From assembly GCA_040757835.1 (NCBI GenBank), contig JBFLWJ010000008.1, positions 58,464 through 122,463 of the forward strand: a stretch of 64,000 nt of DNA. The letters run 5' to 3'. The notes under the pieces are model-generated. The model was not told the origin of the DNA. It did not search any database and saw nothing but the letters and a program-made list of their open reading frames with translations. The position numbers were made by a program, and so were the translations under genes. The stretch comes from Actinomycetota bacterium. Its GTDB lineage: Bacteria; Actinomycetota; Geothermincolia; Geothermincolales; RBG-13-55-18. Shown piece by piece: positions 1 through 64,000 of this stretch. Within the stretch, counting starts at the first letter, position 1. Every line of letters starts with the position of its first letter.

Positions 1-237
1 CGCCATCCTCCTGCTCTCCAGGTGGAGCAGCTCCCGGTAGACCACGGCGAGGGGCAGGCGTTTCTCGGCCGCGCCCATCGCCACCAGCTTTTGCACCAGC
101 GCGTAGCCGTGAGACGGCTCCTCGGCCAGGAGCAGCATGATGCTGGGGAGAAGGAAGCGCCTCGGCATCTGGCGCCTCTCGGACGCGGTGGCCCCGTCCT
201 CCCTGGGGCCCGGTTTCCCGGCTCTCTGTTTGCCCAT
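1..237 (-). CDS. PadR-family transcriptional regulator, partial (5' part only; continues beyond window start)
   Basis: Minus-strand ATG at 237 is preceded by GGAGGAGG. The translation MGKQRAGKPGPREDGATASERRQMPRRFLLPSIMLLLAEEPSHGYALVQKLVAMGAAEKRLPLAVVYRELLHLE matches the PadR winged-helix signature (PSHGY...LY..L..LE). The ORF runs off the window edge. Confidence 0.5.
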   Translation of the reverse strand, partial: MGKQRAGKPGPREDGATASERRQMPRRFLLPSIMLLLAEEPSHGYALVQKLVAMGAAEKRLPLAVVYRELLHLESRRMA

Positions 238-429
238 CGCCTCCTCCTTCCGGTTTGCTTACATCCTGACAATATGCAATATAGTTTAATATTCACAATT
301 TGTCAATATATATTCAGGAGGAATAATTCCGGCGTCCCGGGAACCCGGACGGAAAACCGCCCGCTGCGGGGGCGGGCGGTCCGCGATGTGCCCGGGCGCG
401 CTGCGCCACGGCCCGATGCCTGGGAGCCT

Positions 430-1494
430 CTACTGCAGCGCGACCATCTCGTGCAGGGTGGTGCCGGTCTCCTCGAAGCTGCGGCCCTCGTGCTGCACGC
501 GCAGGGTGAAGTCCGACTCGAAGCGGAACCAGCCCGGGCGCATGAACCTGTTGACCAGCCAGCGCACGGCCGCGTTCATGATGATGGGGTTCATCTCCTT
601 GAGCAGGTCGTTGGCGTCGATGATCCTCTTCACGTCGAAGCGCAGGTACACCTGGCCGGGTATCTCCATCTCCAGCACGGCGGGATAGGTGCGGTTGGCG
701 ACGGCGTTGAAGGTGGCCTTGTCCTCCCTGAGCTCCATCTCGCCCGAGGAGACGATGACCTTGTCCTTCAGGGCCAGCATGAGGGGCTTGGAGGCCACGT
801 TGCCGAAGCGCTTCTGGGTGCGCACGTATGCGTAGAGCAGGGTGAAATCGTCGGTGTAGAGGCGGCCCCAGTACCACCAGGAGATGATGCGCCTGGCGTC
901 GGTGGTGATCACGTTGTGGTCGTGGTACCCGATGCCCTTCGCCTGCAGGGTCTGGCCCGCGAACTTGACCGTACCCTCCACCCTGGCCCGGGGGATGGGG
1001 ACCACCCAGCTGAAGTAGCCGCGGTCGCCGTACCTGGTCTTTCCCTTGCCAGGCTTCCAGCCCGGCACCTCGCTCACGAAGGTCAGGTCCAGCTCCATGC
1101 CGTCCTCGGATATATATAGATGGTGCGTCGGCAGGTCGCCCTCTTCCGGCCAGTCCACCCAGCAGTGGTTCTTGCCCACCCACACGTCGCACTTCTCCTC
1201 CGAGGCGCGCAACTCCGCGGCGTCGAACTTCTTGACCACCGAGAGCTTCTCCCCCGACGGCCTGTAAACATGTATCTCTATCCCCGGCTTGCGCGTCATC
1301 AGCTCCGAGGCCTGCAGGAAACCCACCACCACGTGGCCGTCCTCCAGGCGCGCGTCGAAATACCACCACTCGCCGTAGAACTTGCTCCTGCTGGCCTCGC
1401 GGTTGACGGCGTTCTCCCTGGCGGTGACGGGGACGATGGTGCCGTCCTTCTCCCCCGGACCCGACCACTCATCGATCACCGGCTCTACCCTCAT
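430..1494 (-). CDS. CrtC/AttH-like lipocalin-fold hydratase family protein (hydroxyneurosporene synthase-like)
   Basis: 354-aa ORF with the EWWYFDA...DG..VGF motif characteristic of the CrtC/AttH family. Codon usage is consistent and it lies adjacent to the PadR regulator. Confidence 0.5.
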   Translation of the reverse strand: MRVEPVIDEWSGPGEKDGTIVPVTARENAVNREASRSKFYGEWWYFDARLEDGHVVVGFLQASELMTRKPGIEIHVYRPSGEKLSVVKKFDAAELRASEEKCDVWVGKNHCWVDWPEEGDLPTHHLYISEDGMELDLTFVSEVPGWKPGKGKTRYGDRGYFSWVVPIPRARVEGTVKFAGQTLQAKGIGYHDHNVITTDARRIISWWYWGRLYTDDFTLLYAYVRTQKRFGNVASKPLMLALKDKVIVSSGEMELREDKATFNAVANRTYPAVLEMEIPGQVYLRFDVKRIIDANDLLKEMNPIIMNAAVRWLVNRFMRPGWFRFESDFTLRVQHEGRSFEETGTTLHEMVALQ

Positions 1495-1760
1495 GAGACC
1501 TCCCCTTCCGAATCTGACATAACGTCAGTATTATAGCACCTCGAGCCGGCCGCCTTGCCATGCAGTTCAGGCCATGCGGGACTGGAAAAGCTCCCCTTCG
1601 CATACCGCCGCCGGTCCGCATGGGATATAATCCAGGCACTGCAGTCGTCAGGAGGTGCGCCCATGGAGATGACCCCGCGGGAGAGGTTCCTCGCCACCGT
1701 TGCCTTTGAATCCACGGACCGGCCCTTCGTGTCCGGCGCCGGCAGACCCGAGGAAACGAT

Positions 1761-2321
1761 ATGGAACTGACCGCAGCGAAAACCTGGAGTTCGACGAAGG
1801 CGGCATTCCAGGTCATGCTCGACCCCGGCGGGGTAGTGGGAGAGATGCTCGCCGGCGTGCCCGCCGCGTTCTCCCTCTGCATACCCGCCCTGGCCTTCAC
1901 GCTCCTGTTCCTGCAGGCCGGCCTGGACATGCACCGCGCCGGCGTGAGGAGCTCCGCGGGCGTGGTCGGCTTAACCTTCCTGGGCACCCTCTACGGCCTG
2001 GCCGGTATCGCCCTGGTGGCGGCGGCCGCCTGGGCCGCCGCGCGGGCGTTGGGGAGCGACTGCTCCCTGGGATGGACGCTGCGGGCCTTCGGGATTGGAT
2101 ATACGCCCAGCCTCATCTATGCCGCCTGCGGCCTCTTCTTCAACGCGGCATTCGGCTGGAACACCGCGGCCACCTTCGGGGTGACGGGGCTGCTGTGGTC
2201 CATGAGCCCCCTGATGTCCACGGGCCGAGAGATACTGGGCGGAAGGCTTGGGCTCAGCGTATTGCTGGCGACGGTCTGTGGTGGGCTGCTGCTCTTCGGC
2301 TGGGCCATTCTCGCAATCTGA
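1761..2321 (+). CDS. hypothetical polytopic membrane protein
   Basis: 186-aa ORF with several long hydrophobic segments. It is in the same orientation as the following membrane-protein genes. Confidence 0.4.
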   Translation: MELTAAKTWSSTKAAFQVMLDPGGVVGEMLAGVPAAFSLCIPALAFTLLFLQAGLDMHRAGVRSSAGVVGLTFLGTLYGLAGIALVAAAAWAAARALGSDCSLGWTLRAFGIGYTPSLIYAACGLFFNAAFGWNTAATFGVTGLLWSMSPLMSTGREILGGRLGLSVLLATVCGGLLLFGWAILAI

Positions 2322-2330
2322 GGTGACGTC

Positions 2331-2837
2331 ATGGAGACGACTTCACGGATGACCGGCAGCGCGGGACTCACGAGGTTGCTGTATCCCGCGGCGTACCTGC
2401 TCTCCTTCACGGCCCTCTCTTTACTGAGCGGGCGGTCCATCGATACCGCGGCGGGCTTCGTCGCCGTCTTCACCCTGCTGGGCATGGCGCTCGCATGTCT
2501 GCTGGTTTGCGGTCTTGCCGCCCTGTCCTATGCCACCAATCCCCGCCTGCGCGCGACCTGCGATTACCGCTCCGTCCTCGATCTCTACGCCCGCAGCTTC
2601 GTGATGCTTCTCCCTTTTGCCGTCCTCGCCCTCGCGGGAGAGGTCCTCCTGGACTGGAGCATCGCCCTGGTCTTCACCCAGGCCGGGATCATGACCGCCG
2701 GCACCCTGGCCGGACTGGAGATCGTGAAGCTCAGCGACAACCGCACCTCGCGTTTCATCGTGCCTATCCTGGGTGCGTTCTCGTTTTCCCTGGCGTGGCT
2801 GCTGTTCTGTGCCGCGGCCCAGGCGGTGGTGGGGTGA
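2331..2837 (+). CDS. hypothetical membrane protein
   Basis: 168-aa ORF with at least four predicted hydrophobic helices. It is tightly spaced after the previous gene. Confidence 0.4.
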   Translation: METTSRMTGSAGLTRLLYPAAYLLSFTALSLLSGRSIDTAAGFVAVFTLLGMALACLLVCGLAALSYATNPRLRATCDYRSVLDLYARSFVMLLPFAVLALAGEVLLDWSIALVFTQAGIMTAGTLAGLEIVKLSDNRTSRFIVPILGAFSFSLAWLLFCAAAQAVVG

Positions 2838-2841
2838 TGGC

Positions 2842-3918
2842 GTGAAGATACCAGCGCGTACGGCGGCGGCCATCACGGCCTGGGGCCTTCTGTTTCTCTG
2901 CCTGCTGGCCGTGATCCTGGCCATCGTCTTCTCCTGCGGTGAGACCTGCCGTGCCGAGCCGGCCGGCGGCGATGCAGAGACCTCCCGCGGCGGGTACGGT
3001 TATATACCTCCCTGCGAACCCGAGCAGCCGCCGGGGCCTGCAAAGGACATGGGCTCGCTGCCGGAACCTTGCACCTGGACCCAGGCGGCCGTGGGGATCC
3101 TGCTCCCCGGCCTCATCGGGCTGGGCATCGCCCTGATCCTGAACCAGGCAGGCCCCCGGGGCAGTGCGGCCCCCGCTTTTCCGGTGGCTCCTACTGTGCC
3201 AGCATCGGCGACGGGCGGCGCGGAGCGGGCGGACGCATCCTACCCGGGCCTTTCCTTGCCGCCATCTCCCGCGCCACCGCCGGCAGGCGTACCGCCAGCA
3301 CAGGGGCCGGAAGGCCCGGCGGGGATTCGGGGGTGGGACGAGGCGAAGGCCGGCAAGGCCGCCGCATATATGGATGATGCCGTAAAAAGATCGCTCGAGG
3401 GCGCGGAGGCGGGAGAGCGCGGAAACACCGGAGACGGCACCGGCCGGTCCGGTCTCGTGAAGATGGGCGGCGTGGAGGCGGTGGCCATCGGGAGCGGGAC
3501 CCGCGCTCTCCTCGACCGCATCGCTTCCAGGATCTCCGCGGACGAGGAGCCGCCGCAGCGGGACCGCCAGGCAGCGCCGGTCTTCGCCCAGAGCCTCGAG
3601 ATGCTGGAGGTCCCCGAAACGCACGTCGACCGCGAGCTGTCCGAGACAAGGCAGGCTCTCTCCCAGACGGAGCGCAGCATGGCCAAGCTCGATGCCGCCG
3701 CGGGAAGGGCAGGTGTGGAGGAGGCGCTGCGAGGCCGCCTCGAGAGCGGGGTCCAGGACCACGGTGCCGGGGGCATCGGCGGCGAGGTCCTGGGACAGGC
3801 GGACGAAGCCGCCAAGGAATACCTGGAGTACCTGGCCCTGAGAAGAGACCTCAGGCTCAAGGAGGCGGTCTTCGAGTACAGGAGAAAGTCCACTGAGAAG
3901 GAGGATGAGCGGGCATGA
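2842..3918 (+). CDS. hypothetical membrane-anchored proline-rich protein
   Basis: A GTG start at 2842 lies 4 nt after the upstream stop. There is an N-terminal signal-anchor (AAAITAWGLLFLCLLAVILAIVF), a Pro-rich low-complexity middle and a charged coiled-coil-like C-terminus. It overlaps the next gene by ATGA. Confidence 0.4.
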   Translation: MKIPARTAAAITAWGLLFLCLLAVILAIVFSCGETCRAEPAGGDAETSRGGYGYIPPCEPEQPPGPAKDMGSLPEPCTWTQAAVGILLPGLIGLGIALILNQAGPRGSAAPAFPVAPTVPASATGGAERADASYPGLSLPPSPAPPPAGVPPAQGPEGPAGIRGWDEAKAGKAAAYMDDAVKRSLEGAEAGERGNTGDGTGRSGLVKMGGVEAVAIGSGTRALLDRIASRISADEEPPQRDRQAAPVFAQSLEMLEVPETHVDRELSETRQALSQTERSMAKLDAAAGRAGVEEALRGRLESGVQDHGAGGIGGEVLGQADEAAKEYLEYLALRRDLRLKEAVFEYRRKSTEKEDERA

Positions 3919-4346
3919 GCGAGGGCGCCGTAGAAAGGCGGGCGGAAGGTGGAGGACCAGGCGGGGGCATCACCGGTGAGACCCTGGCCATCAGGGATTC
4001 CATCGTGGTCATACGCCAGAGGTTCAACTATTTAACCGAGCTGTGGCTGGCCGGCGAGTTGGATGTGGACCGCTATGTGAAAGAGCTCTCCAGGCTGGTC
4101 TATTGCGACTCCGGGGGTGCCTGCTGGTATATCTCCCCGCATAACGGCAACTGGTATCGCGTGACGGATACGGGCCAGGAGCCCGGGGAGCCCCCCGAGT
4201 TCCTCTACCGTCCTGCCTCCGATATCGCGTGGGAAGGGGTGCCCGCGCCCCAGGAGCCCCCGGCCGTACGCTTCTGCAAACACTGCGGAGCGCCGCGCGA
4301 GGACGGCGCCGTCTTCTGCTCACAGTGCGGCAGGGGGTTCCCGTGA
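3915..4346 (+). CDS. zinc-ribbon domain protein
   Basis: 143-aa ORF ending in CKHCGAPREDGAVFCSQCG (a C-x2-C...C-x2-C zinc ribbon). It is translationally coupled to the upstream gene. Confidence 0.45.
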   Translation: MSEGAVERRAEGGGPGGGITGETLAIRDSIVVIRQRFNYLTELWLAGELDVDRYVKELSRLVYCDSGGACWYISPHNGNWYRVTDTGQEPGEPPEFLYRPASDIAWEGVPAPQEPPAVRFCKHCGAPREDGAVFCSQCGRGFP

Positions 4347-4420
4347 TCCAGGCCGCCTGATGCCCGCCGTCTAAACGGGCAGGCGGAGGAGGCGGTTGAA
4401 GCGGGGCTCGAGACCCGGGT

Positions 4421-4891
4421 TCAGCCGCCCTTCTCCACCTTGATCTTCCTGGGCGCGCTGTAGTTCAGTGGCCCGCCCGCGACCCACTCGTCCACGCCCA
4501 CCTTCCTTATCTTCCTCAGGTTCTTGACGTGGGCGTCGCCGTGGACGGGAACCAGGAAATCCAGCTTGGAGCAGGCCGCGAAATCTCCGCATTCCCAGCA
4601 TCCCTCGTAACCCTTTTTGGAAGCGCACTGGGCGATATGGCAGAACCGGGAGCGGCTGCTCACCTTGCAGCCCTTACACCTCAGCTTGACCATATTGCCG
4701 AGGTACTCGTAGGTCTCCCGGTACTTCTCCGCGTCGAAGAAGGGGATGACCTCGGCGATCTTGTCAAACCTGACCCGGCGCAGTTCCTTGCGCAGGTCCC
4801 GCGCCAGGTCGGGGATGGTCCCGGTGTTGAAAGCGCAGTCCCCGCAGTACAGCCCGCAGTAGGCGGTCATCTTGACGTTATCGGCGGCCAT
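4421..4891 (-). CDS. DUF3795-type cysteine-rich protein
   Basis: YCGLYCGDCAF...CKGCK...CWECGDF motifs typical of DUF3795. An SD (GAGGGAGGAG) lies directly upstream of the ATG at 4891. An in-frame ATG at 4912 is an alternative start. Confidence 0.55.
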   Translation of the reverse strand: MAADNVKMTAYCGLYCGDCAFNTGTIPDLARDLRKELRRVRFDKIAEVIPFFDAEKYRETYEYLGNMVKLRCKGCKVSSRSRFCHIAQCASKKGYEGCWECGDFAACSKLDFLVPVHGDAHVKNLRKIRKVGVDEWVAGGPLNYSAPRKIKVEKGG

Positions 4892-4950
4892 CTTCCGCTC
4901 CTCCCTCGTCATACCCGGCCATCTTCCACTCCTCCCTCGTTATACCCAGC
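4889..4950. repeat. 31-bp tandem duplication (2 copies, about 90% identity) spanning the SD and start codon of the DUF3795 gene
   Basis: catcttccgctcctccctcgtcatacccggc followed by catcttccactcctccctcgttatacccagc. On the minus strand this duplicates GAGGGAGGAG-N6-ATG. Confidence 0.8.
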
Positions 4951-4952
4951 CC

Positions 4953-6329
4953 TCAAGCCCACTGCCTCAGCAGTTTTTCGAAGAATGCACGCCTGGCCCG
5001 GTCGGCCCTGGCCCAATAGGGCTCTACCCTGTCCCTCCATTCGCCGAACCCGGAGGGGTGCTCCGGATAACGCTCGTAGAACTTCCCGATCGCGATGGCG
5101 TTAAGGCCTGCTTTAACCATGGAGGTGATGGAGGCCGGGCGCAGCTTTGCCGTGGCGATGCCCTTGAGCAAGGCGGGTAGGGACCGCATGCCCGCGGCGG
5201 GGTCGGACTTTACCTCGTATTCCAGGTTGAGGGCCCGTGTCCCCTCCGGGGTGATGATGCCGGGAACGGTGAAGAGGAAATCGATCTCCTCCTCCGACAG
5301 GGACACCACCGCCGGCATGACCGCGGTGAGAAAGGCGAACTTGGCCCCCTGGCCGCGGAAATACCTTACGTTGCAGGGCCACAGGGCTTCCCGGGTGAGG
5401 TCGTCGCGGGCCAGGGCCTCCGCGGCCACCTCGGCCGCGATGGCGCAGGCGGTGAAGGCGGAGGCCACGCCCTCTCCGTTGAAGGGTTTGTTCATGAAGG
5501 CCGCGTCGCCCACCACCATCAGCCCGTTGTCCACGAGCGAATACGGGGGGCGGCGGTAGGGCACCCTCCCCCCGGTAGCCGTCGCCACCTCGCCCGTGAA
5601 AGGAAGGGTCGCCGCGAAGGCCCGCTGCCTTGCCCGGGCCCCCTCGGGGCTGGCCGGCATGCCCACCCCCACGATCTTCTCGTCCCCGTAGCTGGGCGCG
5701 TACCACCCCTGGAAATGGAGATAGGAGTTGATGTCGGGGCCGATGTCCCCCCGCAGGTCTTTCCACGACTCCATATACACGATGAGGGTATCCATGTCCG
5801 AGATGGGGTCACTCTCGAACCAGGGGCTCGCGGGCACCAGGGTGCGCAGCGCCCCGCCGATGCCGGAGGCGTCCACGAGCAGGCGCCCCCGCGCCTCGAA
5901 CCTTCCTTCTTCTCCCGTGCAAGTGAGGCCGCAGGGAAAGCCCCGCTCCGACAAGAGGCCGTCTGCCTCGACTCCCTCCACGATCTCCGCTCCCGCTTCC
6001 CGGGCATAGGAATGGAGGCGGCGCATGAAGAGGGGCTTGTCCATGTCCAGGGTGACCAGGGGGGCCGCAACGCTCACGCTCTGGTTGGGCGACCACATGG
6101 TAAGGGTCTCCAGGCGGTGCAGCAACTCATCCCCCTGTGGCAGCGGGATACCGAACCTCTCGAAGGCCTCCTCCTCCATGTGGAAAGGTCCGATGCTCTT
6201 CCCCAGGTCCTCCAGCCTGTCCCTCTCCAGGACCAGGCAGCTGTATCCCGCCTCGGCCAGCCTCCACGCCAGGTAGGTCCCGGAGGTCCCCGCACCTACG
6301 ATCACCACATCGGCCTTCAAATCCGCCAT
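4953..6329 (-). CDS. FAD-dependent oxidoreductase, geranylgeranyl-reductase family
   Basis: N-terminal DVVIVGAGTSGTYLAWRLAEAGYSCLVLER Rossmann dinucleotide-binding motif. 458 aa with GGGAGG upstream. Confidence 0.7.
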   Translation of the reverse strand: MADLKADVVIVGAGTSGTYLAWRLAEAGYSCLVLERDRLEDLGKSIGPFHMEEEAFERFGIPLPQGDELLHRLETLTMWSPNQSVSVAAPLVTLDMDKPLFMRRLHSYAREAGAEIVEGVEADGLLSERGFPCGLTCTGEEGRFEARGRLLVDASGIGGALRTLVPASPWFESDPISDMDTLIVYMESWKDLRGDIGPDINSYLHFQGWYAPSYGDEKIVGVGMPASPEGARARQRAFAATLPFTGEVATATGGRVPYRRPPYSLVDNGLMVVGDAAFMNKPFNGEGVASAFTACAIAAEVAAEALARDDLTREALWPCNVRYFRGQGAKFAFLTAVMPAVVSLSEEEIDFLFTVPGIITPEGTRALNLEYEVKSDPAAGMRSLPALLKGIATAKLRPASITSMVKAGLNAIAIGKFYERYPEHPSGFGEWRDRVEPYWARADRARRAFFEKLLRQWA

Positions 6330-6589
6330 AGCAGACCTCCCAGGTTGATCCTTTATGACTCGATTCTATCAAGCCACCGCCTTTTTATCTCGCCCACCTC
6401 TAACCGCGCGTCCCGTGCCTGTAAAAACGCCCTTGCATACCTGTTTCAAATGGCATAACGAACATCGGTCGCCAAAATATTCGACCTCGAGTGGAAATCC
6501 GTTTTAAAATAAATTCCGCAAACAAGAGGGGGTGCCGGTGCCGGCGACCATACCCTTACATCGTTTCAAGATCTGCCGTGGGGGGCAGC

Positions 6590-7591
6590 ATGGACGGGGA
6601 TACAACAGTAAGGTCCGACTTTTTCTTCCGTGCCGCTGAGTTCTTTCTGCTTTGCGTATTCCGCTTCACCGGCCTCCTCTTCCGCTACCTGCCACCCCGA
6701 GTGATTGACGCGGTCTTTTCCGCCCTGGGCGCCATGCTCTTCCACGCCCGGCCGGGGATGAAGCGCCGCCTCCTGGCTAAACTGTCCGCCGCCCTGCCGG
6801 AGATAACGGACCAGCGTGAACTGGAGCGCATCGGCAGGGAGGTCTGCTCCTCGGCCCTGCGCCCCATCTACGACCTATTCCTCTTCGGCACCAACGAGGA
6901 GGACTTCATGCGGGCGCTGCGGGTCGAGGGCATGGACAACCTCGAGCGGGCGGAATCCCGCGGCAAGGGAGTGCTGCTGCTCGGTTCTCACCTGGGGGCC
7001 TTCACGCTGCGGCTGGCGGTGATGATGCGGTTGGGAAAGCCGTACGCGCCCGTGATGTACAACCCCGACAGTTCACCCGTACCGCGTTACGTCAGGACCA
7101 TGGCGGAATACGGCAGTTCCCTGGGGTACGATCCCATGCACAACCCCGTTATCTTCGCGGGGGAGGACACGGTGAAGCGCATCGAGGAACACCTGTCCCG
7201 GGGAGGAAAGGTCTCCCTCAATTTCGACGTGGACGGCGGTTTTATCGTGGACTTCATGGGCAAGCCCGCCGCCATGGCCAGCGGCGCCGCGCACTTCGCC
7301 CTCAATACCGGCGCCGCCATCGTGCCCTTCTCCCTGCAGCGCGGGGACGGGGTGTTCGGGCACCGCATGAGGATCTACGAGCCTCTGGAGTACGAACTCA
7401 GCGGCGACCGCGCCAGCGACCTCGAGACGATCATGGCCGAAGTGGTCAAGGCCGGCGAGAGGCCCATCCGCGAGACCCCGGGCCAGTGGATGAGCTGGTT
7501 CGGCCTCTGGCAGTGGTGGGACAAGGCGGCCGAGACAACGGGTAGGCGGGGCGCAGGCGCTCCGGTCCAAACCAACGGGCGGTCGGACTGA
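6590..7591 (+). CDS. lysophospholipid/lipid-A-type acyltransferase (LpxL/HtrB/PatA-like LPLAT family)
   Basis: Single N-terminal TM segment followed by an acyltransferase-like core (GKGVLLLGSHLGAF...). Start ATG at 6590. Confidence 0.5.
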   Translation: MDGDTTVRSDFFFRAAEFFLLCVFRFTGLLFRYLPPRVIDAVFSALGAMLFHARPGMKRRLLAKLSAALPEITDQRELERIGREVCSSALRPIYDLFLFGTNEEDFMRALRVEGMDNLERAESRGKGVLLLGSHLGAFTLRLAVMMRLGKPYAPVMYNPDSSPVPRYVRTMAEYGSSLGYDPMHNPVIFAGEDTVKRIEEHLSRGGKVSLNFDVDGGFIVDFMGKPAAMASGAAHFALNTGAAIVPFSLQRGDGVFGHRMRIYEPLEYELSGDRASDLETIMAEVVKAGERPIRETPGQWMSWFGLWQWWDKAAETTGRRGAGAPVQTNGRSD

Positions 7592-7698
7592 CTTCCTTGC
7601 CGTTCTCGAGCGACTTCCAACGGGGCCGGAAAGCAAGCGATCTCCCGTAGTTATATAATTGTCTTGCAGCCGGGTACGCTCGACACGGGGGGAAACAC

Positions 7699-9384
7699 AT
7701 GATCTCGGAAGGCGCTTATCAGGAACTCGAGGAGGCCCTCGGCCCCGAGAACGTCTCGCGCGAGCCCGCCGTGCTCGACACCTACGCCTGGCAGGCCTTC
7801 ACCGAGGTGGTGGGCGAGACCAGCGGCTGGACCCCCAACCGCCCCGCCGCCGTCGCGCTTCCCGGCAGCACCGCCGAGGTGCAGGAGGTGGTGCGCATCT
7901 GCGGCAGGCACGGCCTGCAGTTCAAGGCCATGTGCACGGGTTGGGGCGTCTGGAACATGGTCGGCGGCAAGGACGTGGTCCAGCTGGACCTGCGCCGCAT
8001 GGACCGCATCCTCGAGATAGACGAGAAGAACATGTACGCGGTGGTGGAGCCCTACGCCATCGGCGCGCAGCTGCAGGCCGAGGCGATGAAGCTGGGGCTC
8101 AACTGCCATATAATCGGGGCCGGCTCCGGCACCTCGCCCCTGGCCAGCGCCACCTCGCTGTGCGGCTACGGGTGGTCGGGACTGACCACCTCCTACAGCG
8201 CCCGCACCCTGCTGGCCACCGAGTGGGTGCTCCCCGACGGCGAGCTGTTGCGGATAGGGACGGTGGGGTCCGATCTCGCGTGGTCCTGCGGCGACGGCCC
8301 GGGGCCAAGCCTGCGCGGCATCGCCAGGGGATATATCGGCAACTGCGGCGGCCTGGGCGTCTTCACCGCCTGCGCGATCAAGCTCTTCCCGTGGCCCGGG
8401 CCACCGGAGCCCGCGGTTAAGGGCACCCTGCTGGACTCCTTCACCGAGGTCCCAGGCACCGGTGCCATGTTCATCTGTGCCTTTCCATCCTTCGAGTCCT
8501 ATAGTGAGGCGGCGTACCGGCTGGGCAACGCCGAGGTCGGGTACATGCACTGCAAGGTCGCCGTCGGCGCTTTTCTCTCCACCATGGTGCCCCGGCTCAT
8601 GGGCAGGATAGTGGCGTATCCCGCCATGAAAGCGGCCCTGCTCACGCAGCAGCACATGTTCGTCTTTCTCATCAACGCGTACTCCCGCGAGGAGTTCGAC
8701 TACCAGGAGAAGGTACTGAAACAGGCCGTGGCGGAGACCGGGGGGATATGCCTCGACCTCCGTGCCATGCCCTCCATGCATGCCGCCATGTGGTGGGGGT
8801 TTGTCCGGGCGTCCCTCCCGCCCCTCATCTTCCGGCGGGGAGGCAGTTTCGGCACCTCTTTCGGGGCGCTGGAGGCCTGGGACCACCCAGTTTTGCAGGC
8901 GAAGATAGCGGCGGAGCTGAAACAGAGCTTCATCGACCAGGGAAAGCTCATCGACGACCTGGCCGACAACGCCTGGGGGGGCATCTACGAGGGCAGTACC
9001 TGCTTCGGCCACCAGGAGGAGCTCTACCTCTACGACCCGCGCGACCCCGCCATGATGGCCAGCGCCACCGAGTACCTGGCCGGTACCTTCATGGCCACGG
9101 TCGGCCACAACCTGGGACCGGGCCTGGGCTTCGCCCTGGGCAACATCGGGGCCGAGCTCTTCGGCCCCATCATCGGCGGCTACCACCACCGCCTGCGCGA
9201 GGTGAAGCAGTCCTTTGACCCCGACGACGTCAGCGACGCCGGGTTCTACATCTCCCTGGACCCGGTGAAGACGATAAGGGAGACCATCGCCAGGCAGCCG
9301 GAGATGGCCCAGTTCCTCGCCCCCCGCCTGGAGGAACTAGGCCTTGAGAGCGAGGGGAAAGGGGTGGGCGAGGATGACGGTTGA
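7699..9384 (+). CDS. FAD-binding oxidoreductase (FAD-linked oxidase, PCMH/GlcD-like)
   Basis: 561 aa with an N-terminal FAD-binding PCMH-type region (PGSTAEVQEVVRICGRHGLQFKAMCTGWG) and a large C-terminal substrate domain. Confidence 0.6.
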   Translation: MISEGAYQELEEALGPENVSREPAVLDTYAWQAFTEVVGETSGWTPNRPAAVALPGSTAEVQEVVRICGRHGLQFKAMCTGWGVWNMVGGKDVVQLDLRRMDRILEIDEKNMYAVVEPYAIGAQLQAEAMKLGLNCHIIGAGSGTSPLASATSLCGYGWSGLTTSYSARTLLATEWVLPDGELLRIGTVGSDLAWSCGDGPGPSLRGIARGYIGNCGGLGVFTACAIKLFPWPGPPEPAVKGTLLDSFTEVPGTGAMFICAFPSFESYSEAAYRLGNAEVGYMHCKVAVGAFLSTMVPRLMGRIVAYPAMKAALLTQQHMFVFLINAYSREEFDYQEKVLKQAVAETGGICLDLRAMPSMHAAMWWGFVRASLPPLIFRRGGSFGTSFGALEAWDHPVLQAKIAAELKQSFIDQGKLIDDLADNAWGGIYEGSTCFGHQEELYLYDPRDPAMMASATEYLAGTFMATVGHNLGPGLGFALGNIGAELFGPIIGGYHHRLREVKQSFDPDDVSDAGFYISLDPVKTIRETIARQPEMAQFLAPRLEELGLESEGKGVGEDDG

Positions 9385-9826
9385 GAGGGAGCTGCTGGCC
9401 CCCTGCGGGCTGTACTGCGGCGTGTGCGCGGTGCGCATCGCCCACGCGGGCGGCAACGAGAAGTTCAAGGAGAAGCTGGTCTCGGTTTATGGCGTTAGCT
9501 CGCCGGACGATATACGCTGCGGCGGCTGTCTCTCGGACGACCTCTTCTTCTATTGCCAGGTCTGCCCCATCCGCGACTGCTGCGCCGGCAAAGGAATAGA
9601 GGGCTGCCACCAGTGCGACGACTGGCCTTGCGAGACCATCGACGCCTTCCCCCTCCCCGTGGGCAAGAAGGTGATCATGCGCGCAATCCCCGCCTGGAGG
9701 GAACTGGGGACCGAGGCCTGGGTGGGAGCGGAGGAGGAGCGCTACCACTGCCCCGAGTGCGGCTATGCCCTCTTCCGCGGCGCCAAGCGCTGCCGTAGCT
9801 GCGGCAGCGCGGTTGACGTCGATTAG
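9374..9826 (+). CDS. DUF3795-type cysteine-rich protein
   Basis: CGLYCGVCAV...CGGC...YCQVCPIRDCC...CHQCDDWPC...CPECGY...CRSCG. The start overlaps the upstream FAD-oxidase stop. Confidence 0.55.
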   Translation: MTVERELLAPCGLYCGVCAVRIAHAGGNEKFKEKLVSVYGVSSPDDIRCGGCLSDDLFFYCQVCPIRDCCAGKGIEGCHQCDDWPCETIDAFPLPVGKKVIMRAIPAWRELGTEAWVGAEEERYHCPECGYALFRGAKRCRSCGSAVDVD

Positions 9827-9835
9827 AAAGCCGCC

Positions 9836-10999
9836 CTACCAGGGCGTCTCCCCCGGAAAGACGACCTCGGTCACCTGCATGAACAGGCGCGTACCCTGTT
9901 CGTCGGCGTCCGAGATGTTGACCATGGTCACGACGGTCGCTTCCTTCTGCGGTAAAAAGTAGACGGCGGACGTGTAACCCGGCTGCATGCCGCCGTGTCC
10001 CAGCCACCCGCCGAAGTCGATGACAGCCAGGCCGTAGAGCATACCGTGGCCGAAGAACTCGGCTATTCCGGGCATCTCGAGCATGCCGGAGGTCATCTCC
10101 TCCCTGAGTCCCGGCGACAGCAGCTGCCCTTCGGCCAGGGCCCGGCCCCAGACGCGCAGGTCCTCGAGGGTGGATACCATGCCGCCGGCCGTCCAGGATA
10201 TCGAGGGGTCGAGGTAGTCGGTGAGGTCGTAACTCTCCCCGCCTTCCACGTCCACCTGGTAGCCGTGCGCGTGATCGCCGCCCAGTCCGGGTCCCTCTGC
10301 CATGTAGGTGCCGTCCAGGCCGAGGGGGCCGGTGATGCGGTCCGCCAGCTCCTCCTCGAAACTACGGCCTGTCACCTCCTCCACGATCATCCCCAGCAGG
10401 ATATAGTTGGTGTTGGAATACATGCAGCCCTCACCCGGCGGGAAATAGGGAGGGCTGGATATGCCCACGTCCACCAGCTCCCGGGGGGTCCAGACCTTGT
10501 GGGGGTCCGCCACGATGGTCTCGTTCAACCCCGTGTCCAGCCCGTAGTTGAAGATGCCCGAGGAGTGGTTGAGGAGCATGCGCACGGTGATGGTCTCCCC
10601 GTCCGGGATGCCGCCCACGAACTTCGAGACGGGGTCGTCGAGGGACAGCTCTCCCTCGTCCACCAGTTGCAGGACGACGTTGCCGGTGAAGGTCTTGGTG
10701 ATGCTGCCGATGCGGAAGCTCAGGTCCTCCCGCATGGCCTCCTCCGTCGCCGTGTCCGCCAGCCCATAGGCCTTGACCAGCACGGTCCCGTCCTCCATCC
10801 ATATGCCTACCAACGCTCCGGGGGCGCCGCTCCTCTCCATCAGGCCGGCCACGACCGCATCGATCTCATCCACCGTCTCGGGGCCGAACGGCTTTGCGCC
10901 ATCCGCCCCCCGCCCACAGGAAGACGCGGTGAGCGCGAGGAGAACCGCCAGCAGGAACGGGAGAAGCAGCCCGCCTCCACCGTGAGTCAGCCTTCGCAT
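9836..10999 (-). CDS. serine hydrolase of beta-lactamase/PBP4* family (lipoprotein)
   Basis: Signal peptide with lipobox (LALTASSCG). SITKTF matches the active-site SxxK motif of class C beta-lactamase-fold hydrolases. Confidence 0.7.
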   Translation of the reverse strand: MRRLTHGGGGLLLPFLLAVLLALTASSCGRGADGAKPFGPETVDEIDAVVAGLMERSGAPGALVGIWMEDGTVLVKAYGLADTATEEAMREDLSFRIGSITKTFTGNVVLQLVDEGELSLDDPVSKFVGGIPDGETITVRMLLNHSSGIFNYGLDTGLNETIVADPHKVWTPRELVDVGISSPPYFPPGEGCMYSNTNYILLGMIVEEVTGRSFEEELADRITGPLGLDGTYMAEGPGLGGDHAHGYQVDVEGGESYDLTDYLDPSISWTAGGMVSTLEDLRVWGRALAEGQLLSPGLREEMTSGMLEMPGIAEFFGHGMLYGLAVIDFGGWLGHGGMQPGYTSAVYFLPQKEATVVTMVNISDADEQGTRLFMQVTEVVFPGETPW

Positions 11000-11147
11000 C
11001 TTGTACCCCCTTATCCATTTAGGGGGTCAGGTCTTGTTTGTTGGATTCCAAAATATGGGATACTATGTAAACTTGCAGCATAATAGGCGGGTTTTGGACG
11101 CATTTCTCTGAAGATACCCCGGTATCCAAAAAACAAGACCTGGCCCC

Positions 11148-11948
11148 CTAGACGTTTATGTCGCGGCGCTCGAAGAAGAGCAGGCTGGTCGCCAGCAGGA
11201 CCGCCGTGATGACGGCGAGCACCAGTACGTGTAACCAGTCCAGGCCGTTGGCCAGGGGATTGTTGGCGTTGTAATAGTAGATGGGTGAGATCTTTCGCCA
11301 GGGCTCCAGTGCCGCGACGATCAGCCCCAGGGAGTTGAGGACCATGGTCCCCAGCCCGAGGGCGGCGGCGATGCCGATGGCAAGGCCCTTGCTGCCGCTG
11401 GCCGCTCCCAGCACGAGCGCGAAGGTACCGAACGCCAGGGCCAGCAGGACCAGGCTGAAGGTCGCCGCAGCCATGTTCAGGTAGTCGATTCCCATATCGA
11501 CGGCCAGCGCCAGCAGGGCCATCCCCGCATAGAGGACCACCGCCTCCAGTGTTACCGCCAGCACCATGGTCGCGAACTTCTCCAATACCAGGCGGCGGCG
11601 GGGCAGCGGCGCCGAGAGGAGCAGGTCCATAGTCCCCCGCCCTTCCTCTCCCGCCAGGGCATCGCTCCCCATGGAGATGGCCAGGATGGAGAGGATGATC
11701 GGGAGCATGATGAAGAAGAGCTGGCTGTTGAGGTAGCCGACGGGTGAAGAGATGTCGGCGGAACCCGCGATGGCCGTCATCAGGTCGGCCGAGGTGTCCG
11801 CGTATTCCTGGATACCCTGGTTGTCCCTCATCGAGGGGTAGACGGCGATGGTCATGGTCACGAAGAGGGTCAAGCCCACGGCCCACCAGATGAGGGAGAC
11901 GCGCCGGTCGCGCAGGCCCTTGAGAAAGACGTTATTGAGCATCTTCAT
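11148..11948 (-). CDS. ABC-2 type transporter permease
   Basis: Six hydrophobic helices. Start MKMLNN is preceded by GGAGGG and overlaps the ATPase gene stop. Coordinates taken from the ORF track. Confidence 0.65.
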   Translation of the reverse strand: MKMLNNVFLKGLRDRRVSLIWWAVGLTLFVTMTIAVYPSMRDNQGIQEYADTSADLMTAIAGSADISSPVGYLNSQLFFIMLPIILSILAISMGSDALAGEEGRGTMDLLLSAPLPRRRLVLEKFATMVLAVTLEAVVLYAGMALLALAVDMGIDYLNMAAATFSLVLLALAFGTFALVLGAASGSKGLAIGIAAALGLGTMVLNSLGLIVAALEPWRKISPIYYYNANNPLANGLDWLHVLVLAVITAVLLATSLLFFERRDINV

Positions 11949-12837
11949 CACCCTCCCCGTAGTAGGCGAGGAAGATGTCCTCCAGGGGGGTCTCATAGCT
12001 CAATATATTCGATACCTCGTAGCGGGCGATGGCCTTGACCAGTGAGTCCATGCTCCCCTGCACCGTGCAGTAGAGGGTGTCTCCCTCCGCACGCAGGTCA
12101 CGCAGGCCGGGTATGCCGGAGAAGTCATCCAGGGGCGGAGCCATGGCGAAATGTATCTCGAGGTGGTGCAGGGCGCGCTGCTTGATGGTGGATATCTGCT
12201 CCACGTCCACGAGGCGTCCTTCGCGGATGATGCCCACGCGGTCGCACAGGCGCTCCACCTCGTGCAGGTTGTGGGAGGAGACGAAGGCGGTACGCCCCTC
12301 CTCCCGGCAGGCCTCTATGATGTGGTAGAACTCCTGCTGCACCAGGGGGTCGAGGCCGGCGGTGGGCTCATCCAGGATGAGCAGTTCCGGCCGGTGCATC
12401 AGTGCCTGGATCAGTCCGACCTTCTGCTTGTTGCCGCGGGAGAGAGAGCGGATGGGCACCGACAGGTCGCTGTCCAGGCGCTGCGCTAGCTCCTCCACGT
12501 AGGACCAGTCCACCCCGCCGCGCAGATTGGCGAAGAAGCGTGCGAGGTCGGCCCCGGTCATCTTCTCGTAGAGGGCCAGCTCGCCCGGGAGGTAACCGGT
12601 GCGGCCGCGGATGGCCACGCTGCCGCTGCGGCTGTCCAGCCCGAAGACGCTGGCGCTGCCTCCGCTTGGGCGGATGAAATCGAGCAACAGGCGTATGGTG
12701 GTGGTCTTGCCGGCCCCGTTGGGGCCGAGGAAGCCGAAGACCTCGCCCGCGCGCACCTCCACGTCCACGTCGATGACGCCACGGCTCTTGCCGTAGAACT
12801 TGGTGAGACCCGCCGTCCTGATGACCACGTCCGCCAT
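11932..12837 (-). CDS. ABC transporter ATP-binding protein
   Basis: Walker A GPNGAGKTT, ABC signature LSRGNKQK and Walker B LLILDEPTAGLD. Start MADVVIR at 12837 with GGAGGG upstream. Confidence 0.8.
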   Translation of the reverse strand: MADVVIRTAGLTKFYGKSRGVIDVDVEVRAGEVFGFLGPNGAGKTTTIRLLLDFIRPSGGSASVFGLDSRSGSVAIRGRTGYLPGELALYEKMTGADLARFFANLRGGVDWSYVEELAQRLDSDLSVPIRSLSRGNKQKVGLIQALMHRPELLILDEPTAGLDPLVQQEFYHIIEACREEGRTAFVSSHNLHEVERLCDRVGIIREGRLVDVEQISTIKQRALHHLEIHFAMAPPLDDFSGIPGLRDLRAEGDTLYCTVQGSMDSLVKAIARYEVSNILSYETPLEDIFLAYYGEGDEDAQ

Positions 12838-13016
12838 ACCGCCCTCCATGTTCCGAGCCGCCGCGGTGTCTCTCTCCCCTGCCTCAAACCGTTCCACTAC
12901 CATATACGGGACGGGGCGGCCCGTTTCCTTTTCGTTACCCTCATTCCCCATCGCCGCCCCACCTACCCGGCCTGGGACTATAACCAGATTGCGGGAGAAT
13001 AATAGAGGGGGTCCTT

Positions 13017-13313
13017 ATGTCGGTACTCCTCTCGCCCTTGCAAATAGGGAACCTGGAGATAAGGAACCGCTTCGTCCATTCCGCCACTACGGAATCCATG
13101 GCCGCGGAGAACGGCGAGGTGATGGAGGTTCTGGAAGAGGTGCTGGAGGACGGGAGCGCCGACCTCATCTCCCTCTCCCGCCCTTTCATCCGGGAACCCG
13201 ACCTGGCCAGAAGGTTCGAGGCGGGGAAGGAGGAGGCGTCCTGCACCTCCTGCAACGGATGTTTCGCATCCATGATCGCGTCTAAGCCCGTCCGTTGCTT
13301 CTGCAGGACCTGA
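13017..13313 (+). pseudogene. internally deleted Old Yellow Enzyme / 2,4-dienoyl-CoA reductase-like remnant (98-aa in-frame mini-ORF)
   Basis: N-terminal LLSPLQIGNLEIRNRFVHSATTESMAAENGEV matches the OYE N-terminus. It is fused directly to the OYE C-terminal segment ADLISLSRPFIREPDLARRFEAGKEEASCTSCNGCF. The roughly 270-aa TIM-barrel core is missing. An intact paralog lies at 48801..50165. Confidence 0.45.
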
Positions 13314-13508
13314 GCTTCCGTTCCCATCTCCATCGCGGCACGCCCGGGGTCAGGCCCGCATGGTGCCAGGGTCCGCTCGCTTGCGGCACGGGCCGGACCC
13401 CAAATGGGCCACGTCTCAAGGGCATCTCCTCCGGCACCGAAGACAAGAAGAAGGGTGGACGCTGGTCCATCCCGGACTCTGCAGCGGTGCCCAACCAGGA
13501 GGTGCGAG

Positions 13509-15239
13509 ATGTTTCTGGATCGCTTTTCGTGGTCGATATTCGGGTCTCCTTTCAAGCGTGACGGCTCCGATCCCGCCGACCTCGTGGTCGCAAACGCGGA
13601 CGTCTTCACCTGCGACCGCGCCAATCCGCGGGCGGGCGCCGTGGCAGTGAGGGACGGGAGTATCGTCTATGTGGGCGATGCCCGCGGGGCGGCGGTACAC
13701 GTGGGACCGGACACGCGGGTAATCGACGGCAGGGGCAGGGTCCTCACCCCGGGGTTCATCGACAACCACTGCCACGTGGTGTGGATCGGCGGCATGATGG
13801 CCTTTATGACCAAGCGTCTCATGGAAGCCGAGAACCTGGACGAGATGCTCGAGATGGTCCTCGAGCAGTCCCGCGCCCATCCCGACCTCCCCTTCGTGTC
13901 CGGCGTGGGCTGGAGGTTCGAATACGCCCCGGGCGGATCTCCCGACCGCGCGGTCCTGGACAGGGTGGTCACGGACCGGCCGGTACTGCTCATGTCCATC
14001 TGCGGCCAGTGCGGGTGGCTCAACACCCGCGCCGCCGAGCTGCTCGGGGAGCGCAATCCCCAGGCGCTGCGGCGTCTGGCGCCCAGGCTCGATGCTTCCG
14101 GGACCTGCACCGGAGCCCTGGACCACTTCCACTCCTTCTCCCCGCTCGATTTCTTCGGCGAGGAGGAGATAGCCCCCGTCTTCGAATCCGCCGTGCCGGA
14201 GGCTATCGCCGCGGTGATGGACGAGGCGGTCTCGGTGGGGGTGACCGCCATGGACGACGTACAGTTCTACCGCCCCTTCGTGCCTTACGTGCTCGCGTAC
14301 CGGGAGCGCGGCATCTTCGACAAGGTGCGCCTGCGCGGCTCCCTCTACGTGGACCCCCACGACCTCGAGGACGAGGGCAGGCTGCGTGAGGACCTGGCCT
14401 GGTGGATGGACATGGGCGGAGAATCGGACGGGCGCCTGGCCCTCGGCCGCTCCGTGAAGTTCTACATCGACGGCACCGTGGGCAACCGCACCTCGTTCCA
14501 GCTCGAACCCTATACGGACGATCCCGGCTACTACGGCAGGCCGGACTGGACCCAGGAGGATTTCGACCGCGTCATCGAGATCGTCGACGCCATGGGACTG
14601 CAGGCCTGCACCCACGCCTGCGGCGACGCCGGCATCCGCCGCGTTATCAACTCCATCGAGCGGGCGCGTGGGCTCAACGGCGCCTGGGACTCGCGCCACC
14701 GCATCGAGCACTGCGAGTTCCCCACCCCGCCGGACCGGGAGAGGATGGCCCGCCTCGGCATGCAAGCCGCCATGCAGCCTGCGCATTCCTTCGGCGACGA
14801 GGTCGTAGAGCGGCTCCTGGGGCACGAGAGGATGCAGGGCTGGCACCCCTGGCGCAGCCTGGAGAAGGCGGGGGTGCCGGTCTCCTTCGGGAGCGACTGG
14901 TGCAACAGCCCCCTTAACCCCTTTTACGGCCTCCTCCTCGCCACCACCAGGATGAACTACAAGGGCAAGACCGACTGGGCGCCGGAGGAGAAGATCGACA
15001 TAGAGGACGCCGTCAGGCACTGGACCATCGACTCCGCGCGCGCGCTGAAGATGGAAGAAAAGATCGGTTCGCTCGAGCCTGGCAAGCGCGCCGACTTCGT
15101 GCTCTGGAACACCAGCCCCCTCAAGGTCAGCTCCTGGTGGTTCATGCTCACCCACGAGATGGAACTGGGAAAGCTCGAGGGCTTCGTGGACATGACCTTC
15201 GTGGACGGAAAGCCCGTCTACGAGAAGCCGCGCAGCTAG
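13509..15239 (+). CDS. amidohydrolase-3 family metal-dependent hydrolase (YtcJ-like)
   Basis: GFIDNHCHV metal-binding motif, HACGD and SDW motifs. 576 aa with AGGAGG upstream of the ATG. Confidence 0.75.
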   Translation: MFLDRFSWSIFGSPFKRDGSDPADLVVANADVFTCDRANPRAGAVAVRDGSIVYVGDARGAAVHVGPDTRVIDGRGRVLTPGFIDNHCHVVWIGGMMAFMTKRLMEAENLDEMLEMVLEQSRAHPDLPFVSGVGWRFEYAPGGSPDRAVLDRVVTDRPVLLMSICGQCGWLNTRAAELLGERNPQALRRLAPRLDASGTCTGALDHFHSFSPLDFFGEEEIAPVFESAVPEAIAAVMDEAVSVGVTAMDDVQFYRPFVPYVLAYRERGIFDKVRLRGSLYVDPHDLEDEGRLREDLAWWMDMGGESDGRLALGRSVKFYIDGTVGNRTSFQLEPYTDDPGYYGRPDWTQEDFDRVIEIVDAMGLQACTHACGDAGIRRVINSIERARGLNGAWDSRHRIEHCEFPTPPDRERMARLGMQAAMQPAHSFGDEVVERLLGHERMQGWHPWRSLEKAGVPVSFGSDWCNSPLNPFYGLLLATTRMNYKGKTDWAPEEKIDIEDAVRHWTIDSARALKMEEKIGSLEPGKRADFVLWNTSPLKVSSWWFMLTHEMELGKLEGFVDMTFVDGKPVYEKPRS

Positions 15240-15524
15240 GCCGCGGCCGCCTGGCATCTGCTTAGGGGAGGCCGGGACTCTTCTTCTGCTCTCTCCGCCC
15301 TCGGGCTCTCAGGCTTTCGTGGTTTCCGGGCTGCAAGGGCGGGTTGAGAATATCCTCGTGAGGCGGGTTTACGCCAACCGGCCCGACCTTCTAGGCGGTC
15401 TTCTTCGATGCCGCCGAGACCCCTCCCTACTCGATTTGCTAATATATAGAGGCCTGCGAAGCCCGCTTTCCCGCAAACCGCGTCGTGCCTCAGTGGGTCT
15501 TTTCCATTGCCAGGGAGGTTTCGG

Positions 15525-16751
15525 ATGGAGACGCTCAAGCCAGCAAAGCAGTTCGACGAGGAGGCATGCACCCGCTGCGGCCTGTGCTTCGGCGAGTGCC
15601 CGGTGATGGGCCTGCCGGTGAAGACGGCGCGGGAGGAGATCGCGCGCCTCATCGCCGGGGAGCCCACGCGGCATGTGCTGCGCAAGTGCGCCAGCTGCTT
15701 CGCCTGCGACCATATCTGCCCCGAGGGGTGCAACCCCACGGAACTGGTGCTGCAGCGCTGGCACGAGCATTACCTGCGCGAAGGCCTCCCGGTCCGGGCC
15801 AGGTACTACTCCCCCCACGAGGAGCTGAACTTCCGCACCTACGTGGTGGCCAGGATGCCCGCGGACGAGCGGGAGCTGCTGCGCAAGTGGGCCGACCACT
15901 CCCCGACCGAGGAGGTCCTCTACCCCGGGTGCAACATCATCACCGCCCCCTTCCTCACCCGCACCAGGGCCCTGGAGGGGCTGGACATCCGCGGCACCCT
16001 CGACTACTGCTGCGGCGAGACCTACTACCGCATGGGCCTCTTCGACGAGGTGCAGAAGGTGGCCCGCCGCCTGGAGAGATACTTCAAGACCCTGGGTGTA
16101 AAGCGCGTGAATATCCTGTGCACCGCGGGATGCAACATGTTCATGAACGTGCTCCCAGCCTACGGCGTCGACTTCGACTTCGAGGTGCGGCCCTACCTTC
16201 CGGTGATCCTCGCGAAGCTGGAGTCGGGAGAACTGGAGATCGTGAAGAAGCTCGAGGGCACCGCCACCATCCAGGAGTCCTGCTACGGCAAGCAGCTGGG
16301 GGATGAATACATGGACGTCCCGCGTCGTATCCTAGAGCTGACCGGCATGGAGGTGGTGGAGGAGAAGAAGCGGGGGGACTGTGCGCTCTGCTGCGGCATC
16401 GCGGGGGGATTCCCGCCAACCTCAGGCTACCACATCATGGACATCACCCTGGCCACCCTGAAGAGCCTGCTGCAGGCGCGGGGCACCGGGGCCGATTACA
16501 CCGTGGGTTACTGCGCGGGCTGCCTGCAGATGCTCTCCACCGGCCGGGTGCTCATGCCCCTGGGCGGGCCCGTCTATCACGTCCTGGAGATGCTCTCCAT
16601 GGCCCTGGGGGAGGAACCCCGGCATCCCATGAAATGGCGTGCCCGGGCTTTCCTTGCGGGCACCCTGCGCAACCAGGGACCCATCACCCTGTCCCGGAAG
16701 AGGTACCGCATCCCGGAGATACCGGAGGTGCCGCCGGCAGTGGATGGCTGA
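15525..16751 (+). CDS. HdrD/GlpC-like Fe-S oxidoreductase, paralog 1 (2x[4Fe-4S] ferredoxin motifs + 2 CCG domains)
   Basis: CTRCGLCFGECP and CASCFACDHICP cluster motifs. Two cysteine-rich CCG domains (YCCGETYY, CALCCGIAGG, YCAGC). RBS GGGAGG. Confidence 0.7.
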   Translation: METLKPAKQFDEEACTRCGLCFGECPVMGLPVKTAREEIARLIAGEPTRHVLRKCASCFACDHICPEGCNPTELVLQRWHEHYLREGLPVRARYYSPHEELNFRTYVVARMPADERELLRKWADHSPTEEVLYPGCNIITAPFLTRTRALEGLDIRGTLDYCCGETYYRMGLFDEVQKVARRLERYFKTLGVKRVNILCTAGCNMFMNVLPAYGVDFDFEVRPYLPVILAKLESGELEIVKKLEGTATIQESCYGKQLGDEYMDVPRRILELTGMEVVEEKKRGDCALCCGIAGGFPPTSGYHIMDITLATLKSLLQARGTGADYTVGYCAGCLQMLSTGRVLMPLGGPVYHVLEMLSMALGEEPRHPMKWRARAFLAGTLRNQGPITLSRKRYRIPEIPEVPPAVDG

Positions 16752-16807
16752 TCCTCCAGGTGATCCCCGGCCGGCAGGCCTGGAACCGGTTGAACGCAGG
16801 AAGGCAT

Positions 16808-18235
16808 ATGGGGGTAGAAGAGATGCATGAACGGCGATTCCGCTTCTTCCGCGAGGACCTCTGCGACCGCTGCGGCGACTGCTTCGCCGCCTGTCCCTAC
16901 CTGGAGCTGCCGCAAGAGGCGGCGAAGCGGGAGATCACCAGGCTCATCGAGGAGGGCGAATCGCTCGCCCTCGACGCGTGCAACACCTGCCACACCTGCG
17001 ACGCCGTTTGCCCCAACGGAGCCGACCCCTACGAACTGGTGCTGGAGCGCTGGAGCGAGAGGCGCCGGGGGGGCCTGCCCACCACCGCCCGCCTGGTGAC
17101 CCCGTCCGAGCCGTGCAACATCTGGTCCTCCCTCAAGGCGGTGATGCCCGAGGAAGAGCTGGCGCTGCTGCGCTCCTGGGACGACTTCAGCCCCCGCGAC
17201 GAGATCTGCCTCACCGGCTTCTACACCAGCGTGGTGCCGTACATCCTGCAGGCGGAGGTCCTCGCGGACCTGCCCAGGGTGGCCGGCTCGGAGGCCCTCT
17301 TCGGCTGCGCGGGGGACATCTACAAGACGGGGCGCTTCGACATGGTGGAGCAGATAGCGCGCCGCCTGGAGAAGGTCTTCGGGGAGATGGGCGTTAAGAA
17401 AGTGGTCTGCTCCATGAGCGCCGAGGGGATGGTGCTCAAACATATCCTGCCCGAGCGGTTCGGGGCCCGCTTCGGCTTCGAGGTGGTGGCCCTGGACGAC
17501 TGGCTGCTGGAAAGGCTTCGGGCCGGGGAGATCGTCCCCGTGAGAGAGCTGGGCATGCGCGTGACCGTGCACGACAACTGCCTCTCCAAGATGGAGGGCG
17601 GGAGGCTGCAGGAGGTCAACCGCGAGATCGTGCGGCGCACCGGCTGCGATATCGTGGAGATGCGGCACAACCGCAAGAACTCCCTGTGCTGCGGCTTCGG
17701 CGCGGCGGCCTCCCGTTTCCGGGTCATGGACATCATGTCCTCGGGCTACCGCAGGCTGAAGGAGATCGAGGCCACGGGGGCGGACGCGGCGGTCGTCTAC
17801 TGCCCCGCCTGCCTCTTCATCCTCTCGGTGATCAAGGAGATGGCCGGGGCCGAGATGCCCTTCTACCACCCCGCGGAGCTGGTGGAGATGGCCGCGGGCG
17901 GAGAGCCGGCGCGCCGCCACGAGGAGAGGGCCTGGGAGATGATGGCGGTGATCAGCAACCACCTGCTCAAGTACGCCCTCTTCCCGGGCCACCGCGGGAG
18001 CTTCCAACCCGCCCGCATCTCTCCCGAGATGCAGCCGCTGCCCGGGCTGCCGCGCTGGGACCGCCTTCGCATGCGGGCCCTGACAGCCCTCTACCGTAGC
18101 CCGGTGGTCCAGAACCGGGCCACGCGGAAGACCGTCTCCCTCGGCTTCAAGGCGGCGGTGGCGGCGTACGGCGCGGCGGCACGTTTGGGGTCAACCCCGG
18201 CCCGCGCCCCATTGAACGGCTTGCGGCATGGATAA
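16808..18235 (+). CDS. HdrD/GlpC-like Fe-S oxidoreductase, paralog 2 (with roughly 70-aa Ala/Arg-rich C-terminal tail)
   Basis: CDRCGDCFAACP, CNTCHTCDAVCP, LCCGFGAAAS and YCPAC. Same architecture as paralog 1 at roughly 40% identity. Confidence 0.65.
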   Translation: MGVEEMHERRFRFFREDLCDRCGDCFAACPYLELPQEAAKREITRLIEEGESLALDACNTCHTCDAVCPNGADPYELVLERWSERRRGGLPTTARLVTPSEPCNIWSSLKAVMPEEELALLRSWDDFSPRDEICLTGFYTSVVPYILQAEVLADLPRVAGSEALFGCAGDIYKTGRFDMVEQIARRLEKVFGEMGVKKVVCSMSAEGMVLKHILPERFGARFGFEVVALDDWLLERLRAGEIVPVRELGMRVTVHDNCLSKMEGGRLQEVNREIVRRTGCDIVEMRHNRKNSLCCGFGAAASRFRVMDIMSSGYRRLKEIEATGADAAVVYCPACLFILSVIKEMAGAEMPFYHPAELVEMAAGGEPARRHEERAWEMMAVISNHLLKYALFPGHRGSFQPARISPEMQPLPGLPRWDRLRMRALTALYRSPVVQNRATRKTVSLGFKAAVAAYGAAARLGSTPARAPLNGLRHG

Positions 18236-18277
18236 GAGCTGACCCCGGAAGTGCCATTGGAACAAGGGGGGTGTGAC

Positions 18278-19477
18278 ATGGCGGATGATGACAGGTACGA
18301 TTTCTTCCGTTACGACGACTGCGACCTCTGCGGCGACTGCCTCTCGCGCTGCCGCTACATGAACCTGGGCAGGGCCGAGGCCGTCGAGGAGATGAAGCGC
18401 ATGCGGGCGGGTGAGCCCACCCGCGTGGTGCACCGCAAGTGCATCAGTTGTTACGCCTGCGACGCCTTCTGCCGCAACGACTGCCGCCCCTACGAGCTCA
18501 TCACCTCGAGCTGGCACCGGCGCTACCGCGAGCGGGGCCTGCCGGTGCGGGCCTCCTACCTCATGCCCGCCTCCATCCCCAACTTCCGCACCGACATGAT
18601 CAGGACAATGCAGCCGTGGGAGCAGGCGCTGCTGCGCGAGTGGCAGGGCACCCCTCCCGAGGGCGAGCTGGTGCTCTACCCCGGCTGCAACGCCCTCACC
18701 ATGCCCCACCTCCTCAAGGGCCCATACATGGAAGGCGTGACGGTTTCCGGCGACTACGACCTCTGCTGCGGCGAGATGTACTTCCGCATGGGCCTCTTCG
18801 ACGTGGTGGAGAAGGTGGCCGAGAAGCTCACCGCCCACTACCGCGGCCGGGACATCGGCACCATGCTCTTCGTCTGCCCCGCCGGGCTCAACATGTTCCG
18901 CAACGTCCTGCCGGGCTCCTTCGGAGCGGAGCTGCCCTTCCAGACGAAGTTCCTCGGCGAATACCTGCTGGAGAAGGTGGAGGCGGGCGAGATCGAGATC
19001 AAGCGGAGCCTGGGCCGTTCCGTGGCCGTGCACGACTCCTGCCACGGGCGCATCCTGGGCGGGGAGATAACGGCCTCGGCGCGCCGGCTCTACGAGCTCA
19101 TGGGGCTGGAGACGCGCGAGATGGTGCGCAACCCCGACGAGGGCCTGTGTTGCGGCATGGCGGCGGGGTGCAACCGCTACCGCCCCGACGATATGTACTT
19201 CGCGGCGGTGAAGGAGCTTCACGCGGCGGCGAAGACCGGCGCGGACGAGCTGGCCACTTACTGCACGGGCTGCCACCTCACCCTGGCGATGATGCGCTGG
19301 CTCTACCCCACCCGCCAGCCGGTGCGGCACCTGCTGGAGTACCTGCAGGAGGCTATGGGGGAGGCGCCCTGTCTACCCGCGCCGAAACGCACCCTGCGCA
19401 TGCTGGGCAACGTGGCGGTGAAGGCCTTCCCGCAGCTACTCTCGCGCAAGACCTACCACATCGAGATCAGCAGTTGA
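18278..19477 (+). CDS. HdrD/GlpC-like Fe-S oxidoreductase, paralog 3
   Basis: CDLCGDCLSRC, CISCYACDAFC, LCCGEMYF, LCCGMAAGC and YCTGC. Third tandem paralog. Confidence 0.65.
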   Translation: MADDDRYDFFRYDDCDLCGDCLSRCRYMNLGRAEAVEEMKRMRAGEPTRVVHRKCISCYACDAFCRNDCRPYELITSSWHRRYRERGLPVRASYLMPASIPNFRTDMIRTMQPWEQALLREWQGTPPEGELVLYPGCNALTMPHLLKGPYMEGVTVSGDYDLCCGEMYFRMGLFDVVEKVAEKLTAHYRGRDIGTMLFVCPAGLNMFRNVLPGSFGAELPFQTKFLGEYLLEKVEAGEIEIKRSLGRSVAVHDSCHGRILGGEITASARRLYELMGLETREMVRNPDEGLCCGMAAGCNRYRPDDMYFAAVKELHAAAKTGADELATYCTGCHLTLAMMRWLYPTRQPVRHLLEYLQEAMGEAPCLPAPKRTLRMLGNVAVKAFPQLLSRKTYHIEISS

Positions 19478-19680
19478 AAATCTTTAGTCGTGGTGCGGCT
19501 TTAACACAGGTAAGTTGAACGGCGCCGCGGCCTGGACGATAATTGTAACGGCCTCGCTGGATGCCTGACCGCCTACGTCGAAAGTTTCTTTGAGAGGCCG
19601 CGTTGCCGCCTCGGTTCGACGAGGAAATCCAACGGAAACGATCATGCCGCATGCCCGGAGCTTGACCAAGGAGGTAGGAG

Positions 19681-20823
19681 ATGGACTTCACGCTCAATGA
19701 CGAACAGAAAGCCCTGAAGCAGACGGTGCACGAGTTCGCGGCCAACGAGATCAGGCCGGTCTCCATGCAGCATGACGAATCGGGCGAATTCGCCTGGGAC
19801 GTGGTGCGCAAGGCGGCCATACTGGAGCTGACCTATTCCGGCGTGCCCGAGGAGTACGGCGGTCCCGGCCTCGGCATGTTGGACAATACCATCGTCATCG
19901 AGGAACTGGGATGGGGTTGCGTCGGCATCGCGTCGGCCATCGCCCTCAACCAGATCGCCATCCTCCCCGTCCTCCTGGCCGGCAGCGAGGAGCAGAAGAA
20001 GACGTACCTTCCCCGCCTCACCGACCCGGACAACCCGCGCCTGTGCGCTTTCGGCCTGACCGAGCCGGAGGCCGGCTCCGACGCCGCCTCCCTCAAGACC
20101 CGGGCGGTGCGCGACGGCGACGACTACGTTATAAACGGCGGGAAGTGCTTCATCACCAACGGCGGCATCTCGGACTTCTACACCATCTTCGCCACCGTGG
20201 ACCCGGAGCGGAAATACCAGGGCATCACCGCCTTCATCGTGGATGCCGACACCCCCGGCTTCTCCATCGGCAAGATCGAGCACAAGATGGGCATGCGCGC
20301 CTCCCAGACCGCTGAGCTCGTCCTGGAGGACGTGCGGGTACCGGCCGCCAACATCCTGCGCGGCGAGGGGCAGGGCTTCTACGTGGCCATGGAGACCCTT
20401 GACACCTCCCGCCCCGGCGTTGGGGCCATCGGCGTGGGCCTGGCGCGCGCCGCCTTCGAGGAGGCCCTGGCCTACTCAAAGCAGCGGGTGCAGTTCGGCA
20501 AACCCATCTGCCGCCAGCAGTCCATCGCCTTCATGCTCGCGGACATGGCCACCAAGGTGGACTACGCCCGCCTGCTCTGCCACCGCGCCGCCTGGATGCT
20601 GGACAACAAGATGGACGCCATCAAGGAGTCGTCCATGGCCAAGTACGTCGGCACCGACGTGGCCATGGAGGTGTGCACGGACGCGGTGCAGATCCACGGC
20701 GGCTACGGATACATGAAGGAGTACCTGGTGGAGAAGTTCTTCCGCGACGCCAAGATCCTGCAGATCGTGGAGGGGACCAACCAGATACAGCGGCTGGTGC
20801 TGTCGGCCCAGCTCATCGCGTAG
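19681..20823 (+). CDS. acyl-CoA dehydrogenase (short/medium-chain type)
   Basis: Full-length ACAD fold with CFGLTEPEAGSD and the C-terminal catalytic-Glu region YGYMKEYLVEKFFRDAKILQIVEGTNQIQ. RBS AAGGAGG. Confidence 0.85.
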   Translation: MDFTLNDEQKALKQTVHEFAANEIRPVSMQHDESGEFAWDVVRKAAILELTYSGVPEEYGGPGLGMLDNTIVIEELGWGCVGIASAIALNQIAILPVLLAGSEEQKKTYLPRLTDPDNPRLCAFGLTEPEAGSDAASLKTRAVRDGDDYVINGGKCFITNGGISDFYTIFATVDPERKYQGITAFIVDADTPGFSIGKIEHKMGMRASQTAELVLEDVRVPAANILRGEGQGFYVAMETLDTSRPGVGAIGVGLARAAFEEALAYSKQRVQFGKPICRQQSIAFMLADMATKVDYARLLCHRAAWMLDNKMDAIKESSMAKYVGTDVAMEVCTDAVQIHGGYGYMKEYLVEKFFRDAKILQIVEGTNQIQRLVLSAQLIA

Positions 20824-20904
20824 GGAACCCCTCGGGAGCACCGCTTCTCAAGCCGGTACCGTCGATGAGAGAACCGGGCAGGCGGTTACGCAACCGCCCG
20901 GGCC

Positions 20905-21996
20905 TCATCCCTTATAGATGTTGGCGTGGCCGAAGCCGGGTGTGCCGAAGGGCAGCGGCAGCAGCGGCTTCTCGCGCTCGGTGAGCTTCACGATGCGGTC
21001 CATCCGCTCCGCGCCGACGAACTGGACGTGCCTCTCCATGCGCCGCACGTTGGGGCGGACGAAGCGCTTCCACAGCTCCTTCAGGTAGAAGCTGCGGCGG
21101 AACCCCGCCAGGAAGCGGTCGAACTCCGCCTGGGCGGCGGCCGGGTCCGACACGGCCATGGCGGCCACTTTGCCGGTGACCAGTGCCCCGCTGATCCCGA
21201 AGCCCATGAAGGGGTCGATGGCCCCGGACATGGTGCCGCACATGATCAACCCGTCGCGGAAGAGCCGGTAATTGTCCGCCCTCGCCAGGGGGACGGCGGA
21301 CGTCTGGTATTCCCACTCGTCGTGCTCCACGCCCTCGTTGCGCACCATGAAGTCCTTGTACCTCTCCAGGCCCCTCTCGTCCACCCGCTTCCCGAACGAG
21401 AAGAGCAGGTCGAAGTAGTAGTTGTTCACCGCAGACAGGTAGCCGTACTCGGTGATGCTCTCGTCGAACCACAACCAGGCCAGGTCGGTGAAGCCGATCT
21501 CTCCCCGCGACAGCCACATATGAACCGGCAGGAAAGGGACGTCCAGCATCTTGTACGCCTTGGGCACGAGGCCGCAGGCGATGATGGTGCCGGGCTTGAG
21601 CCTGGGCACGTCCTCCTCCCGCAGCGGCGACGAGAACTCGAACTCCACCCCCAGCTCCAGGCACTCCCGGTAGAGCAGGGTGTCCAGGCTGCCCGGACGG
21701 TCACCCCTCTCCACCCCGAAGACCTCGTAGACAGGGAACTGGAACGCGGTATCGTGCAGGTAGGCGGGGCAGCGCAGCAGGGCGTGGAAGACGGGGCCCA
21801 CGTCGATGCCGATGTACCGCGATGTCTTTTCGATATCGATGGGGGTGACGTGGGTGGAGGGATTGTAGGCCTTGGTGCCGCCGTAGGAGTCCTCGGTCTC
21901 CCGGATCACCACCCGGTAGTCTTCCCGCGCCAGGTTGATGGCGGCGACCATGCCGCTCATGCCCGCGCCGTAGATGAGTGCCTCTTTTTTCCGCAT
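20905..21996 (-). CDS. FAD/NAD(P)-binding oxidoreductase (function unknown)
   Basis: N-terminal ALIYGAGMSGMVAAINLA GxGxxG Rossmann motif. 363 aa. Confidence 0.55.
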   Translation of the reverse strand: MRKKEALIYGAGMSGMVAAINLAREDYRVVIRETEDSYGGTKAYNPSTHVTPIDIEKTSRYIGIDVGPVFHALLRCPAYLHDTAFQFPVYEVFGVERGDRPGSLDTLLYRECLELGVEFEFSSPLREEDVPRLKPGTIIACGLVPKAYKMLDVPFLPVHMWLSRGEIGFTDLAWLWFDESITEYGYLSAVNNYYFDLLFSFGKRVDERGLERYKDFMVRNEGVEHDEWEYQTSAVPLARADNYRLFRDGLIMCGTMSGAIDPFMGFGISGALVTGKVAAMAVSDPAAAQAEFDRFLAGFRRSFYLKELWKRFVRPNVRRMERHVQFVGAERMDRIVKLTEREKPLLPLPFGTPGFGHANIYKG

Positions 21997-22187
21997 GCTG
22001 CCCTCCCCTGACCGGCACCCCTCCTACCGGGACGAAAGACCCGCAGCGCGAATCCCGTCCCCTGCATTATGCCACGCCCGCGGCCGCATCACCACCACGC
22101 ACGGGATGTCGCTGCCGCGTAGTATTCTTGAGATCGGGGGAAGGCCCGGCCTTCCCGAAAGCATATGGGTTCTACCAGGAAGGATAC

Positions 22188-25100
22188 ATGTTGGAGCACG
22201 GGATCAACCGCCTGGCGGAGGGTCTGCGGGAGCTGTGCGCGTCCCGCGTCTACGAGGAGAAATGGCTGCTGGCCCCCTCCTTGCGCACGGGGTACCAGTG
22301 GCTGGATACGGTGTCGCGGTGCGGCCAGCCCGCACTCAACGTGCGCGTGAAAACCACATCCGCCATGGCCCTGGAGCTAGCGGCCCCGGAGATGGAGCGG
22401 CAAGGCCTGACCCTGCTCGGTGGGATGAGGATGGAGTTGCTCGCCGCCGGCCTCCTCGTTCGCTTGCGCCGTGGCGGCGGCTATCTGGCACACCTGGAGG
22501 CCAGCCCCGGGCTGGTCCGTGCCGCCGTCTCCACCCTGGGCGCCCTGCGCCGCTGCGGGCTCGAGGCAAGCGACCTCTCCATCCGTCACTTCGAGGTCGC
22601 GCAGAAAGGGATGGAGATCATCTCGCTTCTCACCGCCTACGAAGAGGAGCTGTCCACCCGCGGTCTCATAGACCTGGCCGGGGCCATACGCCTGGCGGCA
22701 CAGCGCCTCGAGACCGACTCGGCGGCCCTGCCTGCGCACTGCCTGGTGGCCGCTTCCCGGGACCTGGTGGATGAGCTGCGCGGCCTGGAGCGCCGCATGT
22801 GGGAGGCGGTCCCGGAGGAGAAACGCCTCGTGATCCCCTCTGACCGCCCATGCGAGGAACGAGGCGGCGAAAGCGGCAACGCGGCCCTGCTCGCCTGGAT
22901 CCCCGCCCCACGCGAGGCACCGGCCGCCGGAGATGACGGCAGCGTCAGGATGTTCCGGGCCGTGGGAGAGGCAAACGAGGTGCGCGAGGTGCTGCGGCGC
23001 TGCGGCGCCCGGGGTATCCCCTATGACCGGGTCGAGGTGCTGCATACCGACACCGCCACCTACGTGCCGCTCTTCCACGAGATCTGCTCCGCCGTCAGCG
23101 GGGAAGACGGGGACCTGCTGCCCGTCACCTTCGCCGAGGGCATACCCGTGCTCTACTCGCGCCCGGGGCGCGCCCTCGCCGCCTGGCTCTCATGGATCGA
23201 GGATGGTTTTCCCCAACCTACCCTGGTGAGGATGGTACAGGAAGGGCTCCTCTCCCCCGGCGAGGACCTCCCGGATGGCTGGAGCTTCTCCCGGCTGGGG
23301 GGCATTCTGCGCGCCCTGCCCATCGGCAAGGGACGCGAGCGCTACCTGGCGGCCATCGATGCCGAGCTTGAATCGCTCGTGTGGCGGAGAGCACATCGCG
23401 CCCTCGAGGAAGACGGCGAAGAGGACGTGGAGCGCCCGGAACACCTGGAGCGGCGCGAGAAGATGCTGGGCGTGCTGCGCGGGATGGTGGAGGGGCTGCT
23501 GGACGGCATCCCCGCGGCCGCGCAGGCCGGGTCCGGCCTGCTGCGCGCGGCCGAGGATTTCCTGGTCGCGCGTGCGCGCGTGGTCAGCGAGATGGACGAT
23601 TACAGCCGGCTGCGGCTGCTCGACGGGATCAGGGAGCTCGCTTCACTCCTGCGGACGGAGGGCGTGACCGCTCCCCCGCAGGATATCAACGGCTGGCTCG
23701 AGGACCTGGCCCGCTCGGCCCGCGTGGAGGGCAAGGGACCGCGGCCAGGTTGTCTTTACGTGGCCCCCCTGGCGGGTGGAGGCCACTCCGGGCGCCCGCA
23801 CACCTTCATCGTCGGCCTCGACGACGGGCGCTTTCCCGGGACCGGCCTGCAGGACCCCCTCCTCCTGGACACGGAACGGGCGGCCATCTCCCCGGACCTC
23901 TCAACCGCGGCGGAGCGACTCGCGGCCAGCCTGGATGACTTCGCTCGCCTGGCGGCCGGATTGCGGGGCTCCGTTACCCTGAGCTACAGCTGCCGCGATC
24001 TCGGGGATGACAGCGATATGTTCCCCAGCCCGGTGCTCCTCGCGGCCTACCGCATCGTCAGCGGCAACCGCGAGGGCGTGCAGGACGACCTTCTGGCCTG
24101 GCTCCCCGAACCCGCGTCCTTCGCCCCCCGGGACCCCGTCGACTGCCTGAACAGCTCGGAGTGGTGGCTCTGCCGCCTGTGCGGCGAACCCGCTCCGCAG
24201 GACCCCGAGGGGACCGTCGCCCTGGCCTTCCCCCACCTGGGCCGGGGCATGGAGGCGCGGCGGGCCAGGGAGAGCGACCTCTTTACCGCCTACGACGGCT
24301 ACGTGCCCGAGGCGGGCCAGGACCTGGACCCGGCTGCGCCCGGCGGTCCTGTGCTCTCGGCGAGCCGACTGCAGACATTGGGCAGCTGCCCCCTGGAATA
24401 TTTCTTCTCCTACGTCCTGGGGATAGAGCCACCCGAGGAATATCCCTTAGACCCTACCGCCTGGCTGGAGCCGACCGAAAAAGGCGGGCTGCTCCACGCC
24501 GTGTTTCACGCATTCCTCCTGCGCTTATGCGAGGAGGAGCGCCGCCCCGTGCTGGAGAAAGACTGGGGCCTGCTGCGGAAGCTCCTCGACGATGAGATCC
24601 GTGCATGGACTCGGCGCAAACCGCCCCCCAACCGCGAGGTCCACGAGAGGGAGATCGAGGACCTGCGCCGCACCGCCCGTATCTTCCTGCAGGAAGAAGA
24701 GGGGTACTGCCGCGAATGGCGCCCGCGGTTCTTCGAGGTGGCGGTAGGGTTTGACGTGGAGGAACGGGAAAACCGCATCGATTCCCCGCAGCCGGTAGAG
24801 ATCGCGCTGCCGAGCGGAAAGACGATCCGAACGCGCGGCTATATCGACCGCATCGACGAGCTGGAGGGAGCCGGCAGCCCGCGCTTCTCCGTGTGCGATT
24901 ACAAGACCGGTTCCAGTTACCCCTACAGCCAGGGCAATCCCTTCCAGCAGGGGCGATGCATACAGAACCTCCTCTATCTGATGCAGGCGCAGTACCTGCT
25001 GTCAAAGGATTTCCCCGGCGCCGAGATCGAGTCGTTCCAATACTTCTTCCCAAACACCCGGGAACACGGCAGGCGCATCGCATGGGCGGCCACCGCCCTG

Positions 25101-25322
25101 GCCGACGGCATACACATCCTCGACCGCCTCTGCGAGATGCTCTCCCTGGGATGTTTTTCCTTCACGGATGAAGAAAAAGACGTGAGGTACAGCGACTACC
25201 GGGCCGCCTTCGGATACATCCCGCGGACGCTGGAACAGACGAAGCGTAAACTGGCCAACGCGCAGAACGTTGCCCTCTCGCCCTTCCGGGAACTGCGCAG
25301 CATGAAGAAGGGGGGCGGATGA
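22188..25322 (+). CDS. addB: AddB-type helicase-nuclease subunit (PD-(D/E)xK nuclease with Fe-S cysteines)
   Basis: C-terminal RecB-family nuclease with SRLQTLGSCPLEYFF and GYIDRIDEL...CDYKTG motifs plus flanking Cys (CLNSSEWWLCRLC) as in AddB. It sits immediately upstream of, and overlaps, the AddA-like gene. Start ATG at 22188 with AGGAAGGA RBS. Confidence 0.6.
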   Translation: MLEHGINRLAEGLRELCASRVYEEKWLLAPSLRTGYQWLDTVSRCGQPALNVRVKTTSAMALELAAPEMERQGLTLLGGMRMELLAAGLLVRLRRGGGYLAHLEASPGLVRAAVSTLGALRRCGLEASDLSIRHFEVAQKGMEIISLLTAYEEELSTRGLIDLAGAIRLAAQRLETDSAALPAHCLVAASRDLVDELRGLERRMWEAVPEEKRLVIPSDRPCEERGGESGNAALLAWIPAPREAPAAGDDGSVRMFRAVGEANEVREVLRRCGARGIPYDRVEVLHTDTATYVPLFHEICSAVSGEDGDLLPVTFAEGIPVLYSRPGRALAAWLSWIEDGFPQPTLVRMVQEGLLSPGEDLPDGWSFSRLGGILRALPIGKGRERYLAAIDAELESLVWRRAHRALEEDGEEDVERPEHLERREKMLGVLRGMVEGLLDGIPAAAQAGSGLLRAAEDFLVARARVVSEMDDYSRLRLLDGIRELASLLRTEGVTAPPQDINGWLEDLARSARVEGKGPRPGCLYVAPLAGGGHSGRPHTFIVGLDDGRFPGTGLQDPLLLDTERAAISPDLSTAAERLAASLDDFARLAAGLRGSVTLSYSCRDLGDDSDMFPSPVLLAAYRIVSGNREGVQDDLLAWLPEPASFAPRDPVDCLNSSEWWLCRLCGEPAPQDPEGTVALAFPHLGRGMEARRARESDLFTAYDGYVPEAGQDLDPAAPGGPVLSASRLQTLGSCPLEYFFSYVLGIEPPEEYPLDPTAWLEPTEKGGLLHAVFHAFLLRLCEEERRPVLEKDWGLLRKLLDDEIRAWTRRKPPPNREVHEREIEDLRRTARIFLQEEEGYCREWRPRFFEVAVGFDVEERENRIDSPQPVEIALPSGKTIRTRGYIDRIDELEGAGSPRFSVCDYKTGSSYPYSQGNPFQQGRCIQNLLYLMQAQYLLSKDFPGAEIESFQYFFPNTREHGRRIAWAATALADGIHILDRLCEMLSLGCFSFTDEEKDVRYSDYRAAFGYIPRTLEQTKRKLANAQNVALSPFRELRSMKKGGG

Positions 25323-28300
25323 TGGGCATCGCCCGCGCGGCCGGCCCGCCGCTTCCCCCCGATCAAGAGCAGCGCGGACTCATCGTCAGCGAGCTCGAAC
25401 GCAATATCATCGTGGAGGCCGCCGCGGGGACCGGCAAGACCACGAGCATGATGGAGAGGATGCTGGCCCTGCTGCGCACCGGCAGATGCGAGAGCGTCCG
25501 CACCATGGCCGCGGTCACCTTCACCCGCAAGGCCGCCGCCGAGCTGCGCTCCCGCTTCCAGGTGGCCCTGGAGAGGGCGGTGCGTGAAGCCGCGGACGAG
25601 GAGAAAGAGCGCCTGGAGGCCGCGCTCACCCACATCGAGCAGTGCTTCATCGGCACTATCCATTCCTTCTGCGCCCGCCTGCTGCGGGAGCGGCCGGTGG
25701 AAGCGGGCGTTGACCTCGCTTTCGAGGAGATCGACGAGGACGAAGACAAGCGCCTGCGCGCGGAGGCGTGGGACGCCTTCCTGGCCGAGCTTATCGCCGG
25801 CGACCCCCGCGGTCTTCTCGACGCATTGGGCGGACTGGGCCTGGGGGTCTCCGAACTGCGCCCCGCTTTCGAAAGCTTCGCCGACTTCCCGGATGTGGAG
25901 GACTGGCCGGTACCCGAAGACAAGGTGGAGCCGGAGTTCGCACGTGTACGGGACGAGCTCCGGATTTATACCGCCCATATGTCCGAACTGGCGCCCCGGC
26001 TCTCCTTCGAGTGCGGCACCGACACCCTGGTCCCCACCCTCCTGCGCATGCCCCGCATCATCTCCCATTTCGAGGACCTGGACCGCCCCGACCAGCTCAT
26101 GGAGGCACTGGAGTTCTTCGATTCCAAGCCACAGATCAGATATACCTTGTGGGTCAAAAACGGCGGCTTTTCGAAGGAGGAGGCCCTCGGCGAGATGGAA
26201 CGCTGGGACCGTTTCCGCGATGATGTGGCCATGCCGGCCTTGAGGGCCTGGCGCGAACTCCGGTATGGCGCGGTCATGCCTGTCCTGCACGCGGCCCGCG
26301 CCGTCTATGTCGAGTTACGCGGCGAACGCGGCCAGCTCAATTTCCAGGACCTGCTCATGAAGGCCGCCGCCCTGCTGAGGGAGAACCCTGCCGTCAGGCG
26401 TTACTTCCAGTCCCGCTTCACCCACCTGCTGGTGGACGAGTTCCAGGATACCGACCCCATCCAGGCCGAGGTCATCATGCTGCTCTGCTCCAGCGATCCC
26501 GATGAGACCGACTGGCGGGCCTGCGTCCCCCGGCCCGGCTCCCTCTTCCTGGTGGGAGACCCCAAGCAGTCCATCTACCGTTTCCGCCGCGCCGATATCG
26601 CCACCTACAACGACGCCAAGAGGATCATCCTCGCGGGCGGGGGCCTGGAAGCCAGGCTGTCCGCCAACTTCCGCGCCGCCCCGGACCTCATCGCCTGGGT
26701 GAACGGCGTCTTCGAGCCGGGAGAGCGGACATGCGATGCGCCGGGAGGGGCCATGCTGCGTTTTCCCGCCAGCGATTCGGAGGAGTCGCCCCGTTACGAG
26801 CGCCTCAGTCCCGGCAGGGAGGAGGGCGCAACCGGCATGCTTAGCGGCCTCTACCGCCTGCAGGTCCCGGAGGAATTCACCAACAAGGAGACCGCCGCGG
26901 CGTTTGAGGCGGATCTCATCGCGCGCTTCATCCGCCATGCCCTGGACAGCGCCATGACCGTGCCGCGCGCCCGCAGGCAGCTCGAGGACGGCCAGCGCAT
27001 GGAAGTGGGACCGGGTGATTTCATGGTCGTGACCCGCAACACCGGCTTCCTGGGTACCTACGCGCGTGCCCTGCAGCTTTACGGCATTCCCCACCAGGTG
27101 ACCGGCGGCACCGCCCTCAACGAGCTGGATGAGTTGCGGCTCTTCAAGGCCTGCCTGCAGGCTGTGGTCCACCCCGACGATCCGGTCGCCCTGGTTGCGG
27201 CCCTGCGCAGCGAGCTCTTCGGCCTGAGCGACAGCGACCTCTACGCCTTCAAGAAATCGGGGGGCGTCTTCTCTTACCGCTCCCCATTGCCCGCGGACCT
27301 GGCGCCGCGGAACGTGGAGGCCTTCGTGGACGCCTTCAAGCGCCTGACCCGCTATTCGCTCTGGCTCTCCCGCCTGCCCTACGCGAGCGCCTGCGAGAGG
27401 ATCGCCTCCGACCTGGGCCTGCCCGCCCTGGCGGCCGCCCGTCCCGGCGGGGACATGCAGGCGGGGAGCCTCGGCAAGGCCCTGGAGCTGTTGCGCGGCA
27501 TGCGCACGGAGCAGTGGAGCGCGGCCCAGCTCGTAGAGTACCTGGACACGCTGGTGGAGAGCACCGAGAAACATGATGGCATCTCGGCCCTCTCTGGTGT
27601 CCTTCCCGCGGTCCGCGTCATGAACCTGCATAAGGTGAAGGGCCTGGAGGCCCCCGTCGTCTTTCTGGCCGATACGTCCGGGGAGAACGAGTTCCCGGTG
27701 GACAGGCATATCGACCGCTCAGGGGACACGATCACGGGCTATCTCTCCATCTCGGGTGAGGCTAGGGGGCGTCGGGGAGGGAAGTTGCTGGCGCATCCGG
27801 TTGACTGGGAACGCCTGGCGGAGAGAGAGGCGGCGTTCGAGAGGGCAGAAGCCCTGCGTCTGCGCTACGTGGCCGCTACCCGCGCAGCGTCGGCCATGAT
27901 CGTCTCCCAGCGGGTCAAGGGCAACGAGAGAAACCCCTGGTGCCATTTCGGTCCTTTCCTGGATGAGTGCCGCGACCTCCCCGACCCCGGCCCCCAGGCC
28001 GCACCCGTAAGAAAGACGGTGCCCCTGGCGCCGCAGGAGATAGCGGAAGCGGGGGCGGCGATCACTTCCCGGCTGCGAGCCGTGTGCGCGCCGACTTACA
28101 ACGCCCTTCCCCTCAAGGAGCATTCCCTCTCCCTGCCAGTGGATGCTGTTCCGGTTGAGTCCGCCGTGGACGGCGAGACGCCGCGGCCGATCCCTGGGGG
28201 GGAGCACGGAGTGGAATGGGGAGGGGTCATCCACCTGCTGCTGCAGACGGCCATGTCCGAGCCCGGGGCCGACCTGGTGCGGTTGGCGGAGGCGGCCCTG

Positions 28301-28687
28301 GCCGAGGGGGGGTTGGGGATATCCCTGGCGCCACAGGCCGCGGCGCTCGCGCGCTCCGTGACCGACTCCGAGATATGGCGCCGGGCCCTGCGGAGCGAGA
28401 CCCGGTTCGTGGAGGTGCCGCTGCAGGCGCAGTGGGTGGAGGGCATGGCCGTGCCCACCATCCTGCGCGGGGCCATCGACTTGGTCTTCCGCGAGGACGG
28501 GGGTTGGGTGCTGGTCGACTACAAGACCGACCTCCCGGGGAGCGGGGGCCTGGAAGCGGTGGCAAGAAGATACGCGGCGCAGGTGCGCCTCTACTCCGAA
28601 GCGTGGGAGAAGTGCACCGGCGAGCCGGTGAGGGAGGCCTTCCTCTACTTCACCGCCGCCGCCGCGCTGGTGAAGATCGACCTGTGA
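25319..28687 (+). CDS. addA: AddA-type ATP-dependent helicase/nuclease (UvrD-family helicase + RecB nuclease domain)
   Basis: Walker A AAGTGKTTS, DExx-box VDEFQDTD, motif III LFLVGDPKQSIYRFRRADI and C-terminal nuclease GAIDLVFRE...VDYKTD. Confidence 0.8.
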   Translation: MMGIARAAGPPLPPDQEQRGLIVSELERNIIVEAAAGTGKTTSMMERMLALLRTGRCESVRTMAAVTFTRKAAAELRSRFQVALERAVREAADEEKERLEAALTHIEQCFIGTIHSFCARLLRERPVEAGVDLAFEEIDEDEDKRLRAEAWDAFLAELIAGDPRGLLDALGGLGLGVSELRPAFESFADFPDVEDWPVPEDKVEPEFARVRDELRIYTAHMSELAPRLSFECGTDTLVPTLLRMPRIISHFEDLDRPDQLMEALEFFDSKPQIRYTLWVKNGGFSKEEALGEMERWDRFRDDVAMPALRAWRELRYGAVMPVLHAARAVYVELRGERGQLNFQDLLMKAAALLRENPAVRRYFQSRFTHLLVDEFQDTDPIQAEVIMLLCSSDPDETDWRACVPRPGSLFLVGDPKQSIYRFRRADIATYNDAKRIILAGGGLEARLSANFRAAPDLIAWVNGVFEPGERTCDAPGGAMLRFPASDSEESPRYERLSPGREEGATGMLSGLYRLQVPEEFTNKETAAAFEADLIARFIRHALDSAMTVPRARRQLEDGQRMEVGPGDFMVVTRNTGFLGTYARALQLYGIPHQVTGGTALNELDELRLFKACLQAVVHPDDPVALVAALRSELFGLSDSDLYAFKKSGGVFSYRSPLPADLAPRNVEAFVDAFKRLTRYSLWLSRLPYASACERIASDLGLPALAAARPGGDMQAGSLGKALELLRGMRTEQWSAAQLVEYLDTLVESTEKHDGISALSGVLPAVRVMNLHKVKGLEAPVVFLADTSGENEFPVDRHIDRSGDTITGYLSISGEARGRRGGKLLAHPVDWERLAEREAAFERAEALRLRYVAATRAASAMIVSQRVKGNERNPWCHFGPFLDECRDLPDPGPQAAPVRKTVPLAPQEIAEAGAAITSRLRAVCAPTYNALPLKEHSLSLPVDAVPVESAVDGETPRPIPGGEHGVEWGGVIHLLLQTAMSEPGADLVRLAEAALAEGGLGISLAPQAAALARSVTDSEIWRRALRSETRFVEVPLQAQWVEGMAVPTILRGAIDLVFREDGGWVLVDYKTDLPGSGGLEAVARRYAAQVRLYSEAWEKCTGEPVREAFLYFTAAAALVKIDL

Positions 28688-28798
28688 GTCCGGCGTGCCT
28701 GACGTGATTCCTTATACCTCATCATTCTATACGATAGAATGAATGGCGGAAGACCGGTCGCAAATGGCCCCACGGACGGGCCGGGGGAGGTCAACAGG

Positions 28799-29431
28799 AT
28801 GGAACACCATATACGGCCGGCGGGGCCCGAGGACGCTTCCGCGGTGGCCAGGCTCATGTACCTGGCGGGCAAGAGCCATGTAGAGACCTCCATCTACGAC
28901 CTCACTTTCCCGGGGAGCATGGAGGACAGGCTCTCGAAGCTCGCCGCGCTCTTCACCGCCCAGACCCGGTCGTGGTATCACTACTCCCACTACCTGGTGA
29001 GCGAGTCGGACGGACTCATCGCGGGCTGCCTGTGCGGCTTCAACGAGCTGGAGTCAGGGGGCAGGAAGATGCAGGAAGCATATATCGAGATCGGCACGGA
29101 CCGCGCCGAGGGCAAGGCCATGTTCGCGCGCCTGCAACCCTTCCACCGCGTGAACCCCAAGCATTACGAGGACTCCTGGGTGGTCGAACACGTCGCCGTC
29201 TTCCCGGAATTCCGGGGCAGGGGGATCGTCTGCGACCTGCTGCGGGAGATACTCGAGCGGGGACGCGAACGCGGTTTTGCGAGCGCCGAGCTGAATATGC
29301 TCATCGGCAACACGCCCGCCCTGGGGGCTTACGAGAAAGCCGGTTTCTTCATCGTGGAGGAGAACACCGACGAGGAGTTCATGGGTATATTCGGAAGCCC
29401 CGGTATGGCCAGGTTGTATATGCAGCTGTGA
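28799..29431 (+). CDS. GNAT family N-acetyltransferase
   Basis: VAVFPEFRGRGIVCDLL acetyl-CoA binding motif (Q/RxxGxG/A). Confidence 0.6.
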   Translation: MEHHIRPAGPEDASAVARLMYLAGKSHVETSIYDLTFPGSMEDRLSKLAALFTAQTRSWYHYSHYLVSESDGLIAGCLCGFNELESGGRKMQEAYIEIGTDRAEGKAMFARLQPFHRVNPKHYEDSWVVEHVAVFPEFRGRGIVCDLLREILERGRERGFASAELNMLIGNTPALGAYEKAGFFIVEENTDEEFMGIFGSPGMARLYMQL

Positions 29432-29537
29432 CACTATGGGCCGCGGTCCCGAGCCATCGGCCGGGTCCCAGGGGGTGTAGAATACTGTTATGGCCGGTTT
29501 TGTCCGAGCGACGGCCCGGAGCCGTAAGGAGGGCGCC

Positions 29538-30110
29538 GTGAAACGGACTGTTGTCTTTCTCATCCTGCTGGTGTCGCTCTCCCTCACGATCCTCGGGGGC
29601 GGCTGTGGCGGATCGCAGGAAGGCGACCAGGAAAACGGCGGCCATACCGGCGGGGAGGTCGATCTCGCCGAGTACGAGAGGGGCATCTCGGAAGGGCAGG
29701 CACGAGGATACGAACGGGGCTTTTCCGACGGCAAGCAAGGCGTCTACGATCCCGGGGTGGAGGTGCCGTCGGACCTGGACGAGGACTACGCGGCGGGCTA
29801 TAAGCAGGGCTGGGTAGAGGGCTACGAGGACGGGCACGCGGATGCCGTCGCGGAAGCGGAGGACGCGGGAGGGGAGCTGGCCGAGGTGGAGGCGGCCATG
29901 CTCGCCTTCGTCAGACAGAACTCGGCGCCCGGCATGGAATTCAGGATCGAGAACATCGTCATCCACGGCAACCAGGCGGCGGGTATAGCCGTGTGCACAA
30001 GCGAGAAACTGGAATCGCCCCTGGTGGTCATGGAGAAGACGGCGTCCGGCTGGAGCGCGGTGGACTTCGGCACCGGCATCGAGCCTCCCTCGTGGTACGA
30101 GTACCGATGA
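29538..30110 (+). CDS. hypothetical acidic lipoprotein
   Basis: GTG start after AAGGAGGG. Signal peptide with lipobox LTILGGGCGG. Acidic low-complexity body. Confidence 0.4.
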   Translation: MKRTVVFLILLVSLSLTILGGGCGGSQEGDQENGGHTGGEVDLAEYERGISEGQARGYERGFSDGKQGVYDPGVEVPSDLDEDYAAGYKQGWVEGYEDGHADAVAEAEDAGGELAEVEAAMLAFVRQNSAPGMEFRIENIVIHGNQAAGIAVCTSEKLESPLVVMEKTASGWSAVDFGTGIEPPSWYEYR

Positions 30111-30205
30111 TGCACGGCGGAGATCGCACAGGGATCAGGACCGCCGGACAAGGTCCGATACAACGACAGGCGGAAGCAGGCGTGCGCTGGTTCCCGGGGT
30201 AGAGT

Positions 30206-32584
30206 ATGAAGCGTTCTAAGAGGGGCGGTAAGAGGTCCGGCGAGCCGGCAGCCGGAACCGCGGGTCCGGCACAGCCGGGCTCGGGCGGATCACGGCCACC
30301 CGGGCGGAAGGGCGGCCCCGAGCCCGGCGAACGCTTCGCCCTGTCCCTGCTGGAGTACTCCTTCGACCTCATCCTGCTAGTCGGACGGGACGGCAGCATC
30401 AACTACGTCAGCCCCTCCGCCGAGCGCATCCTCGGTTACCCGCCCTCCGAGGTCACCGGCTCCACCATCTTCGAGTTCATCCACCCCGATGACCTCGAGC
30501 GCGCCCGCGGCTTCTACTACACCCATACGGACAGCAAGACCTTCTCCCGCCTCATCACCCTGCGCGTGCGGCACCGCGACGGCTCCTGGCGCGAGCTGGA
30601 GGCCGTCGGCAATAACCTCCTCCACGACCCCGGCGTCAGGGGCATCGTGATCAGCGCGCGCGACATCACCGAGCGCCGCCTCCTGGAAGAGGACCTGCGC
30701 AGGAGCGAGGAGTACTTCCGTTACATCACCGAGAACACCCACGACATTATCTCTGTGCTCGACGCGGACGGCGTGCTGCGCTACGTAAGCCCCTCCATCA
30801 AGAACATCACCGGCTACGAGGCGGAGGAGATAATCGGTCAACGCGCCTTCGACTTGATCCATCCCGATGACATCGCCAATACCATGAGCATCTTCACCGA
30901 AGGCGTCCGGGAAAGCGCTCCCGCGGCCCGCGCCGAATACCGCTGGATGCACAAGGATGGGACCTGGCACATCCACGAGGCATTTGGGATAAACGCCCTC
31001 GACAACCCATCCATGCACGGCGTGATCGTGCATGCCCGCGACATTACCGAGCGCAAGAGATGGGAGGGGGCACTGCGCGAGTCAGAGGAGAAGTACCGCC
31101 TCATCTACGATTTCACCGGGGAGGCCATCTACACCTACGACACGGACTTCGTGGTCATCGGGGTCAACAAGAAGGCGTGCGAGCTCATCGGCTACGAGGA
31201 ACACGAGATACTAGGACGCAACATGCTGGAGCTGAACATCCTGCATCCGGACGACTACGAGCGGACCATGCGGGACATCCAGAGGCTGTATGCGGGCGAA
31301 GTGGTCAGGGACGAGCTGCGCTTCATCAGAAAGGACGGCAGCGTCGCCATCGGGGACGTCACCGGCGCTCCCCTCTATAACCATGAAGGGCTGATCATCG
31401 CCTTCACCAACGTGGCGCGGGACATCACCGAGAACCGGAATATGGAACTGCGGCTGGAGAGGTTCAACCAGTGCCTGCTCGAACTCGGACCGGACCCCCT
31501 GGAGAACATCAGGAAGATAGTCCTCACCGGCTCAGAGGTCCTGGAGGGATTCGGCCTCATATACGCGAGGATGGACAAAGGCCGCCTGCTGGTGTACTCC
31601 GCCGAAACCGCGGGGGACTTCATCGTCTGCGAGGACCCCGAGCGCTATCTCTGTTACGGCCTCATCAATGCGGGCCTCGAATCGTCCTTGAGCGTGGAGC
31701 AGATCGCGGGAACGCCGTACGAGGGCGACCCCTTCGCGACCGCCGGAGGTTTCCGCTCCTTCCTCGCCTACCCCACCCATTTGAGGGGCAAGATAGCCGG
31801 CTCGCTCTGCCTCTTCTCCACCGAACCGGGGTCGTTCAACCGTGACGACGTCAACCTCATGGGCATGCTCTCACGCGCCCTGACCATCGAGGAGGAGCGG
31901 CTCGCCCACGAGGAGAGCATCCGCCATTTCGTGGACATCGCCTCCCACGAGCTGCGCACTCCCCTGTCCATCATCAAGGGCTACGCCGACGCCTTCCAGT
32001 TCGGCGACCTCATGGAGCTCAACGATTTCCAACTGGAGAAGATACGTATCATCAACAGTAAAGCGGACAAGATGGCCAAGACCATCAACGACCTTCTCGA
32101 CCTCTCGCGCATCGAGCGGGGCCACTTCGTGGCCGAGAAGATGCTGGTGGAGGTCGAGCCCCTGGTGCGCAGCGCGGTCAGGCAGATGCAGGAGAAGGGC
32201 GCACCCAACGTGTTCGAGGTGGAGTTCTCCGACGGACTGGGGGAGTGGGAGATGGACCCGGAGCAGATCGTCGATGCCCTGCTCATCCTCCTGGACAACG
32301 CCGCACACTACTCTCCGCCCTCATCGAACATACGCATCGAGGCCGGGCCTTGCGAGGAGGGCATCTGTCTCTCGGTGCTGGACCGCGGAGCGGGGGTCCC
32401 GGAGAAGGACCGCGAGAGCATCTTCGAGCGTTTCTACCAGCTGGAGGACTCCCGGCACCATTCAGCCACCGGCATGGGGCTGGGCCTTTACATCGCCTGG
32501 GAGATCGTAAGGGCGCATGACGGCCGCATCTGGTACGAACCCCGCGACGGCGGCGGTTCCATATTCAGCATCGTCATCCCCTGA
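30206..32584 (+). CDS. multi-PAS sensor histidine kinase
   Basis: At least three PAS-like segments (GSINYVSPSAERILGY..., GVLRYVSPSIKNITGY..., VVIGVNKKACELIGY...). HisKA H-box SHELRTPLSII. HATPase N/G boxes LDNAAHYS, DRGAGV, GLGLYI. No adjacent response regulator. Confidence 0.8.
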   Translation: MKRSKRGGKRSGEPAAGTAGPAQPGSGGSRPPGRKGGPEPGERFALSLLEYSFDLILLVGRDGSINYVSPSAERILGYPPSEVTGSTIFEFIHPDDLERARGFYYTHTDSKTFSRLITLRVRHRDGSWRELEAVGNNLLHDPGVRGIVISARDITERRLLEEDLRRSEEYFRYITENTHDIISVLDADGVLRYVSPSIKNITGYEAEEIIGQRAFDLIHPDDIANTMSIFTEGVRESAPAARAEYRWMHKDGTWHIHEAFGINALDNPSMHGVIVHARDITERKRWEGALRESEEKYRLIYDFTGEAIYTYDTDFVVIGVNKKACELIGYEEHEILGRNMLELNILHPDDYERTMRDIQRLYAGEVVRDELRFIRKDGSVAIGDVTGAPLYNHEGLIIAFTNVARDITENRNMELRLERFNQCLLELGPDPLENIRKIVLTGSEVLEGFGLIYARMDKGRLLVYSAETAGDFIVCEDPERYLCYGLINAGLESSLSVEQIAGTPYEGDPFATAGGFRSFLAYPTHLRGKIAGSLCLFSTEPGSFNRDDVNLMGMLSRALTIEEERLAHEESIRHFVDIASHELRTPLSIIKGYADAFQFGDLMELNDFQLEKIRIINSKADKMAKTINDLLDLSRIERGHFVAEKMLVEVEPLVRSAVRQMQEKGAPNVFEVEFSDGLGEWEMDPEQIVDALLILLDNAAHYSPPSSNIRIEAGPCEEGICLSVLDRGAGVPEKDRESIFERFYQLEDSRHHSATGMGLGLYIAWEIVRAHDGRIWYEPRDGGGSIFSIVIP

Positions 32585-32589
32585 GGGCG

Positions 32590-34908
32590 CTACCTGCCGG
32601 TGTACATCTCGGCAAAGAACCAGCGCACTGACGCGCTGCTCACCCCCATGGAGACATGGCCGCCCTGGATGGGCTCCCGGCCGCGGCTCCCCCTGCCCAT
32701 GTCGAAATACATGACCCTCTCGCATGCGATGGGCTGGTCCGAAGTCAGCTCCAGGGCCACCTGGGAGGGACTCCCAAAAGCCGCCAGCTCGGAATTGACG
32801 CTCACCGTCGCGCGCGAGCGCGCACCTACGGTGTACACCTCGGCGTGGGTGCCCTCGCCCGGCCCCAGCATGTAGGTAGCCCTGACCGTGGCGACCTCGT
32901 CTCCCGGGTTCACCAGGAGGACGTACTCGTGGATGCCGGGGTACACGCTCCCCTCGGCGAACATCCACTTCCGGGCGGGCCTGGTGTTGCCGGGAGAGAC
33001 GTGCCCGTCGTCCCAGCCGCCGTTGTAGTCGAAGTACATCACCCTCTCGCAGGCGATGGGGCGGTCGCTGTCAACCACCACCGAGACGTCGCTGGCCGTG
33101 GCGAAGCTCTCGTTCACCAGGACGCTCCGTCGCGACCGGGGCGGCAGCACGACCCGCCGCGACCCGCGCTTCCCCGCCGGCGTGACGAAGGTGACCGTCG
33201 CTTCCGCCGCCTCCGGTGCCGGGTTGGCCAGGGATATCCATTCCTCGAAGTCCTCGCTCACATGGCCCTCGGCGAAGTACCACTGGGAGGAGAGGGCGCT
33301 GATGCCGGGCTTGGTGTGGCCGCCGTCCGCGATGAACCCCCCGTTCATGGCCGCATAGCGGAAGTAGACGGAGCGTTCGGCGACCACGGGCTGGTCCGTC
33401 TCCACCTTCACCGCCACCTCGCCCTTGACATACGAGTTGATGCAGTAGGTCCGGCGGGCCCCCGCCGCGACGCTCAGGTCGACCTCTACCGGGTCGCCGG
33501 AGAGCGGCATGAGGGTCATGGTCCCACTGGCCGTCCGCGTGCCGAAGTTGCCCAGGCAGATATATTCCTGGAAGGGGCCGGCATCGGACGTATAGCCCTC
33601 GGCGAAGTACCAGGTCGTGTTGGACTGCCGCGACCCGAAGGCGTCGGAACCTCCGTCCATCCACCCGCAGTAGCGGAAGTACATGGGACGCTCGGCCAGC
33701 AGGGGCGTCCCGTCGACGGAACGCACCCTCACCGACAGGTTCCTGTCCCGCAGGTAACGGTTGGCGTTGCAGTCGATGGTGATGCGCGCGTCTCCCGGGA
33801 CCTCGCGGTAGATGGTCAGGTACTCTCCCTGCTCGTCGCAGAAGGTCACCTCGGCCCAGGTGGACGCGTCATTCGGATTGGCGATGCAGACGAAGGGAAA
33901 GAAGTTGTAGGAGGTGTCCTCGGCCTTGAAGACGTCGCGGCTGTCGTGGGGAAAGCAGGGCTCTCCCAGGTCGGTATTGTCTCCGTCGCCGTTCTTGTCC
34001 CCCGGTGCCACCCCGAAGACTTCCTTTGCGGTAAGCCCGGGGTCGCCCGCCCAGGCGGGCTGGCTCCAGACGTCCCGGTTGGTGCTGCCGGGGAAACGGT
34101 TCTTGCGATAGGTGATGCCGTAACCGCCCAGATAATAATGGGCGCCGGTGATGAACTGGTAGCCACTGCCGGCCGCGAAGGAGGTGGAGAGGTCGGGCAC
34201 CGTGAGTTCGGCGATGGGGGTCGCGTAGTTCTTGAAGAGGTTTCTCAGGTAGGCGGGAGTGCCGCCGACGATCGCCGTGGCCGTGTAGGACCCTATCGCG
34301 GTCGAGGGGTGCAGGAAGGTGTACGAGTACTCGTTTATCCTGCGCATGACCTCGCTCTGCGGCAGCAGTCCCGCGCCGCTGTTCAAGTCGAGGGCCTCGA
34401 CCCCGGTGGAGAAACAGGTATGCCGCATGACCACCATGGCACCTGGCGCCAGGCGTATCTCCTCCGCCCAGTGGTTGCGGTAGTCCCCGAACAACCTGGC
34501 CTCGTCCCATCCCTGCGGAGTGCCTGTCTGACCTGCCCATGCCGCGTCCTGGGGCAGGTGGAAAGCCCATCGGCTCGCGTCGCCGTGACCGTAGTAGATG
34601 AGGAGGTTGTAGCTCTTGCCGTCCACTCGCTGGTGCAACTGGTAATGCGGACACGGGATGATGCCGCCGCTCTCGTTGTAGGCGTCGAGTATCTCAACGT
34701 CGAAGCCGAACTCCCACAGCGTCCTCACCGTCTCCTGCAGGTCGGAGACGCAGCTGGACCTCAGGCTCTCCCCCGGTGCGAAGGCGAGGACCAGGAGGGC
34801 TCTGGGGGTCACGGCGGCTTCGGCGGCCCGGTCCGCCGGCAGGGGCACCGCCAGGACCATGGTCAGCGCCAGGAAGGTCGCCACCAACGGCAGCGCTTGC
34901 TTTCTCAT
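32590..34908 (-). CDS. secreted multi-repeat protein (N-terminal putative caspase-fold/C25-like peptidase domain + 4 tandem roughly 115-aa repeats)
   Basis: Signal peptide MRKQALPLVATFLALTMVLAVPLPA. N-terminal domain has LLIYYGHGD and RHTCFSTG (a His-Gly / Cys dyad pattern). There are four repeats, each with ER(P/S/V)MYF(R/D)Y ... W(Y/M/F)FAEG. Confidence 0.55.
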   Translation of the reverse strand: MRKQALPLVATFLALTMVLAVPLPADRAAEAAVTPRALLVLAFAPGESLRSSCVSDLQETVRTLWEFGFDVEILDAYNESGGIIPCPHYQLHQRVDGKSYNLLIYYGHGDASRWAFHLPQDAAWAGQTGTPQGWDEARLFGDYRNHWAEEIRLAPGAMVVMRHTCFSTGVEALDLNSGAGLLPQSEVMRRINEYSYTFLHPSTAIGSYTATAIVGGTPAYLRNLFKNYATPIAELTVPDLSTSFAAGSGYQFITGAHYYLGGYGITYRKNRFPGSTNRDVWSQPAWAGDPGLTAKEVFGVAPGDKNGDGDNTDLGEPCFPHDSRDVFKAEDTSYNFFPFVCIANPNDASTWAEVTFCDEQGEYLTIYREVPGDARITIDCNANRYLRDRNLSVRVRSVDGTPLLAERPMYFRYCGWMDGGSDAFGSRQSNTTWYFAEGYTSDAGPFQEYICLGNFGTRTASGTMTLMPLSGDPVEVDLSVAAGARRTYCINSYVKGEVAVKVETDQPVVAERSVYFRYAAMNGGFIADGGHTKPGISALSSQWYFAEGHVSEDFEEWISLANPAPEAAEATVTFVTPAGKRGSRRVVLPPRSRRSVLVNESFATASDVSVVVDSDRPIACERVMYFDYNGGWDDGHVSPGNTRPARKWMFAEGSVYPGIHEYVLLVNPGDEVATVRATYMLGPGEGTHAEVYTVGARSRATVSVNSELAAFGSPSQVALELTSDQPIACERVMYFDMGRGSRGREPIQGGHVSMGVSSASVRWFFAEMYTGR

Positions 34909-35937
34909 ATCATCACCCGCTCACGATGCGGCATCTCCGGATAAATCGCGGCAATACTATATCATCGCGGTCTTTTTGTACATGTCTTCTAGCAACGGCC
35001 GTGGAATCCTGTCTCCTACGTGAAAAACGGGCACCCGTATGGGAAATGGCGGGCATCAGGAAGGCATCTGCCAGGCAAAACGCTTTCTCAACGGGCTTGT
35101 GACAGGCGTGTTACCATTATGTATAAAAGATGTTACGACTGTATGAAAACGCTAAAGAACGGGGACCCCACTGCCGATACATTCGTTGTCTGTATGTATG
35201 ATCGTGCGGACTGCAAAGAAGGTGTGAGGATGCAAAGGAAACCGGCAAGAGACCTCTTCATCGACTCTTCCTGCAGGCGGACGGGGCTCCTCAAGACCCT
35301 GCTGCAGAGGCACAGGCACAAGCAAGCCCAGGACGTGTCTGGGGACGGACCGAACACGCACGGAGACTGCGCTTTCCTGTCCACGGGAATGGCGGAGTGC
35401 AAGGGCGAGAACGATAAGTCCCCCATGCGAAAAGTGGTCAGCCTGTAGCTCCCGACCACACTGGAAGAAGGAGTGGCGGCCACACGGCTGGACACCCGAC
35501 CCCCCGGACAGGCCGGAGGAGGCCGTGAAGCGCCGTTACGCATAATCTTCCCCCCTGGCACGCCGACTGCAGCTCCCCCCATGGGCGGTCTCCAAACACC
35601 CAAATCCCTGGTGATACTGGGCCTTCTCACAAATGATCTTTATCATTCCCCGGGAATGAACCTTTTTTGTTCTGGCGCGTCATAAGGGGCAGAAGGAGGT
35701 TTCAGAAGGCCATGAACAAGAGCAGAGAACAAGAGGTTTACATAAACCCCAGCCTGCGCCGATCCCGTGCGCTAAGATCGATGCTGCCCGTGTTGCTCTC
35801 CAGGCGTGCCGAGACCGGGAACATCCGTTCCTTTCACGGCGAGCCTGACAAGAAGACGCGCTAGAGGAAGTCCTTGACCCCGTCCCACCCCCGAGTATCC
35901 CCTCACTTATAAGGGGCGGGGTCCCCCTATGTATCGG

Positions 35938-36030
35938 AGGGGGTCAGCCCCTGACAAGTGACATTGTGCTGCGTTACTGCAACCAGAGCTTCGAGTATGC
36001 TTGGCATGTCACATGTCTGGGGCTGACCCC
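35938..36030. repeat. large imperfect inverted repeat (26-bp arms, 2 mismatches, roughly 40-nt loop)
   Basis: GGGGTCAGCCCCTGACAAGTGACATTG ... CATGTCACATGTCTGGGGCTGACCCC. It lies immediately downstream of the minus-strand uxaA-like gene. Confidence 0.7.
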
Positions 36031-36042
36031 ATAGGAGACCCC

Positions 36043-37218
36043 TCAGAAGGAAGGGGTGACGGTGTAGAGGCAGAGGATGCCGTCCTGGCGGTTGATCTCC
36101 GCTTTGGTCAGCTCACCGCCCAGTACCCGCACGACGAGGCCTATTATCTCCTCCGCTACGTCCCCCAGGGTCTTCCCCTCCAGCACCGCGCCGGCGTTCA
36201 CGTCCATATCGTCCTCCATGGCGCGGTAGAGGCGGCCGTTGCTGGCCACCTTGATCACCGGCAGCAGGGGGAACCCGATGGGGTTGCCGCGTCCGGTGGT
36301 GAAGATCATGAGCTGGCATCCCGACGCCGCCAGGCCGGCGATGTTCTCCGTGTCGTAACCGGGACCGTCCATGATCACCAGGCCCTTCTCGCGGGGAGGT
36401 TCGGCGTAATCCACCACCTCGTTGATGGTCGAGCTGCCACCTTTGAGGATGCATCCCAGGGACTTCTCGCGGATGGAGCTCATGCCCCCGTCAATGTTCC
36501 CGGGCGCGATGACCTGGCTGGCCAGGGGGCCAAGGATCTCGTGGGCGCGGCGCTCCGCCGCCGCTATTCGAGAGGCGATCTCGCGCGCCACATCCTCGTT
36601 GCGGGAGCGGCGCTCCAGGATGTGGCTGGTGCCGATCATCTCCGTGGTCTCGCTGAAGATGGCCGTGCCGCCGCGTTCCACCAGCCAGTCTGCGACCAGC
36701 CCTACGCTGGGGTTGGCGGTGACGCCGGAGAAGGCGTCGGAGCCGCCGCACTCCAGGCCCAGGACCACGGCGCTCAAGGGGAAGGTTTCCCTCTCCTGCT
36801 TCGCCGCCGCGTCCAGCATGCCACGCGCTATCTCGACTCCCTTTGCCGCCGCCCGCCGCGAGCCCCCCACGTCCTGGATGTTGAAGTACTCCACCGGCTT
36901 GCCGGTGTGGGACATCCGCTCCGCCAGGTACTCCGCCTTGATCACCTCGCACCCCAGGCCCACCACGAGGACGCTATAGACGTTGGGGTTGCGTGCCAGG
37001 TTGGCCAGGGTCTTGAAGTGGAGCCCCAGGTCCTCGCCGCCCCGGCCGCAGCCGTGGCCGTGGGGCAGCGGTACCGCCCCCGGCAGCTCCCTGGCGATGG
37101 CGGCGACGACCCCGTTGGCGCAGGCCACGGAGGGGATGACCGCGACGTGGTTCCTCACCCCGGCGGAGCCGTCCGGCCTGGCATATCCCTCGAAGCCGTC
37201 CACGTCCATCTCTGTCAC
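36043..37218 (-). CDS. UxaA-family (altronate/galactarate dehydratase-like) large subunit
   Basis: 391 aa with Cys/His-rich metal site (PHGHGCGRGG) and the GD/AltD-like C-terminal domain (VIMDGPGYDTE...MIFTTGRGNP). Confidence 0.65.
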   Translation of the reverse strand: MTEMDVDGFEGYARPDGSAGVRNHVAVIPSVACANGVVAAIARELPGAVPLPHGHGCGRGGEDLGLHFKTLANLARNPNVYSVLVVGLGCEVIKAEYLAERMSHTGKPVEYFNIQDVGGSRRAAAKGVEIARGMLDAAAKQERETFPLSAVVLGLECGGSDAFSGVTANPSVGLVADWLVERGGTAIFSETTEMIGTSHILERRSRNEDVAREIASRIAAAERRAHEILGPLASQVIAPGNIDGGMSSIREKSLGCILKGGSSTINEVVDYAEPPREKGLVIMDGPGYDTENIAGLAASGCQLMIFTTGRGNPIGFPLLPVIKVASNGRLYRAMEDDMDVNAGAVLEGKTLGDVAEEIIGLVVRVLGGELTKAEINRQDGILCLYTVTPSF

Positions 37219-37227
37219 CCGCCGCCC

Positions 37228-37491
37228 TCAATCCTCGACCACCAGGTTGTGGGTGTGCACCCAGTCCCCCTCGGGGATGTCCCGGCTGGCCTGCCCGATG
37301 ACCTCGCCGTACTTGATGATGTCCTCGCCGCGCTCGAAATGCCGCAGGGCGACCTTGTGGCTGTAAGGGATGCCGTCCGCGGCCGTTATCTCCCGCCCGT
37401 CGGGGAGGCAAACCTTCCCGCCCTTCGCGACGTCCTCCAGGGTCACCGCCACGTTGTCGGCTTCGATGATGATGAGCGCGTTGGGCTTCAC
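37228..37491 (-). CDS. SAF-domain protein / UxaA N-terminal small subunit
   Basis: GTG start preceded by GGGAGTGAGGGGG. The 88-aa beta-clip-like sequence VKPNALIIIEADNVAVTLEDVAKGGKV is typical of split UxaA N-terminal SAF domains. Confidence 0.5.
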   Translation of the reverse strand: MKPNALIIIEADNVAVTLEDVAKGGKVCLPDGREITAADGIPYSHKVALRHFERGEDIIKYGEVIGQASRDIPEGDWVHTHNLVVED

Positions 37492-37505
37492 GGCATGCCG
37501 CCCCC

Positions 37506-38630
37506 TCACTCCCAGCGGAAGAACTTGATCGACGCAAGGAGGGCGATGATGCCCATGGCCACCAGCACCAATATGTCCACCCACACGTCCATCAGGCTTG
37601 CCGAGTCGATCATCACCTGGCGCAGGGCGTCGCCCAGGTAATAGAGGGGCAGGCACTGGGCGATGACCTTGAGGGGAGCGGGCACCCATTCCACCGAGAA
37701 GAATATGCCGGAGAGGAACATCATGGGCATGGCGATGGCCTGGGAAGCCAGGCCGGCGCTGCGCATGTTCTTGGTCAGGGAGGCGATGAGGAAGCCCAGG
37801 GCCAGGAAGGAAAGGGCGCCGATGATCACCAGCACGAAAATGTAGAGATAGCTGCCGTTGATGTGCAGGTTGAAGGCGAAGACCCCCACCAGTAGCAGCA
37901 GTACGGACTGGACCAGGGTGAAGATGAGCACCGATAGTATGCCGCTGGAGAGGTAGGTGGCCAGGGAGAGGGGCGACACCTTGATGCGGCGCAGGATGCC
38001 CTTCTCGCGGTAGGAGGCTATCTCCAGGCTGTAGCCCGCCAGCCCCCCGAACATGAGCACCATGGCCAGGATGCCGGGGACCATGAAATCGATGTACTCG
38101 AAGTCCTTGACGTCCTGGGCCGCCTCCTCGTTGACCGCTATCATCTGCAGGGACCCGGACATCGCCTCGTCGAGGTTGTACAGGACCCCGCTGAGGGAGG
38201 AGAGGATACCGTTGAGCGTGGCCGTGGTTATCTGGGCGGTGGAGACCTCGGACTGGTTGACGATGATCGTCACCTCCGCCTGCTCTCCCGCCGCGACTTT
38301 CTCCCCGAACCCCTCTGGTATGATGACGACGGCGTTACGGTCGCCGTCCTTGATGGCGGCCCTTTCCTCCTCCTCGCTGCCCGTCTCCACCACCAATCCC
38401 TCCTTGATGCGGGGATCATCTCCGGTGAAGGCGCCCATGACGATCTGGCTCTGAAGCGAACCGTCCAGGTCCACAATCCCGACCTTCAGCTTCACCTCCC
38501 CGCTGGAGCCGAAGACGAAACCCAGGATGACCATGAGCAGGACGGGGAAGAGGAAGAGCCAGAAGAGGGCCTCGCGCTGGCGCAGGGTCATCTTCACGTT
38601 GTAACCGAAGATCTTGAAGAACTTGCTCAC
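37506..38630 (-). CDS. ABC-2 type transporter permease
   Basis: N-terminal TM, large periplasmic loop and five C-terminal TM helices. Overlaps the upstream ATPase gene. Confidence 0.7.
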   Translation of the reverse strand: MSKFFKIFGYNVKMTLRQREALFWLFLFPVLLMVILGFVFGSSGEVKLKVGIVDLDGSLQSQIVMGAFTGDDPRIKEGLVVETGSEEEERAAIKDGDRNAVVIIPEGFGEKVAAGEQAEVTIIVNQSEVSTAQITTATLNGILSSLSGVLYNLDEAMSGSLQMIAVNEEAAQDVKDFEYIDFMVPGILAMVLMFGGLAGYSLEIASYREKGILRRIKVSPLSLATYLSSGILSVLIFTLVQSVLLLLVGVFAFNLHINGSYLYIFVLVIIGALSFLALGFLIASLTKNMRSAGLASQAIAMPMMFLSGIFFSVEWVPAPLKVIAQCLPLYYLGDALRQVMIDSASLMDVWVDILVLVAMGIIALLASIKFFRWE

Positions 38631-39541
38631 TCCCGGATCCTCCTGCCCGTTATCTTGAGGAAGACGTCCTCCAGGGTGGCCCGCTTCATGTTGATGTCGT
38701 CCGCCTGCACCCCCAGCTCGTGGGCCATGGCCACGATGCCGATGAGGGTCTCCTGGGGCACGGCGGTGGTGACCCTGTAATCCCCGCCGTCCGCATCCAC
38801 GCCGATGACGCCGTGAAGTCCCCGCACTACCTCCTCCTCCACCGGCGGGGTGAGGCGGAAGGTGATGATGCTGTCGGACACGTACGCGTTGATTAGCTCG
38901 TCGGGGGTGCCCCGGGCGATGATGTGTCCTTGGTCCATCACCGCCACGCGGTCGCAGAGGTACTCGGCCTCCTCGATGTAGTGGGTGGTGATGACCACCG
39001 TCTTGTCCTGCTCCCGCAGGTGCTCCACCATCTCCCAGATGCGGCGCCGCGCCTGGGGGTCGAGGCCGGTGGTGGGCTCGTCGAGGAAGACGATGCCGGG
39101 GTCGTTGACCAGGGCCAGGGCTATGGACAGGCGCTTGTGCTGTCCCCCCGACAGCGAGTTGACCCGCGCGTCCGCTTTATCCCGCAGTTCGGCCAGGGCG
39201 ATGAGTTCGTCCACGGGAAGGGTGCGGGGGTAGAAGGCGCCGAAGAGGTCGATGGTCTCGCGCACCGTCAGCTCGTCGAAGAAGACGGTGGTCTGGAGCT
39301 GTACGCCGATGATCTCCTTCACCGCCCGGGGGTCGGCGCGCACGTCCAGGCCCATGACCTCGATCTGCCCGGAGTCGGGTTCGCGCAGGGTCTCGACCAT
39401 CTCCAGGGTGGTGGTCTTGCCGGCGCCGTTGGGCCCCAGGATGCCGAAGATCTCCTTCTCCTCGATCTCCAGGTCTATCCCGTCCACGGCCTTGATGTCG
39501 CCGTAGTATTTCTTCAATCCCCGTATGGATATGGACGGCAT
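38627..39541 (-). CDS. ABC transporter ATP-binding protein
   Basis: GPNGAGKTT, LSGGQHKRLSIA and VFLDEPTTGLD motifs. Confidence 0.85.
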   Translation of the reverse strand: MPSISIRGLKKYYGDIKAVDGIDLEIEEKEIFGILGPNGAGKTTTLEMVETLREPDSGQIEVMGLDVRADPRAVKEIIGVQLQTTVFFDELTVRETIDLFGAFYPRTLPVDELIALAELRDKADARVNSLSGGQHKRLSIALALVNDPGIVFLDEPTTGLDPQARRRIWEMVEHLREQDKTVVITTHYIEEAEYLCDRVAVMDQGHIIARGTPDELINAYVSDSIITFRLTPPVEEEVVRGLHGVIGVDADGGDYRVTTAVPQETLIGIVAMAHELGVQADDINMKRATLEDVFLKITGRRIRE

Positions 39542-39587
39542 GGCCTCCCTCTCTACGCGGTCAACGTCCCATATTATATACGAGGTC

Positions 39588-40595
39588 CTACCTGTTCTTC
39601 TCCACGCACTCCCGCACCGCGGCGGCGATGGTCTGCGCGGTGGGCGCGCAGGCCGCCTCCAGCACCGGGGAGAAGGGAACGGGCTGGTCCTTGGCCGCCA
39701 CCCGCACCACCGGCCCCTTGAGGTCGCTCCAGGCTTCCGCGGTGACCAGCGCGGAGATCTCCGCCCCCACCCCGCCGGTTAGGCACCCCTCCTCCACGGT
39801 GACCAGCCGGCCCGTCTTGCGCACGGAAGCGAGCAGTGCCTGCTTGTCCAGCGGTACCAGGGTGCGCGGGTCTATGACCTCCGCACTGATGCCGTCCCTG
39901 GCCAGGGAGTTGGCGGCGCTCACGGCCGAGGAGACCATGCCCGACACCGCGAAGACGGTCACGTCCTCGCCCTCCCGCAGTACCGCGGCCTGGCCCATGG
40001 GGACGGTGAACTGGGGGTCCGTAGGCACTTCCTCCGATGCGAAGTAGAGGGCTTTGTGCTCGAAGAAGAGGACCGGGTCGTCGTCCCTGATGGCCGACTT
40101 GAGCAGCCCCTTGGCGTCCACCGGACCCGAGGGCACGCATATCTTCAGCCCGGGGATGTGCATGAACAAGGCCTCCAGGCACTGCGAGTGCTGGGCCGCG
40201 GAGGAGGTGAGCATGCCCCCCGGGGCCCGGATGACCAGGGGCACTTTCACCTGCCCGCCGGTCATGAAGCGGATCTTGGCGGCCTGGTTTATGATCTGGT
40301 CCATGCACACGGTCATGAAGTCGGCGAACATGATCTCCACCACCGGGCGCATGCCGGTGATGGCCGCGCCCACCGCCGCCCCCACGAAGGCGCTCTCGGT
40401 GATGGGAGTGTCCAGCACCCGCGACTCGCCCACCTCGAGGTGGAGGTCCTTGGTGGGGCCGAAGATGCTGAAGCGGATGTCCTCCCCCATGAGGAAGACG
40501 GACGGGTCCAGCTCCATCTCCTCCTTCAGGGCCAGCCTGACGGCCTGGAAGTAGGTGAGGAACTCGGTCTCGGCAGCCATGGTCTCCGCCATCAC
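39588..40595 (-). CDS. TPP-dependent 2-oxoacid/acetoin dehydrogenase E1 component, beta subunit
   Basis: Transketolase-like pyrimidine-binding and C-terminal domains. 335 aa. Overlaps the E1 alpha stop. Confidence 0.8.
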   Translation of the reverse strand: MMAETMAAETEFLTYFQAVRLALKEEMELDPSVFLMGEDIRFSIFGPTKDLHLEVGESRVLDTPITESAFVGAAVGAAITGMRPVVEIMFADFMTVCMDQIINQAAKIRFMTGGQVKVPLVIRAPGGMLTSSAAQHSQCLEALFMHIPGLKICVPSGPVDAKGLLKSAIRDDDPVLFFEHKALYFASEEVPTDPQFTVPMGQAAVLREGEDVTVFAVSGMVSSAVSAANSLARDGISAEVIDPRTLVPLDKQALLASVRKTGRLVTVEEGCLTGGVGAEISALVTAEAWSDLKGPVVRVAAKDQPVPFSPVLEAACAPTAQTIAAAVRECVEKNR

Positions 40596-41569
40596 CGCTC
40601 ACCCCCCGCGAAGACGAGGCCCGCGTCGTCCTCGGGGGAGGGCTCCTCGCTCTCCTCGGCGAAGGCGCAGGCCCGCGCGATCTCCTCCTCCACCTCCGAG
40701 CGGATGCGCTCAAGTTGTGCGGTGGAAGACAGCCCCTCTTCTATGCAGCGGCGCTCCAAGAGCGCTATGGGGTCATGGGCGGGGAACGTGGCCTTCTCCT
40801 CCGCGCTGCGGTAATCATCATCGTCGTCCTCGAAGTGGCCGTGCCAGCGGCAGGTGGTGGCCTCCAGCAGCGTCGGGCCTCCTCCGCTCCGAGCGCGCTC
40901 CACCGCCCAGGACGCGGCGAGAAAGACCTCCATGACGTCGTCGCCGTTCACGGTGATGCCCGGCATTTCGTAAGCTTCCGCCCGCCTGGAGATGCGCCCT
41001 ATGGACTGGTGCGCCCTCTGGGGAGTCGAAAAACCGTATCCGTTGTTCTCACACACGAAGACTACCGGGAGCTTCCAGGTGGCGGCCAGGTTCAGGCCCT
41101 CGTGGAAGGTGCCCTGGTTTGAGGCCCCGTCCCCGAAGAAACAGACCGCCACCTGGTCGGTCCCCCGCATCCTGGCCGACAGGGCGGCACCCGGGGCTAT
41201 CACCAGACCGGCCCCCACGATACCGTTGGCCCCCAGCCCGCCCACCTCCACCGAGGTGATGTGCATGGAACCTCCGCGCCCCCGGCAGTACCCGGCCTCC
41301 TTGCCCTTCAATTCGGCCATCATCCTGTCCGTGCGGGCCCCCTTGGCGATGAGATGTCCGTGCCCGCGGTGGGTGCTGACGATATAGTCGTCCTCGCGCA
41401 GGGCGGCGCATACCCCGGCCGGCACGGCCTCCTGGCCCACGGAGAGGTGGATCATGAAACCCGGCACCATGCCCGTACGGGCGTATTCGCTCACCTTCTC
41501 CTCGAAGCCGCGGATGGTGTACATGGTCTTGTACAGGCGTATGACCAGTTCTTCAGAAAACTCCGGCAT
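40592..41569 (-). CDS. TPP-dependent 2-oxoacid/acetoin dehydrogenase E1 component, alpha subunit
   Basis: GDGASNQG...NNGYG TPP-binding motif. 325 aa. No E2 or E3 gene adjacent. Confidence 0.8.
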   Translation of the reverse strand: MPEFSEELVIRLYKTMYTIRGFEEKVSEYARTGMVPGFMIHLSVGQEAVPAGVCAALREDDYIVSTHRGHGHLIAKGARTDRMMAELKGKEAGYCRGRGGSMHITSVEVGGLGANGIVGAGLVIAPGAALSARMRGTDQVAVCFFGDGASNQGTFHEGLNLAATWKLPVVFVCENNGYGFSTPQRAHQSIGRISRRAEAYEMPGITVNGDDVMEVFLAASWAVERARSGGGPTLLEATTCRWHGHFEDDDDDYRSAEEKATFPAHDPIALLERRCIEEGLSSTAQLERIRSEVEEEIARACAFAEESEEPSPEDDAGLVFAGGER

Positions 41570-41726
41570 CTCCCCCTCCTTTAACCTGTTACCGTGTCGC
41601 GGCGTACCGAATAACGTACTGGGTCATGATATCGGGTTGACTGCGTGGACCTTGGGAACGCATATATTATACCGCCTGCTGAGGGAATAATATCGTGTGT
41701 GCATTTAATAGAAAGGGTGATCGACC

Positions 41727-42083
41727 ATGAAGATCAGATATGCCACCATGGCTGTTGCGGACATGGATGAGTCGACCAGGTTCTACACGGAAGTCTTGGG
41801 ACTTGAAGTAGAAAGCCGGCACAATCCCCGCCCTGGGTTGACGATCACGTTATTGAAGGGGGAAGGGGATGCGATGATAGAACTCATAGAGGATACCGAG
41901 AATCCCCGAGAAACAGGCCTGTTTTCGGTGGGAATGGAAGTCGAAGACATACGCGCCACAGTGGAGGAACTCAGATCTAAAGGGGCCAAGATCACCATGG
42001 AACCCATACCGATAACCGTTGGGACCCTTGCTTTCCTGGAAGACCCGAACGGGGCCCAGATAGCGTTGATCCAGCACCACTGA
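41727..42083 (+). CDS. VOC-family (glyoxalase/bleomycin-resistance fold) protein
   Basis: 118 aa with the paired beta-alpha-beta-beta-beta modules typical of VOC proteins ([21 protein letters not shown]...). Confidence 0.65.
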
Positions 42084-42160
42084 AGCCACGGAATCTTCGG
42101 CTATTTCTTCGCCTGCCATTTTCATAAAGACAAAATGCTGGTCGCGATGATCAGGGTCAG

Positions 42161-42332
42161 GGCCCGTCCTGCCCGAAAGGCGGTGTGCTTTGCCGCAAGC
42201 CCCCTGGGTCTTAACTCGGCTCCCTTTGCTAAGACACTGTTTTACTGGAAATATGCCTTTTGGAATAGAATATGCCTGGAGCTACCCGAGAAAGGCCGAT
42301 CTTGCGGCTGTGTCCAACTTGTGCCCATTTCC
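42161..42332 (+). repeat. intergenic repeat family copy A (box1 ggcccgtcctgcccgaaaggcggtgtgctt; box2 gctgtgtccaacttgtgcccatttcc)
   Basis: Two conserved boxes about 125 bp apart, shared with copies at 53527, 54296 and 56450. The 30-bp box1 is identical to copy B. Confidence 0.75.
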
Positions 42333-42377
42333 GGAGAGTGGGAATTGCCTTCATCGCCATTGAAAGCTGCGCAACCG

Positions 42378-43220
42378 TTACAAGTCGGTTCTCTTAAGGC
42401 CTTTCAAGATCTGCTCTATCTGATCCAGGCATTCCTGCTTATCGTAGTTGCCGAACATGTGATATAACTCGGCCATGTATTCCCCTATTCCCATGAATGC
42501 GAAACCCAGGATCTCGGGGTTGGCATCTTCCTTTATCTCCCCCTGTTCCACTGCTTGTCTGATATCCCATATGACCGGCTGCACGATATAGTTGAGGCTC
42601 TCCTTATACTTCTCCACAAAGGTCTGGTTGTCGGAAACGGCTATCCCTCTCAGTTGGTTCATCATGTCCCGCCATTTGGGATAGGCGTCGATGAAAGCAT
42701 CCCCCCTCTTGAGCAGTCGGGGGACTGCCTCCTTTTCCTGCCTGATCCCATCCCATACCTCGTTGAACATCTGGTGGAATATATAGTCCGTGCATTCCAG
42801 GAACAACTCCTCCTTATTGTTGAAATACGTGTAGAACGTGGACTTGCTCATCTGTAACTCGCCGACGATATCCTGGATGCTGACCTTATCGTAACCCTTC
42901 TGCGTGAAGAGCTTCGCCGTTGTATGTATTATCTCTTGCCTCCTGTCGATAGATTTGCCCTTGTTTTCCGGCTGCGATTTCTCCGCCTCAAAACGAGCCA
43001 GCTCATCCTTGATGAACCTTATCGGCATCTTCTCCTCTTCCCGCAGTTTCCTTATAAGCTCGAGCCTCTTCACCTCCTCCTCGGTGTAATAGGCCATGGT
43101 CTTTCCGGTCCGCACATGGGGGGCTATCAGGCCCTCCCTTACGTAATACCTTATGGTGGATTTGGGGATGCCCGTCGATTTCTCGAGCTCGCTTATGGTC
43201 AGGTATTTATGCTTTTCCAA
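42378..43220 (-). CDS. dual-HTH transcriptional regulator (N-terminal MerR-type HTH fused to TetR-type HTH/ligand domain)
   Basis: LTISELEKSTGIPKSTIRYYVREGLI (MerR HTH) followed by RRQEIIHTTAKLFTQKGYDKVSIQDIVGELQMSKSTFYTYFNNKEELF (TetR HTH). GC content is markedly lower than the surroundings. Confidence 0.6.
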   Translation of the reverse strand: MEKHKYLTISELEKSTGIPKSTIRYYVREGLIAPHVRTGKTMAYYTEEEVKRLELIRKLREEEKMPIRFIKDELARFEAEKSQPENKGKSIDRRQEIIHTTAKLFTQKGYDKVSIQDIVGELQMSKSTFYTYFNNKEELFLECTDYIFHQMFNEVWDGIRQEKEAVPRLLKRGDAFIDAYPKWRDMMNQLRGIAVSDNQTFVEKYKESLNYIVQPVIWDIRQAVEQGEIKEDANPEILGFAFMGIGEYMAELYHMFGNYDKQECLDQIEQILKGLKRTDL

Positions 43221-43394
43221 TTCGACTCCTCACAACAGACAATGACTATACTTATTTAAGAGCTATATGCACTGTAAAGTCAAGCGCTAAATACTATCTA
43301 GACAGATGGGAAAGTAAGTAAATTACCATATAGAATGGGGTTTAAAAGCAGTAAACAATGCCCTTGACATATAGCCAAAGCTCTTATAAACTAC

Positions 43395-43430
43395 AGTAAT
43401 GTACCGTACCGTACTATTTATAGTACATGG
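43395..43430. promoter_or_regulatory. operator-like site in the divergent promoter: GTACC direct repeats plus the 7-2-7 inverted repeat GTACTATttATAGTAC
   Basis: atgtaccgtaccgtactatttatagtacatgg lies in an AT-rich region between the regulator gene and the thiolase operon. Confidence 0.4.
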
Positions 43431-43489
43431 AATTACCCGAAATTGCCGGTTATTTTCGAAGGTTTCACGCCGGAGGGAAGGAGGCCCAC

Positions 43490-44692
43490 ATGGAAAAGGG
43501 CGAATTCGCTATCATCGGCACCGGCGAGGTGCCCTGCGGCAACTACCCCGCGCGCTCGGAGTTCGAGATCGCGTACACCGTGGCCCGGGATGCCATCCGC
43601 GATGCGGGGATCGACAAGGACGAGATAGGGGCGGTGGTCTGCGCGCAGCACATCATGTCCAATCCCGACAACGACTACAACACGGAGATGGTCTTCGGGC
43701 GCCTCCCCGAGGCCATCGGCGCCAGGGGCTGCAAGATAACCTGCATGACCTCGTCGGGGGGCGCATCCAGCTTCTCGCTCAGGAAGACCGCGGAGGGCAT
43801 ACTCAGCTCTGGAGAGACGGACACGGTGCTCGTGGTGCACGCTCAGCGCTTCTCGACCTTCACCCCCAACGAGCAGGCCAAGTATTTCTCAATCGCCGGT
43901 TCGGATGTGGAGTGGGAGGTCCCATACGGGATGACCTACAACGCGCTGGCGGCTATGGTCACCCAGGGATACATGGCCTACACGGGCACCACTATGGAGC
44001 AGGTGGCCGCGGTGTGCGTGGCCAACCGCAAATGGGCCATGCTGCAGCCCAACGCCATGTTCAACCAGAAGGAGATCACGGTGGAGAAGGTGCTCTCCAG
44101 CCGCATGGTGGCCTATCCACTCACCGCCTTCATGTGCAACGTGCTGGGGGACGGGGGCACCGCCTTCGTCATGACCACGGCTGAGAAGGCTAGAATGGTT
44201 TCCGACCGTCCGGTATATATCCTCAGCGATTCCTCCAGCTATTCCCACCGCACCATCACGAGGTCGAAGTCCAGGGACCTGGGCAAGATGGGCGAGAACA
44301 TGGCACCGGTTGCCAACGCCGCCTACGAGAGAGCCGGCCTGGGGCCTGAGGACATGGACATCTACCAGGTCTACGGTTCTTACCCCACCCTGCAACTCAT
44401 CGTCATGGACGCCCTGGGCATCTGCGAGCCGGGGAAGTCGGGCGCCCTGGTGGAATCCGGCGAGACCTCGCCCGGCGGCAAGTACCCGGTGACCACCAAC
44501 GGGGAGGCTCTCTCCTTCGGGCATACAGGGACCGGGGTGGGCATCGCCCTCCTGGCCGAGTCGGTGCGGCAGCTCCAGGGCAAAGCGGGCAAGGCCCAGG
44601 TGGAGGGGGCGAAGTTCCTCATCGAGAACACCGGCGGCGGCGCCTTCATGGACTGCCACTTCACCGTCCTGGGCAGCGAGATACCTGGTTGA
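43490..44692 (+). CDS. SCP-x-type thiolase-like protein (lipid-transfer protein)
   Basis: Thiolase fold with a Cys-containing N-terminal region (IIGTGEVPCGNY), C-terminal GHTGTGVG and NTGGG. RBS GAAGGAGG. Confidence 0.75.
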   Translation: MEKGEFAIIGTGEVPCGNYPARSEFEIAYTVARDAIRDAGIDKDEIGAVVCAQHIMSNPDNDYNTEMVFGRLPEAIGARGCKITCMTSSGGASSFSLRKTAEGILSSGETDTVLVVHAQRFSTFTPNEQAKYFSIAGSDVEWEVPYGMTYNALAAMVTQGYMAYTGTTMEQVAAVCVANRKWAMLQPNAMFNQKEITVEKVLSSRMVAYPLTAFMCNVLGDGGTAFVMTTAEKARMVSDRPVYILSDSSSYSHRTITRSKSRDLGKMGENMAPVANAAYERAGLGPEDMDIYQVYGSYPTLQLIVMDALGICEPGKSGALVESGETSPGGKYPVTTNGEALSFGHTGTGVGIALLAESVRQLQGKAGKAQVEGAKFLIENTGGGAFMDCHFTVLGSEIPG

Positions 44693-44746
44693 GCAGGAGG
44701 CGGCGGCAAGAACGTGTTGATCTGAAGATATTAGGAGGATCGTGAG

Positions 44747-45205
44747 ATGAGCGAAGAAAAGGTGAGCATCAAGGACCTGCTGGGCCTTTCCGACGAGGAG
44801 ATGCGGAAGCCGCTGCCCGTCCCGACCAAGTGGTCGCAGCCCTTCTGGGACGCGGCGAAGGAGCACCGTCTTGTCCTCAAGAAATGCTCCGCGTGCGGCA
44901 ATATCGACCACCCGCCCTACCTGTACTGCACTGCCTGCCAGGCGGACGAGCATGAATGGATCGAGGCTTCGGGCAAGGCGACCCTCTACTCATATGCCGT
45001 GAACCACTTCGGGGTGCCCTTCCCCTTCTGGGATGATATGCCGTATGTCCTGGCCATGGTCGACCTCCCGGAAGGTGTGCGCATGATCTCCAACATCGTT
45101 GAGTGCGACCTCGAAAAGCTCGTAAACGGCATGGAGCTGGAGGTGGTCTTCGAGGAAGTTTCCGGCGATATCACCTTGCCCAAATGGAAGCCGGCCAAAA
45201 AGTAG
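44747..45205 (+). CDS. DUF35 OB-fold/zinc-ribbon protein (thiolase partner)
   Basis: CSACGNIDHPPYLYCTACQ rubredoxin-like zinc ribbon followed by an OB-fold. The canonical partner of SCP-x thiolases. Confidence 0.7.
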   Translation: MSEEKVSIKDLLGLSDEEMRKPLPVPTKWSQPFWDAAKEHRLVLKKCSACGNIDHPPYLYCTACQADEHEWIEASGKATLYSYAVNHFGVPFPFWDDMPYVLAMVDLPEGVRMISNIVECDLEKLVNGMELEVVFEEVSGDITLPKWKPAKK

Positions 45206-45227
45206 ACGGCGCGAGAAAGGAGCGGGT

Positions 45228-46022
45228 ATGCAAGATTATCAATACCTCATCTACGAGATAGAAGAGGATATCGGGAAGATAACCCTGAACCGACCCAAGA
45301 AGCGCAACGCCCTCAACGCGGAGCTCATCGCCGAGCTCAAGGACGCGGTGCCGCGCATGAACGCGGAGCCCGAGGTACGCTGCGCCATCATCACCGGCGC
45401 CGGCGAGAAAGCATTCTGCGCCGGCGCGGACCTCCCCATCTTCGACACCCTGCAGGAGGTCGAGAAGGCCTACGCGTACCTTCGCAACGACGGCGGGACC
45501 ATCACCCGTGCCCTGGAGACGGCGGAGTTTCCGTGGATAGCGGCGGTGAAGGGTGCCTGCGTGGCGGGCGGATTGGAGCTGGCCTTGTGCTGCGACATGA
45601 TCGTGGCGGGCGAGAACTCCTTGTTCGGCGTGCTTGAGATAAACATCGGGCTGCTTCCCGGGTGGGGAGGTACCGTGCGCCTGCCCAGGGCTATACCGGT
45701 GCGCAAGGCCAAGGAGCTTCTCCTCACCGGGGCCATGATCGACGCCCAGGAGGCGTACCGCCTGGGATTGCTGAACAAGGTGGTCGCGGTGGAAAAGGTG
45801 GAGGAAGAGGCCATGAACATGGCGCGCAGCGTCGCCTCCAAGTCAAAGGCGGCCGTACGCGCCGGGATGAACATCGTCAACAACTCGCTGGCATGTGCCT
45901 CCATAGACGCCGCCCTGGCCCTGGAGCGTGGCACCATCATGACCCTGGTCGGCGCGGAGGAGACGCGCAAGTACCTGGAGCCGGCCATCCGCATGATGCA
46001 GGACATGGAGAAGAAGGACTGA
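45228..46022 (+). CDS. enoyl-CoA hydratase/isomerase (crotonase family)
   Basis: ITLNRPKKRNALN...GAGEKAFCAGADL...AAVKGACVAGGLELALCCD crotonase motifs. Confidence 0.85.
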   Translation: MQDYQYLIYEIEEDIGKITLNRPKKRNALNAELIAELKDAVPRMNAEPEVRCAIITGAGEKAFCAGADLPIFDTLQEVEKAYAYLRNDGGTITRALETAEFPWIAAVKGACVAGGLELALCCDMIVAGENSLFGVLEINIGLLPGWGGTVRLPRAIPVRKAKELLLTGAMIDAQEAYRLGLLNKVVAVEKVEEEAMNMARSVASKSKAAVRAGMNIVNNSLACASIDAALALERGTIMTLVGAEETRKYLEPAIRMMQDMEKKD

Positions 46023-46035
46023 GAAGGGAGCGTAT

Positions 46036-47196
46036 ATGGACTTCTTGCTGACGGAGGAACAGAAGATGCTCCGGGAAACGTTCCGTGAGTTCTGCCGGAA
46101 AGAGATCACCAAGGAGTATGTGCGGTGGCTGGACGAGAACTGCGACTTCCCCCCCCAGGACATGGTCGAGAAGATTGCGGACCTCGGGTTCTTCGGTATC
46201 TCCATCCCTGAAGAATATGGAGGAGCGGGCGCGGGCATGTTCGACCTCTGCGTGGCCCTGGAGGAGCTGGCCACGGCGAGCGTCGCCATGGCCATATCCA
46301 TGGGGCTCACGCCCGCCTTCGGCGGCAGGCCCGTTGCCGAGCTCGGCACGGAGGAGCAGAAGCGGACGTACCTCCCGCCGATCGCCGAGGGGAAGGAGAA
46401 GTGGTGCATGGCCCTGACGGAGCCCGCCGGGGGAACCGATATCCTGGGCGCCATCGCCACCACCGCTGAAAGGGACGGGGACGAATACGTGGTGAACGGC
46501 GCGAAGATGTTCATCTCCGGTGCCCACGTGGCGGACTGGATACTGCTGGTCGCCATCACCGACAAGGAAGTCAAACGCTCGAAGGGCCTCTCCGTCTTCA
46601 TCGTCGATGCCCGCAGCCCAGGCATCACCATCAACCTCGTCCGCAAGGTCGGCATACACGCCTGCGGCACCACGGAGATATTCTTCGAGGACGTGAGGGT
46701 CCCGGCGGCCAACCTGCTGGGGACCGAGAACATGGGCTGGTACCACATCCTGGGGACCCTGAACCCGGAACGTATCGGGACCTCCATGCTCTCGCTGGGT
46801 ATCGCCAAGGCGGCCTTCGACGACGCCCTGCAGTACGCCAAGGAGCGCACGGCCTTCGGCAAGCCCATCGGGCAGTTCCAGATCATCCAGTATTACCTGG
46901 CGGATATCGCCATCGAGATCGAGAACGCCCGCAACCTCATCTACAAGTGCGCGTGGCTCTGCGACGCGGGGGAACGCTTCGACGTGGAGGCCACCATGGC
47001 CAAGATCGTGGCCTGCCGCGCCTCGGAGAAGGCGGCCCTCCACGGCATGGAGATATTCGGCGGGTACGGTTTCACCATGGAATACGATATGCAGCGGCAC
47101 TTCCGGGACTACAAGCAGATGATGTTCAGCCCCATCTCCGACGAGATGAGCATGAACTATATCGCTCAGAGCTGCGGCCTGCCTAAATCATATTGA
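46036..47196 (+). CDS. acyl-CoA dehydrogenase
   Basis: ACAD fold with ALTEPAGGTD and C-terminal IFGGYGFTMEYDMQRHFRD. Confidence 0.85.
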   Translation: MDFLLTEEQKMLRETFREFCRKEITKEYVRWLDENCDFPPQDMVEKIADLGFFGISIPEEYGGAGAGMFDLCVALEELATASVAMAISMGLTPAFGGRPVAELGTEEQKRTYLPPIAEGKEKWCMALTEPAGGTDILGAIATTAERDGDEYVVNGAKMFISGAHVADWILLVAITDKEVKRSKGLSVFIVDARSPGITINLVRKVGIHACGTTEIFFEDVRVPAANLLGTENMGWYHILGTLNPERIGTSMLSLGIAKAAFDDALQYAKERTAFGKPIGQFQIIQYYLADIAIEIENARNLIYKCAWLCDAGERFDVEATMAKIVACRASEKAALHGMEIFGGYGFTMEYDMQRHFRDYKQMMFSPISDEMSMNYIAQSCGLPKSY

Positions 47197-47226
47197 GACT
47201 GCTGAGGGAAAAAGGAGGGGACCTGG

Positions 47227-48783
47227 ATGTATACATTAGGGGATGTGCCAAGAAAAGGGAATACGCTCTATCCACACAAGGAGGCGATGGTCTTCGGGGA
47301 TGTCAGGATCACCTACGCGCAGATGGAGGAACGGGTGAACCGCCTCACCAATGCCATCCTGGGCCTCGGATTCAAGAAGGGCGACCGCCTGACCATACTC
47401 GCAGAGAACACTTTCAAATACATGGAGGTCTATTTCGCGGCAGGTAAAGCCGGGATGAGCGTCACCCCACTGAACTTCCGCCTTTCCGACGGGGAGATCG
47501 TCCATATCGTCAACGACAGCGAGGCTGTCCTCCATCTGGCAGGCGAAGGGTATGAGGAGCGGTCGCTCGGCTTGAAGAAGGAGCTCGAGAAGATCAGGGG
47601 ATGGATATCGCTGGACAAGGAAAGCGAAGGCTACCTCTACTACGAGGACCTCCTTTCCGGTGCCTCACCCGACGATCCCTGGATCGATGTGGACGAGGAC
47701 GAGATGGCGATACTCATGTACACGGGGGGCACCACCGGGCTCCCCAAGGGGGTCATGCTCTCCCACCGCAACCTGATGACCGCGGCCTACGGCTGCATCC
47801 TGGTGTCGGGCTTCGATGCCGACGACGCCACCTGCTTCGTCCTGCCCCTGTTCCATATCTCCCTGTGGCCTGCCCTGTGCCTGCTCATGATGGGGGGCAA
47901 GGTGGTCATAATGCCCCGGCCAGACCTGGTGGAGATATTGCGGCTGATCCAGGACGAGAAGTGCACGCATATCAACCTCGTACCCACCATCTACGGCTGG
48001 CTCCTGAACCTCCCCCAGGTCGATGAGTACGACCTCTCCAGCCTGAGGATCATGACCTATGCCGGGAGCCCCTTCCCGCCCGATGTGCTCAAGCGGTGCA
48101 TCAACAAGTTCGGCAACATCTTCGCGCAGGGGTACGGGCTGACCGAGGCGGCGCCGGTGGTTTCATTTCTCATACCCGAGGACCACGTGCTCGAGGGGGA
48201 TGAAAGGCTTACCAGGCGGCTTACCAGCGCCGGCAAGGAGGCCCACGTGGTGGAGGCCAGGGTGGTGGATGAGAACGACGAGCCGGTCAAGGTGGGCGAG
48301 ATCGGAGAGATCGTGGCCCGCGGCAGGAACATCATGATGGGCTACTGGAAGAACCCCGAGCTCACGGCGCAGGTGCTCAGGGGCGGCTGGCTGCATACCG
48401 GCGACATGGGCACGGTCGACGAGGACGGATACATATACCTCATGGACCGCAAGGCGGACATGATCATCACCGGCGGCGAGAACGTCTATCCCAAGGAGGT
48501 CGAGGACGTGCTCTACGAGCACCCGGCGGTACTGGAAGCCGCGGTGGTGTCCGCGCCGGACGAGAGGTGGGGAGAGAAGGTCCAGGCGGTGGTCGCCCTG
48601 AAGGAGGGGGCCTCCGCCAGCGAGGAGGAGCTCATCGCTCACTGCAAGAAGGGTCTCGCCGGTTATAAATGCCCTAAAGCCGTGCAGATATGGGATTCCC
48701 TTCCCAAGACCCCGATCGGAAAGATCGTCAGAAAGGATATAAAGAAAGCTTTCTGGGGCGACCAGGAAAAGAAAATCGGATAA
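47227..48783 (+). CDS. AMP-dependent acyl-CoA synthetase/ligase
   Basis: AMP-binding motif MYTGGTTGLPKGV, a C-terminal GWLHTGD segment and the conserved Lys region (PKTPIGKIVRK). Confidence 0.85.
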   Translation: MYTLGDVPRKGNTLYPHKEAMVFGDVRITYAQMEERVNRLTNAILGLGFKKGDRLTILAENTFKYMEVYFAAGKAGMSVTPLNFRLSDGEIVHIVNDSEAVLHLAGEGYEERSLGLKKELEKIRGWISLDKESEGYLYYEDLLSGASPDDPWIDVDEDEMAILMYTGGTTGLPKGVMLSHRNLMTAAYGCILVSGFDADDATCFVLPLFHISLWPALCLLMMGGKVVIMPRPDLVEILRLIQDEKCTHINLVPTIYGWLLNLPQVDEYDLSSLRIMTYAGSPFPPDVLKRCINKFGNIFAQGYGLTEAAPVVSFLIPEDHVLEGDERLTRRLTSAGKEAHVVEARVVDENDEPVKVGEIGEIVARGRNIMMGYWKNPELTAQVLRGGWLHTGDMGTVDEDGYIYLMDRKADMIITGGENVYPKEVEDVLYEHPAVLEAAVVSAPDERWGEKVQAVVALKEGASASEEELIAHCKKGLAGYKCPKAVQIWDSLPKTPIGKIVRKDIKKAFWGDQEKKIG

Positions 48784-48800
48784 GGATTCAGGAGGTTATC

Positions 48801-50165
48801 ATGGCTAAGAAAGACAATCCCTTCAAAAACCTGCTCAAGCCGATCAAGATCGGTCCGGTCGAGCTCAAGCACCGTATGGTGCTGGCTCCAATGAACGACA
48901 CCCTGTCCGGCCACAATGGCGAGGCGACTGAGCAGATGATCTCCTATTACGCCGCGCGGGCTAAGGGCGGGGCGGCAATGGTCATCACCGGCGCGATCAT
49001 GGGGACAAAACTGGCATCGCAATTCGTATGGGGGCGCAACCTGTACTGTTTCCATCCCGGGCACATCCAGGGGCTGAAGCTGCTGACCGACCGCATCCAT
49101 TATTTCGGTTCGAACGCCTGCGCCCAGATCACCATCGGGTTCGGACGCCAGGGACATTCCGCCGACCACCACGAGCTCGCTCCCGCTGCCACCGGGGGCC
49201 TTCCTTATGAGATAGCGCTCGAAAAAGGCCCCAAGGCCATCGAGATCTCCTGGAGGAACATCGAGCATCCCCGCTCCTTCCTGGTGGGCCAGATGACCCG
49301 GGAGATGACCATCGACGAGATCCACAGCGAACAGAAGGAGTTCGCCCGCAGCTGCCAGTTGCTGGTCATCGCCGGGTTCGATGCCATCGAGATCCACGCG
49401 CCGCACGGATACCTCGAGCACCAGTTCCTGTCGCCCTTCTCCAACAAGCGGACGGACATGTACGGGGGGGAATGGAGAAACCGCAAGCGCTTCCTGAACG
49501 AGGTCACCGAACAGGTACGTTATGCGGTAGGCTCGGGCGTCGCCCTGGGGGTGCGCATCAGTGCCGAGGAGCACATGGAGGGAGGTCTTACCCGCGAGGA
49601 GATGATCGACGTCGGTAGAGACCTCGAGGAACGCGGTATCGATTACCTGAGCCTCTCCGACGGCGGCGGATACGAGGAGGGCGGGCACCTCGTCCCCGAC
49701 AAAGACCGGGCCAAGCATATTCCTGAACACGGCAGGGACTTCAAGAAGGCCATCAAGATCCCGGTGATGGTCGCCTCCCAGCACGACCCGGTCAAGGCGG
49801 ACAAGGATATCGGGGACGGGATGTTCGATCTCTCGGCCCTGGGACGCCAGCTGTTCATCGACCCCGAGTACCCCAACAAGGTAACGGAGAACCGCCCCGA
49901 TGATATCAACAGGTGCCGTTACTGCCACACCTGTCTTGGCATATCCCTGGCCGGGGCCGGTATCGCATGTCCGTACAACCCGGAACTGGGCCGTGAGTAC
50001 GCCAACCCGGAGTACATGATCGGACCACGCGCGGAACACGAGATCATCATCCCGCGCGGCATGCTCGCCGGTGACATGCCGGCCTTGGACCGGCCCTGGT
50101 GGAAGCCGGAATATCCGGTTATCGAGAAGGCCTGGAGACCTTTCCGCGGCCCGGGCAAGAGATAG
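48801..50165 (+). CDS. NADH:flavin oxidoreductase, Old Yellow Enzyme family (enoate/2,4-dienoyl-CoA reductase-like, with C-terminal Cys cluster)
   Basis: FKNLLKPIKIGPVELKHRMVLAPM N-terminus, HAPHGYLEHQFLSP active-site region and C-terminal CRYCHTCLG...CPYN cysteines. Confidence 0.75.
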   Translation: MAKKDNPFKNLLKPIKIGPVELKHRMVLAPMNDTLSGHNGEATEQMISYYAARAKGGAAMVITGAIMGTKLASQFVWGRNLYCFHPGHIQGLKLLTDRIHYFGSNACAQITIGFGRQGHSADHHELAPAATGGLPYEIALEKGPKAIEISWRNIEHPRSFLVGQMTREMTIDEIHSEQKEFARSCQLLVIAGFDAIEIHAPHGYLEHQFLSPFSNKRTDMYGGEWRNRKRFLNEVTEQVRYAVGSGVALGVRISAEEHMEGGLTREEMIDVGRDLEERGIDYLSLSDGGGYEEGGHLVPDKDRAKHIPEHGRDFKKAIKIPVMVASQHDPVKADKDIGDGMFDLSALGRQLFIDPEYPNKVTENRPDDINRCRYCHTCLGISLAGAGIACPYNPELGREYANPEYMIGPRAEHEIIIPRGMLAGDMPALDRPWWKPEYPVIEKAWRPFRGPGKR

Positions 50166-50223
50166 GGAGGATACCGGCAAGAGTCGGGGGCTGTTAATCG
50201 CCTCAGGATAAAAGGAGTAGATC

Positions 50224-51237
50224 ATGAGCGACGGATTCGAGAAGGACGGTTTCTTCAAGATCGACCCCGAGGCTCACCTGCTGGGGGAGATGGAGCCCAT
50301 CAACCACTTCCCCGGGGTGCAGATGTGGTGGCGGGCGATAGAGAGCATCAGGCGTCCCTTGTTGTTGGGCTTGAAGCCCCCCGTATTCGAGGGATTGGAA
50401 CCGAAGGAGTTGAACAAGGACGAGGACCCCGAAGCCCTGCTGGAGTACATGGACAAGTACGGGGTGGACATCGCCTGCTGCCTGCCCGAGTCCATGATGG
50501 ACACCACCGGCTACACCAGCCGCTGGATGTCGAACGGGGCCATGGCCAGGGTGGTGGACGCCCACCCCGACCGCTTCATGTACCAGCCCAACATCAGCCC
50601 CATCAAGTTCAAGGGCGTGAAGAACACCATCTGGGAGCTGGAGTACTGGGTGAAGGAGCGGGGGGCGAAGATATTCAAGTTCTATCCCCCCGAGGATACC
50701 TACATCAACGACCCCGACCTCTGGCCCTTCTACGAGAAGGCGGAGGAGCTCCAGATCGTGCTCGACATCCACACCGGCTTCTGCTGGGTGCCCCCCGGAA
50801 AGAGCAAGTACGCCCTGCCCCTGCAGCTGGACGACGTGGCCCGGGACTTCCCCGACTTAAAGCTCGTCGCCTTCCACATGGGCTACCCCTACTGCGACGA
50901 CCTCAACATGGTGGCCATGGGGCACCCCAACGTCTACCCCTGCCTCAGCCTGCTCATCCCCTGGGCGATAGGGGCGCCGCGCAAGTTCGCCAAGATCCTG
51001 GGGGAGGCCATGCGCTTCGTGGGCCCGGACCGCATCATCTGGGGATGCGACTATGCCGGCTTCGGCGTGCAGATAAAGACGGCGGTGATGGGCCTGCGCG
51101 AGTTCCAGTTCCCCGAGGACATGCAGGAGGATTACGGCTATCCCGCCCTCACCGACGAGGACCGCGCCAAGATCTTCGGGCTCAACCTGGCCGGCCTGCT
51201 GGGGGTGGACGCATCGAAGCGCAGGATCAAGACGTGA
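50224..51237 (+). CDS. amidohydrolase-2 family TIM-barrel hydrolase/decarboxylase-like protein
   Basis: 337 aa with HTGF, FHMGYPY and CDYAGFG metal-ligand-like positions typical of PF04909. Confidence 0.6.
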   Translation: MSDGFEKDGFFKIDPEAHLLGEMEPINHFPGVQMWWRAIESIRRPLLLGLKPPVFEGLEPKELNKDEDPEALLEYMDKYGVDIACCLPESMMDTTGYTSRWMSNGAMARVVDAHPDRFMYQPNISPIKFKGVKNTIWELEYWVKERGAKIFKFYPPEDTYINDPDLWPFYEKAEELQIVLDIHTGFCWVPPGKSKYALPLQLDDVARDFPDLKLVAFHMGYPYCDDLNMVAMGHPNVYPCLSLLIPWAIGAPRKFAKILGEAMRFVGPDRIIWGCDYAGFGVQIKTAVMGLREFQFPEDMQEDYGYPALTDEDRAKIFGLNLAGLLGVDASKRRIKT

Positions 51238-52205
51238 TGAGGCAAGAGCGCCGACTGGATGTTCATCACCATCTTCTCCCCCCGGAGTACCTGTCCGCCC
51301 TGAACAAGAGAGGCATAACCGAGTTCGCGGGCCGTCCCTTTCCCGAGTGGAGCCCGGAGGTCTCCCTCTCGCTCATGGACCGGCATGGTATAGAGGCCGC
51401 TATAACATCGGTTTCATGCCCGGGAGTATATTTCGGGGACATGGGGCTTGCCAGGGACCTCGCCCGCATGTGCAACGAATATGCCGCGGAGCTTTGTCGC
51501 GGAGAAGACAAGCGATGGGGAGCCTTCGCCGTGCTCCCGCTGCCTGACCTGGATGCCGCGATGGCGGAGCTCGAGTATGCGCTCGATACCCTGCAGCTCG
51601 ACGGCGTCTCCCTGCTCGCGAGCATCGGCAGGCGATATCTTGGCGACCCCTGCTTCGATGAAATATTCGCCGAGCTGAACAGGCGGAGGGCCGTGGTGTT
51701 CATACACCCCAGCGTCCCGCCGGGAAGCGATGTCCCGGAGTTGGACCTGCCATATTTTCTCGTGGAGTTCGTCTTCGATACCACCCGGGCAATAGCCAAC
51801 CTCCTTTTCGGCGGAACCATGGAGAGATGCGCGGACATACGCTTCATCGTGGCTCATGCCGGTGGGACTGTTCCCTACCTGGTGTTCAGGCTGTCCCTGG
51901 GGCAGTTTCTTCCCGGCCTGCAGGAGAAAGTGCCTGAGGGAGTCGCGGCCTATCTCGGCCGCCTTTACTACGACACCGCCCTTTCGGCGTCACCCGCCGC
52001 CCTCCGTTCGCTGCAGGAGCTGGTGGATAGCTCTCGTATAGTCTTTGGTAGCGATTATCCTTTCGCTCCCGAGCTGGCGACCGCGATCACCATCTCAGGC
52101 CTGGAGGACTACGACGGGTTCGACGAGCGGGAACTGAGAGCGGTCTATGGCGAGAACGCTCTATCTCTATTCCCCCGCCTGCAACCGACGGAAAGGAGAG
52201 GATAG
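51237..52205 (+). CDS. amidohydrolase-2 family protein (second paralog)
   Basis: LDVHHHLLPPEY N-terminal His motif, HPS, VAHAGG and GSDYPF. Start overlaps the upstream stop (TGATG). Confidence 0.65.
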   Translation: MRQERRLDVHHHLLPPEYLSALNKRGITEFAGRPFPEWSPEVSLSLMDRHGIEAAITSVSCPGVYFGDMGLARDLARMCNEYAAELCRGEDKRWGAFAVLPLPDLDAAMAELEYALDTLQLDGVSLLASIGRRYLGDPCFDEIFAELNRRRAVVFIHPSVPPGSDVPELDLPYFLVEFVFDTTRAIANLLFGGTMERCADIRFIVAHAGGTVPYLVFRLSLGQFLPGLQEKVPEGVAAYLGRLYYDTALSASPAALRSLQELVDSSRIVFGSDYPFAPELATAITISGLEDYDGFDERELRAVYGENALSLFPRLQPTERRG

Positions 52206-52208
52206 CCC

Positions 52209-53399
52209 GTGAGGGAGACCGAGATAGTCAATACTTCCACCCCGGACGGCCCCTTCAAGGTAGGGGTAAGGACCGAGTGGCTGGAGTTCGAGGGACGCGA
52301 CCTGCGCGTGGTCATCTGGTATCCCGCCCGGGAGGTGGAGAAAGCCGAGCCCCATGTATTCCGGAGCGATGATCTGGGATCCGCGGTGAGAGGGTCGGCG
52401 GTGCTGGAGGCCCCGCCCGACAGGTCGGGCGCGCCCTACCCCATGATACTCTACTCGCCGGCCCTGACCGCTCCCGCGGACGCCTCGGTATTCTATACCC
52501 AGAACCTGGCTAGCCACGGCTATGTCGTCGCCGCCGTCGATCACCTGGATGCAAACCACTTGGACCTGGTCGTCCGGGACGGGAACTGGAAAAACCTCCT
52601 CCGATACTTTCCGAGGATGTTCAAAGAGTTCGTCACCGGCGATCCGAGCGTAACGGTCCTCGTGATGTTCAGCGGCCATTTTCGCAGTACCGAGTTCGGG
52701 CTGAAATACCGGCCGCATGAGGCGAGGCTGGCGATCGACAATGCCGCTATATGGAACGGGGACGCCTCATCGCCGCTGTACGGCATGATCGACCTCGATA
52801 CAATAGGCATGACCGGTCATTCCCTCGGGGCGTGGACCACCCTCCTACTCGGGGGCATGTCCCTCAAGTACGACGAGAGCTTATGTGCCGGCGACTCCGA
52901 TATCAACAGTGGGTGCATCGCCGATCATGACCCCGTCTGCACCCGGTCCGCCAGATCCCTTGAGAGCCCCTACGCGCTGCGGGACGAAAGGATCAAGGCG
53001 ATACTCCCCATGGCTTCGCCGATCTTCCACCACGATGCGCCGGATAACGCAAGGGAGATCAAGGTACCGTTGATGTTCCTTACCGGCGATGATAAGAGAT
53101 GGGAAGCCACTTTCTACCGCCAGAAAGAGGTGTACGACAGCGCGCCAGGCCCCAAACATTTCGTGGTCATCCGGGACACCGATCACTATGTGATCTGCGA
53201 CATGTGGCTGAAATCCCGCGTTATCCTTGCTAGATTCCGGCTACCCAAATTCAAGCAGAATTTCCAGGAGAAGGCCCAGGCTTACAAGGATTACTCAGTG
53301 GCTTTTTTCGATCTCTATCTCAAGGGCGATGACAGTAGAGCGGACGTCCTGCAAGCGCCGAACCAACCTCTTGTAAAACAGGTATGGAGCGAGATATGA
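52209..53399 (+). CDS. alpha/beta-hydrolase fold enzyme (PAF-acetylhydrolase/dienelactone-hydrolase-like)
   Basis: GHSLG nucleophile elbow (IGMTGHSLGAWTT). GTG start after AGGAGAGG. Confidence 0.6.
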   Translation: MRETEIVNTSTPDGPFKVGVRTEWLEFEGRDLRVVIWYPAREVEKAEPHVFRSDDLGSAVRGSAVLEAPPDRSGAPYPMILYSPALTAPADASVFYTQNLASHGYVVAAVDHLDANHLDLVVRDGNWKNLLRYFPRMFKEFVTGDPSVTVLVMFSGHFRSTEFGLKYRPHEARLAIDNAAIWNGDASSPLYGMIDLDTIGMTGHSLGAWTTLLLGGMSLKYDESLCAGDSDINSGCIADHDPVCTRSARSLESPYALRDERIKAILPMASPIFHHDAPDNAREIKVPLMFLTGDDKRWEATFYRQKEVYDSAPGPKHFVVIRDTDHYVICDMWLKSRVILARFRLPKFKQNFQEKAQAYKDYSVAFFDLYLKGDDSRADVLQAPNQPLVKQVWSEI

Positions 53400-53526
53400 A
53401 ACACCTGAAGGAGGGGGATGCCCTCATCCACATCCTCTATGAAGTGGAGCAAGCGGCGGCAGGCCGTATAGATTATATGCCGTGGGACCGTCTTTATCTA
53501 TGCGTCTGGCTTCAGTGGCTATATAT

Positions 53527-53697
53527 GGCCCGTCCTGCCCGAAAGGCGGTGTGCTTCACGGGTACCCTTGTTGCATGTGGCCTCTCTTCTTGTCAGATGC
53601 AGCTCTTGAGCTGGTAATTCAAGGATGATCTGCTGGATGTCGTCAGCATCCTGAAATGACGGGATTGCCCACTGTGTTTAAAACGTGCCCATTTTCG
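53527..53697 (+). repeat. intergenic repeat family copy B
   Basis: box1 ggcccgtcctgcccgaaaggcggtgtgctt (identical to copy A). box2 cactgtgtttaaaacgtgcccattttcg lies about 127 bp downstream. Confidence 0.75.
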
Positions 53698-53786
53698 ATG
53701 GCCAACCTGGCCGGCCTGACAGTCATATAGAATTGGTATAATTATCGCAGAGCGGAGAGCAAAGTAATCGATGGGTAAGAAAGCAT

Positions 53787-53918
53787 GGAGATCAACGACC
53801 TGGTTCATGATTATTTCAACGTTGATGCCGATGAAGTATGGTCGACCGTGGAGAAGGATCTGCCTGCCCTCAAGGCCGACATACTCACCATCCTAAGGGA
53901 TATTGAAGCTTGACAATT
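53787..53918 (+). CDS. possible 43-aa acidic small protein
   Basis: ATG preceded by AAGAAAG. Translation MEINDLVHDYFNVDADEVWSTVEKDLPALKADILTILRDIEA. It lies downstream of an extended -10 promoter (TGGTATAAT near 53735). Too short for the ORF track. Confidence 0.25.
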
Positions 53919-54030
53919 CTCACGCAATCCAATGCAACTGCATGAATATAGTTACTGGTAGAACGAACTTGGATTTCGTTGGAAACGCCAATGCGGTGGC
54001 TGCCTAAAAACCGAAAAAGGAGGTTCGGCG

Positions 54031-54243
54031 ATGCCTGAATCAAGCAATTGTCCCAAGTGCGGCGGGGCTATGATCCCGGGGTCGCTCAAAGAGCGAACGT
54101 TATATGGTCCCTCTCCATACCAGTGGGTTCCATCAGATGATGCTCCTTTCCCCATGAAGGGAGCTCCAAGCAATCGACATGATATCTCGATATATCGTTG
54201 TGAGGATTGTGGATACCTGGAATTATATGCAATATCCGGCTGA
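54031..54243 (+). CDS. 70-aa zinc-ribbon protein
   Basis: Strong RBS AAAAAGGAGG. CPKCGG...CEDCG tetra-Cys ribbon. Confidence 0.5.
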   Translation: MPESSNCPKCGGAMIPGSLKERTLYGPSPYQWVPSDDAPFPMKGAPSNRHDISIYRCEDCGYLELYAISG

Positions 54244-54295
54244 TATAAATGACTTGTCTGGTTCTCTATGACGAGTAGATCAGAAGACTCACATG

Positions 54296-54458
54296 CCTCG
54301 AAAGGCGCTGTGCTTGGCAAAATATCTGGCGGAACGGTGTTCTTTGCTCTCCGCCTATGTATATCTTAAGCGGCGTTTTTTCGGCTAAAGGCTGCAAAAT
54401 ACATAGGAGCTTGGAAACCGCCCGATTCCCGGCTGTGTCCAGATTGTGCCTATTTTCT
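54296..54458 (+). repeat. intergenic repeat family copy C
   Basis: box1 cctcgaaaggcgctgtgctt and box2 gctgtgtccagattgtgcctattttct. TGTCCA-N18-ATAATT forms a plausible sigma70 promoter about 100 bp upstream of the AbiEi start. Confidence 0.7.
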
Positions 54459-54555
54459 GATAATTGCTGAGTGTCCAAGATATTCGGATAAGAACCTTTA
54501 CAAAACATGTCTTTATAGCTAATATTATTAATTATAAAAGCATGATACGTAAAGG

Positions 54556-55371
54556 ATGAAAGAGATGGTTGTCAATGAGTTCCTGGAACGGCACCCGGTG
54601 TTCACCCTTACAGAGTTCAAGGCTTTCCTGGATGAGAACGCATCGGTGAACAAGTGGACGCAGCAAAACCTCCTCGCATATTACAAGAAGAAAGGGAGAA
54701 TACTCGGGGTCAAGCGGGGGCTTTACGCCGTGGTACCCCTAGGCATGGAGCCGGACAGCTTCCTTCCCGATCCATTCCTTCTTGCGGCCAAGATGGCGGA
54801 GGATGCAGTGCTCTCATATCATACGGCCCTGGAATTCTACGGTTCTGCCTATTCCGTTCACAATCGCTTCATATACTTGTCTGGGGTTCAGAGAAAAGAA
54901 CTATCCTGGAGGGGATACGTTTTTAGAAGCGTCCCCTTCCCGGGAGCCCTGCTCAAGAAGAGGAAAGAGTCGTTCGGTATAAATGCAGAAGACCGAAGGG
55001 GTCTTGGAGTGAAGGTCACGGGCTTGGAGCGCACCATGGTCGACGTTTTCGACCGGCCCGACCTCGGGGGCGGCTGGGAAGAGATATGGCGCAGCCTGGA
55101 CCTCGTGGACTATCTGAAACTGGAAGAGGTGGTGAGGTACGCCCTGCTCCTCGACAACTCCACGACGGTGGCAAAAGTCGGCTTCTACTTAGAGCAGAAC
55201 AAGGAACGCCTGATGGTGGATGACTCGCATCTCGATCGCCTGAGGAAAAAGATGCCCCTTTCCCCCCGCAAAATGGAGCGCACAGGAAGCCAGCCCGGCA
55301 AATTCGTATCCGCTTGGAACCTGGCAGTTCCCAGGCCAGTTTACGAAAAGGTATGGGAGGAGGTCACATGA
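54556..55371 (+). CDS. abiEi: AbiEi-family type IV toxin-antitoxin system antitoxin (transcriptional regulator domain)
   Basis: N-terminal AbiEi_4-like winged helix (VFTLTEFKAFL...GRILGVKRGLYAVVP). 271 aa. Overlaps the downstream gene by ATGA. Confidence 0.7.
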   Translation: MKEMVVNEFLERHPVFTLTEFKAFLDENASVNKWTQQNLLAYYKKKGRILGVKRGLYAVVPLGMEPDSFLPDPFLLAAKMAEDAVLSYHTALEFYGSAYSVHNRFIYLSGVQRKELSWRGYVFRSVPFPGALLKKRKESFGINAEDRRGLGVKVTGLERTMVDVFDRPDLGGGWEEIWRSLDLVDYLKLEEVVRYALLLDNSTTVAKVGFYLEQNKERLMVDDSHLDRLRKKMPLSPRKMERTGSQPGKFVSAWNLAVPRPVYEKVWEEVT

Positions 55372-56336
55372 TCCTTTCCCGGGAAGGGCTTGCGCGGGCG
55401 GTGGCCTCGAGCGGCTTCCGCGAGGATTACCTGGAGAAGAGCATCAGGTTGCTGTATCTCCTGGAGGCGATCAAGGATAATCCGTTCCTGAGATCGAGAT
55501 TGGTTTTAAAGGGAGGAACGGCACTGAACCTCTTTATCATGGAACTGCCCCGCCTTTCCGTGGACATCGACCTCAATTACATCGGCTCTCCGGAAAGGGG
55601 GGTCATGCTGGAGGAACGGCCCCTGGTCGAACGCACCCTCCAGGCTATCTGCGGCCGCGAGGGATTCCGGGTGAGGCGCATACCAAGCGATCATGCGGGA
55701 GGTAAGTGGTTATTGAGGTTTGATAGCACGCTGGGGAGAGGAGGCTCTCTCGAACTCGACATCAACTTCCTTATGAGAATCCCTCTTTGGGATCCAAATA
55801 CTATTGATTCTCAAGCCCTAGGCGATCATCAAGTAGGTGGCATCGCTGTACTGGACAAACATGAGCTTATGGCGGGTAAAGCCGTTGCCCTGCTGTCGCG
55901 CAGGGCGGCCCGTGACCTCTTCGATTGCCATGGGTTGCCAAGAGCCCTATCCCTTGTTGCCGACAAGCTGCGTCTGGCCTTTGTCGTAAATGGAGGCATG
56001 AGCCGGAGGGATTGGCGCGATGTATCGCTTGACGACATAGGATACGACATCAATGAATTGCATAACGTTCTCCTGCCCACTCTCCGCAATGATTATGCAT
56101 CGGGTATCAAGGATGTCAGTTCTTGGGCAGACCGCCTGGTGCTCGAGTGCCGGGAAGAGCTTTCGGTCCTCTTGCCCTTGCGAGCGAACGAGGTCGATTT
56201 TCTCACGTCTTTGAACGAGGAAGGAGAGATACTCCCAGGGCTGCTGACATCAGATAAATATCTGGCACGTAAGATCGAGAGGCAACCTGGGTTGCTCTGG
56301 AAGGCTCAAAATGTCAAGGAATACAGAAGAACATAG
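55368..56336 (+). CDS. abiEii: AbiEii/AbiGii-family nucleotidyltransferase toxin (DUF1814)
   Basis: Hallmark LKGGTALNLF...RLSVDIDLNY nucleotidyltransferase motif. 322 aa. Confidence 0.8.
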   Translation: MILSREGLARAVASSGFREDYLEKSIRLLYLLEAIKDNPFLRSRLVLKGGTALNLFIMELPRLSVDIDLNYIGSPERGVMLEERPLVERTLQAICGREGFRVRRIPSDHAGGKWLLRFDSTLGRGGSLELDINFLMRIPLWDPNTIDSQALGDHQVGGIAVLDKHELMAGKAVALLSRRAARDLFDCHGLPRALSLVADKLRLAFVVNGGMSRRDWRDVSLDDIGYDINELHNVLLPTLRNDYASGIKDVSSWADRLVLECREELSVLLPLRANEVDFLTSLNEEGEILPGLLTSDKYLARKIERQPGLLWKAQNVKEYRRT

Positions 56337-56449
56337 TTGCTCAACACAAAATGTACCCTCACTTTATCTGTTCTCGAGATATAATTCACTGCGCATCGTG
56401 AATATAATACGATATGGTAATATATGTTAAGCTCGTGCACCTCGAAAGG

Positions 56450-56602
56450 CGTTGTGCTTACCCACCAATCCTGCGAATCCAATAATTGTAGGCACCACAA
56501 ACACATGCTTTTAGCTGGGACAATATGTCCGTTGTGACCTATTCCGTTTTTTTCTCGAAAAGTGTGATTTGCCCTGCTGTGTCCATATTGTGCCCATTTT
56601 CG
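56450..56602 (+). repeat. intergenic repeat family copy D
   Basis: box1 cctcgaaaggcgttgtgctt and box2 gctgtgtccatattgtgcccattttcg. TGTCCA-N17-TATATT forms a promoter-like element upstream of qatA. Confidence 0.7.
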
Positions 56603-56762
56603 TATATTTGGGCATTTACTAGGTACTCTTGTGGATTAATTGCGCTAATTGCCTATCTGACACCTGAATCAATGGTGTGCTTTCAGCACCACAGATGTAT
56701 CCTATACTCTGTAGAAGGGGTTGTAGAATACTGTAAAACCTATTTTACATGAGGGGGATGCT

Positions 56763-58562
56763 ATGTGGCCTGATAATGAGACGTCGATCGACCTTCTAGG
56801 CTTTGAACATCTTGTCGATGCACTTGAAATTGTGCTGACAGACTCGAAATTGCTCCCTGTGACAGTGGGCGTAGTTGGTGACTGGGGGTCTGGAAAAACG
56901 AGCCTAATACGGATGGCTGAGGAAAAGCTCAAGCAGATTCCCGGAATCGTAACTGTATCTTTTAATCCTTGGCGTTTTGAGGGTTACGATGATATGAAAG
57001 CTGCTTTGATGTCGGCAGTTATTTCTGAAATTGAAAGGAAAATTGAGGATAACCCTACCGTATTCGAAAAAGTCGCTAGAGGCTTGAAAAGACTTGCGCG
57101 AATAATCGGTTTAGTTCGAGCAGCACCTATAGCTGCTGCAGCACTTGCCTCTGCAGCGCACGCCCCAACTGCTGTGGCGTTAATGTTAGGCGAAATGGCT
57201 GGAGCAGTTGCCGAAGCAGCTACAGAGGAAAAGGAAGATGAAGATACGGAATTAGTATTATCTATCGCTGAATTCCATCAGGAGTTCGAGCGAATAATGA
57301 AAGAATTGGGCGACGAAGTTGAAGCAGTCATCGTTTTTGTAGATGATCTCGATCGCTGTTTGCCAGAAACGATCATTAATACTTTCGAGGCCATCCGATT
57401 GTTCCTCCATGTTAACAAGACTGCATATGTAATTGCAGCCCACCCAAGGATAGTGGAGGCGGCAATTGAAGCTAGATACATTGACAACAGACGCGGGGAT
57501 GAGAATCTAGGGCGCGACTATTTAGAAAAGATCTTCCAAATGACAATAACGGTGCCAGCGCTTTCGGAACCAGAAGTTGAAAGCTATATTAACTTACTTC
57601 TGTCTGAGCAATATCTGGAGAGAGAAGAGTTAGACAAACTGCGTGAGGAAGCTAGTAAGCGGCGGCGTGAGGGCCAATTCGGTGTAGTAATGAACTATGG
57701 AATCGCAAGTGGGATAATTGGAGGCTCAAAGGAACTCGATTCTGACTTTGCTCTAGCAAATCAAATTGCGCCCGTGCTTGCTAGGGGTTTACGCGGAAAT
57801 CCACGGCAGATTAAAAGATTCCTCAATACATTTATGCTACGACGGCGTACTGCGGAGCGGCGGGGTATAGACTTGGACCCTGCAATTTTGGCGAAATTAA
57901 TGATACTTGAGTTAAATCTGGAAGAGTTTAAGCAACTCTTCTTATGGCAGCTTGTGCAGGATGGTCAACCCAACGAACTGGTTGAAGCGGAGGAAAAAGC
58001 GCGCTCGAATGCTATACAGGAACTAGAAGGAGAAGTCGCAACTTGGGCAGCCAGACCCAATGTGTTGGAATGGTTGTGTCTTGATCCACCTCTAGCCGAT
58101 TTACCGCTAGGTAGATATTTCTATTTCTCCCGCGACAGACTATCTCCGGCTGCTCCTGCAGCAAGATTATCAGCTGCTCTACAGGAACTCCTGGCACGGC
58201 TACAAGTTGATTCAGACGCACTACGTCGGGCTGCCATCAATGAAGCAGTAAGTCTGCCGAGGGAGCAAATTGTTCAGGTCTTCGATGCTCTTCTTGAGAA
58301 GGCAATTCGTAAGCCAGAGGGACCTGCAATGGATAGCAGCTTGGAACTCGCGGCGAAACAACAAACGCTCATTGATGATTTTGCTAATGCACTTGAAAGA
58401 ATCCCTGTCGCGAGCGTACCAATTCATCTGCCCTTGAAAATCCGATTAACTTTCGGGGATCAGAATCCACGTCTCGAAGCAGTATTAGATTCTTGGGATA
58501 AATGCGGGTCTGGGGATCTAAGAAATGCTATTGTCCAAGCCCGAAGCAAGGGAGATACGTAA
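56763..58562 (+). CDS. qatA: QatA, KAP-family P-loop NTPase of the QatABCD anti-phage system
   Basis: Walker A GVVGDWGSGKTSLI and KAP-type Walker B VIVFVDDLDRCLPE. 599 aa. It is the first gene of a four-gene translationally coupled operon. Confidence 0.8.
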   Translation: MWPDNETSIDLLGFEHLVDALEIVLTDSKLLPVTVGVVGDWGSGKTSLIRMAEEKLKQIPGIVTVSFNPWRFEGYDDMKAALMSAVISEIERKIEDNPTVFEKVARGLKRLARIIGLVRAAPIAAAALASAAHAPTAVALMLGEMAGAVAEAATEEKEDEDTELVLSIAEFHQEFERIMKELGDEVEAVIVFVDDLDRCLPETIINTFEAIRLFLHVNKTAYVIAAHPRIVEAAIEARYIDNRRGDENLGRDYLEKIFQMTITVPALSEPEVESYINLLLSEQYLEREELDKLREEASKRRREGQFGVVMNYGIASGIIGGSKELDSDFALANQIAPVLARGLRGNPRQIKRFLNTFMLRRRTAERRGIDLDPAILAKLMILELNLEEFKQLFLWQLVQDGQPNELVEAEEKARSNAIQELEGEVATWAARPNVLEWLCLDPPLADLPLGRYFYFSRDRLSPAAPAARLSAALQELLARLQVDSDALRRAAINEAVSLPREQIVQVFDALLEKAIRKPEGPAMDSSLELAAKQQTLIDDFANALERIPVASVPIHLPLKIRLTFGDQNPRLEAVLDSWDKCGSGDLRNAIVQARSKGDT

Positions 58563-59266
58563 TGGGAACATCGTCTGATTATTCCGGATCAACTGGAGGC
58601 CCTTGGACTCGTTTCAAACGAGCGGCAACAGATTTCGCGAAATACGGCGGTGAGGAACGTGCCCGTCGCGTTATGGCTCGCCACGTTGCCACATTAGGTG
58701 GCGCAAGAAGAGCGTCAGAATCTGCAAAAGCTGGCATATCAACTGCTCAGAGATTAGGCGAGGCATTAACAAGGCTTGGGACATTAGGATTAGATGCAAC
58801 ATTACAATCATATAATCTTGATTACTTGATCGGCAAAGACAGATTCGATGTTCTGCAAGCCCTTATTGAAATAATTGCTCCGCCAGGTACAGATCTAGAA
58901 AGTGAAGCAGCCCGCAATGCAGCTTTAGATGTTATTGAAGAAGTATTCGGCGAGGGTAATTCTTATGAAGATTTGTCGTCTACTCAGTTTGACCACGATG
59001 GGCTTGTCAATGCATTAGAGTTGTTTATTGCAGCATATGTCTATAACCGGGCCATTCCACTTATCGAAAAGCGGCTTAGCGAGTTAAGTGCAGGCGAGGC
59101 TGATAATCGTGATAAAGCTCTACATATCTTCATTAAACAACTTGTCAGGCTGAGGTTAAAAGACATGGATCCTTTGCAGATAGACTGGAAGGGGACAGAA
59201 GGTCATAGCATTATCCAACGGCTAATCCGTGGCTTATATAGCCAATTGGAATCTTGGGATGAATGA
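58562..59266 (+). CDS. qatB: QatB (unknown-function component of QatABCD)
   Basis: 235-aa ORF overlapping the qatA stop (TAATG) and the qatC start (ATGA). Its position and size match QatB. Confidence 0.55.
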   Translation: MGTSSDYSGSTGGPWTRFKRAATDFAKYGGEERARRVMARHVATLGGARRASESAKAGISTAQRLGEALTRLGTLGLDATLQSYNLDYLIGKDRFDVLQALIEIIAPPGTDLESEAARNAALDVIEEVFGEGNSYEDLSSTQFDHDGLVNALELFIAAYVYNRAIPLIEKRLSELSAGEADNRDKALHIFIKQLVRLRLKDMDPLQIDWKGTEGHSIIQRLIRGLYSQLESWDE

Positions 59267-60585
59267 CAATGCTATTCCAGCTAAGGATTCACTTAGATGA
59301 GCCGATTGAGACGGAATCAGTCGTGCTTGATTGGTCAAGAACACAAGGGACGATTGATTATAAGGGTGCGCTCTTTGATCGACTGCACCAACCTTCTATG
59401 GCATTGGACCTCCTACGATTTGGAGCGGTAGTGCATTGCGCCGACAAGTTAACTTCTCGTGAGGCCACGGAAAACGGATGGGAGCGTGAGATTTCCTTGA
59501 GTATCCCGGCGATGGACCCTGTCCAATGGCAATCTGCCACAGACACATTGACCGAGGCCCTTTGCTTTCTAAGCGGAGATCGATGGAGTTTGAGGTTTAG
59601 GGAGAGTTGCGAACAAGAGTCAGGAGCTCGAGTTCGCCAATCTTGTGATGCTATCTGCCTTTTTTCTGGAGGGCTTGATTCGCTTGCTGGTGCAATTGAT
59701 CTCTTGGAGGATGGCTTATCAGTGTGTCTTGTTGGTCATTACGACACCGGTCTTACACATGGCAGGCAACTTGAACTTGCCGAAGAACTTGGGAATCACT
59801 ATGGCAACAAGAAAGTGACCCTATTGCAGGTCTTCTTGCGTCCCTCGCCAAGAAGGGATAATCAGGTAGAGCCATTACCCCATGTAACCGAGAAAAGTAC
59901 AAGGGCGCGCTCATTTCTATTTATTGCGATGGGTCTTGCAGTTGCGAACACAATTGGTGATTCAATTCCCTTGTATGTTCCTGAAAATGGATTTATTGGC
60001 ATTAACGTTCCTTTAACGGCGGCCCGAAGGGGTAGTCTAAGCACGAGAACCACCCATCCATTCTTTCTGAGACGCCTTGAAGATGCATTTGCCCAGCTGG
60101 GAATTATGAACACAATCCGAAACCCTTATCGATTAAAGTCTAAAGGAGAGGTAATTGCTGAAAGTCGGAATCGAGGTCTCTTAGCTCGGCTTGCTCCGAG
60201 AACTATTTCATGTGCACATCCAGAAGCATCGAGATTTTCTGGCCAACCACAGGGCAACTGTGGCTATTGTTACCCTTGTCTTATCCGTCGTGCTTCGTTG
60301 CATCACGCTCATCTCGATTCTGCTGAGGGATATGCATATGATGTCCTTTCTGAACAAGGATTCGTTAGCTCCCAAAGTAGTCGGCCTTCTACACTTAAGG
60401 CTGTTATGAGAAACCTATCCAGGACATATAAATGGAGTGATGTGCTTCGGAACGGTCCAATACCCGGAAATGAACGTATTGAGTTCGAGGGGGTATTTCG
60501 TCGCGGGCAAGAGGAGCTGCGTGAGTGGCTACTTAGCTCACCTGAAAATAGCCTTAGAAGGCTACTTCCCGAGAGCATGCCATGA
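59263..60585 (+). CDS. qatC: QatC, QueC-like PP-loop ATPase
   Basis: PP-loop ICLFSGGLDSLAGA and C-terminal zinc motif CAHPE...CGYCYPCLIRR as in QueC. 440 aa. Confidence 0.8.
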   Translation: MTMLFQLRIHLDEPIETESVVLDWSRTQGTIDYKGALFDRLHQPSMALDLLRFGAVVHCADKLTSREATENGWEREISLSIPAMDPVQWQSATDTLTEALCFLSGDRWSLRFRESCEQESGARVRQSCDAICLFSGGLDSLAGAIDLLEDGLSVCLVGHYDTGLTHGRQLELAEELGNHYGNKKVTLLQVFLRPSPRRDNQVEPLPHVTEKSTRARSFLFIAMGLAVANTIGDSIPLYVPENGFIGINVPLTAARRGSLSTRTTHPFFLRRLEDAFAQLGIMNTIRNPYRLKSKGEVIAESRNRGLLARLAPRTISCAHPEASRFSGQPQGNCGYCYPCLIRRASLHHAHLDSAEGYAYDVLSEQGFVSSQSSRPSTLKAVMRNLSRTYKWSDVLRNGPIPGNERIEFEGVFRRGQEELREWLLSSPENSLRRLLPESMP

Positions 60586-61346
60586 TGGAATATCTTGATA
60601 CTCATTGCCATATAACGAAATATCGTCAGCCGCTACGTATTATAGAGAGTGCAGAAGAGAGCAAGGTTGGCATTATTGCAGTGACTGAGCTTCCGAGCGA
60701 ATTTAGAGCATTGGTGTTGAAGTTGGGTTCAAGGCCAGGAGCAATGCCAGCTTTGGGGTTGCACCCTTTGCTTGCTAAGAAGGCTTCACCTATTGAAATG
60801 AGCCTTTTTAAACACATGCTAGCTAGAACAAAGTTTGTAGGAGAGGTTGGACTTGACTTCTCACAGCAAGACATTTCTACGCGAAGACGCCAGATAGAAG
60901 TATTTGAAGCGATACTAATGCAACCTGGAATACAAGAGAAAATCCTAACAGTGCACTCTAGGCGAGCTGAGACGGAAACAATTGATTACATTATCCAGTC
61001 TCATGTCGCAGCCGTATTGCATTGGTACTCAGGCCCTGTTAAGTACATAGAGCGTGCACTTGATGCCGGCATCTATTTTTCAATAAATCTAGCAATGATG
61101 CGAAGCTCTCATGGAAAGCGAGTTCTAGCTGCCGTGCCCCAAGATAAAATACTGCTTGAGACAGATGGGCCATACATTAATATCGGGCCAAGACCGATAG
61201 AGCCCAAGGATATTCCATCGGTAGTCAACATGCTAACTAATTGTTGGGATTTGACACCAAAAGAAGTCTTAGAACAAGTCCGTAACAATATACTAGCGTT
61301 AAGAATGCGGGTGAAAACTGAAGACGAAATTGTAGATGACCCTTAA
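60582..61346 (+). CDS. qatD: QatD, TatD-family metal-dependent DNase
   Basis: TatD motifs DTHCH, GEVGLD, HSR and ETDGPY. 254 aa. Confidence 0.85.
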   Translation: MMEYLDTHCHITKYRQPLRIIESAEESKVGIIAVTELPSEFRALVLKLGSRPGAMPALGLHPLLAKKASPIEMSLFKHMLARTKFVGEVGLDFSQQDISTRRRQIEVFEAILMQPGIQEKILTVHSRRAETETIDYIIQSHVAAVLHWYSGPVKYIERALDAGIYFSINLAMMRSSHGKRVLAAVPQDKILLETDGPYINIGPRPIEPKDIPSVVNMLTNCWDLTPKEVLEQVRNNILALRMRVKTEDEIVDDP

Positions 61347-61356
61347 AGATATAGGG

Positions 61357-61877
61357 TTAATTCAAGGGAGAAGGAAAGCCATTTATATCTAGGATTGAAG
61401 GTGGGCTCTCTACCAAGGGATCTAAGCGGCTTGCTTGATCTGCTGCCCATTCGAGCCATCGCCCTAGTTCGCTATCGGCGTGAATCCCCCCATCAGTTTC
61501 TATCGCTTGCTGTCTGGCTGCATCGATGAAATCCCTGAGGATGTTGCTCTTGTGCCAGTTTTCGGCGAGCCCTATAAGACAATCCACGCGCATCCTCTCC
61601 CCTTCAACTAACTGCTGCTTCTCTTCCCAGAGGCGGTGTCGTTCCTGACTCTCCTTCTCTTCCAGTTCACGCTGGCGGGTTACGCCCACCAGAACCAGGC
61701 GATGTCGGGGTCGGTGAAGACAATGAAACGCTTGTGCTCCGAAAAATGCCCGCCCTGGAGTATCTCGATACGCCCGGGCTGCTTCACCACGCGGTGGTGG
61801 GGGAGGCCGGCTTCATTGTCGGGGTCTGAGTGGAGATATTTGGCCTGTACCAGGCCCACTTGGCCAAGCCTTATCAA
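61357..61877 (-). pseudogene. possible small gene downstream of the GHKL ATPase, apparently split by a frameshift (65-aa + 110-aa ORFs in different frames)
   Basis: Two minus-strand ORFs (61680..61877 and 61357..61689) abut near 61680-61689. The upstream one overlaps the ATPase stop (TTGA). Neither has a convincing RBS. Confidence 0.2.
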
Positions 61878-63871
61878 CTGGTACTGGCAATAAGCTCCAC
61901 CACCTTCTTGAGCTCAATTACAGGCAGAGAGTGGCCGTCCTCCACGCCTTTACGGGTGAGGATATGAGTCACCCCGAAAAGCTCCCGGCTGGCAACGACA
62001 CAGTCCTCCACGAGGTCCGCAAGGTCGAAGTTGCGACTCCACTTCCGGCCCACCTCCCAGACCACCACGAGCGCCAAGCTCTCGAACTTCTTGGGCGAGT
62101 GGCAGTCCGTTACCTCCTCGATGAGGCTGTCCAGGTTGACCTTGAACTCCAGCATGGCCGGGGGGTACCGCACCTCATCACGGCGGGCAAACGCGGCCGG
62201 GGACAAGCCCAGGGGGTTCGCTTTAGGTTCGTAGAGCGCCTTGGGGTGGTCCTTCTTCAGCTGGAATCCGAACACCCCGTCATAGGTAGCGGAGTGATAG
62301 GCACCATATAGGTCGTAACCGACAAGCTCCCCTTTCCCGCATAGCTCGGAGAAAAGCCATATCACCTCGGGCTCGTGCTGGGGTAGTGAGCGCAGGCCAT
62401 ATCCTCCGCCCAGGGGCGTCTTCTCCGCCCGCGCTTCGGCCTCCCTTATCCTCTGGTGTTGGGCCATTTTGTCGGCGGCCTGGGATGCCTGGACGCCGGC
62501 GGGCTTGAGGTGCTTCCGCCGGGCCACGTAGTAGCGGATGAGCGCATCCCCGAGCTTTTTTATCTCGTCAACGAGGTCGGGGTTGAAGCCCTTCCTTCCC
62601 AGGTCGGGCCTGACATCCGCAAGCTGCACCAGCATGAAGAAGCGGTCCTCGTTGCCGGCGGCATAACCCAGCTCCAGGGGTATCGGCTCTCCCACCACGG
62701 CGTTGTGGGCGACCACCCATGCCCCCGGCTTGATGGCCTTCAGCGACTTATCCCCCACCTCCAGCTCACTAAGCAGTTGAAAAAGGCCTGCCGAGAAGGC
62801 GAAGAAGGAATATGCAGCTTCGAGGTCCTTTCTGAGGATGGGAAAGTCATTCCTGTTCAGGATGCCCCGCTGGGGGTGGAATAGCTGGTTCTTGGTCCAT
62901 ATCCTGTACAGGGCATCCTGGTTCAGGTGCTTCGTCGCTACCGGAGAGCCCTCCTGGTGCTCCTGGTAGTAGCGGCCAAGGTCCAGGTAGTTGAAGGTGC
63001 CGATGGTGTGGGGCAGCGGGTAGCTGAAGGGTATCTCCCAAGAAGCCGTAGACCCCGCTCCGTCCATGAGGATAAGGTTCACTCTGACCTGCCTGTTCCA
63101 CCGCTCCCTGCGCAGCAGGTCCACGAAGCCTATGGCGGTCTTAGTGCGCAGGATAGCCTCCCACTTCTTCGGGGTCACCCCCAGGTGGGAGAGGGCTGCC
63201 GGCCGGGTTCCATCACCCAAGCGCAAGGTGACTGCTGTGCCCCTGCCGAGCTGGTTGAATATATTGCAGGTCTCCACCGCCGGGCGCGCTGCCGGTTGCT
63301 TCTGGCTCCCGTCTCCCATGGCCCAGCTCCGGCCGCCAGTAACCTCGAAGGAGAGGAAGCCGTCCTCTCCCATGGTAGAGACCCTGATATAGTCAGTGGC
63401 ATGTGCGAGGAAGGTAGCGCCCACCCCAATGTGACCCCGCAGGATCAAGCCCAGGTCGCTTGCCACCCGCTGCTTCAGGCTCAGGTTGGGAACCAGGATC
63501 TGCATGAGCTCGGTCTTCGTGAGCCCGAGCCCACTATCCACTACGGTCACCTCATTATCTCTGAGGTTGAGGATAAGCCAGATCTCGGGCTCTTCGGCGA
63601 ACTCGATATCCTCGCCCGACCAGATAAGTTTCACCCGGTGCTCCAGGGCATCGACGGCGTTCTGCGTGGCCTCGATGAAGAGGTCGTAGCTTCCCTGGTA
63701 GCTGTTCAGGATGTTCCTGACCGTCGCCCGTTTTAGAGCCTCCTCATCGGGCATCAGGTTCCAGAAGCCGAAGTGGTCGAAGGGCTTGGTTATGCCATTG
63801 GCCCGGGACCTCCTCGACCCTCTGGGCATGGGGACAACCGTCCCCAACAATAGGTTTGTGTTGCCGTTCAT
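61874..63871 (-). CDS. GHKL/Bergerat-fold ATPase (HATPase_c, MORC/Hsp90/MutL-like N-domain) with long uncharacterised C-terminal region
   Basis: Motif I FIEATQNAVDALEHR, motif II VVDSGLGLT and motif III GHIGVGATF. Start ATG at 63871 preceded by AAGGAGG. 665 aa. Convergent on qatD. Confidence 0.65.
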   Translation of the reverse strand: MNGNTNLLLGTVVPMPRGSRRSRANGITKPFDHFGFWNLMPDEEALKRATVRNILNSYQGSYDLFIEATQNAVDALEHRVKLIWSGEDIEFAEEPEIWLILNLRDNEVTVVDSGLGLTKTELMQILVPNLSLKQRVASDLGLILRGHIGVGATFLAHATDYIRVSTMGEDGFLSFEVTGGRSWAMGDGSQKQPAARPAVETCNIFNQLGRGTAVTLRLGDGTRPAALSHLGVTPKKWEAILRTKTAIGFVDLLRRERWNRQVRVNLILMDGAGSTASWEIPFSYPLPHTIGTFNYLDLGRYYQEHQEGSPVATKHLNQDALYRIWTKNQLFHPQRGILNRNDFPILRKDLEAAYSFFAFSAGLFQLLSELEVGDKSLKAIKPGAWVVAHNAVVGEPIPLELGYAAGNEDRFFMLVQLADVRPDLGRKGFNPDLVDEIKKLGDALIRYYVARRKHLKPAGVQASQAADKMAQHQRIREAEARAEKTPLGGGYGLRSLPQHEPEVIWLFSELCGKGELVGYDLYGAYHSATYDGVFGFQLKKDHPKALYEPKANPLGLSPAAFARRDEVRYPPAMLEFKVNLDSLIEEVTDCHSPKKFESLALVVVWEVGRKWSRNFDLADLVEDCVVASRELFGVTHILTRKGVEDGHSLPVIELKKVVELIASTS

Positions 63872-64000
63872 GGCAACCTCCTTTCGGTCGTTCCCCATTA
63901 AGGGGAATGGTTTACGGATAAACTTGTGGCGGCCTCACGGGAGACCGCCACCTCGAGACAGGCATCCCTTCCTGCCTGGTGGCGCCCTGCCCCGATATGG

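Follow-up and report, generated by a model that had tools for sequence, protein, structure and literature searches.

A co-inherited module of three HdrD-like Fe-S paralogs in an Actinomycetota bacterium, possible subunits of a soluble oxidoreductase

Introduction

The means by which strict anaerobes dispose of the relatively high-potential electrons released by acyl-CoA oxidation are understood only in part. The established routes run either through ETF and a membrane-bound EtfD/EMO or through an electron-bifurcating Bcd-Etf. The EtfD/EMO proteins used for comparison here are mycobacterial EtfD (PDB 9ojn), the syntroph ETF:(methyl)menaquinone oxidoreductase, FadF and DgcB. Proteins of this type are single polypeptides with a five-helix N-terminal membrane domain, heme b and a quinone site, and in their soluble core two cubane [4Fe-4S] motifs precede two CCG halves. 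In EtfD, the mycobacterial ETF:menaquinone oxidoreductase, His583 renders the cluster non-catalytic, and the ETF-linked homologs FadF and DgcB are devoid of the CCG1 cysteines (PMC13083937).

Related cores are found in heterodisulfide reductases, for which we used HdrD of HdrDE, a fusion of HdrC and HdrB, as well as HdrB and HdrC of HdrABC (PDB 5odc, 8rvu). DsrK, TmcB and HmcF are HdrD-like subunits of membrane complexes of sulfate reducers, and GlpC, GlcF, LutA, TfrB, LdhH and NF045663 are CCG proteins that are partnered with or fused to flavoenzymes.

Here we analyse a 64-kb stretch of an Actinomycetota metagenome-assembled genome, referred to as the window, in which three HdrD-like genes (A, B and C) precede an acyl-CoA dehydrogenase (ACAD) gene. 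An earlier note on this DNA read the three genes as a triplication of HdrD/GlpC-type proteins with later specialisation, serving an electron route from acyl-CoA oxidation.

Results

Genes A (15525-16751), B (16808-18235) and C (18278-19477) lie consecutively on the plus strand, separated by 56 nt (A-B) and 42 nt (B-C). A is a 408-aa HdrD-like protein with Pfam CCG and Fer4_10 matches. The 475-aa B matches NCBI MEW6554318.1 at 100% identity; the adjacent accession, MEW6554319.1, has 399 aa and belongs to the 90% cluster of C, itself a 399-aa ferredoxin and CCG paralog. The paralogs had been described as consecutive, about 400 aa long and about 40% identical; their arrangement stands, B is longer, and the identities are 35% (A-B), 42% (A-C) and 32% (B-C). 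At the DNA level the repeats among the three genes are merely motif stretches, 60-85% identical, so the trio is not an assembly artefact made of recent identical duplicates, a concern that the earlier note had raised.

A promoter-like box, GATTTGCTAATATATAG (15433-15449, plus strand), precedes gene A by ~76 nt. It is the sole part of the amidohydrolase-A spacer that is kept among relatives, occurs once in the window against zero occurrences expected by chance, and is followed by the ribosome-binding site of gene A, AGGGAGG, at ~15513-15519. We propose that A, B and C form one operon with this conserved upstream promoter box, as part of a best explanation that we hold, as a whole, with moderate confidence.

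Each protein starts straight at a ferredoxin motif and has, as previously stated, two ferredoxin-type motifs (CxxCxxCxxxC), with all eight cysteines present in window A, B and C and 90-100% conserved among 249 aligned family members. Pfam CCG matches of 37.5, 40.5 and 42.9 bits in A, B and C (cut-off 20.6), together with the dicluster, place all three in the CCG/HdrD-like superfamily (PF02754 plus 4Fe-4S dicluster); Pfam detects a single CCG stretch in each. Of the two CCG domains per protein claimed earlier, the C-terminal set of five cysteines is complete in A, B and C, but the N-terminal set is complete in A only (5/5, as CxxxC); C retains 4/5, and B 1/5 together with a Cys in a shifted position. 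The CCG cysteines of A are C136, C162, C163, C199 and C203 in the first site and C253, C289, C290, C330 and C333 in the second, and the fifth Cys of the A-type N-terminal site is just 68% conserved. In B the N-terminal ligands are replaced clade-wide, with LTGF for PGC and GCAG for CCG; three of the five CCG1 positions show 0% Cys across 104 B-type sequences, and the protein has a conserved helical C-terminal extension of ~90 aa. In C the fifth N-terminal CCG cysteine is missing clade-wide and the ferredoxin motifs end in CR, not CP. The cysteine pattern is clade-specific and kept inside each clade. In each protein an HdrC-like 2x[4Fe-4S] domain is fused to an HdrB-like double-CCG domain, which is the architecture of HdrD, and with their ferredoxin dicluster and CCG part the three are of the HdrD/GlpC type, as originally assigned.

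The membrane part of EtfD/EMO finds no counterpart here: a hydropathy scan of A, B and C revealed no segment plausible as a membrane helix (no 19-residue window above 1.6 on the Kyte-Doolittle scale, except the buried CxxC strand of B), and all three proteins are devoid of a membrane domain, a heme domain with heme b ligands, and the quinone site of EtfD/EMO. The order of the soluble core is nonetheless the same as in EtfD/EMO. The AF2 models of A and B have pLDDT values of 93.2 and 92.4, the latter with C-terminal helices at 371-391, 416-430 and 437-459. By Foldseek, the best match of A is EtfD (9ojn; E 8.8e-11, TMq 0.63), followed by HdrB (E 3e-8, TM 0.6 normalised to HdrB length), and EtfD is the best match of B as well (E 1.1e-8). 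EtfD is also the top profile match to the window proteins (E 6.7e-11), with an identity of only 15-17%, and HdrB has a profile E of 4e-10. In the profile alignment the CC of A faces C-T of EtfD and its C-T-A-G faces C-P-H-C, so that A has Ala at the position of His583 and no capping His; the EtfD pattern of a four-Cys CCG1 (C, C-T, CxHC) for a linear [3Fe-4S] cluster, with a His capping the CCG2 cluster, is absent from A. The ten CCG cysteines of A correspond to those of the two non-cubane clusters in HdrB, with the difference that the N-terminal site ends in CxxxC rather than the CxxC of HdrB and HdrD. B shares the absence of CCG1 cysteines with FadF and DgcB (PMC13083937).

None of A, B and C reaches the threshold of a named family. 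Membership of HdrDE/HdrABC was rejected (CoB_CoM_SS_B 16-21 bits versus 345; HdrC models 16-23 versus 160-350), and no HdrE or HdrA partner gene is present at the trio. For B, weak matches to TmcB (35.7 bits), HmcF (34.1) and DsrK (17.5) fall short of cut-offs of 400-750; DsrMJOP, Tmc and Hmc partner genes are absent, the window has no dsr genes, and its source is an Actinomycetota genome. GlpC (TIGR03379/NF008369) was rejected at 18-36 bits versus 278-280, with no glpAB in the window. The best NCBIfam matches, NF045663 (49-53 bits), TfrB (37-52) and LdhH (29-50), were likewise rejected, as 29-53 bits compare with cut-offs of 385-800 and the HdrD-like part alone aligns; for the whole group of GlpC, GlcF, LutA, TfrB, LdhH and NF045663 the cut-offs are 278-800 bits. 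LutA shares the CCG fold (TM 0.70 normalised to LutA length). Unlike members of this group, the window proteins have no flavoprotein fusion, and GlpAB, GlcDE and LutBC genes are absent next to the trio; flavoenzyme genes, for the ACAD and an FAD protein, do lie near it.

A, B and C fall into three clean clusters among 316 sequences, with bootstrap values of 100, 90 and 94 for clades A, B and C in a neighbour-joining tree in which clades A and B branch alike internally. A Methanolliviera contig carries three genes whose identities with window A, B and C are 56%, 51% and 45%, that is, the window proteins are nearer to these counterparts (45-56%) than to one another (32-42%). As judged by sequence comparison, the A, B and C types represent distinct old clades that bacteria and archaea have inherited as a set, which does not fit a lineage-specific triplication with later specialisation.

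At E <= 1e-30 the family comprises 130 clusters out of 1.84 billion representatives, which makes it a small one, and existing annotation of its proteins reads '(Fe-S)-binding protein' only. Hosts of the module are uncultured subsurface and digester Actinomycetota, syntroph relatives and Methanoliparia. In a census of ~140 loci, with arrangements counted over all loci containing a family member, ABC or AbC was found 24 times, BAC 11 times and CBA four times, and A stood with B, in either order, in 25 loci. Of 25 lineage groups, delimited from crude ORF calls by single-linkage clustering at 70% identity, 4 contain complete trios, which come in three gene orders, ABC, BAC and CBA. Spacing elsewhere is tight, with gaps of 2 and -1 nt in L004, 0 and 3 nt in L061 and 3 nt in L058. 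A-, B- and C-type genes are each also found singly in some genomes, and the C type is restricted to some lineages. In three other lineage groups, a solo A is preceded by a gene for a 314-aa ferredoxin-domain protein, the stop of which overlaps the A start by ~3 nt; this suggests that A needs an Fe-S partner and that B takes this role here.

Downstream of the trio lies, as noted before, the ACAD gene (19681-20823, plus strand), encoding a 380-aa short-chain-type protein with three Pfam ACAD domains, the best NCBIfam match of which is AcrC (433 bits, under the 640 cut-off). The 203-nt C-ACAD spacer (19478-19680, plus strand) had been taken for a structured leader. It folds no better than shuffled sequences (z = +0.26), and an Rfam search with it returned no match. 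A promoter scan instead located a sigma-70-like promoter, TTGAAC-17-GATAAT, at 19515-19543, and a ribosome-binding site, AAGGAGG, precedes the ATG of the ACAD gene. When the spacer is aligned with that of five relatives, nothing but the promoter and the ribosome-binding site is kept, and spacer length ranges from 203 to ~600 nt.

Orthologs of the ACAD in relatives are 89-92% identical to it. The gene adjoins the trio in most close relatives, is missing beside it in three (L010, L012, L013) and is displaced from it by 1.7-5.4 kb in three more (L014, L015, L017). ACADs near the module in other lineages are non-orthologous, 29-35% identical to the window ACAD and 0.9-7.8 kb away, and in two of those lineage groups an ACAD was seen at one locus only; proximity of this kind would be roughly at chance level for ACAD-rich genomes. 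The window itself contains two ACADs in 64 kb. We regard the ACAD as a neighbour with its own promoter and a weak tie to the trio, and the link of the trio to acyl-CoA oxidation, the route that had been proposed for it, as loose. Convergent with the ACAD is a gene for a 363-aa FAD/NAD(P)-binding flavoprotein of the geranylgeranyl-reductase superfamily (20905-21996, minus strand; Pfam NAD_binding_8, weak NCBIfam GG-red-SF match), which adjoins the trio in L010, L011, L012, L015, L016 and L021 and the synteny of which is limited to the window's own lineage.

The earlier observation that EtfAB is not nearby was borne out: no scanned gene of the 64-kb window has an ETF Pfam domain, tblastn with E. 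coli FixA/FixB against the window and 141 loci (1.77 Mb) gave no match at E <= 1e-3, and up to a distance of 10 kb none of ~140 related loci has etfAB. The most recurrent neighbour families of the module include ACAD (5/25 lineage groups), enoyl-CoA hydratase (4/25) and acyl-CoA ligase (4/25), and FixC-like and FixX-like genes adjoin the ACAD in some relatives. The module neighbour in L061 is a corrinoid methyltransferase, downstream of BAC trios lie genes for a PLP-dependent enzyme and amino-acid permeases, and the L024 and L025 modules have no metabolic neighbours. Across lineages the neighbourhoods converge on no common substrate, and no thiol-cofactor biosynthesis, DsrC-like or HdrA-like gene is consistently near the modules.

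Discussion

The trio may well encode a soluble HdrD-like Fe-S oxidoreductase built of three paralogous subunits of ancient divergence, a reading that we consider about evenly balanced. A, with its ten CCG cysteines all retained and without the capping His of EtfD, is therefore likely the catalytic or entry subunit, and its Cys patterns suggest that it would hold two non-cubane-type clusters. B, having lost its N-terminal site clade-wide and gained a helical tail, is likely a non-catalytic electron wire or scaffold, and C, with its 4-Cys N-terminal site and its presence in some lineages only, a likely accessory subunit. The complex would contain about six cubane and four to five CCG-type clusters, with types assigned from Cys patterns only, and would shuttle electrons between cytoplasmic flavoenzymes or ferredoxin on one side and a soluble acceptor, of the thiol/disulfide type or another, on the other. 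The adjoining ACAD would be at most one of several possible donors and no dedicated partner. Co-inheritance, tight gene spacing and complementary degeneracy of the CCG sites point indirectly to a hetero-oligomer, which fits better than three independent acceptors because the clades are inherited together as a module; each of A, B and C is probably able to work without the others, as their solo occurrences in some genomes indicate.

We think it unlikely that the three are instead independent, specialised EtfD/EMO-like acceptors, transferring electrons from the ACAD, directly or via an ETF encoded elsewhere, to a quinone or disulfide. Such acceptors would account for EtfD being the top structural and profile match and for the loss of CCG1 cysteines in B, as in FadF and DgcB (PMC13083937), but a quinone site is not evident in proteins that are devoid of a membrane domain, a heme b domain and any plausible membrane helix, and neither the window nor 1.77 Mb of related loci contains an ETF gene. 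In favour of such acceptors, the ACAD follows the trio at a distance of 204 bp, in the same orientation, and sits next to it in most close relatives; ACAD, enoyl-CoA hydratase and acyl-CoA ligase rank with the most frequent neighbour families, and some relatives have FixC-like and FixX-like genes next to the ACAD; however, the ACAD is under its own conserved promoter and missing beside the trio in three relatives, and its distant counterparts in other lineage groups are about as near as chance would have it. The old, co-inherited A/B/C pattern also opposes a recent specialisation of partners.

A true Hdr-type reductase of a low-molecular-weight thiol or of a protein disulfide or trisulfide, an analogue of HdrD or DsrK with the ACAD adjacency as lineage synteny, appears improbable as well. 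That both CCG halves of A retain the full C...CC...C..C pattern, and that Ala stands in place of EtfD His583 (PMC13083937), would suit this chemistry, were it not that the N-terminal site ends in CxxxC and that its fifth Cys is incompletely conserved. HdrB ranks second to EtfD among the matches, B weakly matches DsrK, TmcB and HmcF, and BAC trios precede the PLP-dependent enzyme and permease genes; set against this, the modules have no consistent thiol-cofactor biosynthesis, DsrC-like or HdrA-like neighbour. Methanolliviera archaea, which are reported to use CoM and CoB, carry trios, but the module-bearing bacteria are not known to make either cofactor.

That the paralogs are functionally unrelated, adjacent since an old duplication and each with a different unlinked partner, would explain the single genes but is very unlikely, given adjacency kept in four lineage groups, in three orders and in bacteria and archaea with gaps often of 0-3 nt, the like branching of clades A and B, and the way in which the degeneration of B complements the completeness of A.

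The module is a conserved, soluble HdrD-like unit of two or three paralogs from a small, well-defined family, and clearly lends itself to heterologous expression and spectroscopic study. Its natural series of CCG sites with five, four and one Cys offers material for studying the evolution of non-cubane and linear clusters. It is a long shot that A/B/C represent an undescribed class of soluble, anchor-less heterotrimeric HdrD-type enzyme, common to anaerobic Actinomycetota, Deltaproteobacteria-type lineages and alkane-oxidising Methanoliparia archaea, that would re-oxidise cytoplasmic flavoenzymes such as acyl-CoA dehydrogenases via a thiol/disulfide couple or ferredoxin, without ETF or quinone. 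If true, this heterotrimer would constitute a new disposal route for the high-potential electrons of beta-oxidation in strict anaerobes.

Gene layout of the A/B/C trio

Three adjacent genes for HdrD-like CCG Fe-S proteins, A (15525-16751, 408 aa), B (16808-18235, 475 aa) and C (18278-19477, 399 aa), lie within a same-strand run that we defined by third-position GC and Pfam matches in this ~65% G+C window. On the same strand are an Amidohydro_3 hydrolase gene (13404-15239) and an acyl-CoA dehydrogenase gene (ACAD, 19681-20823), the latter separated from C by a spacer of 203 bp. A gene for an FAD/NAD(P)-binding protein (20905-21996) is convergent with the ACAD and is followed by AddB and then AddA. 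Upstream of the trio there is a conserved box at 15433-15449, together with a strong ribosome-binding site. At NCBI, MEW6554318.1 is a 100% match to B, and the next accession, MEW6554319.1 (399 aa), shares a 90% cluster with the closest homolog of C; both lie on one MAG contig of 124 kb and are annotated as '(Fe-S)-binding protein [Actinomycetota bacterium]'.

Further upstream, the window contains two DUF3795 genes (4421-4939, minus strand; 9341-9826, plus strand) and a GlcD-like FAD_binding_4 flavoenzyme gene (7651-9384, plus strand); DUF3795, DUF169 and FAD_binding_4 genes are found again in the same neighbourhood of the related loci L001 and L004. Elsewhere, a low-GC stretch at 55224-60585 (GC 0.46-0.52 and GC3 ~0.4, versus 0.65 for the window) codes for an AbiEii-type toxin, a KAP P-loop NTPase and a QueC-like protein, and is probably a horizontally acquired defence island.

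Paralogy and cysteine sites

A, B and C are genuine paralogs, although distant ones, with identities of 35% (A-B), 42% (A-C) and 32% (B-C); an earlier note on this DNA had put the figure at about 40%. That note had named recent identical duplication, as an assembly artefact, as one case that would undo its reading; this does not apply at 32-42% protein identity, and an artefact is excluded because DNA-level repetition across the trio is limited to short motif stretches of 60-85% identity, spaced by ~1290 and ~1460 nt.

All three proteins give an above-threshold Pfam CCG match as well as 4Fe-4S dicluster matches. A cysteine census of 249 non-identical family members shows that clades A, B and C all keep the eight Cys of both CxxCxxCxxxC motifs, in agreement with the two ferredoxin-type motifs noted earlier, and likewise the full set of five Cys at the C-terminal CCG site (CCG2). 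The N-terminal site (CCG1) depends on the clade. In clade A four Cys are invariant and the fifth, arranged as CxxxC, is 68% conserved, with all five present in the window protein; clade C retains four Cys, the fifth position never being Cys; and in clade B Cys never occupies three of the five positions, with LTGF in place of PGC and GCAG in place of CCG. The earlier description of two CCG domains in each protein therefore holds for the fold but not for the cluster ligands, CCG1 being incomplete in B and C.

B carries a conserved C-terminal extension of ~90 aa, which the AlphaFold model builds as three confident helices (pLDDT 92.4). The search for transmembrane helices that had been proposed was carried out as a hydropathy scan, which found no plausible membrane segment in A, B or C and rules out anchoring by membrane helices; a peripheral amphipathic tail could still provide another membrane contact.

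Comparison with known systems

By profile and fold, the nearest solved structure is Mycobacterium smegmatis EtfD (9ojn; Foldseek E = 8.8e-11 and TMq 0.63 for A, E = 1.1e-8 for B; profile E = 6.7e-11), with HdrB (E = 3e-8, TM ~0.6) and LutA also among the nearest. EtfD combines five heme b-carrying membrane helices with two cubane clusters, a CCG1 site in which four Cys hold a linear [3Fe-4S] cluster, and a CCG2 site with a non-cubane [4Fe-4S] cluster capped by His583 (PMC13083937). Only its soluble core is common to the window proteins, and where EtfD has C-T and His583, A has CC and Ala, so that in this regard it looks closer to the catalytic sites of HdrB. B, lacking CCG1, resembles the EtfD homologs FadF and DgcB, in which the CCG1 cysteines are missing (PMC13083937).

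All of the named NCBIfam models tested (HdrB/C, GlpC, GlcF, DsrK, TmcB, HmcF, TfrB, LdhH and NF045663) gave only 16-53 bits against cut-offs of 160-800, so that A, B and C are unnamed subfamilies; our literature search found no description of the trio. A genuine disulfide reductase with no connection to the ACAD would suit the HdrB-like residues of A; we consider this reading unlikely.

The ACAD and the search for an ETF partner

The earlier note had seen a structured leader of 200 bp before the ACAD. The predicted fold of this 203-nt spacer is no more stable than those of shuffled versions (z = +0.26), and no Rfam family matched it. Among the window and five relatives its length varies from 203 to ~600 nt, and alignment shows that only a promoter-like site, TTGAAC-17-GATAAT (19515-19543), and a ribosome-binding site are kept. 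A riboswitch or other structured leader is thus ruled out and, given the conserved site, the ACAD appears to have its own promoter.

Within the window lineage the ACAD (89-92% conserved) usually comes after the trio; L010, L012 and L013 lack it there, and in L014, L015 and L017 it is shifted away by 1.7-5.4 kb. We sorted the related loci, ~140 in all from genome and metagenome scans, into 25 lineage groups, among which the most recurrent neighbour families include ACADs (5/25), enoyl-CoA hydratases (4/25) and acyl-CoA ligases (4/25). The ACADs of the other groups are only 29-35% identical to that of the window, lie 0.9-7.8 kb from the module and, in two groups, occur at a single locus; they are not orthologs of the window ACAD, which speaks against a specific partnership. 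Because ACADs are dense in these genomes, the cross-lineage signal is not clearly above chance.

No electron transfer flavoprotein (ETF) genes were found by Pfam among all sizeable genes of the 64-kb window, and E. coli FixA and FixB gave no tblastn match in the 1.77 Mb made up by the window and 141 related loci, bearing out the remark that no EtfAB is nearby. In L015 a FixX-like ferredoxin (96 aa) and a FixC-like flavoprotein (~460 aa) are encoded on the opposite strand directly after the ACAD (15518-17127), as they are in the close relatives L014, L016, L017, L070 and L071; the window is without this pair and has a different FAD protein in that place. A second ACAD of the window, ~40% identical to the first, sits in a second beta-oxidation-like cluster (43427-51237), whose other genes encode an SCP-x-type thiolase accompanied by a ChsH2-like OB-fold protein, an enoyl-CoA hydratase and an acyl-CoA ligase, as well as an OYE-family flavoenzyme and an Amidohydro_2 protein; no ETF was found there. 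Beside this cluster are a divergent MerR/TetR-like regulator gene (42378-43220) and a glyoxalase-like gene (41727-42083).

The proposal that the trio is an ETF/ACAD-linked acceptor is in keeping with the EtfD-like fold and the usual gene order in the window lineage; set against the lack of ETF genes in the window and the related loci searched, and against the variable place of the ACAD, it seems improbable. The ACAD does lie downstream of the trio, and we regard it as a neighbour with its own promoter, not as a demonstrated partner. Overall, the earlier observation was confirmed in part and its interpretation found partial support.

Other neighbourhoods were mixed, and the census of ~140 loci gave no consensus partner of the module. 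The A-B-C trio of L061 (6249-13882) is directly 3' of corrinoid methyltransferase genes (S-methyl_trans, Met_synt_B12-like, URO-D family and a B12-binding protein), unlike the ACAD context. BAC trios (L078-L082, L088, L089, L095, L098, L100, L101 and L114) have a PLP-dependent (PALP) enzyme and two amino-acid permeases downstream; an archaeal host is suggested by neighbours that include archaemetzincin and NTPase_1 (seen in L058). In L024 and L025 the module is flanked by recC and a peptidase gene and has no metabolic genes beside it.

Age and arrangement of the module

Homolog searches returned orthologs of each gene at 66-90% identity, nearly all from uncultured Actinomycetota MAGs and always in the order A-B-C. 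One contig of Methanolliviera (Methanoliparia), seen in two MAGs, carries all three types in the order C-B-A, at 56% (A), 51% (B) and 45% (C) identity to the window proteins, which exceeds the identity among the window paralogs themselves. Clustering of 316 sequences gave three clean groups, and the phylogeny that had been called for, a neighbour-joining tree with outgroups, recovered A, B and C as separate clades (bootstrap 100, 90 and 94) with similar branching within A and B. By these comparisons the triplication is old, not recent, contrary to the idea of copies diverging within this lineage.

Full trios occur in 4 of the 25 lineage groups. Among the ~140 loci, ABC or AbC (lower case marking a more divergent clade member) was found at 24, comprising the window lineage, L061 and L141; the archaeal-looking BAC at 11; CBA at four, from Methanolliviera; A with B in either order at 25; and A with a second A-like paralog at 11. 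Lone B-type genes (14 loci) are found in Smithella, Desulfobacterales and Syntrophaceae; the Actinomycetota MAGs with the trio also have one as an additional copy, and some loci have a lone A or a lone C. The family is a small one, the B-type profile retrieving 130 proteins (E <= 1e-30) among 1.84 billion cluster representatives. The second, solo B-type gene of the trio-bearing Actinomycetota MAGs (L029, L031, L033, L035 and L036) lies at a separate locus and is ~44% identical to B; in L056 such a gene comes after a CooT-like gene.

Where database gene calls are available (L004, L058, L061), neighbouring genes of the module are often only 0-3 nt apart. In another three lineage groups, solo A has a DUF169 protein and a 314-aa ferredoxin-domain protein encoded just upstream, the stop of the ferredoxin gene overlapping the start of A (L120-L122, L126, L135); this protein may be an alternative partner of A in place of B. 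Lone genes would be expected of three independent enzymes, which the recurrent, tightly spaced combinations make the least probable reading.

We favour, at roughly even confidence, an HdrD-like Fe-S oxidoreductase that would be soluble and hetero-oligomeric, its genes forming an old operon inherited as a unit. On this reading A would supply the subunit with complete catalytic sites, B would serve as a degenerate wire or scaffold, and C would have an accessory role. The arrangement counts, the tight spacing and the pairing of solo A with a ferredoxin agree with A as the core subunit, working together with an Fe-S protein that is usually its degenerate paralog B, and sometimes with C as well.

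Follow-up and report, generated by a model that had tools for sequence, protein, structure and literature searches.

A DNA element of ∼175 bp, repeated four times in the 64-kb stretch of Actinomycetota DNA analysed here (the window), most probably represents a site-specific recombination site of a new kind, belonging to an integron-like array of Actinomycetota. Pattern counts confirmed that the repeat family in the window is real and not a product of chance. Judging from sequence, we give somewhat better than even weight to a reading in which each repeat is a double-stranded DNA recombination module that heads a mobile gene cassette and on which a recombinase encoded in trans acts to build up integron-like defence arrays. 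Further copies, sought in relatives, were found; 18 distinct full copies, and truncated ones as well, occur in the window plus at least 10 other Actinomycetota MAG/metagenome contigs, whose loci carry L numbers below.

Four copies in the window

An earlier, sequence-only reading of the window had described four co-oriented intergenic copies of a two-box repeat, and all four are present on the + strand. The 5′ box pattern matches at 42171, 53537, 54296 and 56440 (0.04 matches expected from shuffles), and the 3′ box pattern, scanned with ≤3 mismatches, matches at 42307, 54432 and 56576 (0.00 expected). The 3′ box of copy B, CACTGTGTTTAAAACGTGCCCATTTTCG, is more divergent, yet in register when aligned. 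Two measurements in that description needed correction: the 5′ box of copy D starts at 56440 rather than 56450, and the gap from the end of the 5′ box to the start of the 3′ box is 113–116 nt, not 124–133 bp (TGTGCTT-to-GTGCC distance in the window copies, 128–130 nt). Both boxes stand, but not as the whole unit, which is larger (∼175 bp); beyond them, conservation extends to ∼12 nt of left arm preceding the 5′ box and to two further blocks, a central CTTnAGCTG..TTTTA and GAAAA. The relevant features of the window are as follows.

41727–42083, + strand: glyoxalase gene, convergent with the MerR/TetR gene across copy A
42159–42343, + strand: element copy A, between convergent genes (nhmmer E = 5e-33)
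∼42161–42192, + strand: core of copy A, GGCCCGTCCTG-CCCGAAA-GGCGGTGTGCTTT
42307–42333, + strand: 3′ box of copy A (pattern match)
42378–53399, divergent regulator and operon: whole A–B cargo (Pfam)
42378–43220, − strand: MerR_1+TetR_N regulator (Pfam)
43427–53399, + strand: 9-gene acyl-CoA/thiolase/ECH/ACAD/AMP-ligase/OYE/amidohydrolase/hydrolase operon (Pfam)
53524–53705, + strand: element copy B (nhmmer E = 9e-32)
53527–53558, + strand: core of copy B, 30 nt identical to copy A
53670–53700, + strand: divergent 3′ box of copy B (alignment)
53785–54243, + strand: cassette B cargo, a 42-aa ORF (53785–53913) and a DUF6487 zinc-ribbon ORF (54031–54243)
54283–54466, + strand: element copy C (nhmmer E = 9e-45), with a homologous cassette in L006
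54286–54317 and 54432–54458, + strand: core and 3′ box of copy C
54556–56336, + strand: cassette C cargo, AbiEi (54556–55371) and AbiEii (55314–56336) (Pfam)
56428–56609, + strand: element copy D (nhmmer E = 1e-34)
56430–56461 and 56576–56602, + strand: core and 3′ box of copy D
56763–61346, + strand: cassette D cargo, QatA, QatB, QatC and QatD (Pfam)

PADLOC also recognised the cargo of cassettes C (AbiEi, 7e-108; AbiEii, 2e-94) and D (QatA, 1.5e-96; QatB, 2e-17; QatC, 5e-106; QatD, 3e-58), in line with the earlier placement of these copies ahead of AbiE and Qat operons. Copy B precedes a mini-ORF cassette, as had been proposed, and copy A, described as lying beside a low-GC regulator and not at a cassette start, does sit between convergent genes. 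The window contains a small defence island (mini-ORFs, AbiE, Qat) adjoining a catabolic operon, and copies A and B bracket the 11-kb catabolic region.

Anatomy and conservation of the element

The 18 full copies align almost indel-free. Each has a 5′ core (AAAGCTCAyCTG-CTCGAAAGGCGnTGTGCTTT), a 3′ box in which an 11-bp repeat stands twice in tandem and, between the two, an interior whose length is fixed and whose sequence is weakly conserved. Pairwise identity averages 80% within the core, 87% within the 3′ box, 44% across the interior and 29% in the sequence that follows the element. The core (∼33 bp) is built from a left arm, AAAGCTCAyCTG, an invariant asymmetric centre, CTCGAAA then GGC, and a right arm, GGCGnTGTGCTTT. 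Its dyad symmetry is modest (6.2/13 matches versus 4.9 in controls), with 7–10/13 in cassette-type arms. The tandem repeats, CTGTGTCCAAAT and yGTGCCCATTT, have a GTGY motif in common with the right arm, and CNCGAAAGGC, TGTGT and GTGCC are invariant across copies. Sequence in the ∼115-bp spacer, which holds a central CTTnAGCTG/T-tract block, drifts near-neutrally while its length is kept within 2 bp, and the core-to-half-site spacing is 128–132 nt in 18/18 copies. A short variant in L026 lacks ∼85 nt of the interior, so either the fixed spacing is not absolute or that copy is dead.

The element is non-coding and non-structured. It has no conserved open frame: none is open in more than 4 of the 18 copies, and length varies by 1–2 nt. 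A candidate small ORF on the reverse strand (MGTIWTQ...KHSAFRGM*) was discarded: its frames are inconsistent, and nearly every copy interrupts it with in-frame stops. A small non-coding RNA gene or cis-acting leader RNA in each cassette would fit the constant length of ∼175 nt, the conserved ends and the want of an ORF. Such an RNA is nonetheless very unlikely: Rfam returned 0 matches at the gathering threshold and nothing relevant at E ≤ 10, neither strand has a consensus structure or covariation, minimum free energies (MFE) are no better than those of shuffles, and no promoter or terminator brackets the element.

Folding bears equally on the attC-like bulged hairpins suggested earlier, and it gave them no support. 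MFE z-scores run from −1.2 to +1.8 over both strands, and RNAalifold finds no consensus pairing among the 18 copies (about −0.2 and −1.0 kcal/mol, more exactly −0.17 and −1.05, with four trivial pairs and no helices). Copies that were integron attC sites in an integrase-less cluster (CALIN) would match the co-oriented array, the cassette-sized units, the TA/defence cargo and the lack of an integrase nearby, but this explanation is scarcely credible. The 18-copy consensus has no RYYYAAC/GTTRRRY pair on either strand; the attC R''/R' motifs are absent from it, and GTTGTGC occurs only in copy D, by chance of a variable position. In addition, the unit is longer than typical attC sites, and it stays with the downstream rather than the upstream cargo (see below).

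The same reading had also raised a shared promoter/operator, with a promoter-like −35/−10 overlapping the 3′ box in copies C and D. At its threshold, a consensus scan detects nothing resembling a sigma-70 site in the 3′ boxes of copies B, C or D, the proposed sites in C and D included; candidate cargo promoters lie 15–40 nt further downstream. We regard as unlikely the related explanation that the element is a cis-regulatory module, an operator/promoter bound by one host or island regulator, which co-regulates defence/TA cassettes and spreads by ordinary horizontal transfer and homologous recombination. The two strongly conserved boxes look like protein-binding sites and have a fixed spacing, the tandem 11-bp repeats may resemble response-regulator sites, and forward-facing cargo begins 86–160 nt past the 3′ box. 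However, the −10 position falls outside the conserved block, and the adjacent gene converges on the element at copy A, in all ATPase cassettes and in the MNT/ParE cassette of L015. Nor is there a regulatory rationale for core-only array ends or for breakpoints exactly at the core.

Cassettes, breakpoints and array ends

Each copy heads a cassette, with cargo that includes AbiE, Qat, MNT/HepT, MazE/ParE, PDC-S01 ATPase and SLFN-like genes and may face either way relative to the element; within arrays, the copies themselves occur only in direct orientation. Several cargos have no match to any family. The same PDC-S01 ATPase cassette is singly inserted in different core-gene contexts in L002, L010 and L011, and the C+AbiE cassette of the window recurs in L006 behind a different neighbour. 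Cassette content, which the earlier reading had suggested comparing, varies between relatives: L002 and L015 have a common amine-oxidase flank and different cassettes, and L026, the closest relative at the window's locus (92% E1alpha identity, with no synteny beyond E1alpha), has a different cassette there, headed by the element and oriented alike.

Breaks in homology lie at the core. From CCTCGAAAGG onward L003 matches L004 exactly, with no relation between the two upstream; L003 and L006 show the reverse, being the same upstream as far as GTTGTG and different beyond it. The interior and the 3′ box thus stay with the cargo downstream of them: they are the same in L003 and L004 and different between L003 and L006 despite the same upstream cassette. 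A second breakpoint at the 3′ box was suggested by the comparison of copy C with L006, in which the interior is 69% identical against 90–97% in the flanks (3′ box, 89%); it was rejected because the AbiEii third codon positions are equally diverged (73% identity). The copy that ends the array in L015 and a solitary truncated copy there have a common right flank, and their left flanks diverge exactly at CTCGAAA. Left arms match the consensus at 9.5/12 positions at internal junctions versus 5.6/12 at first-in-array junctions (p about 0.01).

In five arrays of other contigs the last copy is core-only, truncated or decayed, with lengths of 35 to 125 nt:

L002, 3793–3827: array-terminal copy
L013, 160–223: array-terminal copy
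L021, 955–991: array-terminal copy
L015, 8614–8691: array-terminal copy
L010, 9821–9944: array-terminal copy

Some of these could be full elements in decay rather than attB sites. Direct core repeats bracket single cassettes and arrays, with a full element at the head and a distal core copy, in L002, L013, L015, L021 and L026. No closing core was found after QatD in the window array, and neither a circular junction nor a clean empty site was observed, the window's locus being compared with L026.

Taken with the cassettes headed by copies, the recurrence of one cassette beside different neighbours and the core-only array ends, the breaks at the core in essence support the earlier notion of a cassette-boundary recombination site, though not of an attC-like one. 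The companion idea of tandem att scars from serial integration comes near the model we favour; the copies are, however, complete and selectively maintained 175-bp modules rather than scars.

Recombination between copies might instead proceed with no dedicated recombinase, the boxes serving as short homology arms for RecA-dependent or transformation-driven homologous recombination. We think this improbable. The near-invariant part amounts to only about 11–22 nt, short for RecA. By itself, homologous recombination would preserve neither the sequence of the boxes nor the fixed distance between them against a neutrally drifting interior, and the breakpoints cluster at one 7–10-nt stretch. In its favour are the 30-nt identical stretch in copies A and B, the failure to find a recombinase in cis and an integron precedent: transformation-driven cassette shuffling is described for integrons (PMC12614218).

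Searches for a recombinase and for related DNA

No recombinase or transposase domain was detected in the tested ORFs of the 64-kb window, and neither kind turned up in the genes called up to 10 kb from the arrays of the other loci; a Phage_integrase domain was likewise absent from the tested window ORFs and the called genes of the other loci. A 596-aa ORF in L005 and a 674-aa window ORF, considered as a shared recombinase, are unrelated, and the former is probably in the wrong frame. Plasmid and phage databases contained no similar DNA. Viral contigs gave no two-box or 3′-box match and a single core match, inside an ORF and consistent with chance.

A transposon of which only remnants of one end survive, or a family of MITEs, would also yield a dispersed repeat with multiple short binding-site-like motifs, such as the ends of Tn7/Mu-type elements carry. 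This origin is very unlikely: the element lacks terminal inverted repeats (best 12-mer end match 7.2 versus 7.5 in shuffles), cassette boundaries show no second, inverted end, no transposase was found, and arrays are in direct orientation only.

A proposed recombination module

In the recombination-module reading, a site-specific recombinase encoded elsewhere in the genome, probably a tyrosine recombinase, would bind the core and the accessory repeats of the 3′ box. A circular cassette (module plus cargo) would recombine with a resident core within CTCGAAA, where we place the crossover, and every inserted cassette would consequently retain a full module at its head, its own left arm being left before the next core. 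The resulting arrays would run in one orientation and finish with a copy that is core-only or truncated, with cargo that brings its own promoter and faces either way. The defence island of the window may have been assembled by such insertions.

Some observations sit awkwardly with this module. The identical 30-nt left arm plus core of copies A and B is not predicted by simple attP × attB exchange, no recombinase was found in cis, the dyad symmetry of the core is only modest, the window array lacks a closing core, and the A–B operon is syntenic in a relative (L025) without any element.

Comparison with known systems

Integron arrays, including CALINs and chromosomal integrons with defence systems, likewise consist of co-oriented small cassettes split by a repeated recombination site; they too carry TA/anti-phage cargo, vary in cassette content among relatives and include arrays without a nearby integrase. 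Unlike attC, the element neither folds into a hairpin nor has R/L boxes, and it lies at the head of the downstream cargo rather than at the 3′ end of the upstream ORF. The cargo here also has candidate promoters of its own and faces either way, and one to four cassettes occur at many chromosomal sites of uncultured Actinomycetota rather than at one attI platform.

The internal resolution site of Tn4430 TnpI combines an IR1–IR2 core with DR1–DR2 accessory motifs, both bound by one recombinase, and so offers a precedent for the proposed module (PMC2847244). Such TnpI/res-type sites resemble the element in having an asymmetric crossover core and, on one side, two direct repeats related to the core half-sites. 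The accessory repeats of the element, however, lie ∼115 bp from the core, whereas those of Tn4430 are adjacent; binding by one protein is something we infer; and the element, with no cognate recombinase gene beside it, flanks cargo cassettes rather than serving cointegrate resolution.

CIMEs form by tandem accretion of integrase-less integrative elements at att sites. Tycheposon islands contain partial-tRNA repeats (bioRxiv 10.1101/2020.12.28.424599). In both, as proposed here, each new integration at a shared site displaces older units inward, repeated att copies remain between the cargo modules, and many units are integrase-less. The element differs: it is an elaborate 175-bp module kept by selection and not a short stretch of identity, it heads single-operon cassettes, and it is not a tRNA or gene 3′ end; a tRNA/tmRNA-derived att site was discarded, as no tRNA was found.

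Acinetobacter pdif modules are moved by host XerC/XerD at 28-bp sites of alternating inverted orientation on plasmids. They, too, are small modules, often with TA/resistance genes, that use short recombination sites and a recombinase encoded elsewhere. The copies of the element are direct, chromosomal and 175 bp long.

To our knowledge, no well-described system other than integrons accumulates single-operon cassettes at a repeated recombination site, and integrons are regarded as rare or absent in Actinomycetota. We tentatively suggest, at somewhat less than even confidence, that the element belongs to an integron-analogous capture system of uncultured Actinomycetota, which would use a double-stranded core and distant accessory repeats in place of a folded attC, keep its recombinase away from the arrays and seed small defence/TA arrays at many chromosomal sites. 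If so, a second, mechanistically different cassette system would mean that the modular capture of defence and TA genes has arisen repeatedly in evolution, and the core and 3′ box together would provide a sequence tag for mining cassette-borne, possibly new, defence genes in metagenomes. Such a system would further imply a recombinase yet to be discovered, whose compact target (∼33 bp) could make it useful for genome engineering in high-GC Gram-positives.

A more radical variant, which we consider improbable, makes the ubiquitous PDC-S01 AAA+/PD-(D/E)xK protein itself the mobilising enzyme. The PDC-S01 ATPase gene is invariably next to the 3′ box, with an unchanging geometry. A Nitrospira homologue of this ATPase, which has no element, lies in a 2.2-kb insertion flanked by a 225-bp repeat.

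Anatomy of the element

The four intergenic repeats described in the sequence-only reading are genuine. The 5′ box pattern occurs at four plus-strand positions in the window, against 0.04 in shuffled sequence, and the 3′ box has three matches at ≤3 mismatches against 0.00 expected; the 3′ box of copy B is more diverged, yet falls in register on alignment.

5′ box positions of the element copies in the window
42171 (+): copy A, ahead of a catabolic operon
53537 (+): copy B, ahead of small ORFs
54296 (+): copy C, ahead of AbiE
56440 (+): copy D, ahead of Qat

Two details required correction: the 5′ box of copy D starts at 56440 rather than 56450, and the gap between the boxes, reported as 124–133 bp, is 113–116 nt (128–130 nt from TGTGCTT to GTGCC). 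Both boxes hold up, but the element is larger than a pair of boxes, as it also includes ∼12 conserved nt 5′ of the 5′ box, a central block, and a GAAAA block. Eighteen distinct full copies can be aligned over ∼175 nt almost without indels, and conservation is unevenly distributed along them.

Mean pairwise identity by part of the element
Left arm: 52%
Core: 80%
Interior: 44%
3′ box: 87%
Immediately downstream of the element: 29%

C-n-CGAAAGGC, TGTGT, and GTGCC are invariant. In every full copy, 128–132 nt separate the core from the second half-site; a short variant in L026, the closest relative at the window’s own locus, is missing ∼85 nt of the interior. The 3′ box consists of two tandem 11-bp units, CTGTGTCCAAAT and yGTGCCCATTT; (C)TGTG/GTGY is common to these units and to the core’s right arm, GCTGTGCTTT. 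The left arm, AAAGCTCA, is an imperfect inverse of TGTGCTTT. Overall, the dyad symmetry of the core is modest (6.2/13 versus 4.9 in controls), with cassette-type arms reaching 7–10/13. In ∼6–8 of the 18 copies, the GCCCA of the second half-site is followed 7–12 nt later by its complement TGGGC (e.g., at 42321–42352, 53685–53706, and 56588–56626 in the window, and in the L013 and L015 copies), a pair that makes either a short hairpin or a third half-site, in inverted orientation, and that overlaps the ATPase stop region in ATPase cassettes.

Distribution and cassette arrays

A scan with the two-box pattern across one genome per species identified homologues in two Actinomycetota MAGs (L001 and L002), and a metagenome scan added five homologous loci (L003–L007); two further metagenome hits, L008 and L009, are chance matches. 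A recurrent neighbour gene encodes an AAA_14/DUF4143 ATPase, the PADLOC candidate defence gene PDC-S01 (1e-176), and this neighbour led to arrays in L011, L013, L015–L020, and L021, as well as to a decayed copy in L010. Plasmid collections, phage collections, and viral contigs yielded nothing similar to the element; a single core-only match, in a viral contig, falls within an ORF and is at chance level. The E1alpha encoded in the window shares 68% identity with a protein of a ‘Candidatus Geot...’ MAG. In L026, a 1491-aa WD40/RCC1-repeat protein (12190–16665) is inserted between the E1beta and ABC transporter genes, which are adjacent in the window.

Read in the orientation of the element, each array repeats a full element followed by its cargo and closes with a core-only or truncated copy.

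Order of elements and cargo in arrays (el, full element; rev, reversed)
L013: el, ATPase (rev), el, MNT-HepT, core
L021: el, ATPase (rev), el, SLFN_AlbA_2, el, MNT-HepT, core; second array 8 kb away
L015: el, ATPase (rev), el, MNT + ParE/MazE (rev), truncated copy
L002: el, ATPase (rev), core; between two core genes
L011: el, ATPase (rev), degenerate core-like remnant (by eye); between two core genes (Peptidase_S9, ArgRS)
L026: short el, orphan 407-aa gene (rev), weak core

Terminal copies are 35 to 125 nt long, and this variable length suggests that some are probably decayed full elements. No closing core was found after QatD in the window array. L002 and L015 have an amine-oxidase flank in common and carry different cassettes. 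L015 also contains solitary, intergenic truncated copies of the 5′ part of the element (CTCGAAAACCGTTGGGCCTG...; 15298–15374 and 18879–18899) beside amine-oxidase paralogues, which may be unoccupied or decayed target sites.

The PDC-S01 ATPase is ∼70% identical across Actinomycetota, Nitrospira, Planctomycetota, and Burkholderiales. In the Nitrospira sp. Kam-Ns4a chromosome (L022), a 70% identical homologue and a 94-aa gene occupy a 2.2-kb insertion flanked by a 225-bp exact direct repeat (5064–5288 and 7300–7524), itself a duplication of the upstream gene’s 3′ end; the 175-bp element is absent at this insertion. Just upstream of the ATPase start is a conserved double palindrome (ACTCATnATATTGAGTA TTATTACTCAAnnnnTTGAGTAA; L002 3828–3875 and L006 301–355, as well as L010, L013, L015, L021, and L022), presumably an autoregulatory operator.

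Breakpoints at the core

Pairwise comparison of loci places their breakpoints at the core, in support of recombination there. From CCTCGAAAGG onward, L003 and L004 show 100% identity; their upstream sequences are unrelated. L003 and L006 are identical upstream through GTTGTG, a stretch formed by the end of an ATPase cassette, after which elements and cargo differ. In L015, the copy that terminates the array and a truncated copy standing alone have a common right flank and diverge leftward exactly at CTCGAAA. The C+AbiE cassette of the window recurs in L006 with a different neighbour in front. Between these two cassettes, identity reaches 89% in the 3′ box and 90% in the promoter region; in the interior it is 69%, close to AbiEii third codon positions (73%), indicating that the interior is drifting almost neutrally and is passed on together with the downstream cargo, its length alone being constrained. 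Left arms match their consensus better at internal junctions (9.5/12) than at first-in-array junctions (5.6/12, p ∼0.01, with a consensus partly built from the same internal copies that it scored), consistent with each left arm being part of the end of the cassette before it.

Alternative identities

The conserved ends and variable centre had been likened to attC sites and to a promoter-plus-operator module. Folding gives z-scores of −1.2 to +1.8 on both strands, and neither strand shows a consensus structure or covariation, which rules out an attC-like folded site as well as a structured RNA. The element is not a known RNA or a tRNA-derived site, lacks terminal inverted repeats, and is not a small ORF (any given frame is open in at most 4 of 18 copies). 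The promoter-like −35/−10 noted at the 3′ box of copies C and D was not recovered: at the scan threshold the 3′ boxes contain no sigma-70-like site, and candidate cargo promoters lie 15–40 nt downstream of the element. Cargo occurs in either orientation, so the element is not its promoter.

A proposed recombination module

We lean slightly towards the element being a double-stranded recombination module that builds integron-like cassette arrays. Each site would comprise a crossover core, whose overlap is invariant and asymmetric, and, at a set spacing from it, two direct repeats in an accessory role; the site may bend at the central block. A recombinase acting in trans would integrate circular cassettes at a resident core, which would explain why the copies are co-oriented, why the module heads each cassette, why core-only copies occur distally, and why cassette content varies. 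Our confidence is held down by the missing closing core after QatD, the identity between copies A and B, the L026 variant, the lengths of the terminal copies, and the failure to find a recombinase or an excision product; no recombinase domain turned up in the ORFs tested or in the genes called to within ∼10 kb of the arrays. Copies A and B are identical over 30 nt of left arm and core, and the operon between them is syntenic in the relative L025, where the element is on neither side. The A–B unit may have a different origin, e.g. capture between two sites or conversion.

The best-described analogue of this layout of core plus accessory repeats is the Tn4430 IRS, in which TnpI binds an IR1–IR2 core and adjacent DR1–DR2 motifs that impose directionality (PMC2847244). 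However, the accessory repeats of the element lie ∼115 bp from the core rather than adjacent to it. The outcome of the proposed integration resembles integron arrays and tycheposon islands, the latter formed by tandem accretion of integrase-less elements. Such a site or array is undescribed in the searched literature and databases, and the element is best classed as a new variant among site-specific cassette/island accretion systems. There is a substantial, though less than even, chance that the system is a true analogue of integrons whose site is of a new type.

Surroundings of the window copies

The AbiEi/AbiEii and QatABCD assignments made from sequence were confirmed. GC content is 62% across the window and 46–57% in the 53–61 kb region. 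The A–B interval encodes a MerR/TetR regulator and an acyl-CoA catabolic operon. This regulator is a single 280-aa fusion of MerR_1 and TetR_N HTH domains. Within the stretch covering the regulator and the divergent promoter (window 42378–43430; L025 193–1330), a GTACCGTACCGTAC repeat lies in the promoter region of the window and of L025 alike. Directly after QatD, at 61357–63898 (−), are a 110-aa ORF and a 65-aa ORF, then a 665-aa protein with a strong RBS before the ATG at 63871 and, by eye, GHKL-ATPase-like motifs. None of the three products has a Pfam or PADLOC match, and they may represent additional defence cargo. The only nuclease or recombination-related matches in the window are two large adjoining genes in its high-GC core part (21978–28687), with PD-(D/E)xK and UvrD-helicase domains; these AddA/AddB-like genes are ordinary repair genes.

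Follow-up and report, generated by a model that had tools for sequence, protein, structure and literature searches.

The 64,000-nt stretch of an Actinomycetota genome analysed here (the window) harbors a tandem array of gene modules separated by four co-oriented copies of a ~190-nt element, which belongs to a dispersed family with ancestry in the 3' part of tRNA-Ser(CGA). Two of these copies contain the identical 30-mers flanking a regulator and a catabolic operon. The 30-mers are probably core-type recombination sites of integrative elements targeting the tRNA-Ser(CGA) anticodon loop, and the window would as such represent a series of att sites with integrase-less modules arranged in tandem between them.

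Four co-oriented sites in the window

Two copies of GGCCCGTCCTGCCCGAAAGGCGGTGTGCTT, with 0 mismatches between them, were detected on the + strand (42161-42190 and 53527-53556), confirming the direct repeats described in a previous sequence-only reading of this DNA. The identity spans exactly 30 nt, with different adjoining bases and flanks at background similarity. No third match was present in the window when up to three mismatches were allowed, and the chance expectation was 0 (100 dinucleotide shuffles). The pair had been taken as the bracket of one block; the pair is real, but the tandem array has four junction sites in all, two of which are the members of this pair, as GGCCCGTCCTGCCCGAAAGGCGGTGTGCTT forms one end of the ~190-nt element, whose four copies are all on the + strand. 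Site A (42149-42345; nhmmer E 7e-41) is located between a glyoxalase gene and the regulator gene, with its core at 42161 and its direct repeats (TGTGTCCA/TGTGCCCA) at 42309-42327, and site B (53517-53706; E 2e-40) has the second 30-mer at 53527 as its core and degenerate direct repeats at 53672-53697. The two further diverged copies are site C (54276-54470; E 9e-49), with the core AGACTCACATGCCTCGAAAGGCGCTGTGCTT at 54286-54315 and direct repeats at 54433-54458, and site D (56421-56614; E 2e-42), with the core at 56430-56459 and direct repeats at 56577-56602. The right part of site C is nearest to those of the related loci L002 and L003, and keeps CTCTCCGCC, corresponding to the tRNA acceptor 3' strand.

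Alignment of the copies revealed a common architecture. The core is an imperfect palindrome with two arms around a 5-7 bp centre, (C)TCGAAA, and shows the layout AAAGCNCAYCYGCC(T) / TCGAAA / GGCGNTGTGCTT in 14 copies. From left to right, a site consists of a poorly conserved left arm of ~13 nt, the crossover region (C)TCGAAA, the conserved right arm, a decayed tRNA 3' half, and an arm of ~100 nt that contains the CTTAAGCTG box as well as a pair of TGTG(T/C)CCA direct repeats 11 bp apart. The repeats are located at a fixed 133-135 nt from the core, and the motif spacing is 137, 135, 137, and 137 nt in the four window copies. Given that the core, CTTAAGCTG, and the repeats are all conserved at fixed spacing amid sequence that is otherwise randomised between copies, selection on these boxes is likely.

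Modules and their cargo

The array bounds three complete modules by its four sites, followed by a fourth cargo unit. Module 1 starts with a regulator gene on the - strand (42378-43220; G+C about 0.51) encoding a MerR_1 and TetR_N fusion, and continues with a catabolic operon on the + strand (43427-53399), in which domain matches identified thiolase-like, ChsH2 OB/zinc ribbon (DUF35), ECH, ACAD, AMP-ligase, and OYE proteins, together with two Amidohydro_2 proteins and a PAF-AH/PETase-like hydrolase, in agreement with the gene content described earlier. Module 2 measures only 759 bp from site start to site start and carries a gene for a DUF6487 zinc-ribbon protein (54031-54243, +), and module 3 harbors an AbiEi/AbiEii toxin-antitoxin/abortive-infection pair (54556-56336, +). 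The module 4 cargo comprises the genes for QatA (KAP NTPase), QatB, QatC (QueC-like), and QatD (TatD) (56763-61346, +), followed by 674-aa and 110-aa proteins (61357-63898) with neither Pfam nor PADLOC matches. No further site was detected between D and the window end, and the array must therefore extend on its right beyond the window. The G+C content varies among modules (0.46-0.63) and differs from that of the flank (0.64-0.70). On the left, synteny with the closest relatives (L007 and L012) stops at about 41695-41701, which places the glyoxalase gene (41727-42083, +) already within the variable region.

No Phage_integrase, Recombinase, or Resolvase domain was detected in any window ORF tested, and neither these ORFs nor the precomputed annotation of related loci revealed a domain typical of integrases, excisionases, or transposases. 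The previous statement that no integrase is present inside the block therefore holds, and extends to the other window ORFs tested. Thus, the integrase gene that tDNA-targeting islands are expected to carry was not encountered among the tested ORFs, and the window contains site-bounded tandem modules without recombination genes, as expected of an accretion array of cis-mobilizable elements.

tRNA ancestry of the sites

The copies in L017 (12078-12140) and L015 (about 7685-7745) are still legible as the 3' part of tRNA-Ser(CGA) from the anticodon loop CTCGAAA onwards. Both read CTCGAAAACCGTTGGGCCTCGCGAGAGGTCTCGTGGGTTCGAATCCCACCCTCTCCGCCA, comprising the anticodon loop (CU-CGA-AA), the 3' stem, the long variable arm, the T arm, and CCA, and both match the Rfam tRNA clan (E 0.0013). 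A profile built from eight full elements only also recovered these tRNA-like copies (E 2e-7 and 4e-4), and a T-arm-like stretch persists in intermediate copies (z 4.7 versus shuffles). For sites A, B, and D, the residual tRNA similarity beyond the loop is not significant (z 0.4-1.5), and their tRNA origin is thus one of transitive homology. Taken together, the family profile and the graded intermediates link the window copies to the genuine tRNA-Ser(CGA) 3' parts of L017 and L015, indicating that a displaced, co-oriented tRNA fragment marks the module boundaries. ARAGORN detected no intact tRNA gene in the window or in 20 related loci, and the region left of site A contains the glyoxalase gene and core genes; as such, the array lacks the canonical signature, in which the fragments are preceded upstream by an intact tDNA. 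In their decayed state, the tRNA halves would be unable to rebuild a working tRNA.

Breakpoints at the core and relatives of the array

Homologous elements also occur in related actinobacterial metagenome contigs, and pattern searches of public collections yielded one locus in genome contigs and three in metagenome contigs. Only chance matches were obtained by pattern search of viral contigs, and BLAST of the element against plasmids and phages gave no match. Similarity ended at the core in four independent comparisons, all within about 15 nt of CTCGAAA. L002 and L003, which derive from two metagenomes, are 100% identical from CCTCGAAAGG rightwards with unrelated left sides; L009_2 and L009_3 have identical left sides and right sides at background; L009 and L015 are 89% identical as far as the left arm and unrelated past it; and sites A and B of the window share only their 30 nt. 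These patterns point to a crossover confined to a short core with symmetric arms, and the occurrence of the same site and right flank of L002 and L003 in differing left contexts indicates recent movement. Moreover, cargo differs in the same neighbourhood: beside orthologous ligase genes, L001 carries an AAA ATPase gene and L007 an unrelated 407-aa gene, each with a solo core on one side and a site, either full or shortened, on the other. The solo core of L001 (3797-3831) has no arm.

The tail of the block (50565-53405) recurs in one relative, L015 (87-91% identity), which was reached via the P-type ATPase. This homology ends at the hydrolase stop codon, about 120 nt short of the equivalent of core B, and the L015 unit continues for two extra genes to the next site, a tRNA-Ser fragment 1.7 kb past the stop codon. 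An amidohydrolase search for relatives of the block returned best matches of 63-68% identity that were not syntenic. No empty site was found among the relatives examined, none of which shares the flanks of the window; L012, L018, and L019 lack a site, but their neighbours also differ. The sequence-only reading had allowed that the repeat might belong to a widely dispersed element unrelated to block boundaries. The family is indeed dispersed, yet it marks module boundaries, and this objection thus does not apply. In summary, the suggested footprint of site-specific integration is supported by the palindromic core, the descent of the family from the anticodon-loop region of tRNA-Ser(CGA), which is a classic integrase target, and the four core breakpoints, but not in the form of simple attL and attR sites of a single island.

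Origin of the array and alternative explanations

Under the favored explanation, successive integrations into an existing site would generate a head-to-tail row in which each module brings its own arm on the left and one site remains between neighbours. Sites A and B would then be the left and right junctions of the regulator and catabolic operon module, and their 30-bp identity the segment common to the site of the incoming element and its target. The TGTG(T/C)CCA repeats may be arm-type binding sites of a heterobivalent tyrosine integrase. Because no module in the window encodes a recombinase, the modules would be either cis-mobilizable passengers of an integrase encoded elsewhere or by now fixed in place. 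Counting against the favored explanation are the negative searches for a recombinase, an intact tRNA gene, and an empty site, the decay of the tRNA halves, the non-significant tRNA similarity of sites A, B, and D, and the end of the L015 homology short of core B. A bolder and rather unlikely version is that the copies are the working recombination sites of a platform for integron-like gene capture, used by an uncultured lineage of actinobacteria and based on a freed tRNA-Ser-derived site of ~190 nt and a single trans-acting integrase. The palindrome arms would have been re-tuned and the tRNA half would have decayed as the site became independent of the tRNA gene, and cassettes of down to one gene, including AbiE, Qat, and the catabolic operon, would be stacked and shuffled at several chromosomal places. 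A literature search found nothing specific on an actinobacterial cassette system of such kind.

Alternatively, the copies could be dead relics, either fossil att sites made of tRNA fragments or the products of segmental duplication of such a site, now functionless, with the array resulting from old events plus homologous recombination and the A/B identity from gene conversion. The lack of an integrase or intact tRNA gene nearby, the decay of the tRNA-like part in the window copies, and the background similarity of the middle 115 nt are all compatible with this possibility. However, the boxes conserved at fixed spacing argue for selection, the L002/L003 comparison for recent movement, and homologous recombination would not concentrate four breakpoints in a stretch of about 15 nt at the core, making such an origin of the array improbable. 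Even less probable is a shared cis-regulatory region, in which the palindrome and the direct repeats would be operators of one transcription factor, combined with an outward promoter, for joint control of the defence and catabolic modules. Copies C and D do contain reasonable -10 hexamers (GATAAT and TATATT), 17 nt past TGTCCA and facing the AbiE and Qat operons, and direct repeats with 11-bp spacing are reminiscent of response-regulator boxes. However, the consensus promoter scan does not flag the motif, the promoter-like sites being separate and further downstream, and the next gene is convergent at site A and in L001, L002, L004, L009, and L015, leaving nothing for such a promoter to drive; the tRNA ancestry and the core breakpoints would also be left unexplained.

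That the repeated element is a gene for a structured non-coding RNA or for a small peptide is hardly tenable. Folding predicts a short hairpin around CGAAA for most copies, and each of the four copies can be read in one frame as P-(A)-R-K-A-[VL]-C-[FL], but Rfam searches of the window at gathering and permissive thresholds returned nothing relevant, RNAalifold gave weak consensus folds (-2.8 and -5.2 kcal/mol on the two strands) with covariation near zero, and MFE z-scores range from -1.95 to +0.88. As for a peptide, the reading in copy D is immediately preceded by an in-frame TAA and lacks a start codon, and the frames of the copies have unrelated ends. Co-oriented repeats between small cassettes with toxin-antitoxin and defence genes also recall sedentary chromosomal integrons, but the copies have no R''/R' boxes (RYYYAAC ... 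GTTRRRY) in common, no IntI was found, no extended imperfect palindrome crosses the element, and the fold is no better than that of shuffles. Furthermore, the 190-nt element does not terminate in inverted repeats and is not flanked by target-site duplications, so it is not MITE-like. Inspection of the aligned copies ruled out both the attC and the MITE architectures, and an origin from integron-type sites or from a MITE/IS remnant is scarcely credible.

Implications

If the array arose by serial integration, the regulator-catabolic block and the two phage-defence systems would be distinct modules that accumulated at a single type of recombination site, explaining how an 11-kb catabolic operon came to lie beside two phage-defence systems in this genome. 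Tandem capture at tRNA-derived att sites is a familiar bacterial route for collecting foreign genes. The core C(C/T)CGAAAGGCGNTGTGCTT followed ~135 nt on by TGTGYCCA repeats provides a search signature for related uncultured actinobacteria. Should the sites still be active with neither an integrase nor a tRNA gene adjacent, they would constitute a cassette-capture system missed both by the Islander logic (intact tDNA plus integrase) and by attC-based integron finders.

Comparison with known systems

Like integron cassette arrays, the window has co-oriented sites between small, often single-gene cassettes, including toxin-antitoxin and defence genes, but it shows neither attC architecture nor IntI, and the site is at the upstream (left) end of the cargo unit. 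Elements of the pSAM2/SLP1 type reside in actinobacterial hosts, have att identity segments starting at the tRNA anticodon loop, carry int/xis plus replication and transfer genes, and restore a functional tRNA. The window array resembles them in its actinobacterial host and in att identity from the tRNA anticodon loop, whereas its modules are as small as 0.76 kb and contain none of the int/xis or replication/transfer genes.

The marking of island ends by tDNA fragments, the common anticodon-centred crossover, and integrase-less tandem islands are all known (PMC4383910; PMC3146451), with Williams 2002 cited in PMC4383910 for islands with crossover at the anticodon-loop 'A' sublocation (Islander principle). 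As in such tRNA/tmRNA-targeting islands, repeats of the tRNA 3' part from the anticodon loop mark the ends, the core is a symmetric anticodon stem, the fragments are co-oriented, and the cargo is of foreign composition. Unlike in such islands, neither an intact tDNA nor an integrase was found in the window or the examined loci, and the window repeats have decayed past recognition as tRNA; the arms are GCGGT/ACCGT in the true tRNA versus CGCC/GGCG in the elements, with the symmetry kept. In the tandem ssrA-specific islands and CIMEs of Dehalococcoides (PMC3146451), which formed by accretion, integration is into tmRNA, the repeat measures 20 bp, and many islands encode a serine (CcrB-like) recombinase, whereas the site in the window spans about 190 nt and has arm-like boxes, with no recombinase seen. 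The likeness to these islands lies in a row of catabolic and other cargo in which each module is bounded by a repeat of the target 3' end, and, as in the window, some Dehalococcoides modules lack integration genes; these are proposed to be moved in cis or in trans.

Direct repeats and the four-copy element

A window search located GGCCCGTCCTGCCCGAAAGGCGGTGTGCTT at 42161-42190 and 53527-53556, both on the + strand and with no further match in the window at ≤3 mismatches (0 expected from shuffles), confirming the perfect 30-bp direct repeats proposed in the sequence-only reading. Alignment of these two sites (A and B) revealed identity over exactly 30 nt, with the flanks at background similarity. 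Domain annotation of the bracketed block agreed with the gene content described earlier, namely a MerR_1+TetR_N regulator (42378-43220, - strand) and a + strand operon encoding thiolase-like, ChsH2 OB/zinc-ribbon (DUF35), enoyl-CoA hydratase, acyl-CoA dehydrogenase, AMP-ligase, OYE, two Amidohydro_2, and PAF-AH/PETase-like hydrolase proteins; ORF 50325-52205 was discarded as an artefact running across both amidohydrolase genes. The regulator fuses an N-terminal MerR-type HTH to a TetR_N HTH and a TetR-like C-terminal part, an unusual two-HTH architecture, and has a G+C content of 0.51 vs ~0.62 in the operon that comes after it in the block.

Repeat finding and alignment further revealed a second conserved box, CTGTGT(CC/TT)A....GTGCC(C/T)ATTT, 135-137 nt downstream of C(C/T)CGAAAGGCGNTGTGCTT, with core motif and box paired on the + strand at 42171/42308, 53537/53672, 54296/54433, and 56440/56577 (sites A to D). 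An nhmmer profile detected exactly these four as full copies within the window, every one on the + strand, and each lies in a gap where one module gives way to another of different composition: host-like genes in the left flank (G+C 0.64-0.70), the regulator and catabolic operon (0.51-0.63), a DUF6487 zinc-ribbon gene (~0.5), AbiEi/AbiEii (0.48-0.57), and QatABCD (0.46).

The AbiEi/AbiEii pair (54556-56336) comprises ORFs 54556-55371 and 55314-56336, overlapping by 58 nt when each is taken from the first start codon after a stop. The Qat anti-phage system (56763-61346) is complete, with QatA (KAP NTPase), QatB, QatC (QueC-like), and QatD (TatD), its G+C of 0.46 comparing with ~0.66 for the genome. 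Directly past it, genes for 674-aa and 110-aa proteins (61357-63898, - strand), without matches in Pfam or PADLOC, could represent a new defence gene pair or the beginning of a further module; G+C climbs here to 0.61. Elsewhere, three tandem paralogous genes with Fer4 and CCG (heterodisulfide-reductase-like) domains (15485-19520) correspond to the direct-repeat families D1, D3, D4, and D8, spaced at ~1.3-1.46 kb, and two large genes with PD-(D/E)XK and UvrD-helicase domains (21978-28687) form an AddAB-like helicase-nuclease pair in a high-G+C part. Intergenic inverted repeats at 35931-36039 and 11020-11150 (34 and 30 nt, 82% and 90% complementary, loops of 41 and 71 nt, in the order listed) have GGGGTCAG/CTGACCCC-like arms.

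Copies in related loci and the role of the core

Pattern scans showed that one Actinobacteria MAG (L001) and three contigs from metagenomes (L002-L004) contain full copies; none were found in viral contigs, plasmids, or phages. Among the other related loci, L009 has three co-oriented copies, L015 two, L017 one, and L007 one shortened copy plus a degenerate solo core (a core lacking the direct-repeat arm), with no copy in L012, L018, and L019. The flanking E1-alpha gene has best matches of 92%, 86%, and 82% identity, and a 68% match is named Candidatus Geot..., placing the window, as judged from this gene, in an uncultured actinobacterial lineage. The L009 copies (19855-20164, 15647-15929, and 12630-12918) share ~150 nt extra to the left of the core, containing a second TTGTGCC direct-repeat pair and CGTGAAATACGGGNAAATAC (two AAATAC repeats), possibly a second (P) arm, which in the window copies is either short or missing. 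In L001 (SURF_21 MAG), PGLARVRP-like peptides recur in ORFs of several frames at 1647-2063, upstream of its ligase gene, and this suggests a tandem DNA repeat.

Several other identities of the element were considered. A structured RNA was ruled out by the Rfam search of the window, empty at either threshold used, by a weak consensus fold (-2.8 and -5.2 kcal/mol on the two strands) with negligible covariation, and by single-sequence folding energies not better than those of shuffles. The core does hold a conserved reading frame, as a small-peptide gene would, and this frame is interrupted in copy D; as for a promoter, the second box was not called by a promoter scan and the next gene is convergent in most copies. 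An integron attC site and a terminal-inverted-repeat element were rejected as attC boxes and terminal inverted repeats are absent.

The core is an imperfect palindrome, AAAGCNCAYCYGCC(T) / TCGAAA / GGCGNTGTGCTT, with a well conserved right arm and a variable left arm (n = 14 copies), and similarity breaks at it in four independent comparisons. From CCTCGAAAGG to the right, contigs L002 and L003 show 100% identity, and their left sides are unrelated; L009_2 and L009_3 have an identical left arm and 77% identity further left, with the right side at background; L009 and L015 share 89% identity over a P-type ATPase and the whole site as far as the left arm and are unrelated beyond; and the 30 nt are the only stretch common to sites A and B. 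Moreover, a DUF4143 AAA ATPase gene in L001 has a full site at one end and a solo core at the other, and an unrelated 407-aa gene in L007 lies between the shortened site and the degenerate solo core, both adjoining ligase genes 72% identical to each other. The direct-repeat arm always accompanies the cargo on its right. In these comparisons the core acts like a site of crossover.

The tail of the catabolic block, the part covered by the L015 sequence, was also traced there: window 50565-53405 aligns with 12472-9482 at 87-91% nucleotide identity and homology stops at the hydrolase stop codon. Since the hydrolase of L015 is followed by a 65-aa ORF, a URO-D gene, and then a tRNA-Ser fragment site at ~7745, the block-containing unit ends at a site of the same family in both genomes, at a different distance from the last shared gene.

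tRNA ancestry of the sites

Positions 12078-12140 of L017 and ~7685-7745 of L015 read CTCGAAAACCGTTGGGCCTCGCGAGAGGTCTCGTGGGTTCGAATCCCACCCTCTCCGCCA, which runs from the anticodon loop (CU-CGA-AA) through the 3' side of the anticodon stem, a long variable arm, and the T arm to the acceptor strand and CCA, and is by sequence the 3' part of tRNA-Ser(CGA); Rfam placed it in the tRNA clan (E 0.0013). A profile whose only input was the eight full elements matched both tRNA-like copies (E 2e-7 and 4e-4). Past the tRNA end, L015 has first GACTATGCTTAAGCTGG and then TTGTGACAAAAATTGTGACAAAT, counterparts of the element's middle box and direct repeats. In L017, the tRNA-Ser fragment adjoins the 3' end of the P-type ATPase gene, which has a DDE_3 transposase gene (9102-9737) directly upstream; this transposase may account for the arm sequence lost there.

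Alignment of 13 copies revealed a gradient from a true tRNA half to decay, with z-scores for similarity to tRNA beyond the loop, relative to shuffles, of 14 in L015_7745, 4.7 in L015_2782 and L009_3, 3.2 in L009_1, ~2.7 in site C, L001f, and L004, 1.5 in site A, 0.7 in site B, and 0.4 in site D. Because the values for sites A and B are low, the tRNA origin of both 30-mers is transitive, not direct.

Comparison with tRNA-targeting elements

The att-site reading of the 30-mers is supported in substance, the pattern being that expected of integrative elements that enter a tRNA gene at its anticodon loop; a lone attL/attR pair did not hold, as the 30-mers are two of the four junctions of a tandem array. 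In such elements the 3' part of the tRNA is copied in attP, and therefore a co-oriented fragment is left at each integration, repeated integration building a tandem array (PMC4383910); successive integrations at a tRNA-derived site probably produced the module array here. The fixed-distance direct repeats look, we infer, like arm-type integrase sites. Integrase-less array members are known as cis-mobilizable elements, e.g., the Dehalococcoides catabolic islands at ssrA (PMC3146451). Compared with tRNA-targeting elements, the array is unusual in that no intact tRNA was found in the window or the related loci searched, and in that no recombinase was found in any ORF tested, in line with the block having been described as integrase-free. 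It is also unusual that the palindrome arms depart from the true anticodon stem yet remain symmetric, suggesting that the sites are now used for recombination instead of tRNA repair. The sites represent a new family inside a well-known kind of system.

Follow-up and report, generated by a model that had tools for sequence, protein, structure and literature searches.

A lower-GC island with AbiE and QatABCD defense modules behind co-oriented copies of a ~190-nt repeat element in an uncultivated Actinomycetota bacterium

The window analyzed here is a 64,000-nt stretch of a metagenome-assembled genome (MAG) contig from an uncultivated Actinomycetota bacterium. Near its right end lies a lower-GC region that the initial annotation described as a defense hotspot, which raises the questions of what this region is composed of, where it begins and what the repeat at the head of its modules might be.

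Composition and setting of the island

GC content across positions 53400–61350 is 0.480, as compared to 0.642 for 1–53399 and 0.607 for 61874–64000, in agreement with the sharp drop described after a hydrolase gene. The fall begins at the stop codon of that gene, which ends at 53399. The hydrolase gene is the last of a conserved catabolic cluster, and the island begins exactly at the 3′ end of the cluster. Two related genomes, L013 and L014, are homologous at the DNA level only up to 53387/53388, and L014 (GCA_020060335.1) retains the synteny from a MerR/TetR regulator to the hydrolase, with neither the island nor the repeat element. GC at third codon positions (GC3) is 0.35–0.40 in the Qat genes, 0.62–0.69 in the AbiE genes and 0.75–0.94 in host genes, and because these values differ between modules, the modules appear to have been acquired separately. 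The region is probably a horizontally acquired, modular defense island of three modules, inserted in the chromosome after the catabolic cluster. The hotspot interpretation is upheld by the island's position at the end of a conserved cluster, by the differing codon-position GC of its modules and by recurrence of the AbiE module in different contexts.

On the right, two overlapping small ORFs on the reverse strand (110 and 65 aa; 61357..61877) occupy a transition zone in which GC climbs back (0.553). Neither matched Pfam, PADLOC or NCBIfam, nor were tblastn matches found in the fetched loci. The following gene (61874..63898, reverse strand), of host-like GC, encodes a divergent 674-aa Hsp90-like (GHKL) ATPase that matches the Hsp90 N-domain in a phmmer search of the PDB (E = 2.5e-5) and whose AF2 model (pLDDT 74.8) matches Hsp90 in Foldseek (E = 3e-14). 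Only 13 homologues were found, and in the genome contexts inspected these are cargo of integrase-bearing elements. Because in other genomes mobile elements carry this neighbor as cargo, the right boundary of the island was not placed within the window.

The AbiE and QatABCD modules

The leftmost module, originally described as a mini-ORF cassette, does contain small ORFs, but these are a toxin remnant and a zinc-ribbon gene. In the former (53785..53913, forward strand), 42 aa from the C-terminal end are all that is left of a HepT RNase toxin (positions 88–117 of 120 in Pfam profile PF01934, E = 2.6e-8), with stops closing the frame upstream and 78% amino acid identity to the end of HepT in locus L001, a pattern that reads as a decayed HepT/MNT toxin–antitoxin (TA) module. 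The latter (54031..54243, forward strand) encodes a 70-aa DUF6487 protein (PF20097, 28.9 bits against a cutoff of 24). A DUF6487 ORF with 85.5% amino acid identity adjoins the AbiE module in L008/L009 as well.

The second module has the organization of AbiE type IV TA/abortive infection systems, with two overlapping genes (a 4-nt ATGA junction, read directly from the sequence), the first encoding an antitoxin/regulator that combines N- and C-terminal AbiEi domains. This 271-aa AbiEi protein (54556..55371, forward strand) is assigned by PADLOC (PDLC02270, E = 7e-108, 358 bits). The proposed Pfam assignment stood less well: both AbiEi_1 and AbiEi_4 fell narrowly under their cutoffs, PF13338 scoring 20.1 bits against 25. 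Among 2258 AbiEi homologues, many at 52–58% identity carry PF13338 in precomputed annotation, while the closest (66–92%) do not. The second gene (55368..56336, forward strand) encodes the 322-aa AbiEii nucleotidyltransferase toxin (DUF1814; PADLOC PDLC02305, E = 2e-94), which clears the PF08843 cutoff of 22.5 with 86.6 bits (E = 3e-24) and carries the expected GG and DxD motifs as LKGGTAL and DIDL. The gene is intact in the window and split or truncated in several homologous loci (L008, L010 and L019).

As in other AbiE systems, a palindrome lies in the promoter region. It is an imperfect 61-nt palindrome (54495..54555) directly upstream of the abiEi ATG, with 30-nt arms that are 77% complementary, and its mean identity among orthologous units is 0.89. 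Homology with AbiE loci that carry no element starts here, and the palindrome is a candidate AbiEi operator and promoter. AbiEi represses the abiE operon, and in the window this repression would act via the palindrome. AbiEii causes growth arrest when its control fails during infection, and by family resemblance the pair here would behave in the same way. AbiE at 77–80% nucleotide identity occurs without the repeat element in L007, L010–12 and L019–20; therefore AbiE does not need the element, and the ~190-nt element preceding the operon in this lineage is a difference from other AbiE.

The third module is a complete qatABCD operon with intact catalytic motifs, as initially described: its four genes run in one direction from A to D and are translationally coupled, overlapping at TAATG (qatA/B), ATGA (qatB/C) and ATGA (qatC/D) on direct reading. 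QatABCD is an anti-phage system reportedly described by Gao et al. in 2020. The Qat models of PADLOC and NCBIfam were the best families for all four proteins, and PADLOC assigned all six Qat and AbiE proteins. The failure of HMM assignment that the initial annotation named as refuting its reading did not occur. QatA (599 aa; 56763..58562, forward strand) is a KAP-family P-loop NTPase by both PADLOC (E = 1.5e-96) and the Pfam model KAP_NTPase (E = 3e-48) and has Walker A and B motifs (GDWGSGKT, DDLDRC); NCBIfam NF041923 matched at E = 8e-115, yet at 385 bits against a cutoff of 600. QatB (234 aa; 58562..59266, forward strand) was matched by PADLOC (E = 1.5e-17), by PDB QatB 9zee_A (E = 1e-8) and by NF041924 (88.7 bits, cutoff 100). 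QatD (254 aa; 60582..61346, forward strand) is a TatD-family nuclease (PADLOC E = 3e-58; Pfam TatD_DNase E = 1e-47; NF041926 216 bits, cutoff 230) with an N-terminal HCH (HxH) motif and a match to the TatD hydrolase 9xsn (E = 7e-36). We presume that 9xsn is the QatD from A. baumannii reported in PMC13434339. Judged by these scores under the NCBIfam equivalog cutoffs, QatA, QatB and QatD appear to be divergent members of their families. QatC (440 aa; 59263..60585, forward strand), a QueC-family PP-loop enzyme (PADLOC E = 5e-106), exceeds its NCBIfam cutoff (NF041925, 370 bits against 280). It carries SGGLDS, a TxT motif (STRTTHP) and a zinc-type CxxCxxC cluster, and SGGLDS, LSTRTTHPF and CGxCxPCLIRRASL align with PDB 9vlk (E = 8e-62).

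Residue features were compared with PMC13279940, PMC13434339 and PMC13639016, and the structures compared were 9vlk/9vll and 9zee/9zef (QatB-QatC) and 9xsn. The N terminus of QatB, MGTSSDYSGSTGGPW, opens with MGTS, a motif conserved and essential in QatB (PMC13279940), followed by a P-W pair; its tail is short (~45 aa) as compared to known Qat. In the 2026 structural papers, QatC is a QueC-like, ATP-dependent enzyme that binds QatB, whose exposed N-terminal glycine it probably modifies, and QatD is a TatD nuclease proposed as an effector held in check by NTPs. The operon in the window would act likewise, QatC on QatB and QatD as effector. Unlike known Qat, QatC of the window shares only 35–40% amino acid identity with QatC encoded on plasmids of Proteobacteria and other phyla, and the host is an uncultivated Actinomycetota. 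AbiE and QatABCD are both known systems; the island is ordinary in its systems, and the repeat element is less so.

A lineage-restricted repeat element

The repeat element is ~190 nt long, with three conserved boxes, and is present in four co-oriented copies in the window, all on the forward strand. A repeat copy had been described ahead of both AbiE and Qat; within the island there are three copies, one ahead of each module, and a fourth lies outside it. Copy 1 (53511..53707; nhmmer E = 1e-35) starts 112 nt past the hydrolase stop, and its boxes 1 and 2 read GCCCGAAAGGCGGTGTGCTT and CTGTGTTTAAAACGTGCCCATTTTCG. Copy 2 (54284..54477; E = 4e-49) forms the left end of an [element + AbiE] unit, homology with L005 beginning at 54290. 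Copy 3 (56417..56616; E = 8e-38) starts 81 nt past the abiEii stop and ends 147 nt before the qatA ATG. Copy 0 (42147..42345; E = 1.5e-37), outside the island, is flanked by a glyoxalase gene and, in convergent orientation, a MerR/TetR regulator (by Pfam of the neighbors) and is absent from the syntenic locus in L014.

Box patterns gave 0.00–0.02 chance matches in shuffled sequence. Approximately 16 further copies were found beyond the window, all of them in a small number of Actinomycetota MAGs and metagenome contigs, with none in plasmids or phages, and the element is an undescribed, lineage-restricted family that is not specific to this island. It had no Rfam match, no supported RNA or single-stranded DNA fold, no conserved ORF and no attC features. 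In 15 of 15 determinable copies the element lies just after a co-oriented gene, 0–112 nt past the stop codon, two copies overlapping the stop by a few nucleotides. Copies on one contig are all co-oriented (four in the window, four in L008, three in L001 and two in L021). Conservation is 0.87 in box 2, and the core of box 1 is invariant, versus 0.78 at AbiEi third codon positions and 0.56–0.65 in the linkers.

Upstream of the [element + AbiE] unit, five unlike sequences were observed (window and L008/L009, L005, L018, L021), with AbiEi at least 87% identical across units and similarity extending from ~18 nt left of CGAAAGG to the abiEii stop; most comparison loci were reached via AbiEi homologues and are thus a biased sample of contexts. 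L003 and L005 share a left flank and carry different cassettes, and L003 and L004 share the element behind different left flanks. Each module starts with a co-oriented copy, and comparison with other contigs places the element at the left end of units found in varying surroundings; it may have a role in module exchange. No Qat homologue was found in any fetched locus; therefore the element–Qat link rests on one window. On the 3′ side of qatD no repeat copy, scar or direct repeat was found, and so Qat is not demonstrably an element-bounded unit.

Possible origins and functions of the element

The element can tentatively be viewed as a selfish or neutral interspersed repeat, MITE- or REP-like, accumulating in intergenic DNA after genes, in which case the modular look might be ordinary defense-island turnover aided by homologous recombination between copies. 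BOX, ERIC, REP/BIME and MITEs are interspersed bacterial repeats with conserved boxes, and the element is likewise short, non-coding, intergenic and multi-copy, with variable joining segments and a weak terminal inverted repeat. Its confinement to a few related MAGs, its absence at syntenic loci of close relatives and the existence of partial copies (L008, L018 and L002) are consistent with such an origin, as are non-defense sites such as that of copy 0, those in L008 adjoining arabinofuranosidase, ABC transporter and cupin genes, and that in L021 beside B12-binding and URO-D genes. However, copies within one genome are ~60–65% identical, with highly divergent interiors and boxes near-invariant across genomes, unlike a recent MITE burst, and no target-site duplication is visible. 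The strict orientation, both with respect to the preceding gene and among the copies of an array, is unexpected for a passive repeat, and the association with TA and defense cargo also sets the element apart from these families.

It is rather doubtful that the element serves as recombination site for an undescribed, integron-like cassette system, in which [element + cargo] would be moved by a recombinase encoded elsewhere; crossover in or near box 1, building co-oriented TA/defense arrays, is a correspondingly speculative part of this proposal. The breakpoints of L003, L004 and L005 fall within CCTCGAAAGGCGTTGTG, and co-orientation within every contig, the sharp left boundary of one unit behind five upstream sequences and the TA or defense-type genes beside the element in each of the six contigs that were detected solely through the DNA pattern argue for it, as do boxes apparently under purifying selection while linkers drift. 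As in integron arrays and CALIN (attC clusters lacking an integrase), sites are co-oriented and variable in sequence with conserved end boxes, separate small TA and defense modules, place one cassette in different contexts and have outer boxes in (here short and imperfect) inverted-repeat relation (CGAAAGGC / GCC(CAT)TTTCG). In contrast to integrons, the element has no RYYYAAC/GTTRRRY core and no stable single-strand, attC-type hairpin (MFE z-scores near 0 on both strands), lies on the 5′ rather than the 3′ side of co-oriented cargo and heads modules of up to 4.7 kb. No IntI or other recombinase was found near it, and integrase and transposase domains were absent from GC3-supported ORFs of window positions 1–44 kb and from called genes of L008, L018 and L021. 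Integrons are not known from Actinobacteria. Further against a cassette site, the right end of Qat bears neither element nor scar, copy 0 has no evident cargo, and the mosaic interiors (copy 2 versus L003 and L005) are equally explained by homologous exchange. Integron arrays and CALIN do carry TA and phage-defense cassettes, according to bioRxiv 10.1101/2024.07.02.601719 and PMC12614218.

The element is unlikely to be a cis-acting expression module, that is, a 3′-end terminator or insulator of the upstream gene and/or a regulator site with an outward promoter; that it accompanies operons owing to a benefit it gives them would be similarly improbable. Its constant position past the stop of a co-oriented gene fits such a role, a hairpin of left arm and box 1 is possible in most copies (−5 to −16 kcal/mol), and box 2 consists of a pair of 7-nt direct repeats whose period is 11 nt, with a GATAAT/TATATT-like hexamer coming next in many copies, a layout that in alignments appears to resemble winged-helix regulator sites. 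However, hairpin covariation is no better than in shuffles, the mean z-score of the hairpin is only −0.86, no GC-rich stem precedes the T-run, and Rfam again gives no match. A promoter role is not general, given that approximately half of the genes downstream lie in convergent orientation, and AbiE, whose own promoter region is palindromic, works elsewhere without the element.

A chimeric assembly join at short repeats, with systems foreign to this genome, is suggested by the MAG source, the abrupt composition shift and the repeats at the joins, but is highly improbable: exact identity between copies is confined to boxes of at most 30 nt, a length that would probably not confuse assemblers working with longer k-mers; the DUF6487-element-AbiE-element block was assembled independently in an NCBI MAG (L008), as was its portion ending with abiEii in a Logan assembly from a different run (L009); and AbiE shows intermediate GC3, which is what partial amelioration of a resident gene would produce.

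Composition, edges and flanks of the island

The drop in GC content claimed in the initial annotation is real: GC content is 0.642 upstream (positions 1–53399), 0.480 in the island (53400–61350) and 0.607 beyond it (61874–64000). Third codon positions sharpen this contrast relative to overall GC, with GC3 of 0.35–0.40 for the four Qat genes and 0.62–0.69 for the AbiE genes as compared to 0.75–0.94 for surrounding genes. The best supported interpretation is an ordinary modular defence island, comprising an AbiE toxin-antitoxin pair, a QatABCD system and a dead HepT/MNT module; the initial finding was confirmed and its interpretation supported. The modules would have been acquired in separate events and placed after a conserved catabolic cluster, delimited by a lineage-specific repeat element that forms the left end of units seen in several contexts. 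The AbiE and Qat modules by themselves add little beyond placing two known defence families in a high-GC actinobacterial lineage that is uncultivated.

The left neighbour of the island is a PAF-AH-like hydrolase gene (52209–53399). DNA similarity to two relatives, L013 and L014 (hydrolase identity of 86% and 71%, respectively), stops at 53387/53388, i.e., at the hydrolase stop. Gene order in L014 (GCA_020060335.1) matches the window from a MerR/TetR regulator through thiolase, enoyl-CoA hydratase, acyl-CoA dehydrogenase, AMP ligase, OYE reductase and amidohydrolase to the hydrolase, which is followed in L014 by HpaB, with neither the island nor the repeat. An exact empty site was not obtained, L014 having the same left flank and a different right flank. 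The syntenic catabolic cluster spans 11 kb (window 42378–53399, L014 193–11188), includes a DUF35-type OB protein and amidohydrolases, and in the window has element copy 0 on one side and copy 1 on the other. Direct repeats flanking the island were limited to a single 9-mer, within chance expectation, and the right edge of the island could not be fixed within the window.

Between qatD and an Hsp90-like gene lie two overlapping small ORFs of 110 and 65 aa (61357–61877, reverse; intermediate GC of 0.55), which could be one frameshifted gene; neither the libraries nor the fetched loci contained a homologue of them. The gene to their right (61874–63898, reverse; host-like GC) encodes a divergent Hsp90-like GHKL ATPase of 674 aa, the AlphaFold model of which (pLDDT 74.8) matches Hsp90 N-terminal and middle domains (Foldseek E = 3e-14). 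This protein matched no Pfam or PADLOC family and has just 13 homologues among 5.8 billion proteins. In three other contigs (L015–L017), homologues adjoin a divergent HTH gene within elements that encode an integrase and, in two cases, HTH_17 (Xis-like) and Replic_Relax genes as well; because these homologues are cargo of such elements, the mobile region may extend past the window end. The Hsp90-like gene may itself be uncharacterised mobile-element cargo or a defence gene. PADLOC likewise returned nothing for the 110-aa, hydrolase or DUF6487 proteins (the last from the island's small-ORF region). Elsewhere in the window, two large paired genes (21978–28687), for a 1114-aa PD-(D/E)XK nuclease protein and a 1122-aa UvrD-helicase/nuclease, encode an end-resection machine of the AddAB/AdnAB type and belong to the normal chromosomal background.

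Defence modules of the island

The genes qatA (56763–58562), qatB (58562–59266), qatC (59263–60585) and qatD (60582–61346) form one co-directional operon, all on the forward strand, with overlaps of 1, 4 and 4 nt. The overlapping start and stop codons described initially are present at each Qat junction (TAATG, ATGA and ATGA in gene order), and the AbiE genes overlap by ATGA; the initial description was right at every testable point. When profile searches were run, all four genes fell to the QatABCD families as had been proposed, the best PADLOC match of each ORF being the corresponding Qat HMM (E = 1.5e-96, 1.5e-17, 5e-106 and 3e-58 for QatA to QatD) and the four NCBIfam Qat equivalog models being the top matches. 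QatC (NF041925) was the sole Qat protein above its curated NCBIfam cutoff (370 bits vs 280), with QatA (E = 8e-115; 385 bits vs 600), QatB (NF041924; E = 4e-25; 88.7 bits vs 100, over residues 46–222) and QatD (E = 4e-64; 216 bits vs 230) below theirs, the Qat proteins of the window being divergent members. Among Pfam families, KAP_NTPase and TatD_DNase passed their cutoffs, and QueC matched the N-terminal part of QatC only.

Work published in 2026 showed the QatB–QatC complex to be the minimal core of the Qat system. QatC requires an invariant TxT as well as the serines of SGGxDS, QatB requires a conserved glycine motif, MGTS, at the N terminus of its flexible tail, and QatC is proposed to modify the QatB N-terminal glycine in an ATP-dependent manner (PMC13279940). 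In two further reports, QatD is a TatD nuclease proposed to be held in check by NTPs (PMC13434339), and QatB, QatC and QatD assemble into a complex (PMC13639016). QatC of the window is a QueC-family PP-loop enzyme with SGGxDS, TxT in place of the Y/D of QueC, and a zinc Cys cluster; it matches the QatC structure 9vlk (E = 8e-62) with CLFSGGLDS, LSTRTTHPF and CGxCxPCLIRRASL aligned, the aligned Cys-cluster segment being CGYCYPCLIRRASL. QatB matches 9zee_A (E = 1e-8) and begins with MGTSSDYSGSTGGPW, the MGTS glycine motif lying on a tail that precedes a helical domain; this places its start at 58562 and not at the ATG lying further upstream (58502). QatD matches 9xsn (E = 7e-36) and has the N terminus DTHCH. 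All Qat residues recently shown to be essential are kept in this divergent operon. QatABCD is complete here and probably functional. No Qat homologue was found in any fetched locus, and neither an element copy nor a scar lies to the right of the Qat module.

AbiE is bicistronic, with inverted repeats upstream, and matches PADLOC models for AbiEi (54556–55371; E = 7e-108, full length) and AbiEii (55368–56336; E = 2e-94). The Pfam assignment proposed initially was borne out for AbiEii, which scores 86.6 bits against PF08843 (DUF1814 nucleotidyltransferase; cutoff 22.5) and contains LKGGTAL and DIDL. AbiEi falls just below the cutoff for the other proposed family, PF13338 (N-terminal wHTH; 20.1 vs 25), and for PF09407 (C-terminal AbiEi; 21.8 vs 22.2); PADLOC matches it at full length. 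PF13338 is carried by many AbiEi homologues at 52–58% identity and by none of the closest (66–92%). As in the AbiE family generally, AbiEi would repress its operon and act against the nucleotidyltransferase toxin AbiEii. A 61-nt imperfect palindrome (54495–54555; 30-nt arms, 77% complementary) abuts the abiEi ATG, is conserved at an identity of 0.89 among orthologous units, is also present in AbiE loci that do not have the element, and is a likely AbiEi operator. In several related contigs, abiEii is split or truncated beside an intact abiEi (L008 9222–10190, L010 10804–11774 and L019 2982–3116), unlike the full-length abiEii of the window.

What had been annotated as a mini-ORF cassette resolves into a 42-aa HepT C-terminal remnant (53785–53913) and a 70-aa DUF6487 zinc ribbon ORF (54031–54243). 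The former matches only positions 88–117 of 120 in PF01934 (E = 2.6e-8) and has in-frame stops upstream. An intact HepT/MNT toxin-antitoxin was rejected, given the missing remainder of HepT (∼120 aa in full), the upstream stops and the lack of MNT; the stretch is a decayed module.

Build and distribution of the repeat element

The element, ∼190 nt in length, consists of a left arm (AAGCNCA), box 1 (CTCGAAAGGCGNTGTGCTT), a central box (CCGCNAATNNATANCTTGAGCTG) and box 2 (CTGTGTCCANATYGTGCCCATTT), joined by poorly conserved linkers. Box 2, both in the copy at 54431–54458 and in all others, consists of two 7-nt direct repeats (CTGTGTC/TTGTGCC) with an 11-nt period, and is followed in many copies by a GATAAT- or TATATT-like hexamer. 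This arrangement is reminiscent of winged-helix response regulator binding sites. Among five orthologous units, identity is 0.87 for box 2, 0.78 for AbiEi third codon positions and 0.56–0.65 for the linkers, and the box-1 core is invariant; since box 2 and the box-1 core exceed the AbiEi third positions while the linkers fall lower, the boxes appear to be under selection.

The window has four copies, all on the forward strand, three of which head the three modules (53511, 54284 and 56417). Copy 0 (42147–42345, forward), 11 kb from the island, lies between a glyoxalase gene (41727–42083, forward) and a convergent MerR/TetR-fusion regulator (42378–43220, reverse), has no evident cargo and is absent from the syntenic L014. 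In pattern scans of public collections, the element turned up in just four metagenome contigs and two GTDB genomes, each of the latter an Actinomycetota MAG. Element-positive assemblies include GCA_964354675.1, GCA_041303555.1, JAFGDU01 and QZKE01; GCA_020060335.1, GCA_936414295.1 and GCA_015711825.1 count as element-negative. Further copies came via contigs of AbiEi homologues, for a total of ∼20 including partial copies and near-duplicate contigs. No element was found in viral contigs, where one chance box-1 match fell inside a phage gene (L022), and blastn returned no match in plasmid or phage sequences.

Copies on one contig are co-oriented (four in the window, four in the MAG contig L008, three in L001 and two in L021), and all 15 judgeable copies start within ∼110 nt 3′ of the stop of a same-strand gene, two of them overlapping the stop by a few nucleotides. 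The orientation of the downstream gene relative to the element is mixed. In all six contigs reached solely through the DNA pattern, TA- or defence-type genes adjoin the element. In L001, an Actinomycetota MAG contig, these are a gene for a 1260-aa protein (2997–6779, reverse) with, judged by eye, TIR, adenylate/guanylate cyclase, AAA ATPase and TPR regions, together with a DUF4258-like ORF; both lie between co-oriented copies at 2753–2946 and 7357–7556. Other neighbours are an AAA ATPase resembling, by eye, the AAA_14/DUF4143 gene of L008, a DUF2283/DUF4258 pair (Pfam-confirmed in L003; deduced for L004 from identical element and right flank), AbiE and HepT/MNT.

Candidate roles of the repeat element

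Several comparisons place the element at a module boundary. It lies directly upstream of every AbiE operon with an AbiEi of at least 87% identity, and the sequence beyond it varies: the window, L008 and L009 (a Logan assembly of another run) have DUF6487 there, L005 has an unrelated flank, L018 a 98-aa gene and L021 a URO-D gene. Similarity between units extends from ∼18 nt left of CGAAAGG to the abiEii stop. AbiE operons at 77–80% nucleotide identity do not have the element, and resemble the window only from 54495–54514 onwards, at the left edge of the 61-nt palindrome or just inside it. Contigs L003 (599–794) and L005 (348–553), which come from separate samples within a single ENA study, have a common left flank up to box 1. 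Past this point, both the version of the element and the cassette differ (DUF2283/DUF4258 vs AbiE), as if one cassette had replaced another at a single site between strains. L003 and L004, conversely, have a common element and different left flanks. The element adds some interest to the locus because it is undescribed, apparently under selection, strictly oriented and tied to TA/defence cassettes.

What the element does can be read in three ways. The first, a passive interspersed repeat at which modules are traded by homologous exchange, is possible, if tentative; the near-invariance of the boxes would sit less comfortably with it. One form of repeat, a MITE, was rejected: the only terminal feature is a 9-bp bulged inverted repeat, copies are ∼63–65% identical, and no target-site duplication was present at any of the four window copies.

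A second, more doubtful reading is that the element is the recombination or capture site of an undescribed cassette-exchange system in uncultivated Actinomycetota, an integron analogue unrelated to attC/IntI. TA and anti-phage modules, here the HepT remnant, AbiE and QatABCD, would then be assembled 3′ of host genes into arrays with one orientation, and the uniform orientation of the copies on each contig is what such a process could leave. Against an integron or CALIN proper, the element differs from an attC array, for which R″/L″ and L′/R′ boxes, a GTTRRRY core and a single-strand hairpin fold were the features sought: inspection revealed no attC or dif-like core motifs, and GTTRRRY is missing from the 13-copy alignment. 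An array would also be expected to have an IntI tyrosine recombinase and attI beside it. Phage_integrase was found neither in any ORF tested within the window, which ends at 64000, nor in called genes of L008, L018 and L021, and Pfam detected no integrase or transposase domain in 27 GC3-supported ORFs of 1–38 kb. Were the element a capture site, it would represent a new way to build defence islands, in a phylum that is not known to contain integrons, and would serve as a mining handle, in that boxes could be searched and new defence cassettes read behind them.

The third reading, a terminator or regulatory module, is improbable. Position 3′ of genes and the build of box 2 could accord with it. 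Structured RNA or ssDNA was rejected: alifold on 4 and 13 copies (energy −1.3 kcal/mol), a hand-built hairpin and MFE z-scores (−2.7 to +1.6, mean near 0 on both strands) gave no support, and covariation in the proposed hairpin was no greater than in shuffles. Rfam 15 gave no match at gathering score over the window and none at E ≤ 1 over 53400–56800, and no tRNA or tmRNA genes were found. A hidden small ORF was also rejected, no frame on either strand being open in all copies and the 80-aa antisense ORF of copy 2 having no Pfam match. If the element is just a regulatory or selfish repeat, nothing sets the locus apart from ordinary defence islands. The region is unlikely to be an assembly artefact, because the block DUF6487–element–AbiE–element was independently assembled in L008 and, as far as abiEii, also in L009. 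Immediately 3′ of the abiEii stop in L008 (10191–10235), the box-1 core occurs twice within ∼30 nt (AGGCTCGAAACC ... GGCTCGAAAGGCG), a doubling that may be a recombination scar.
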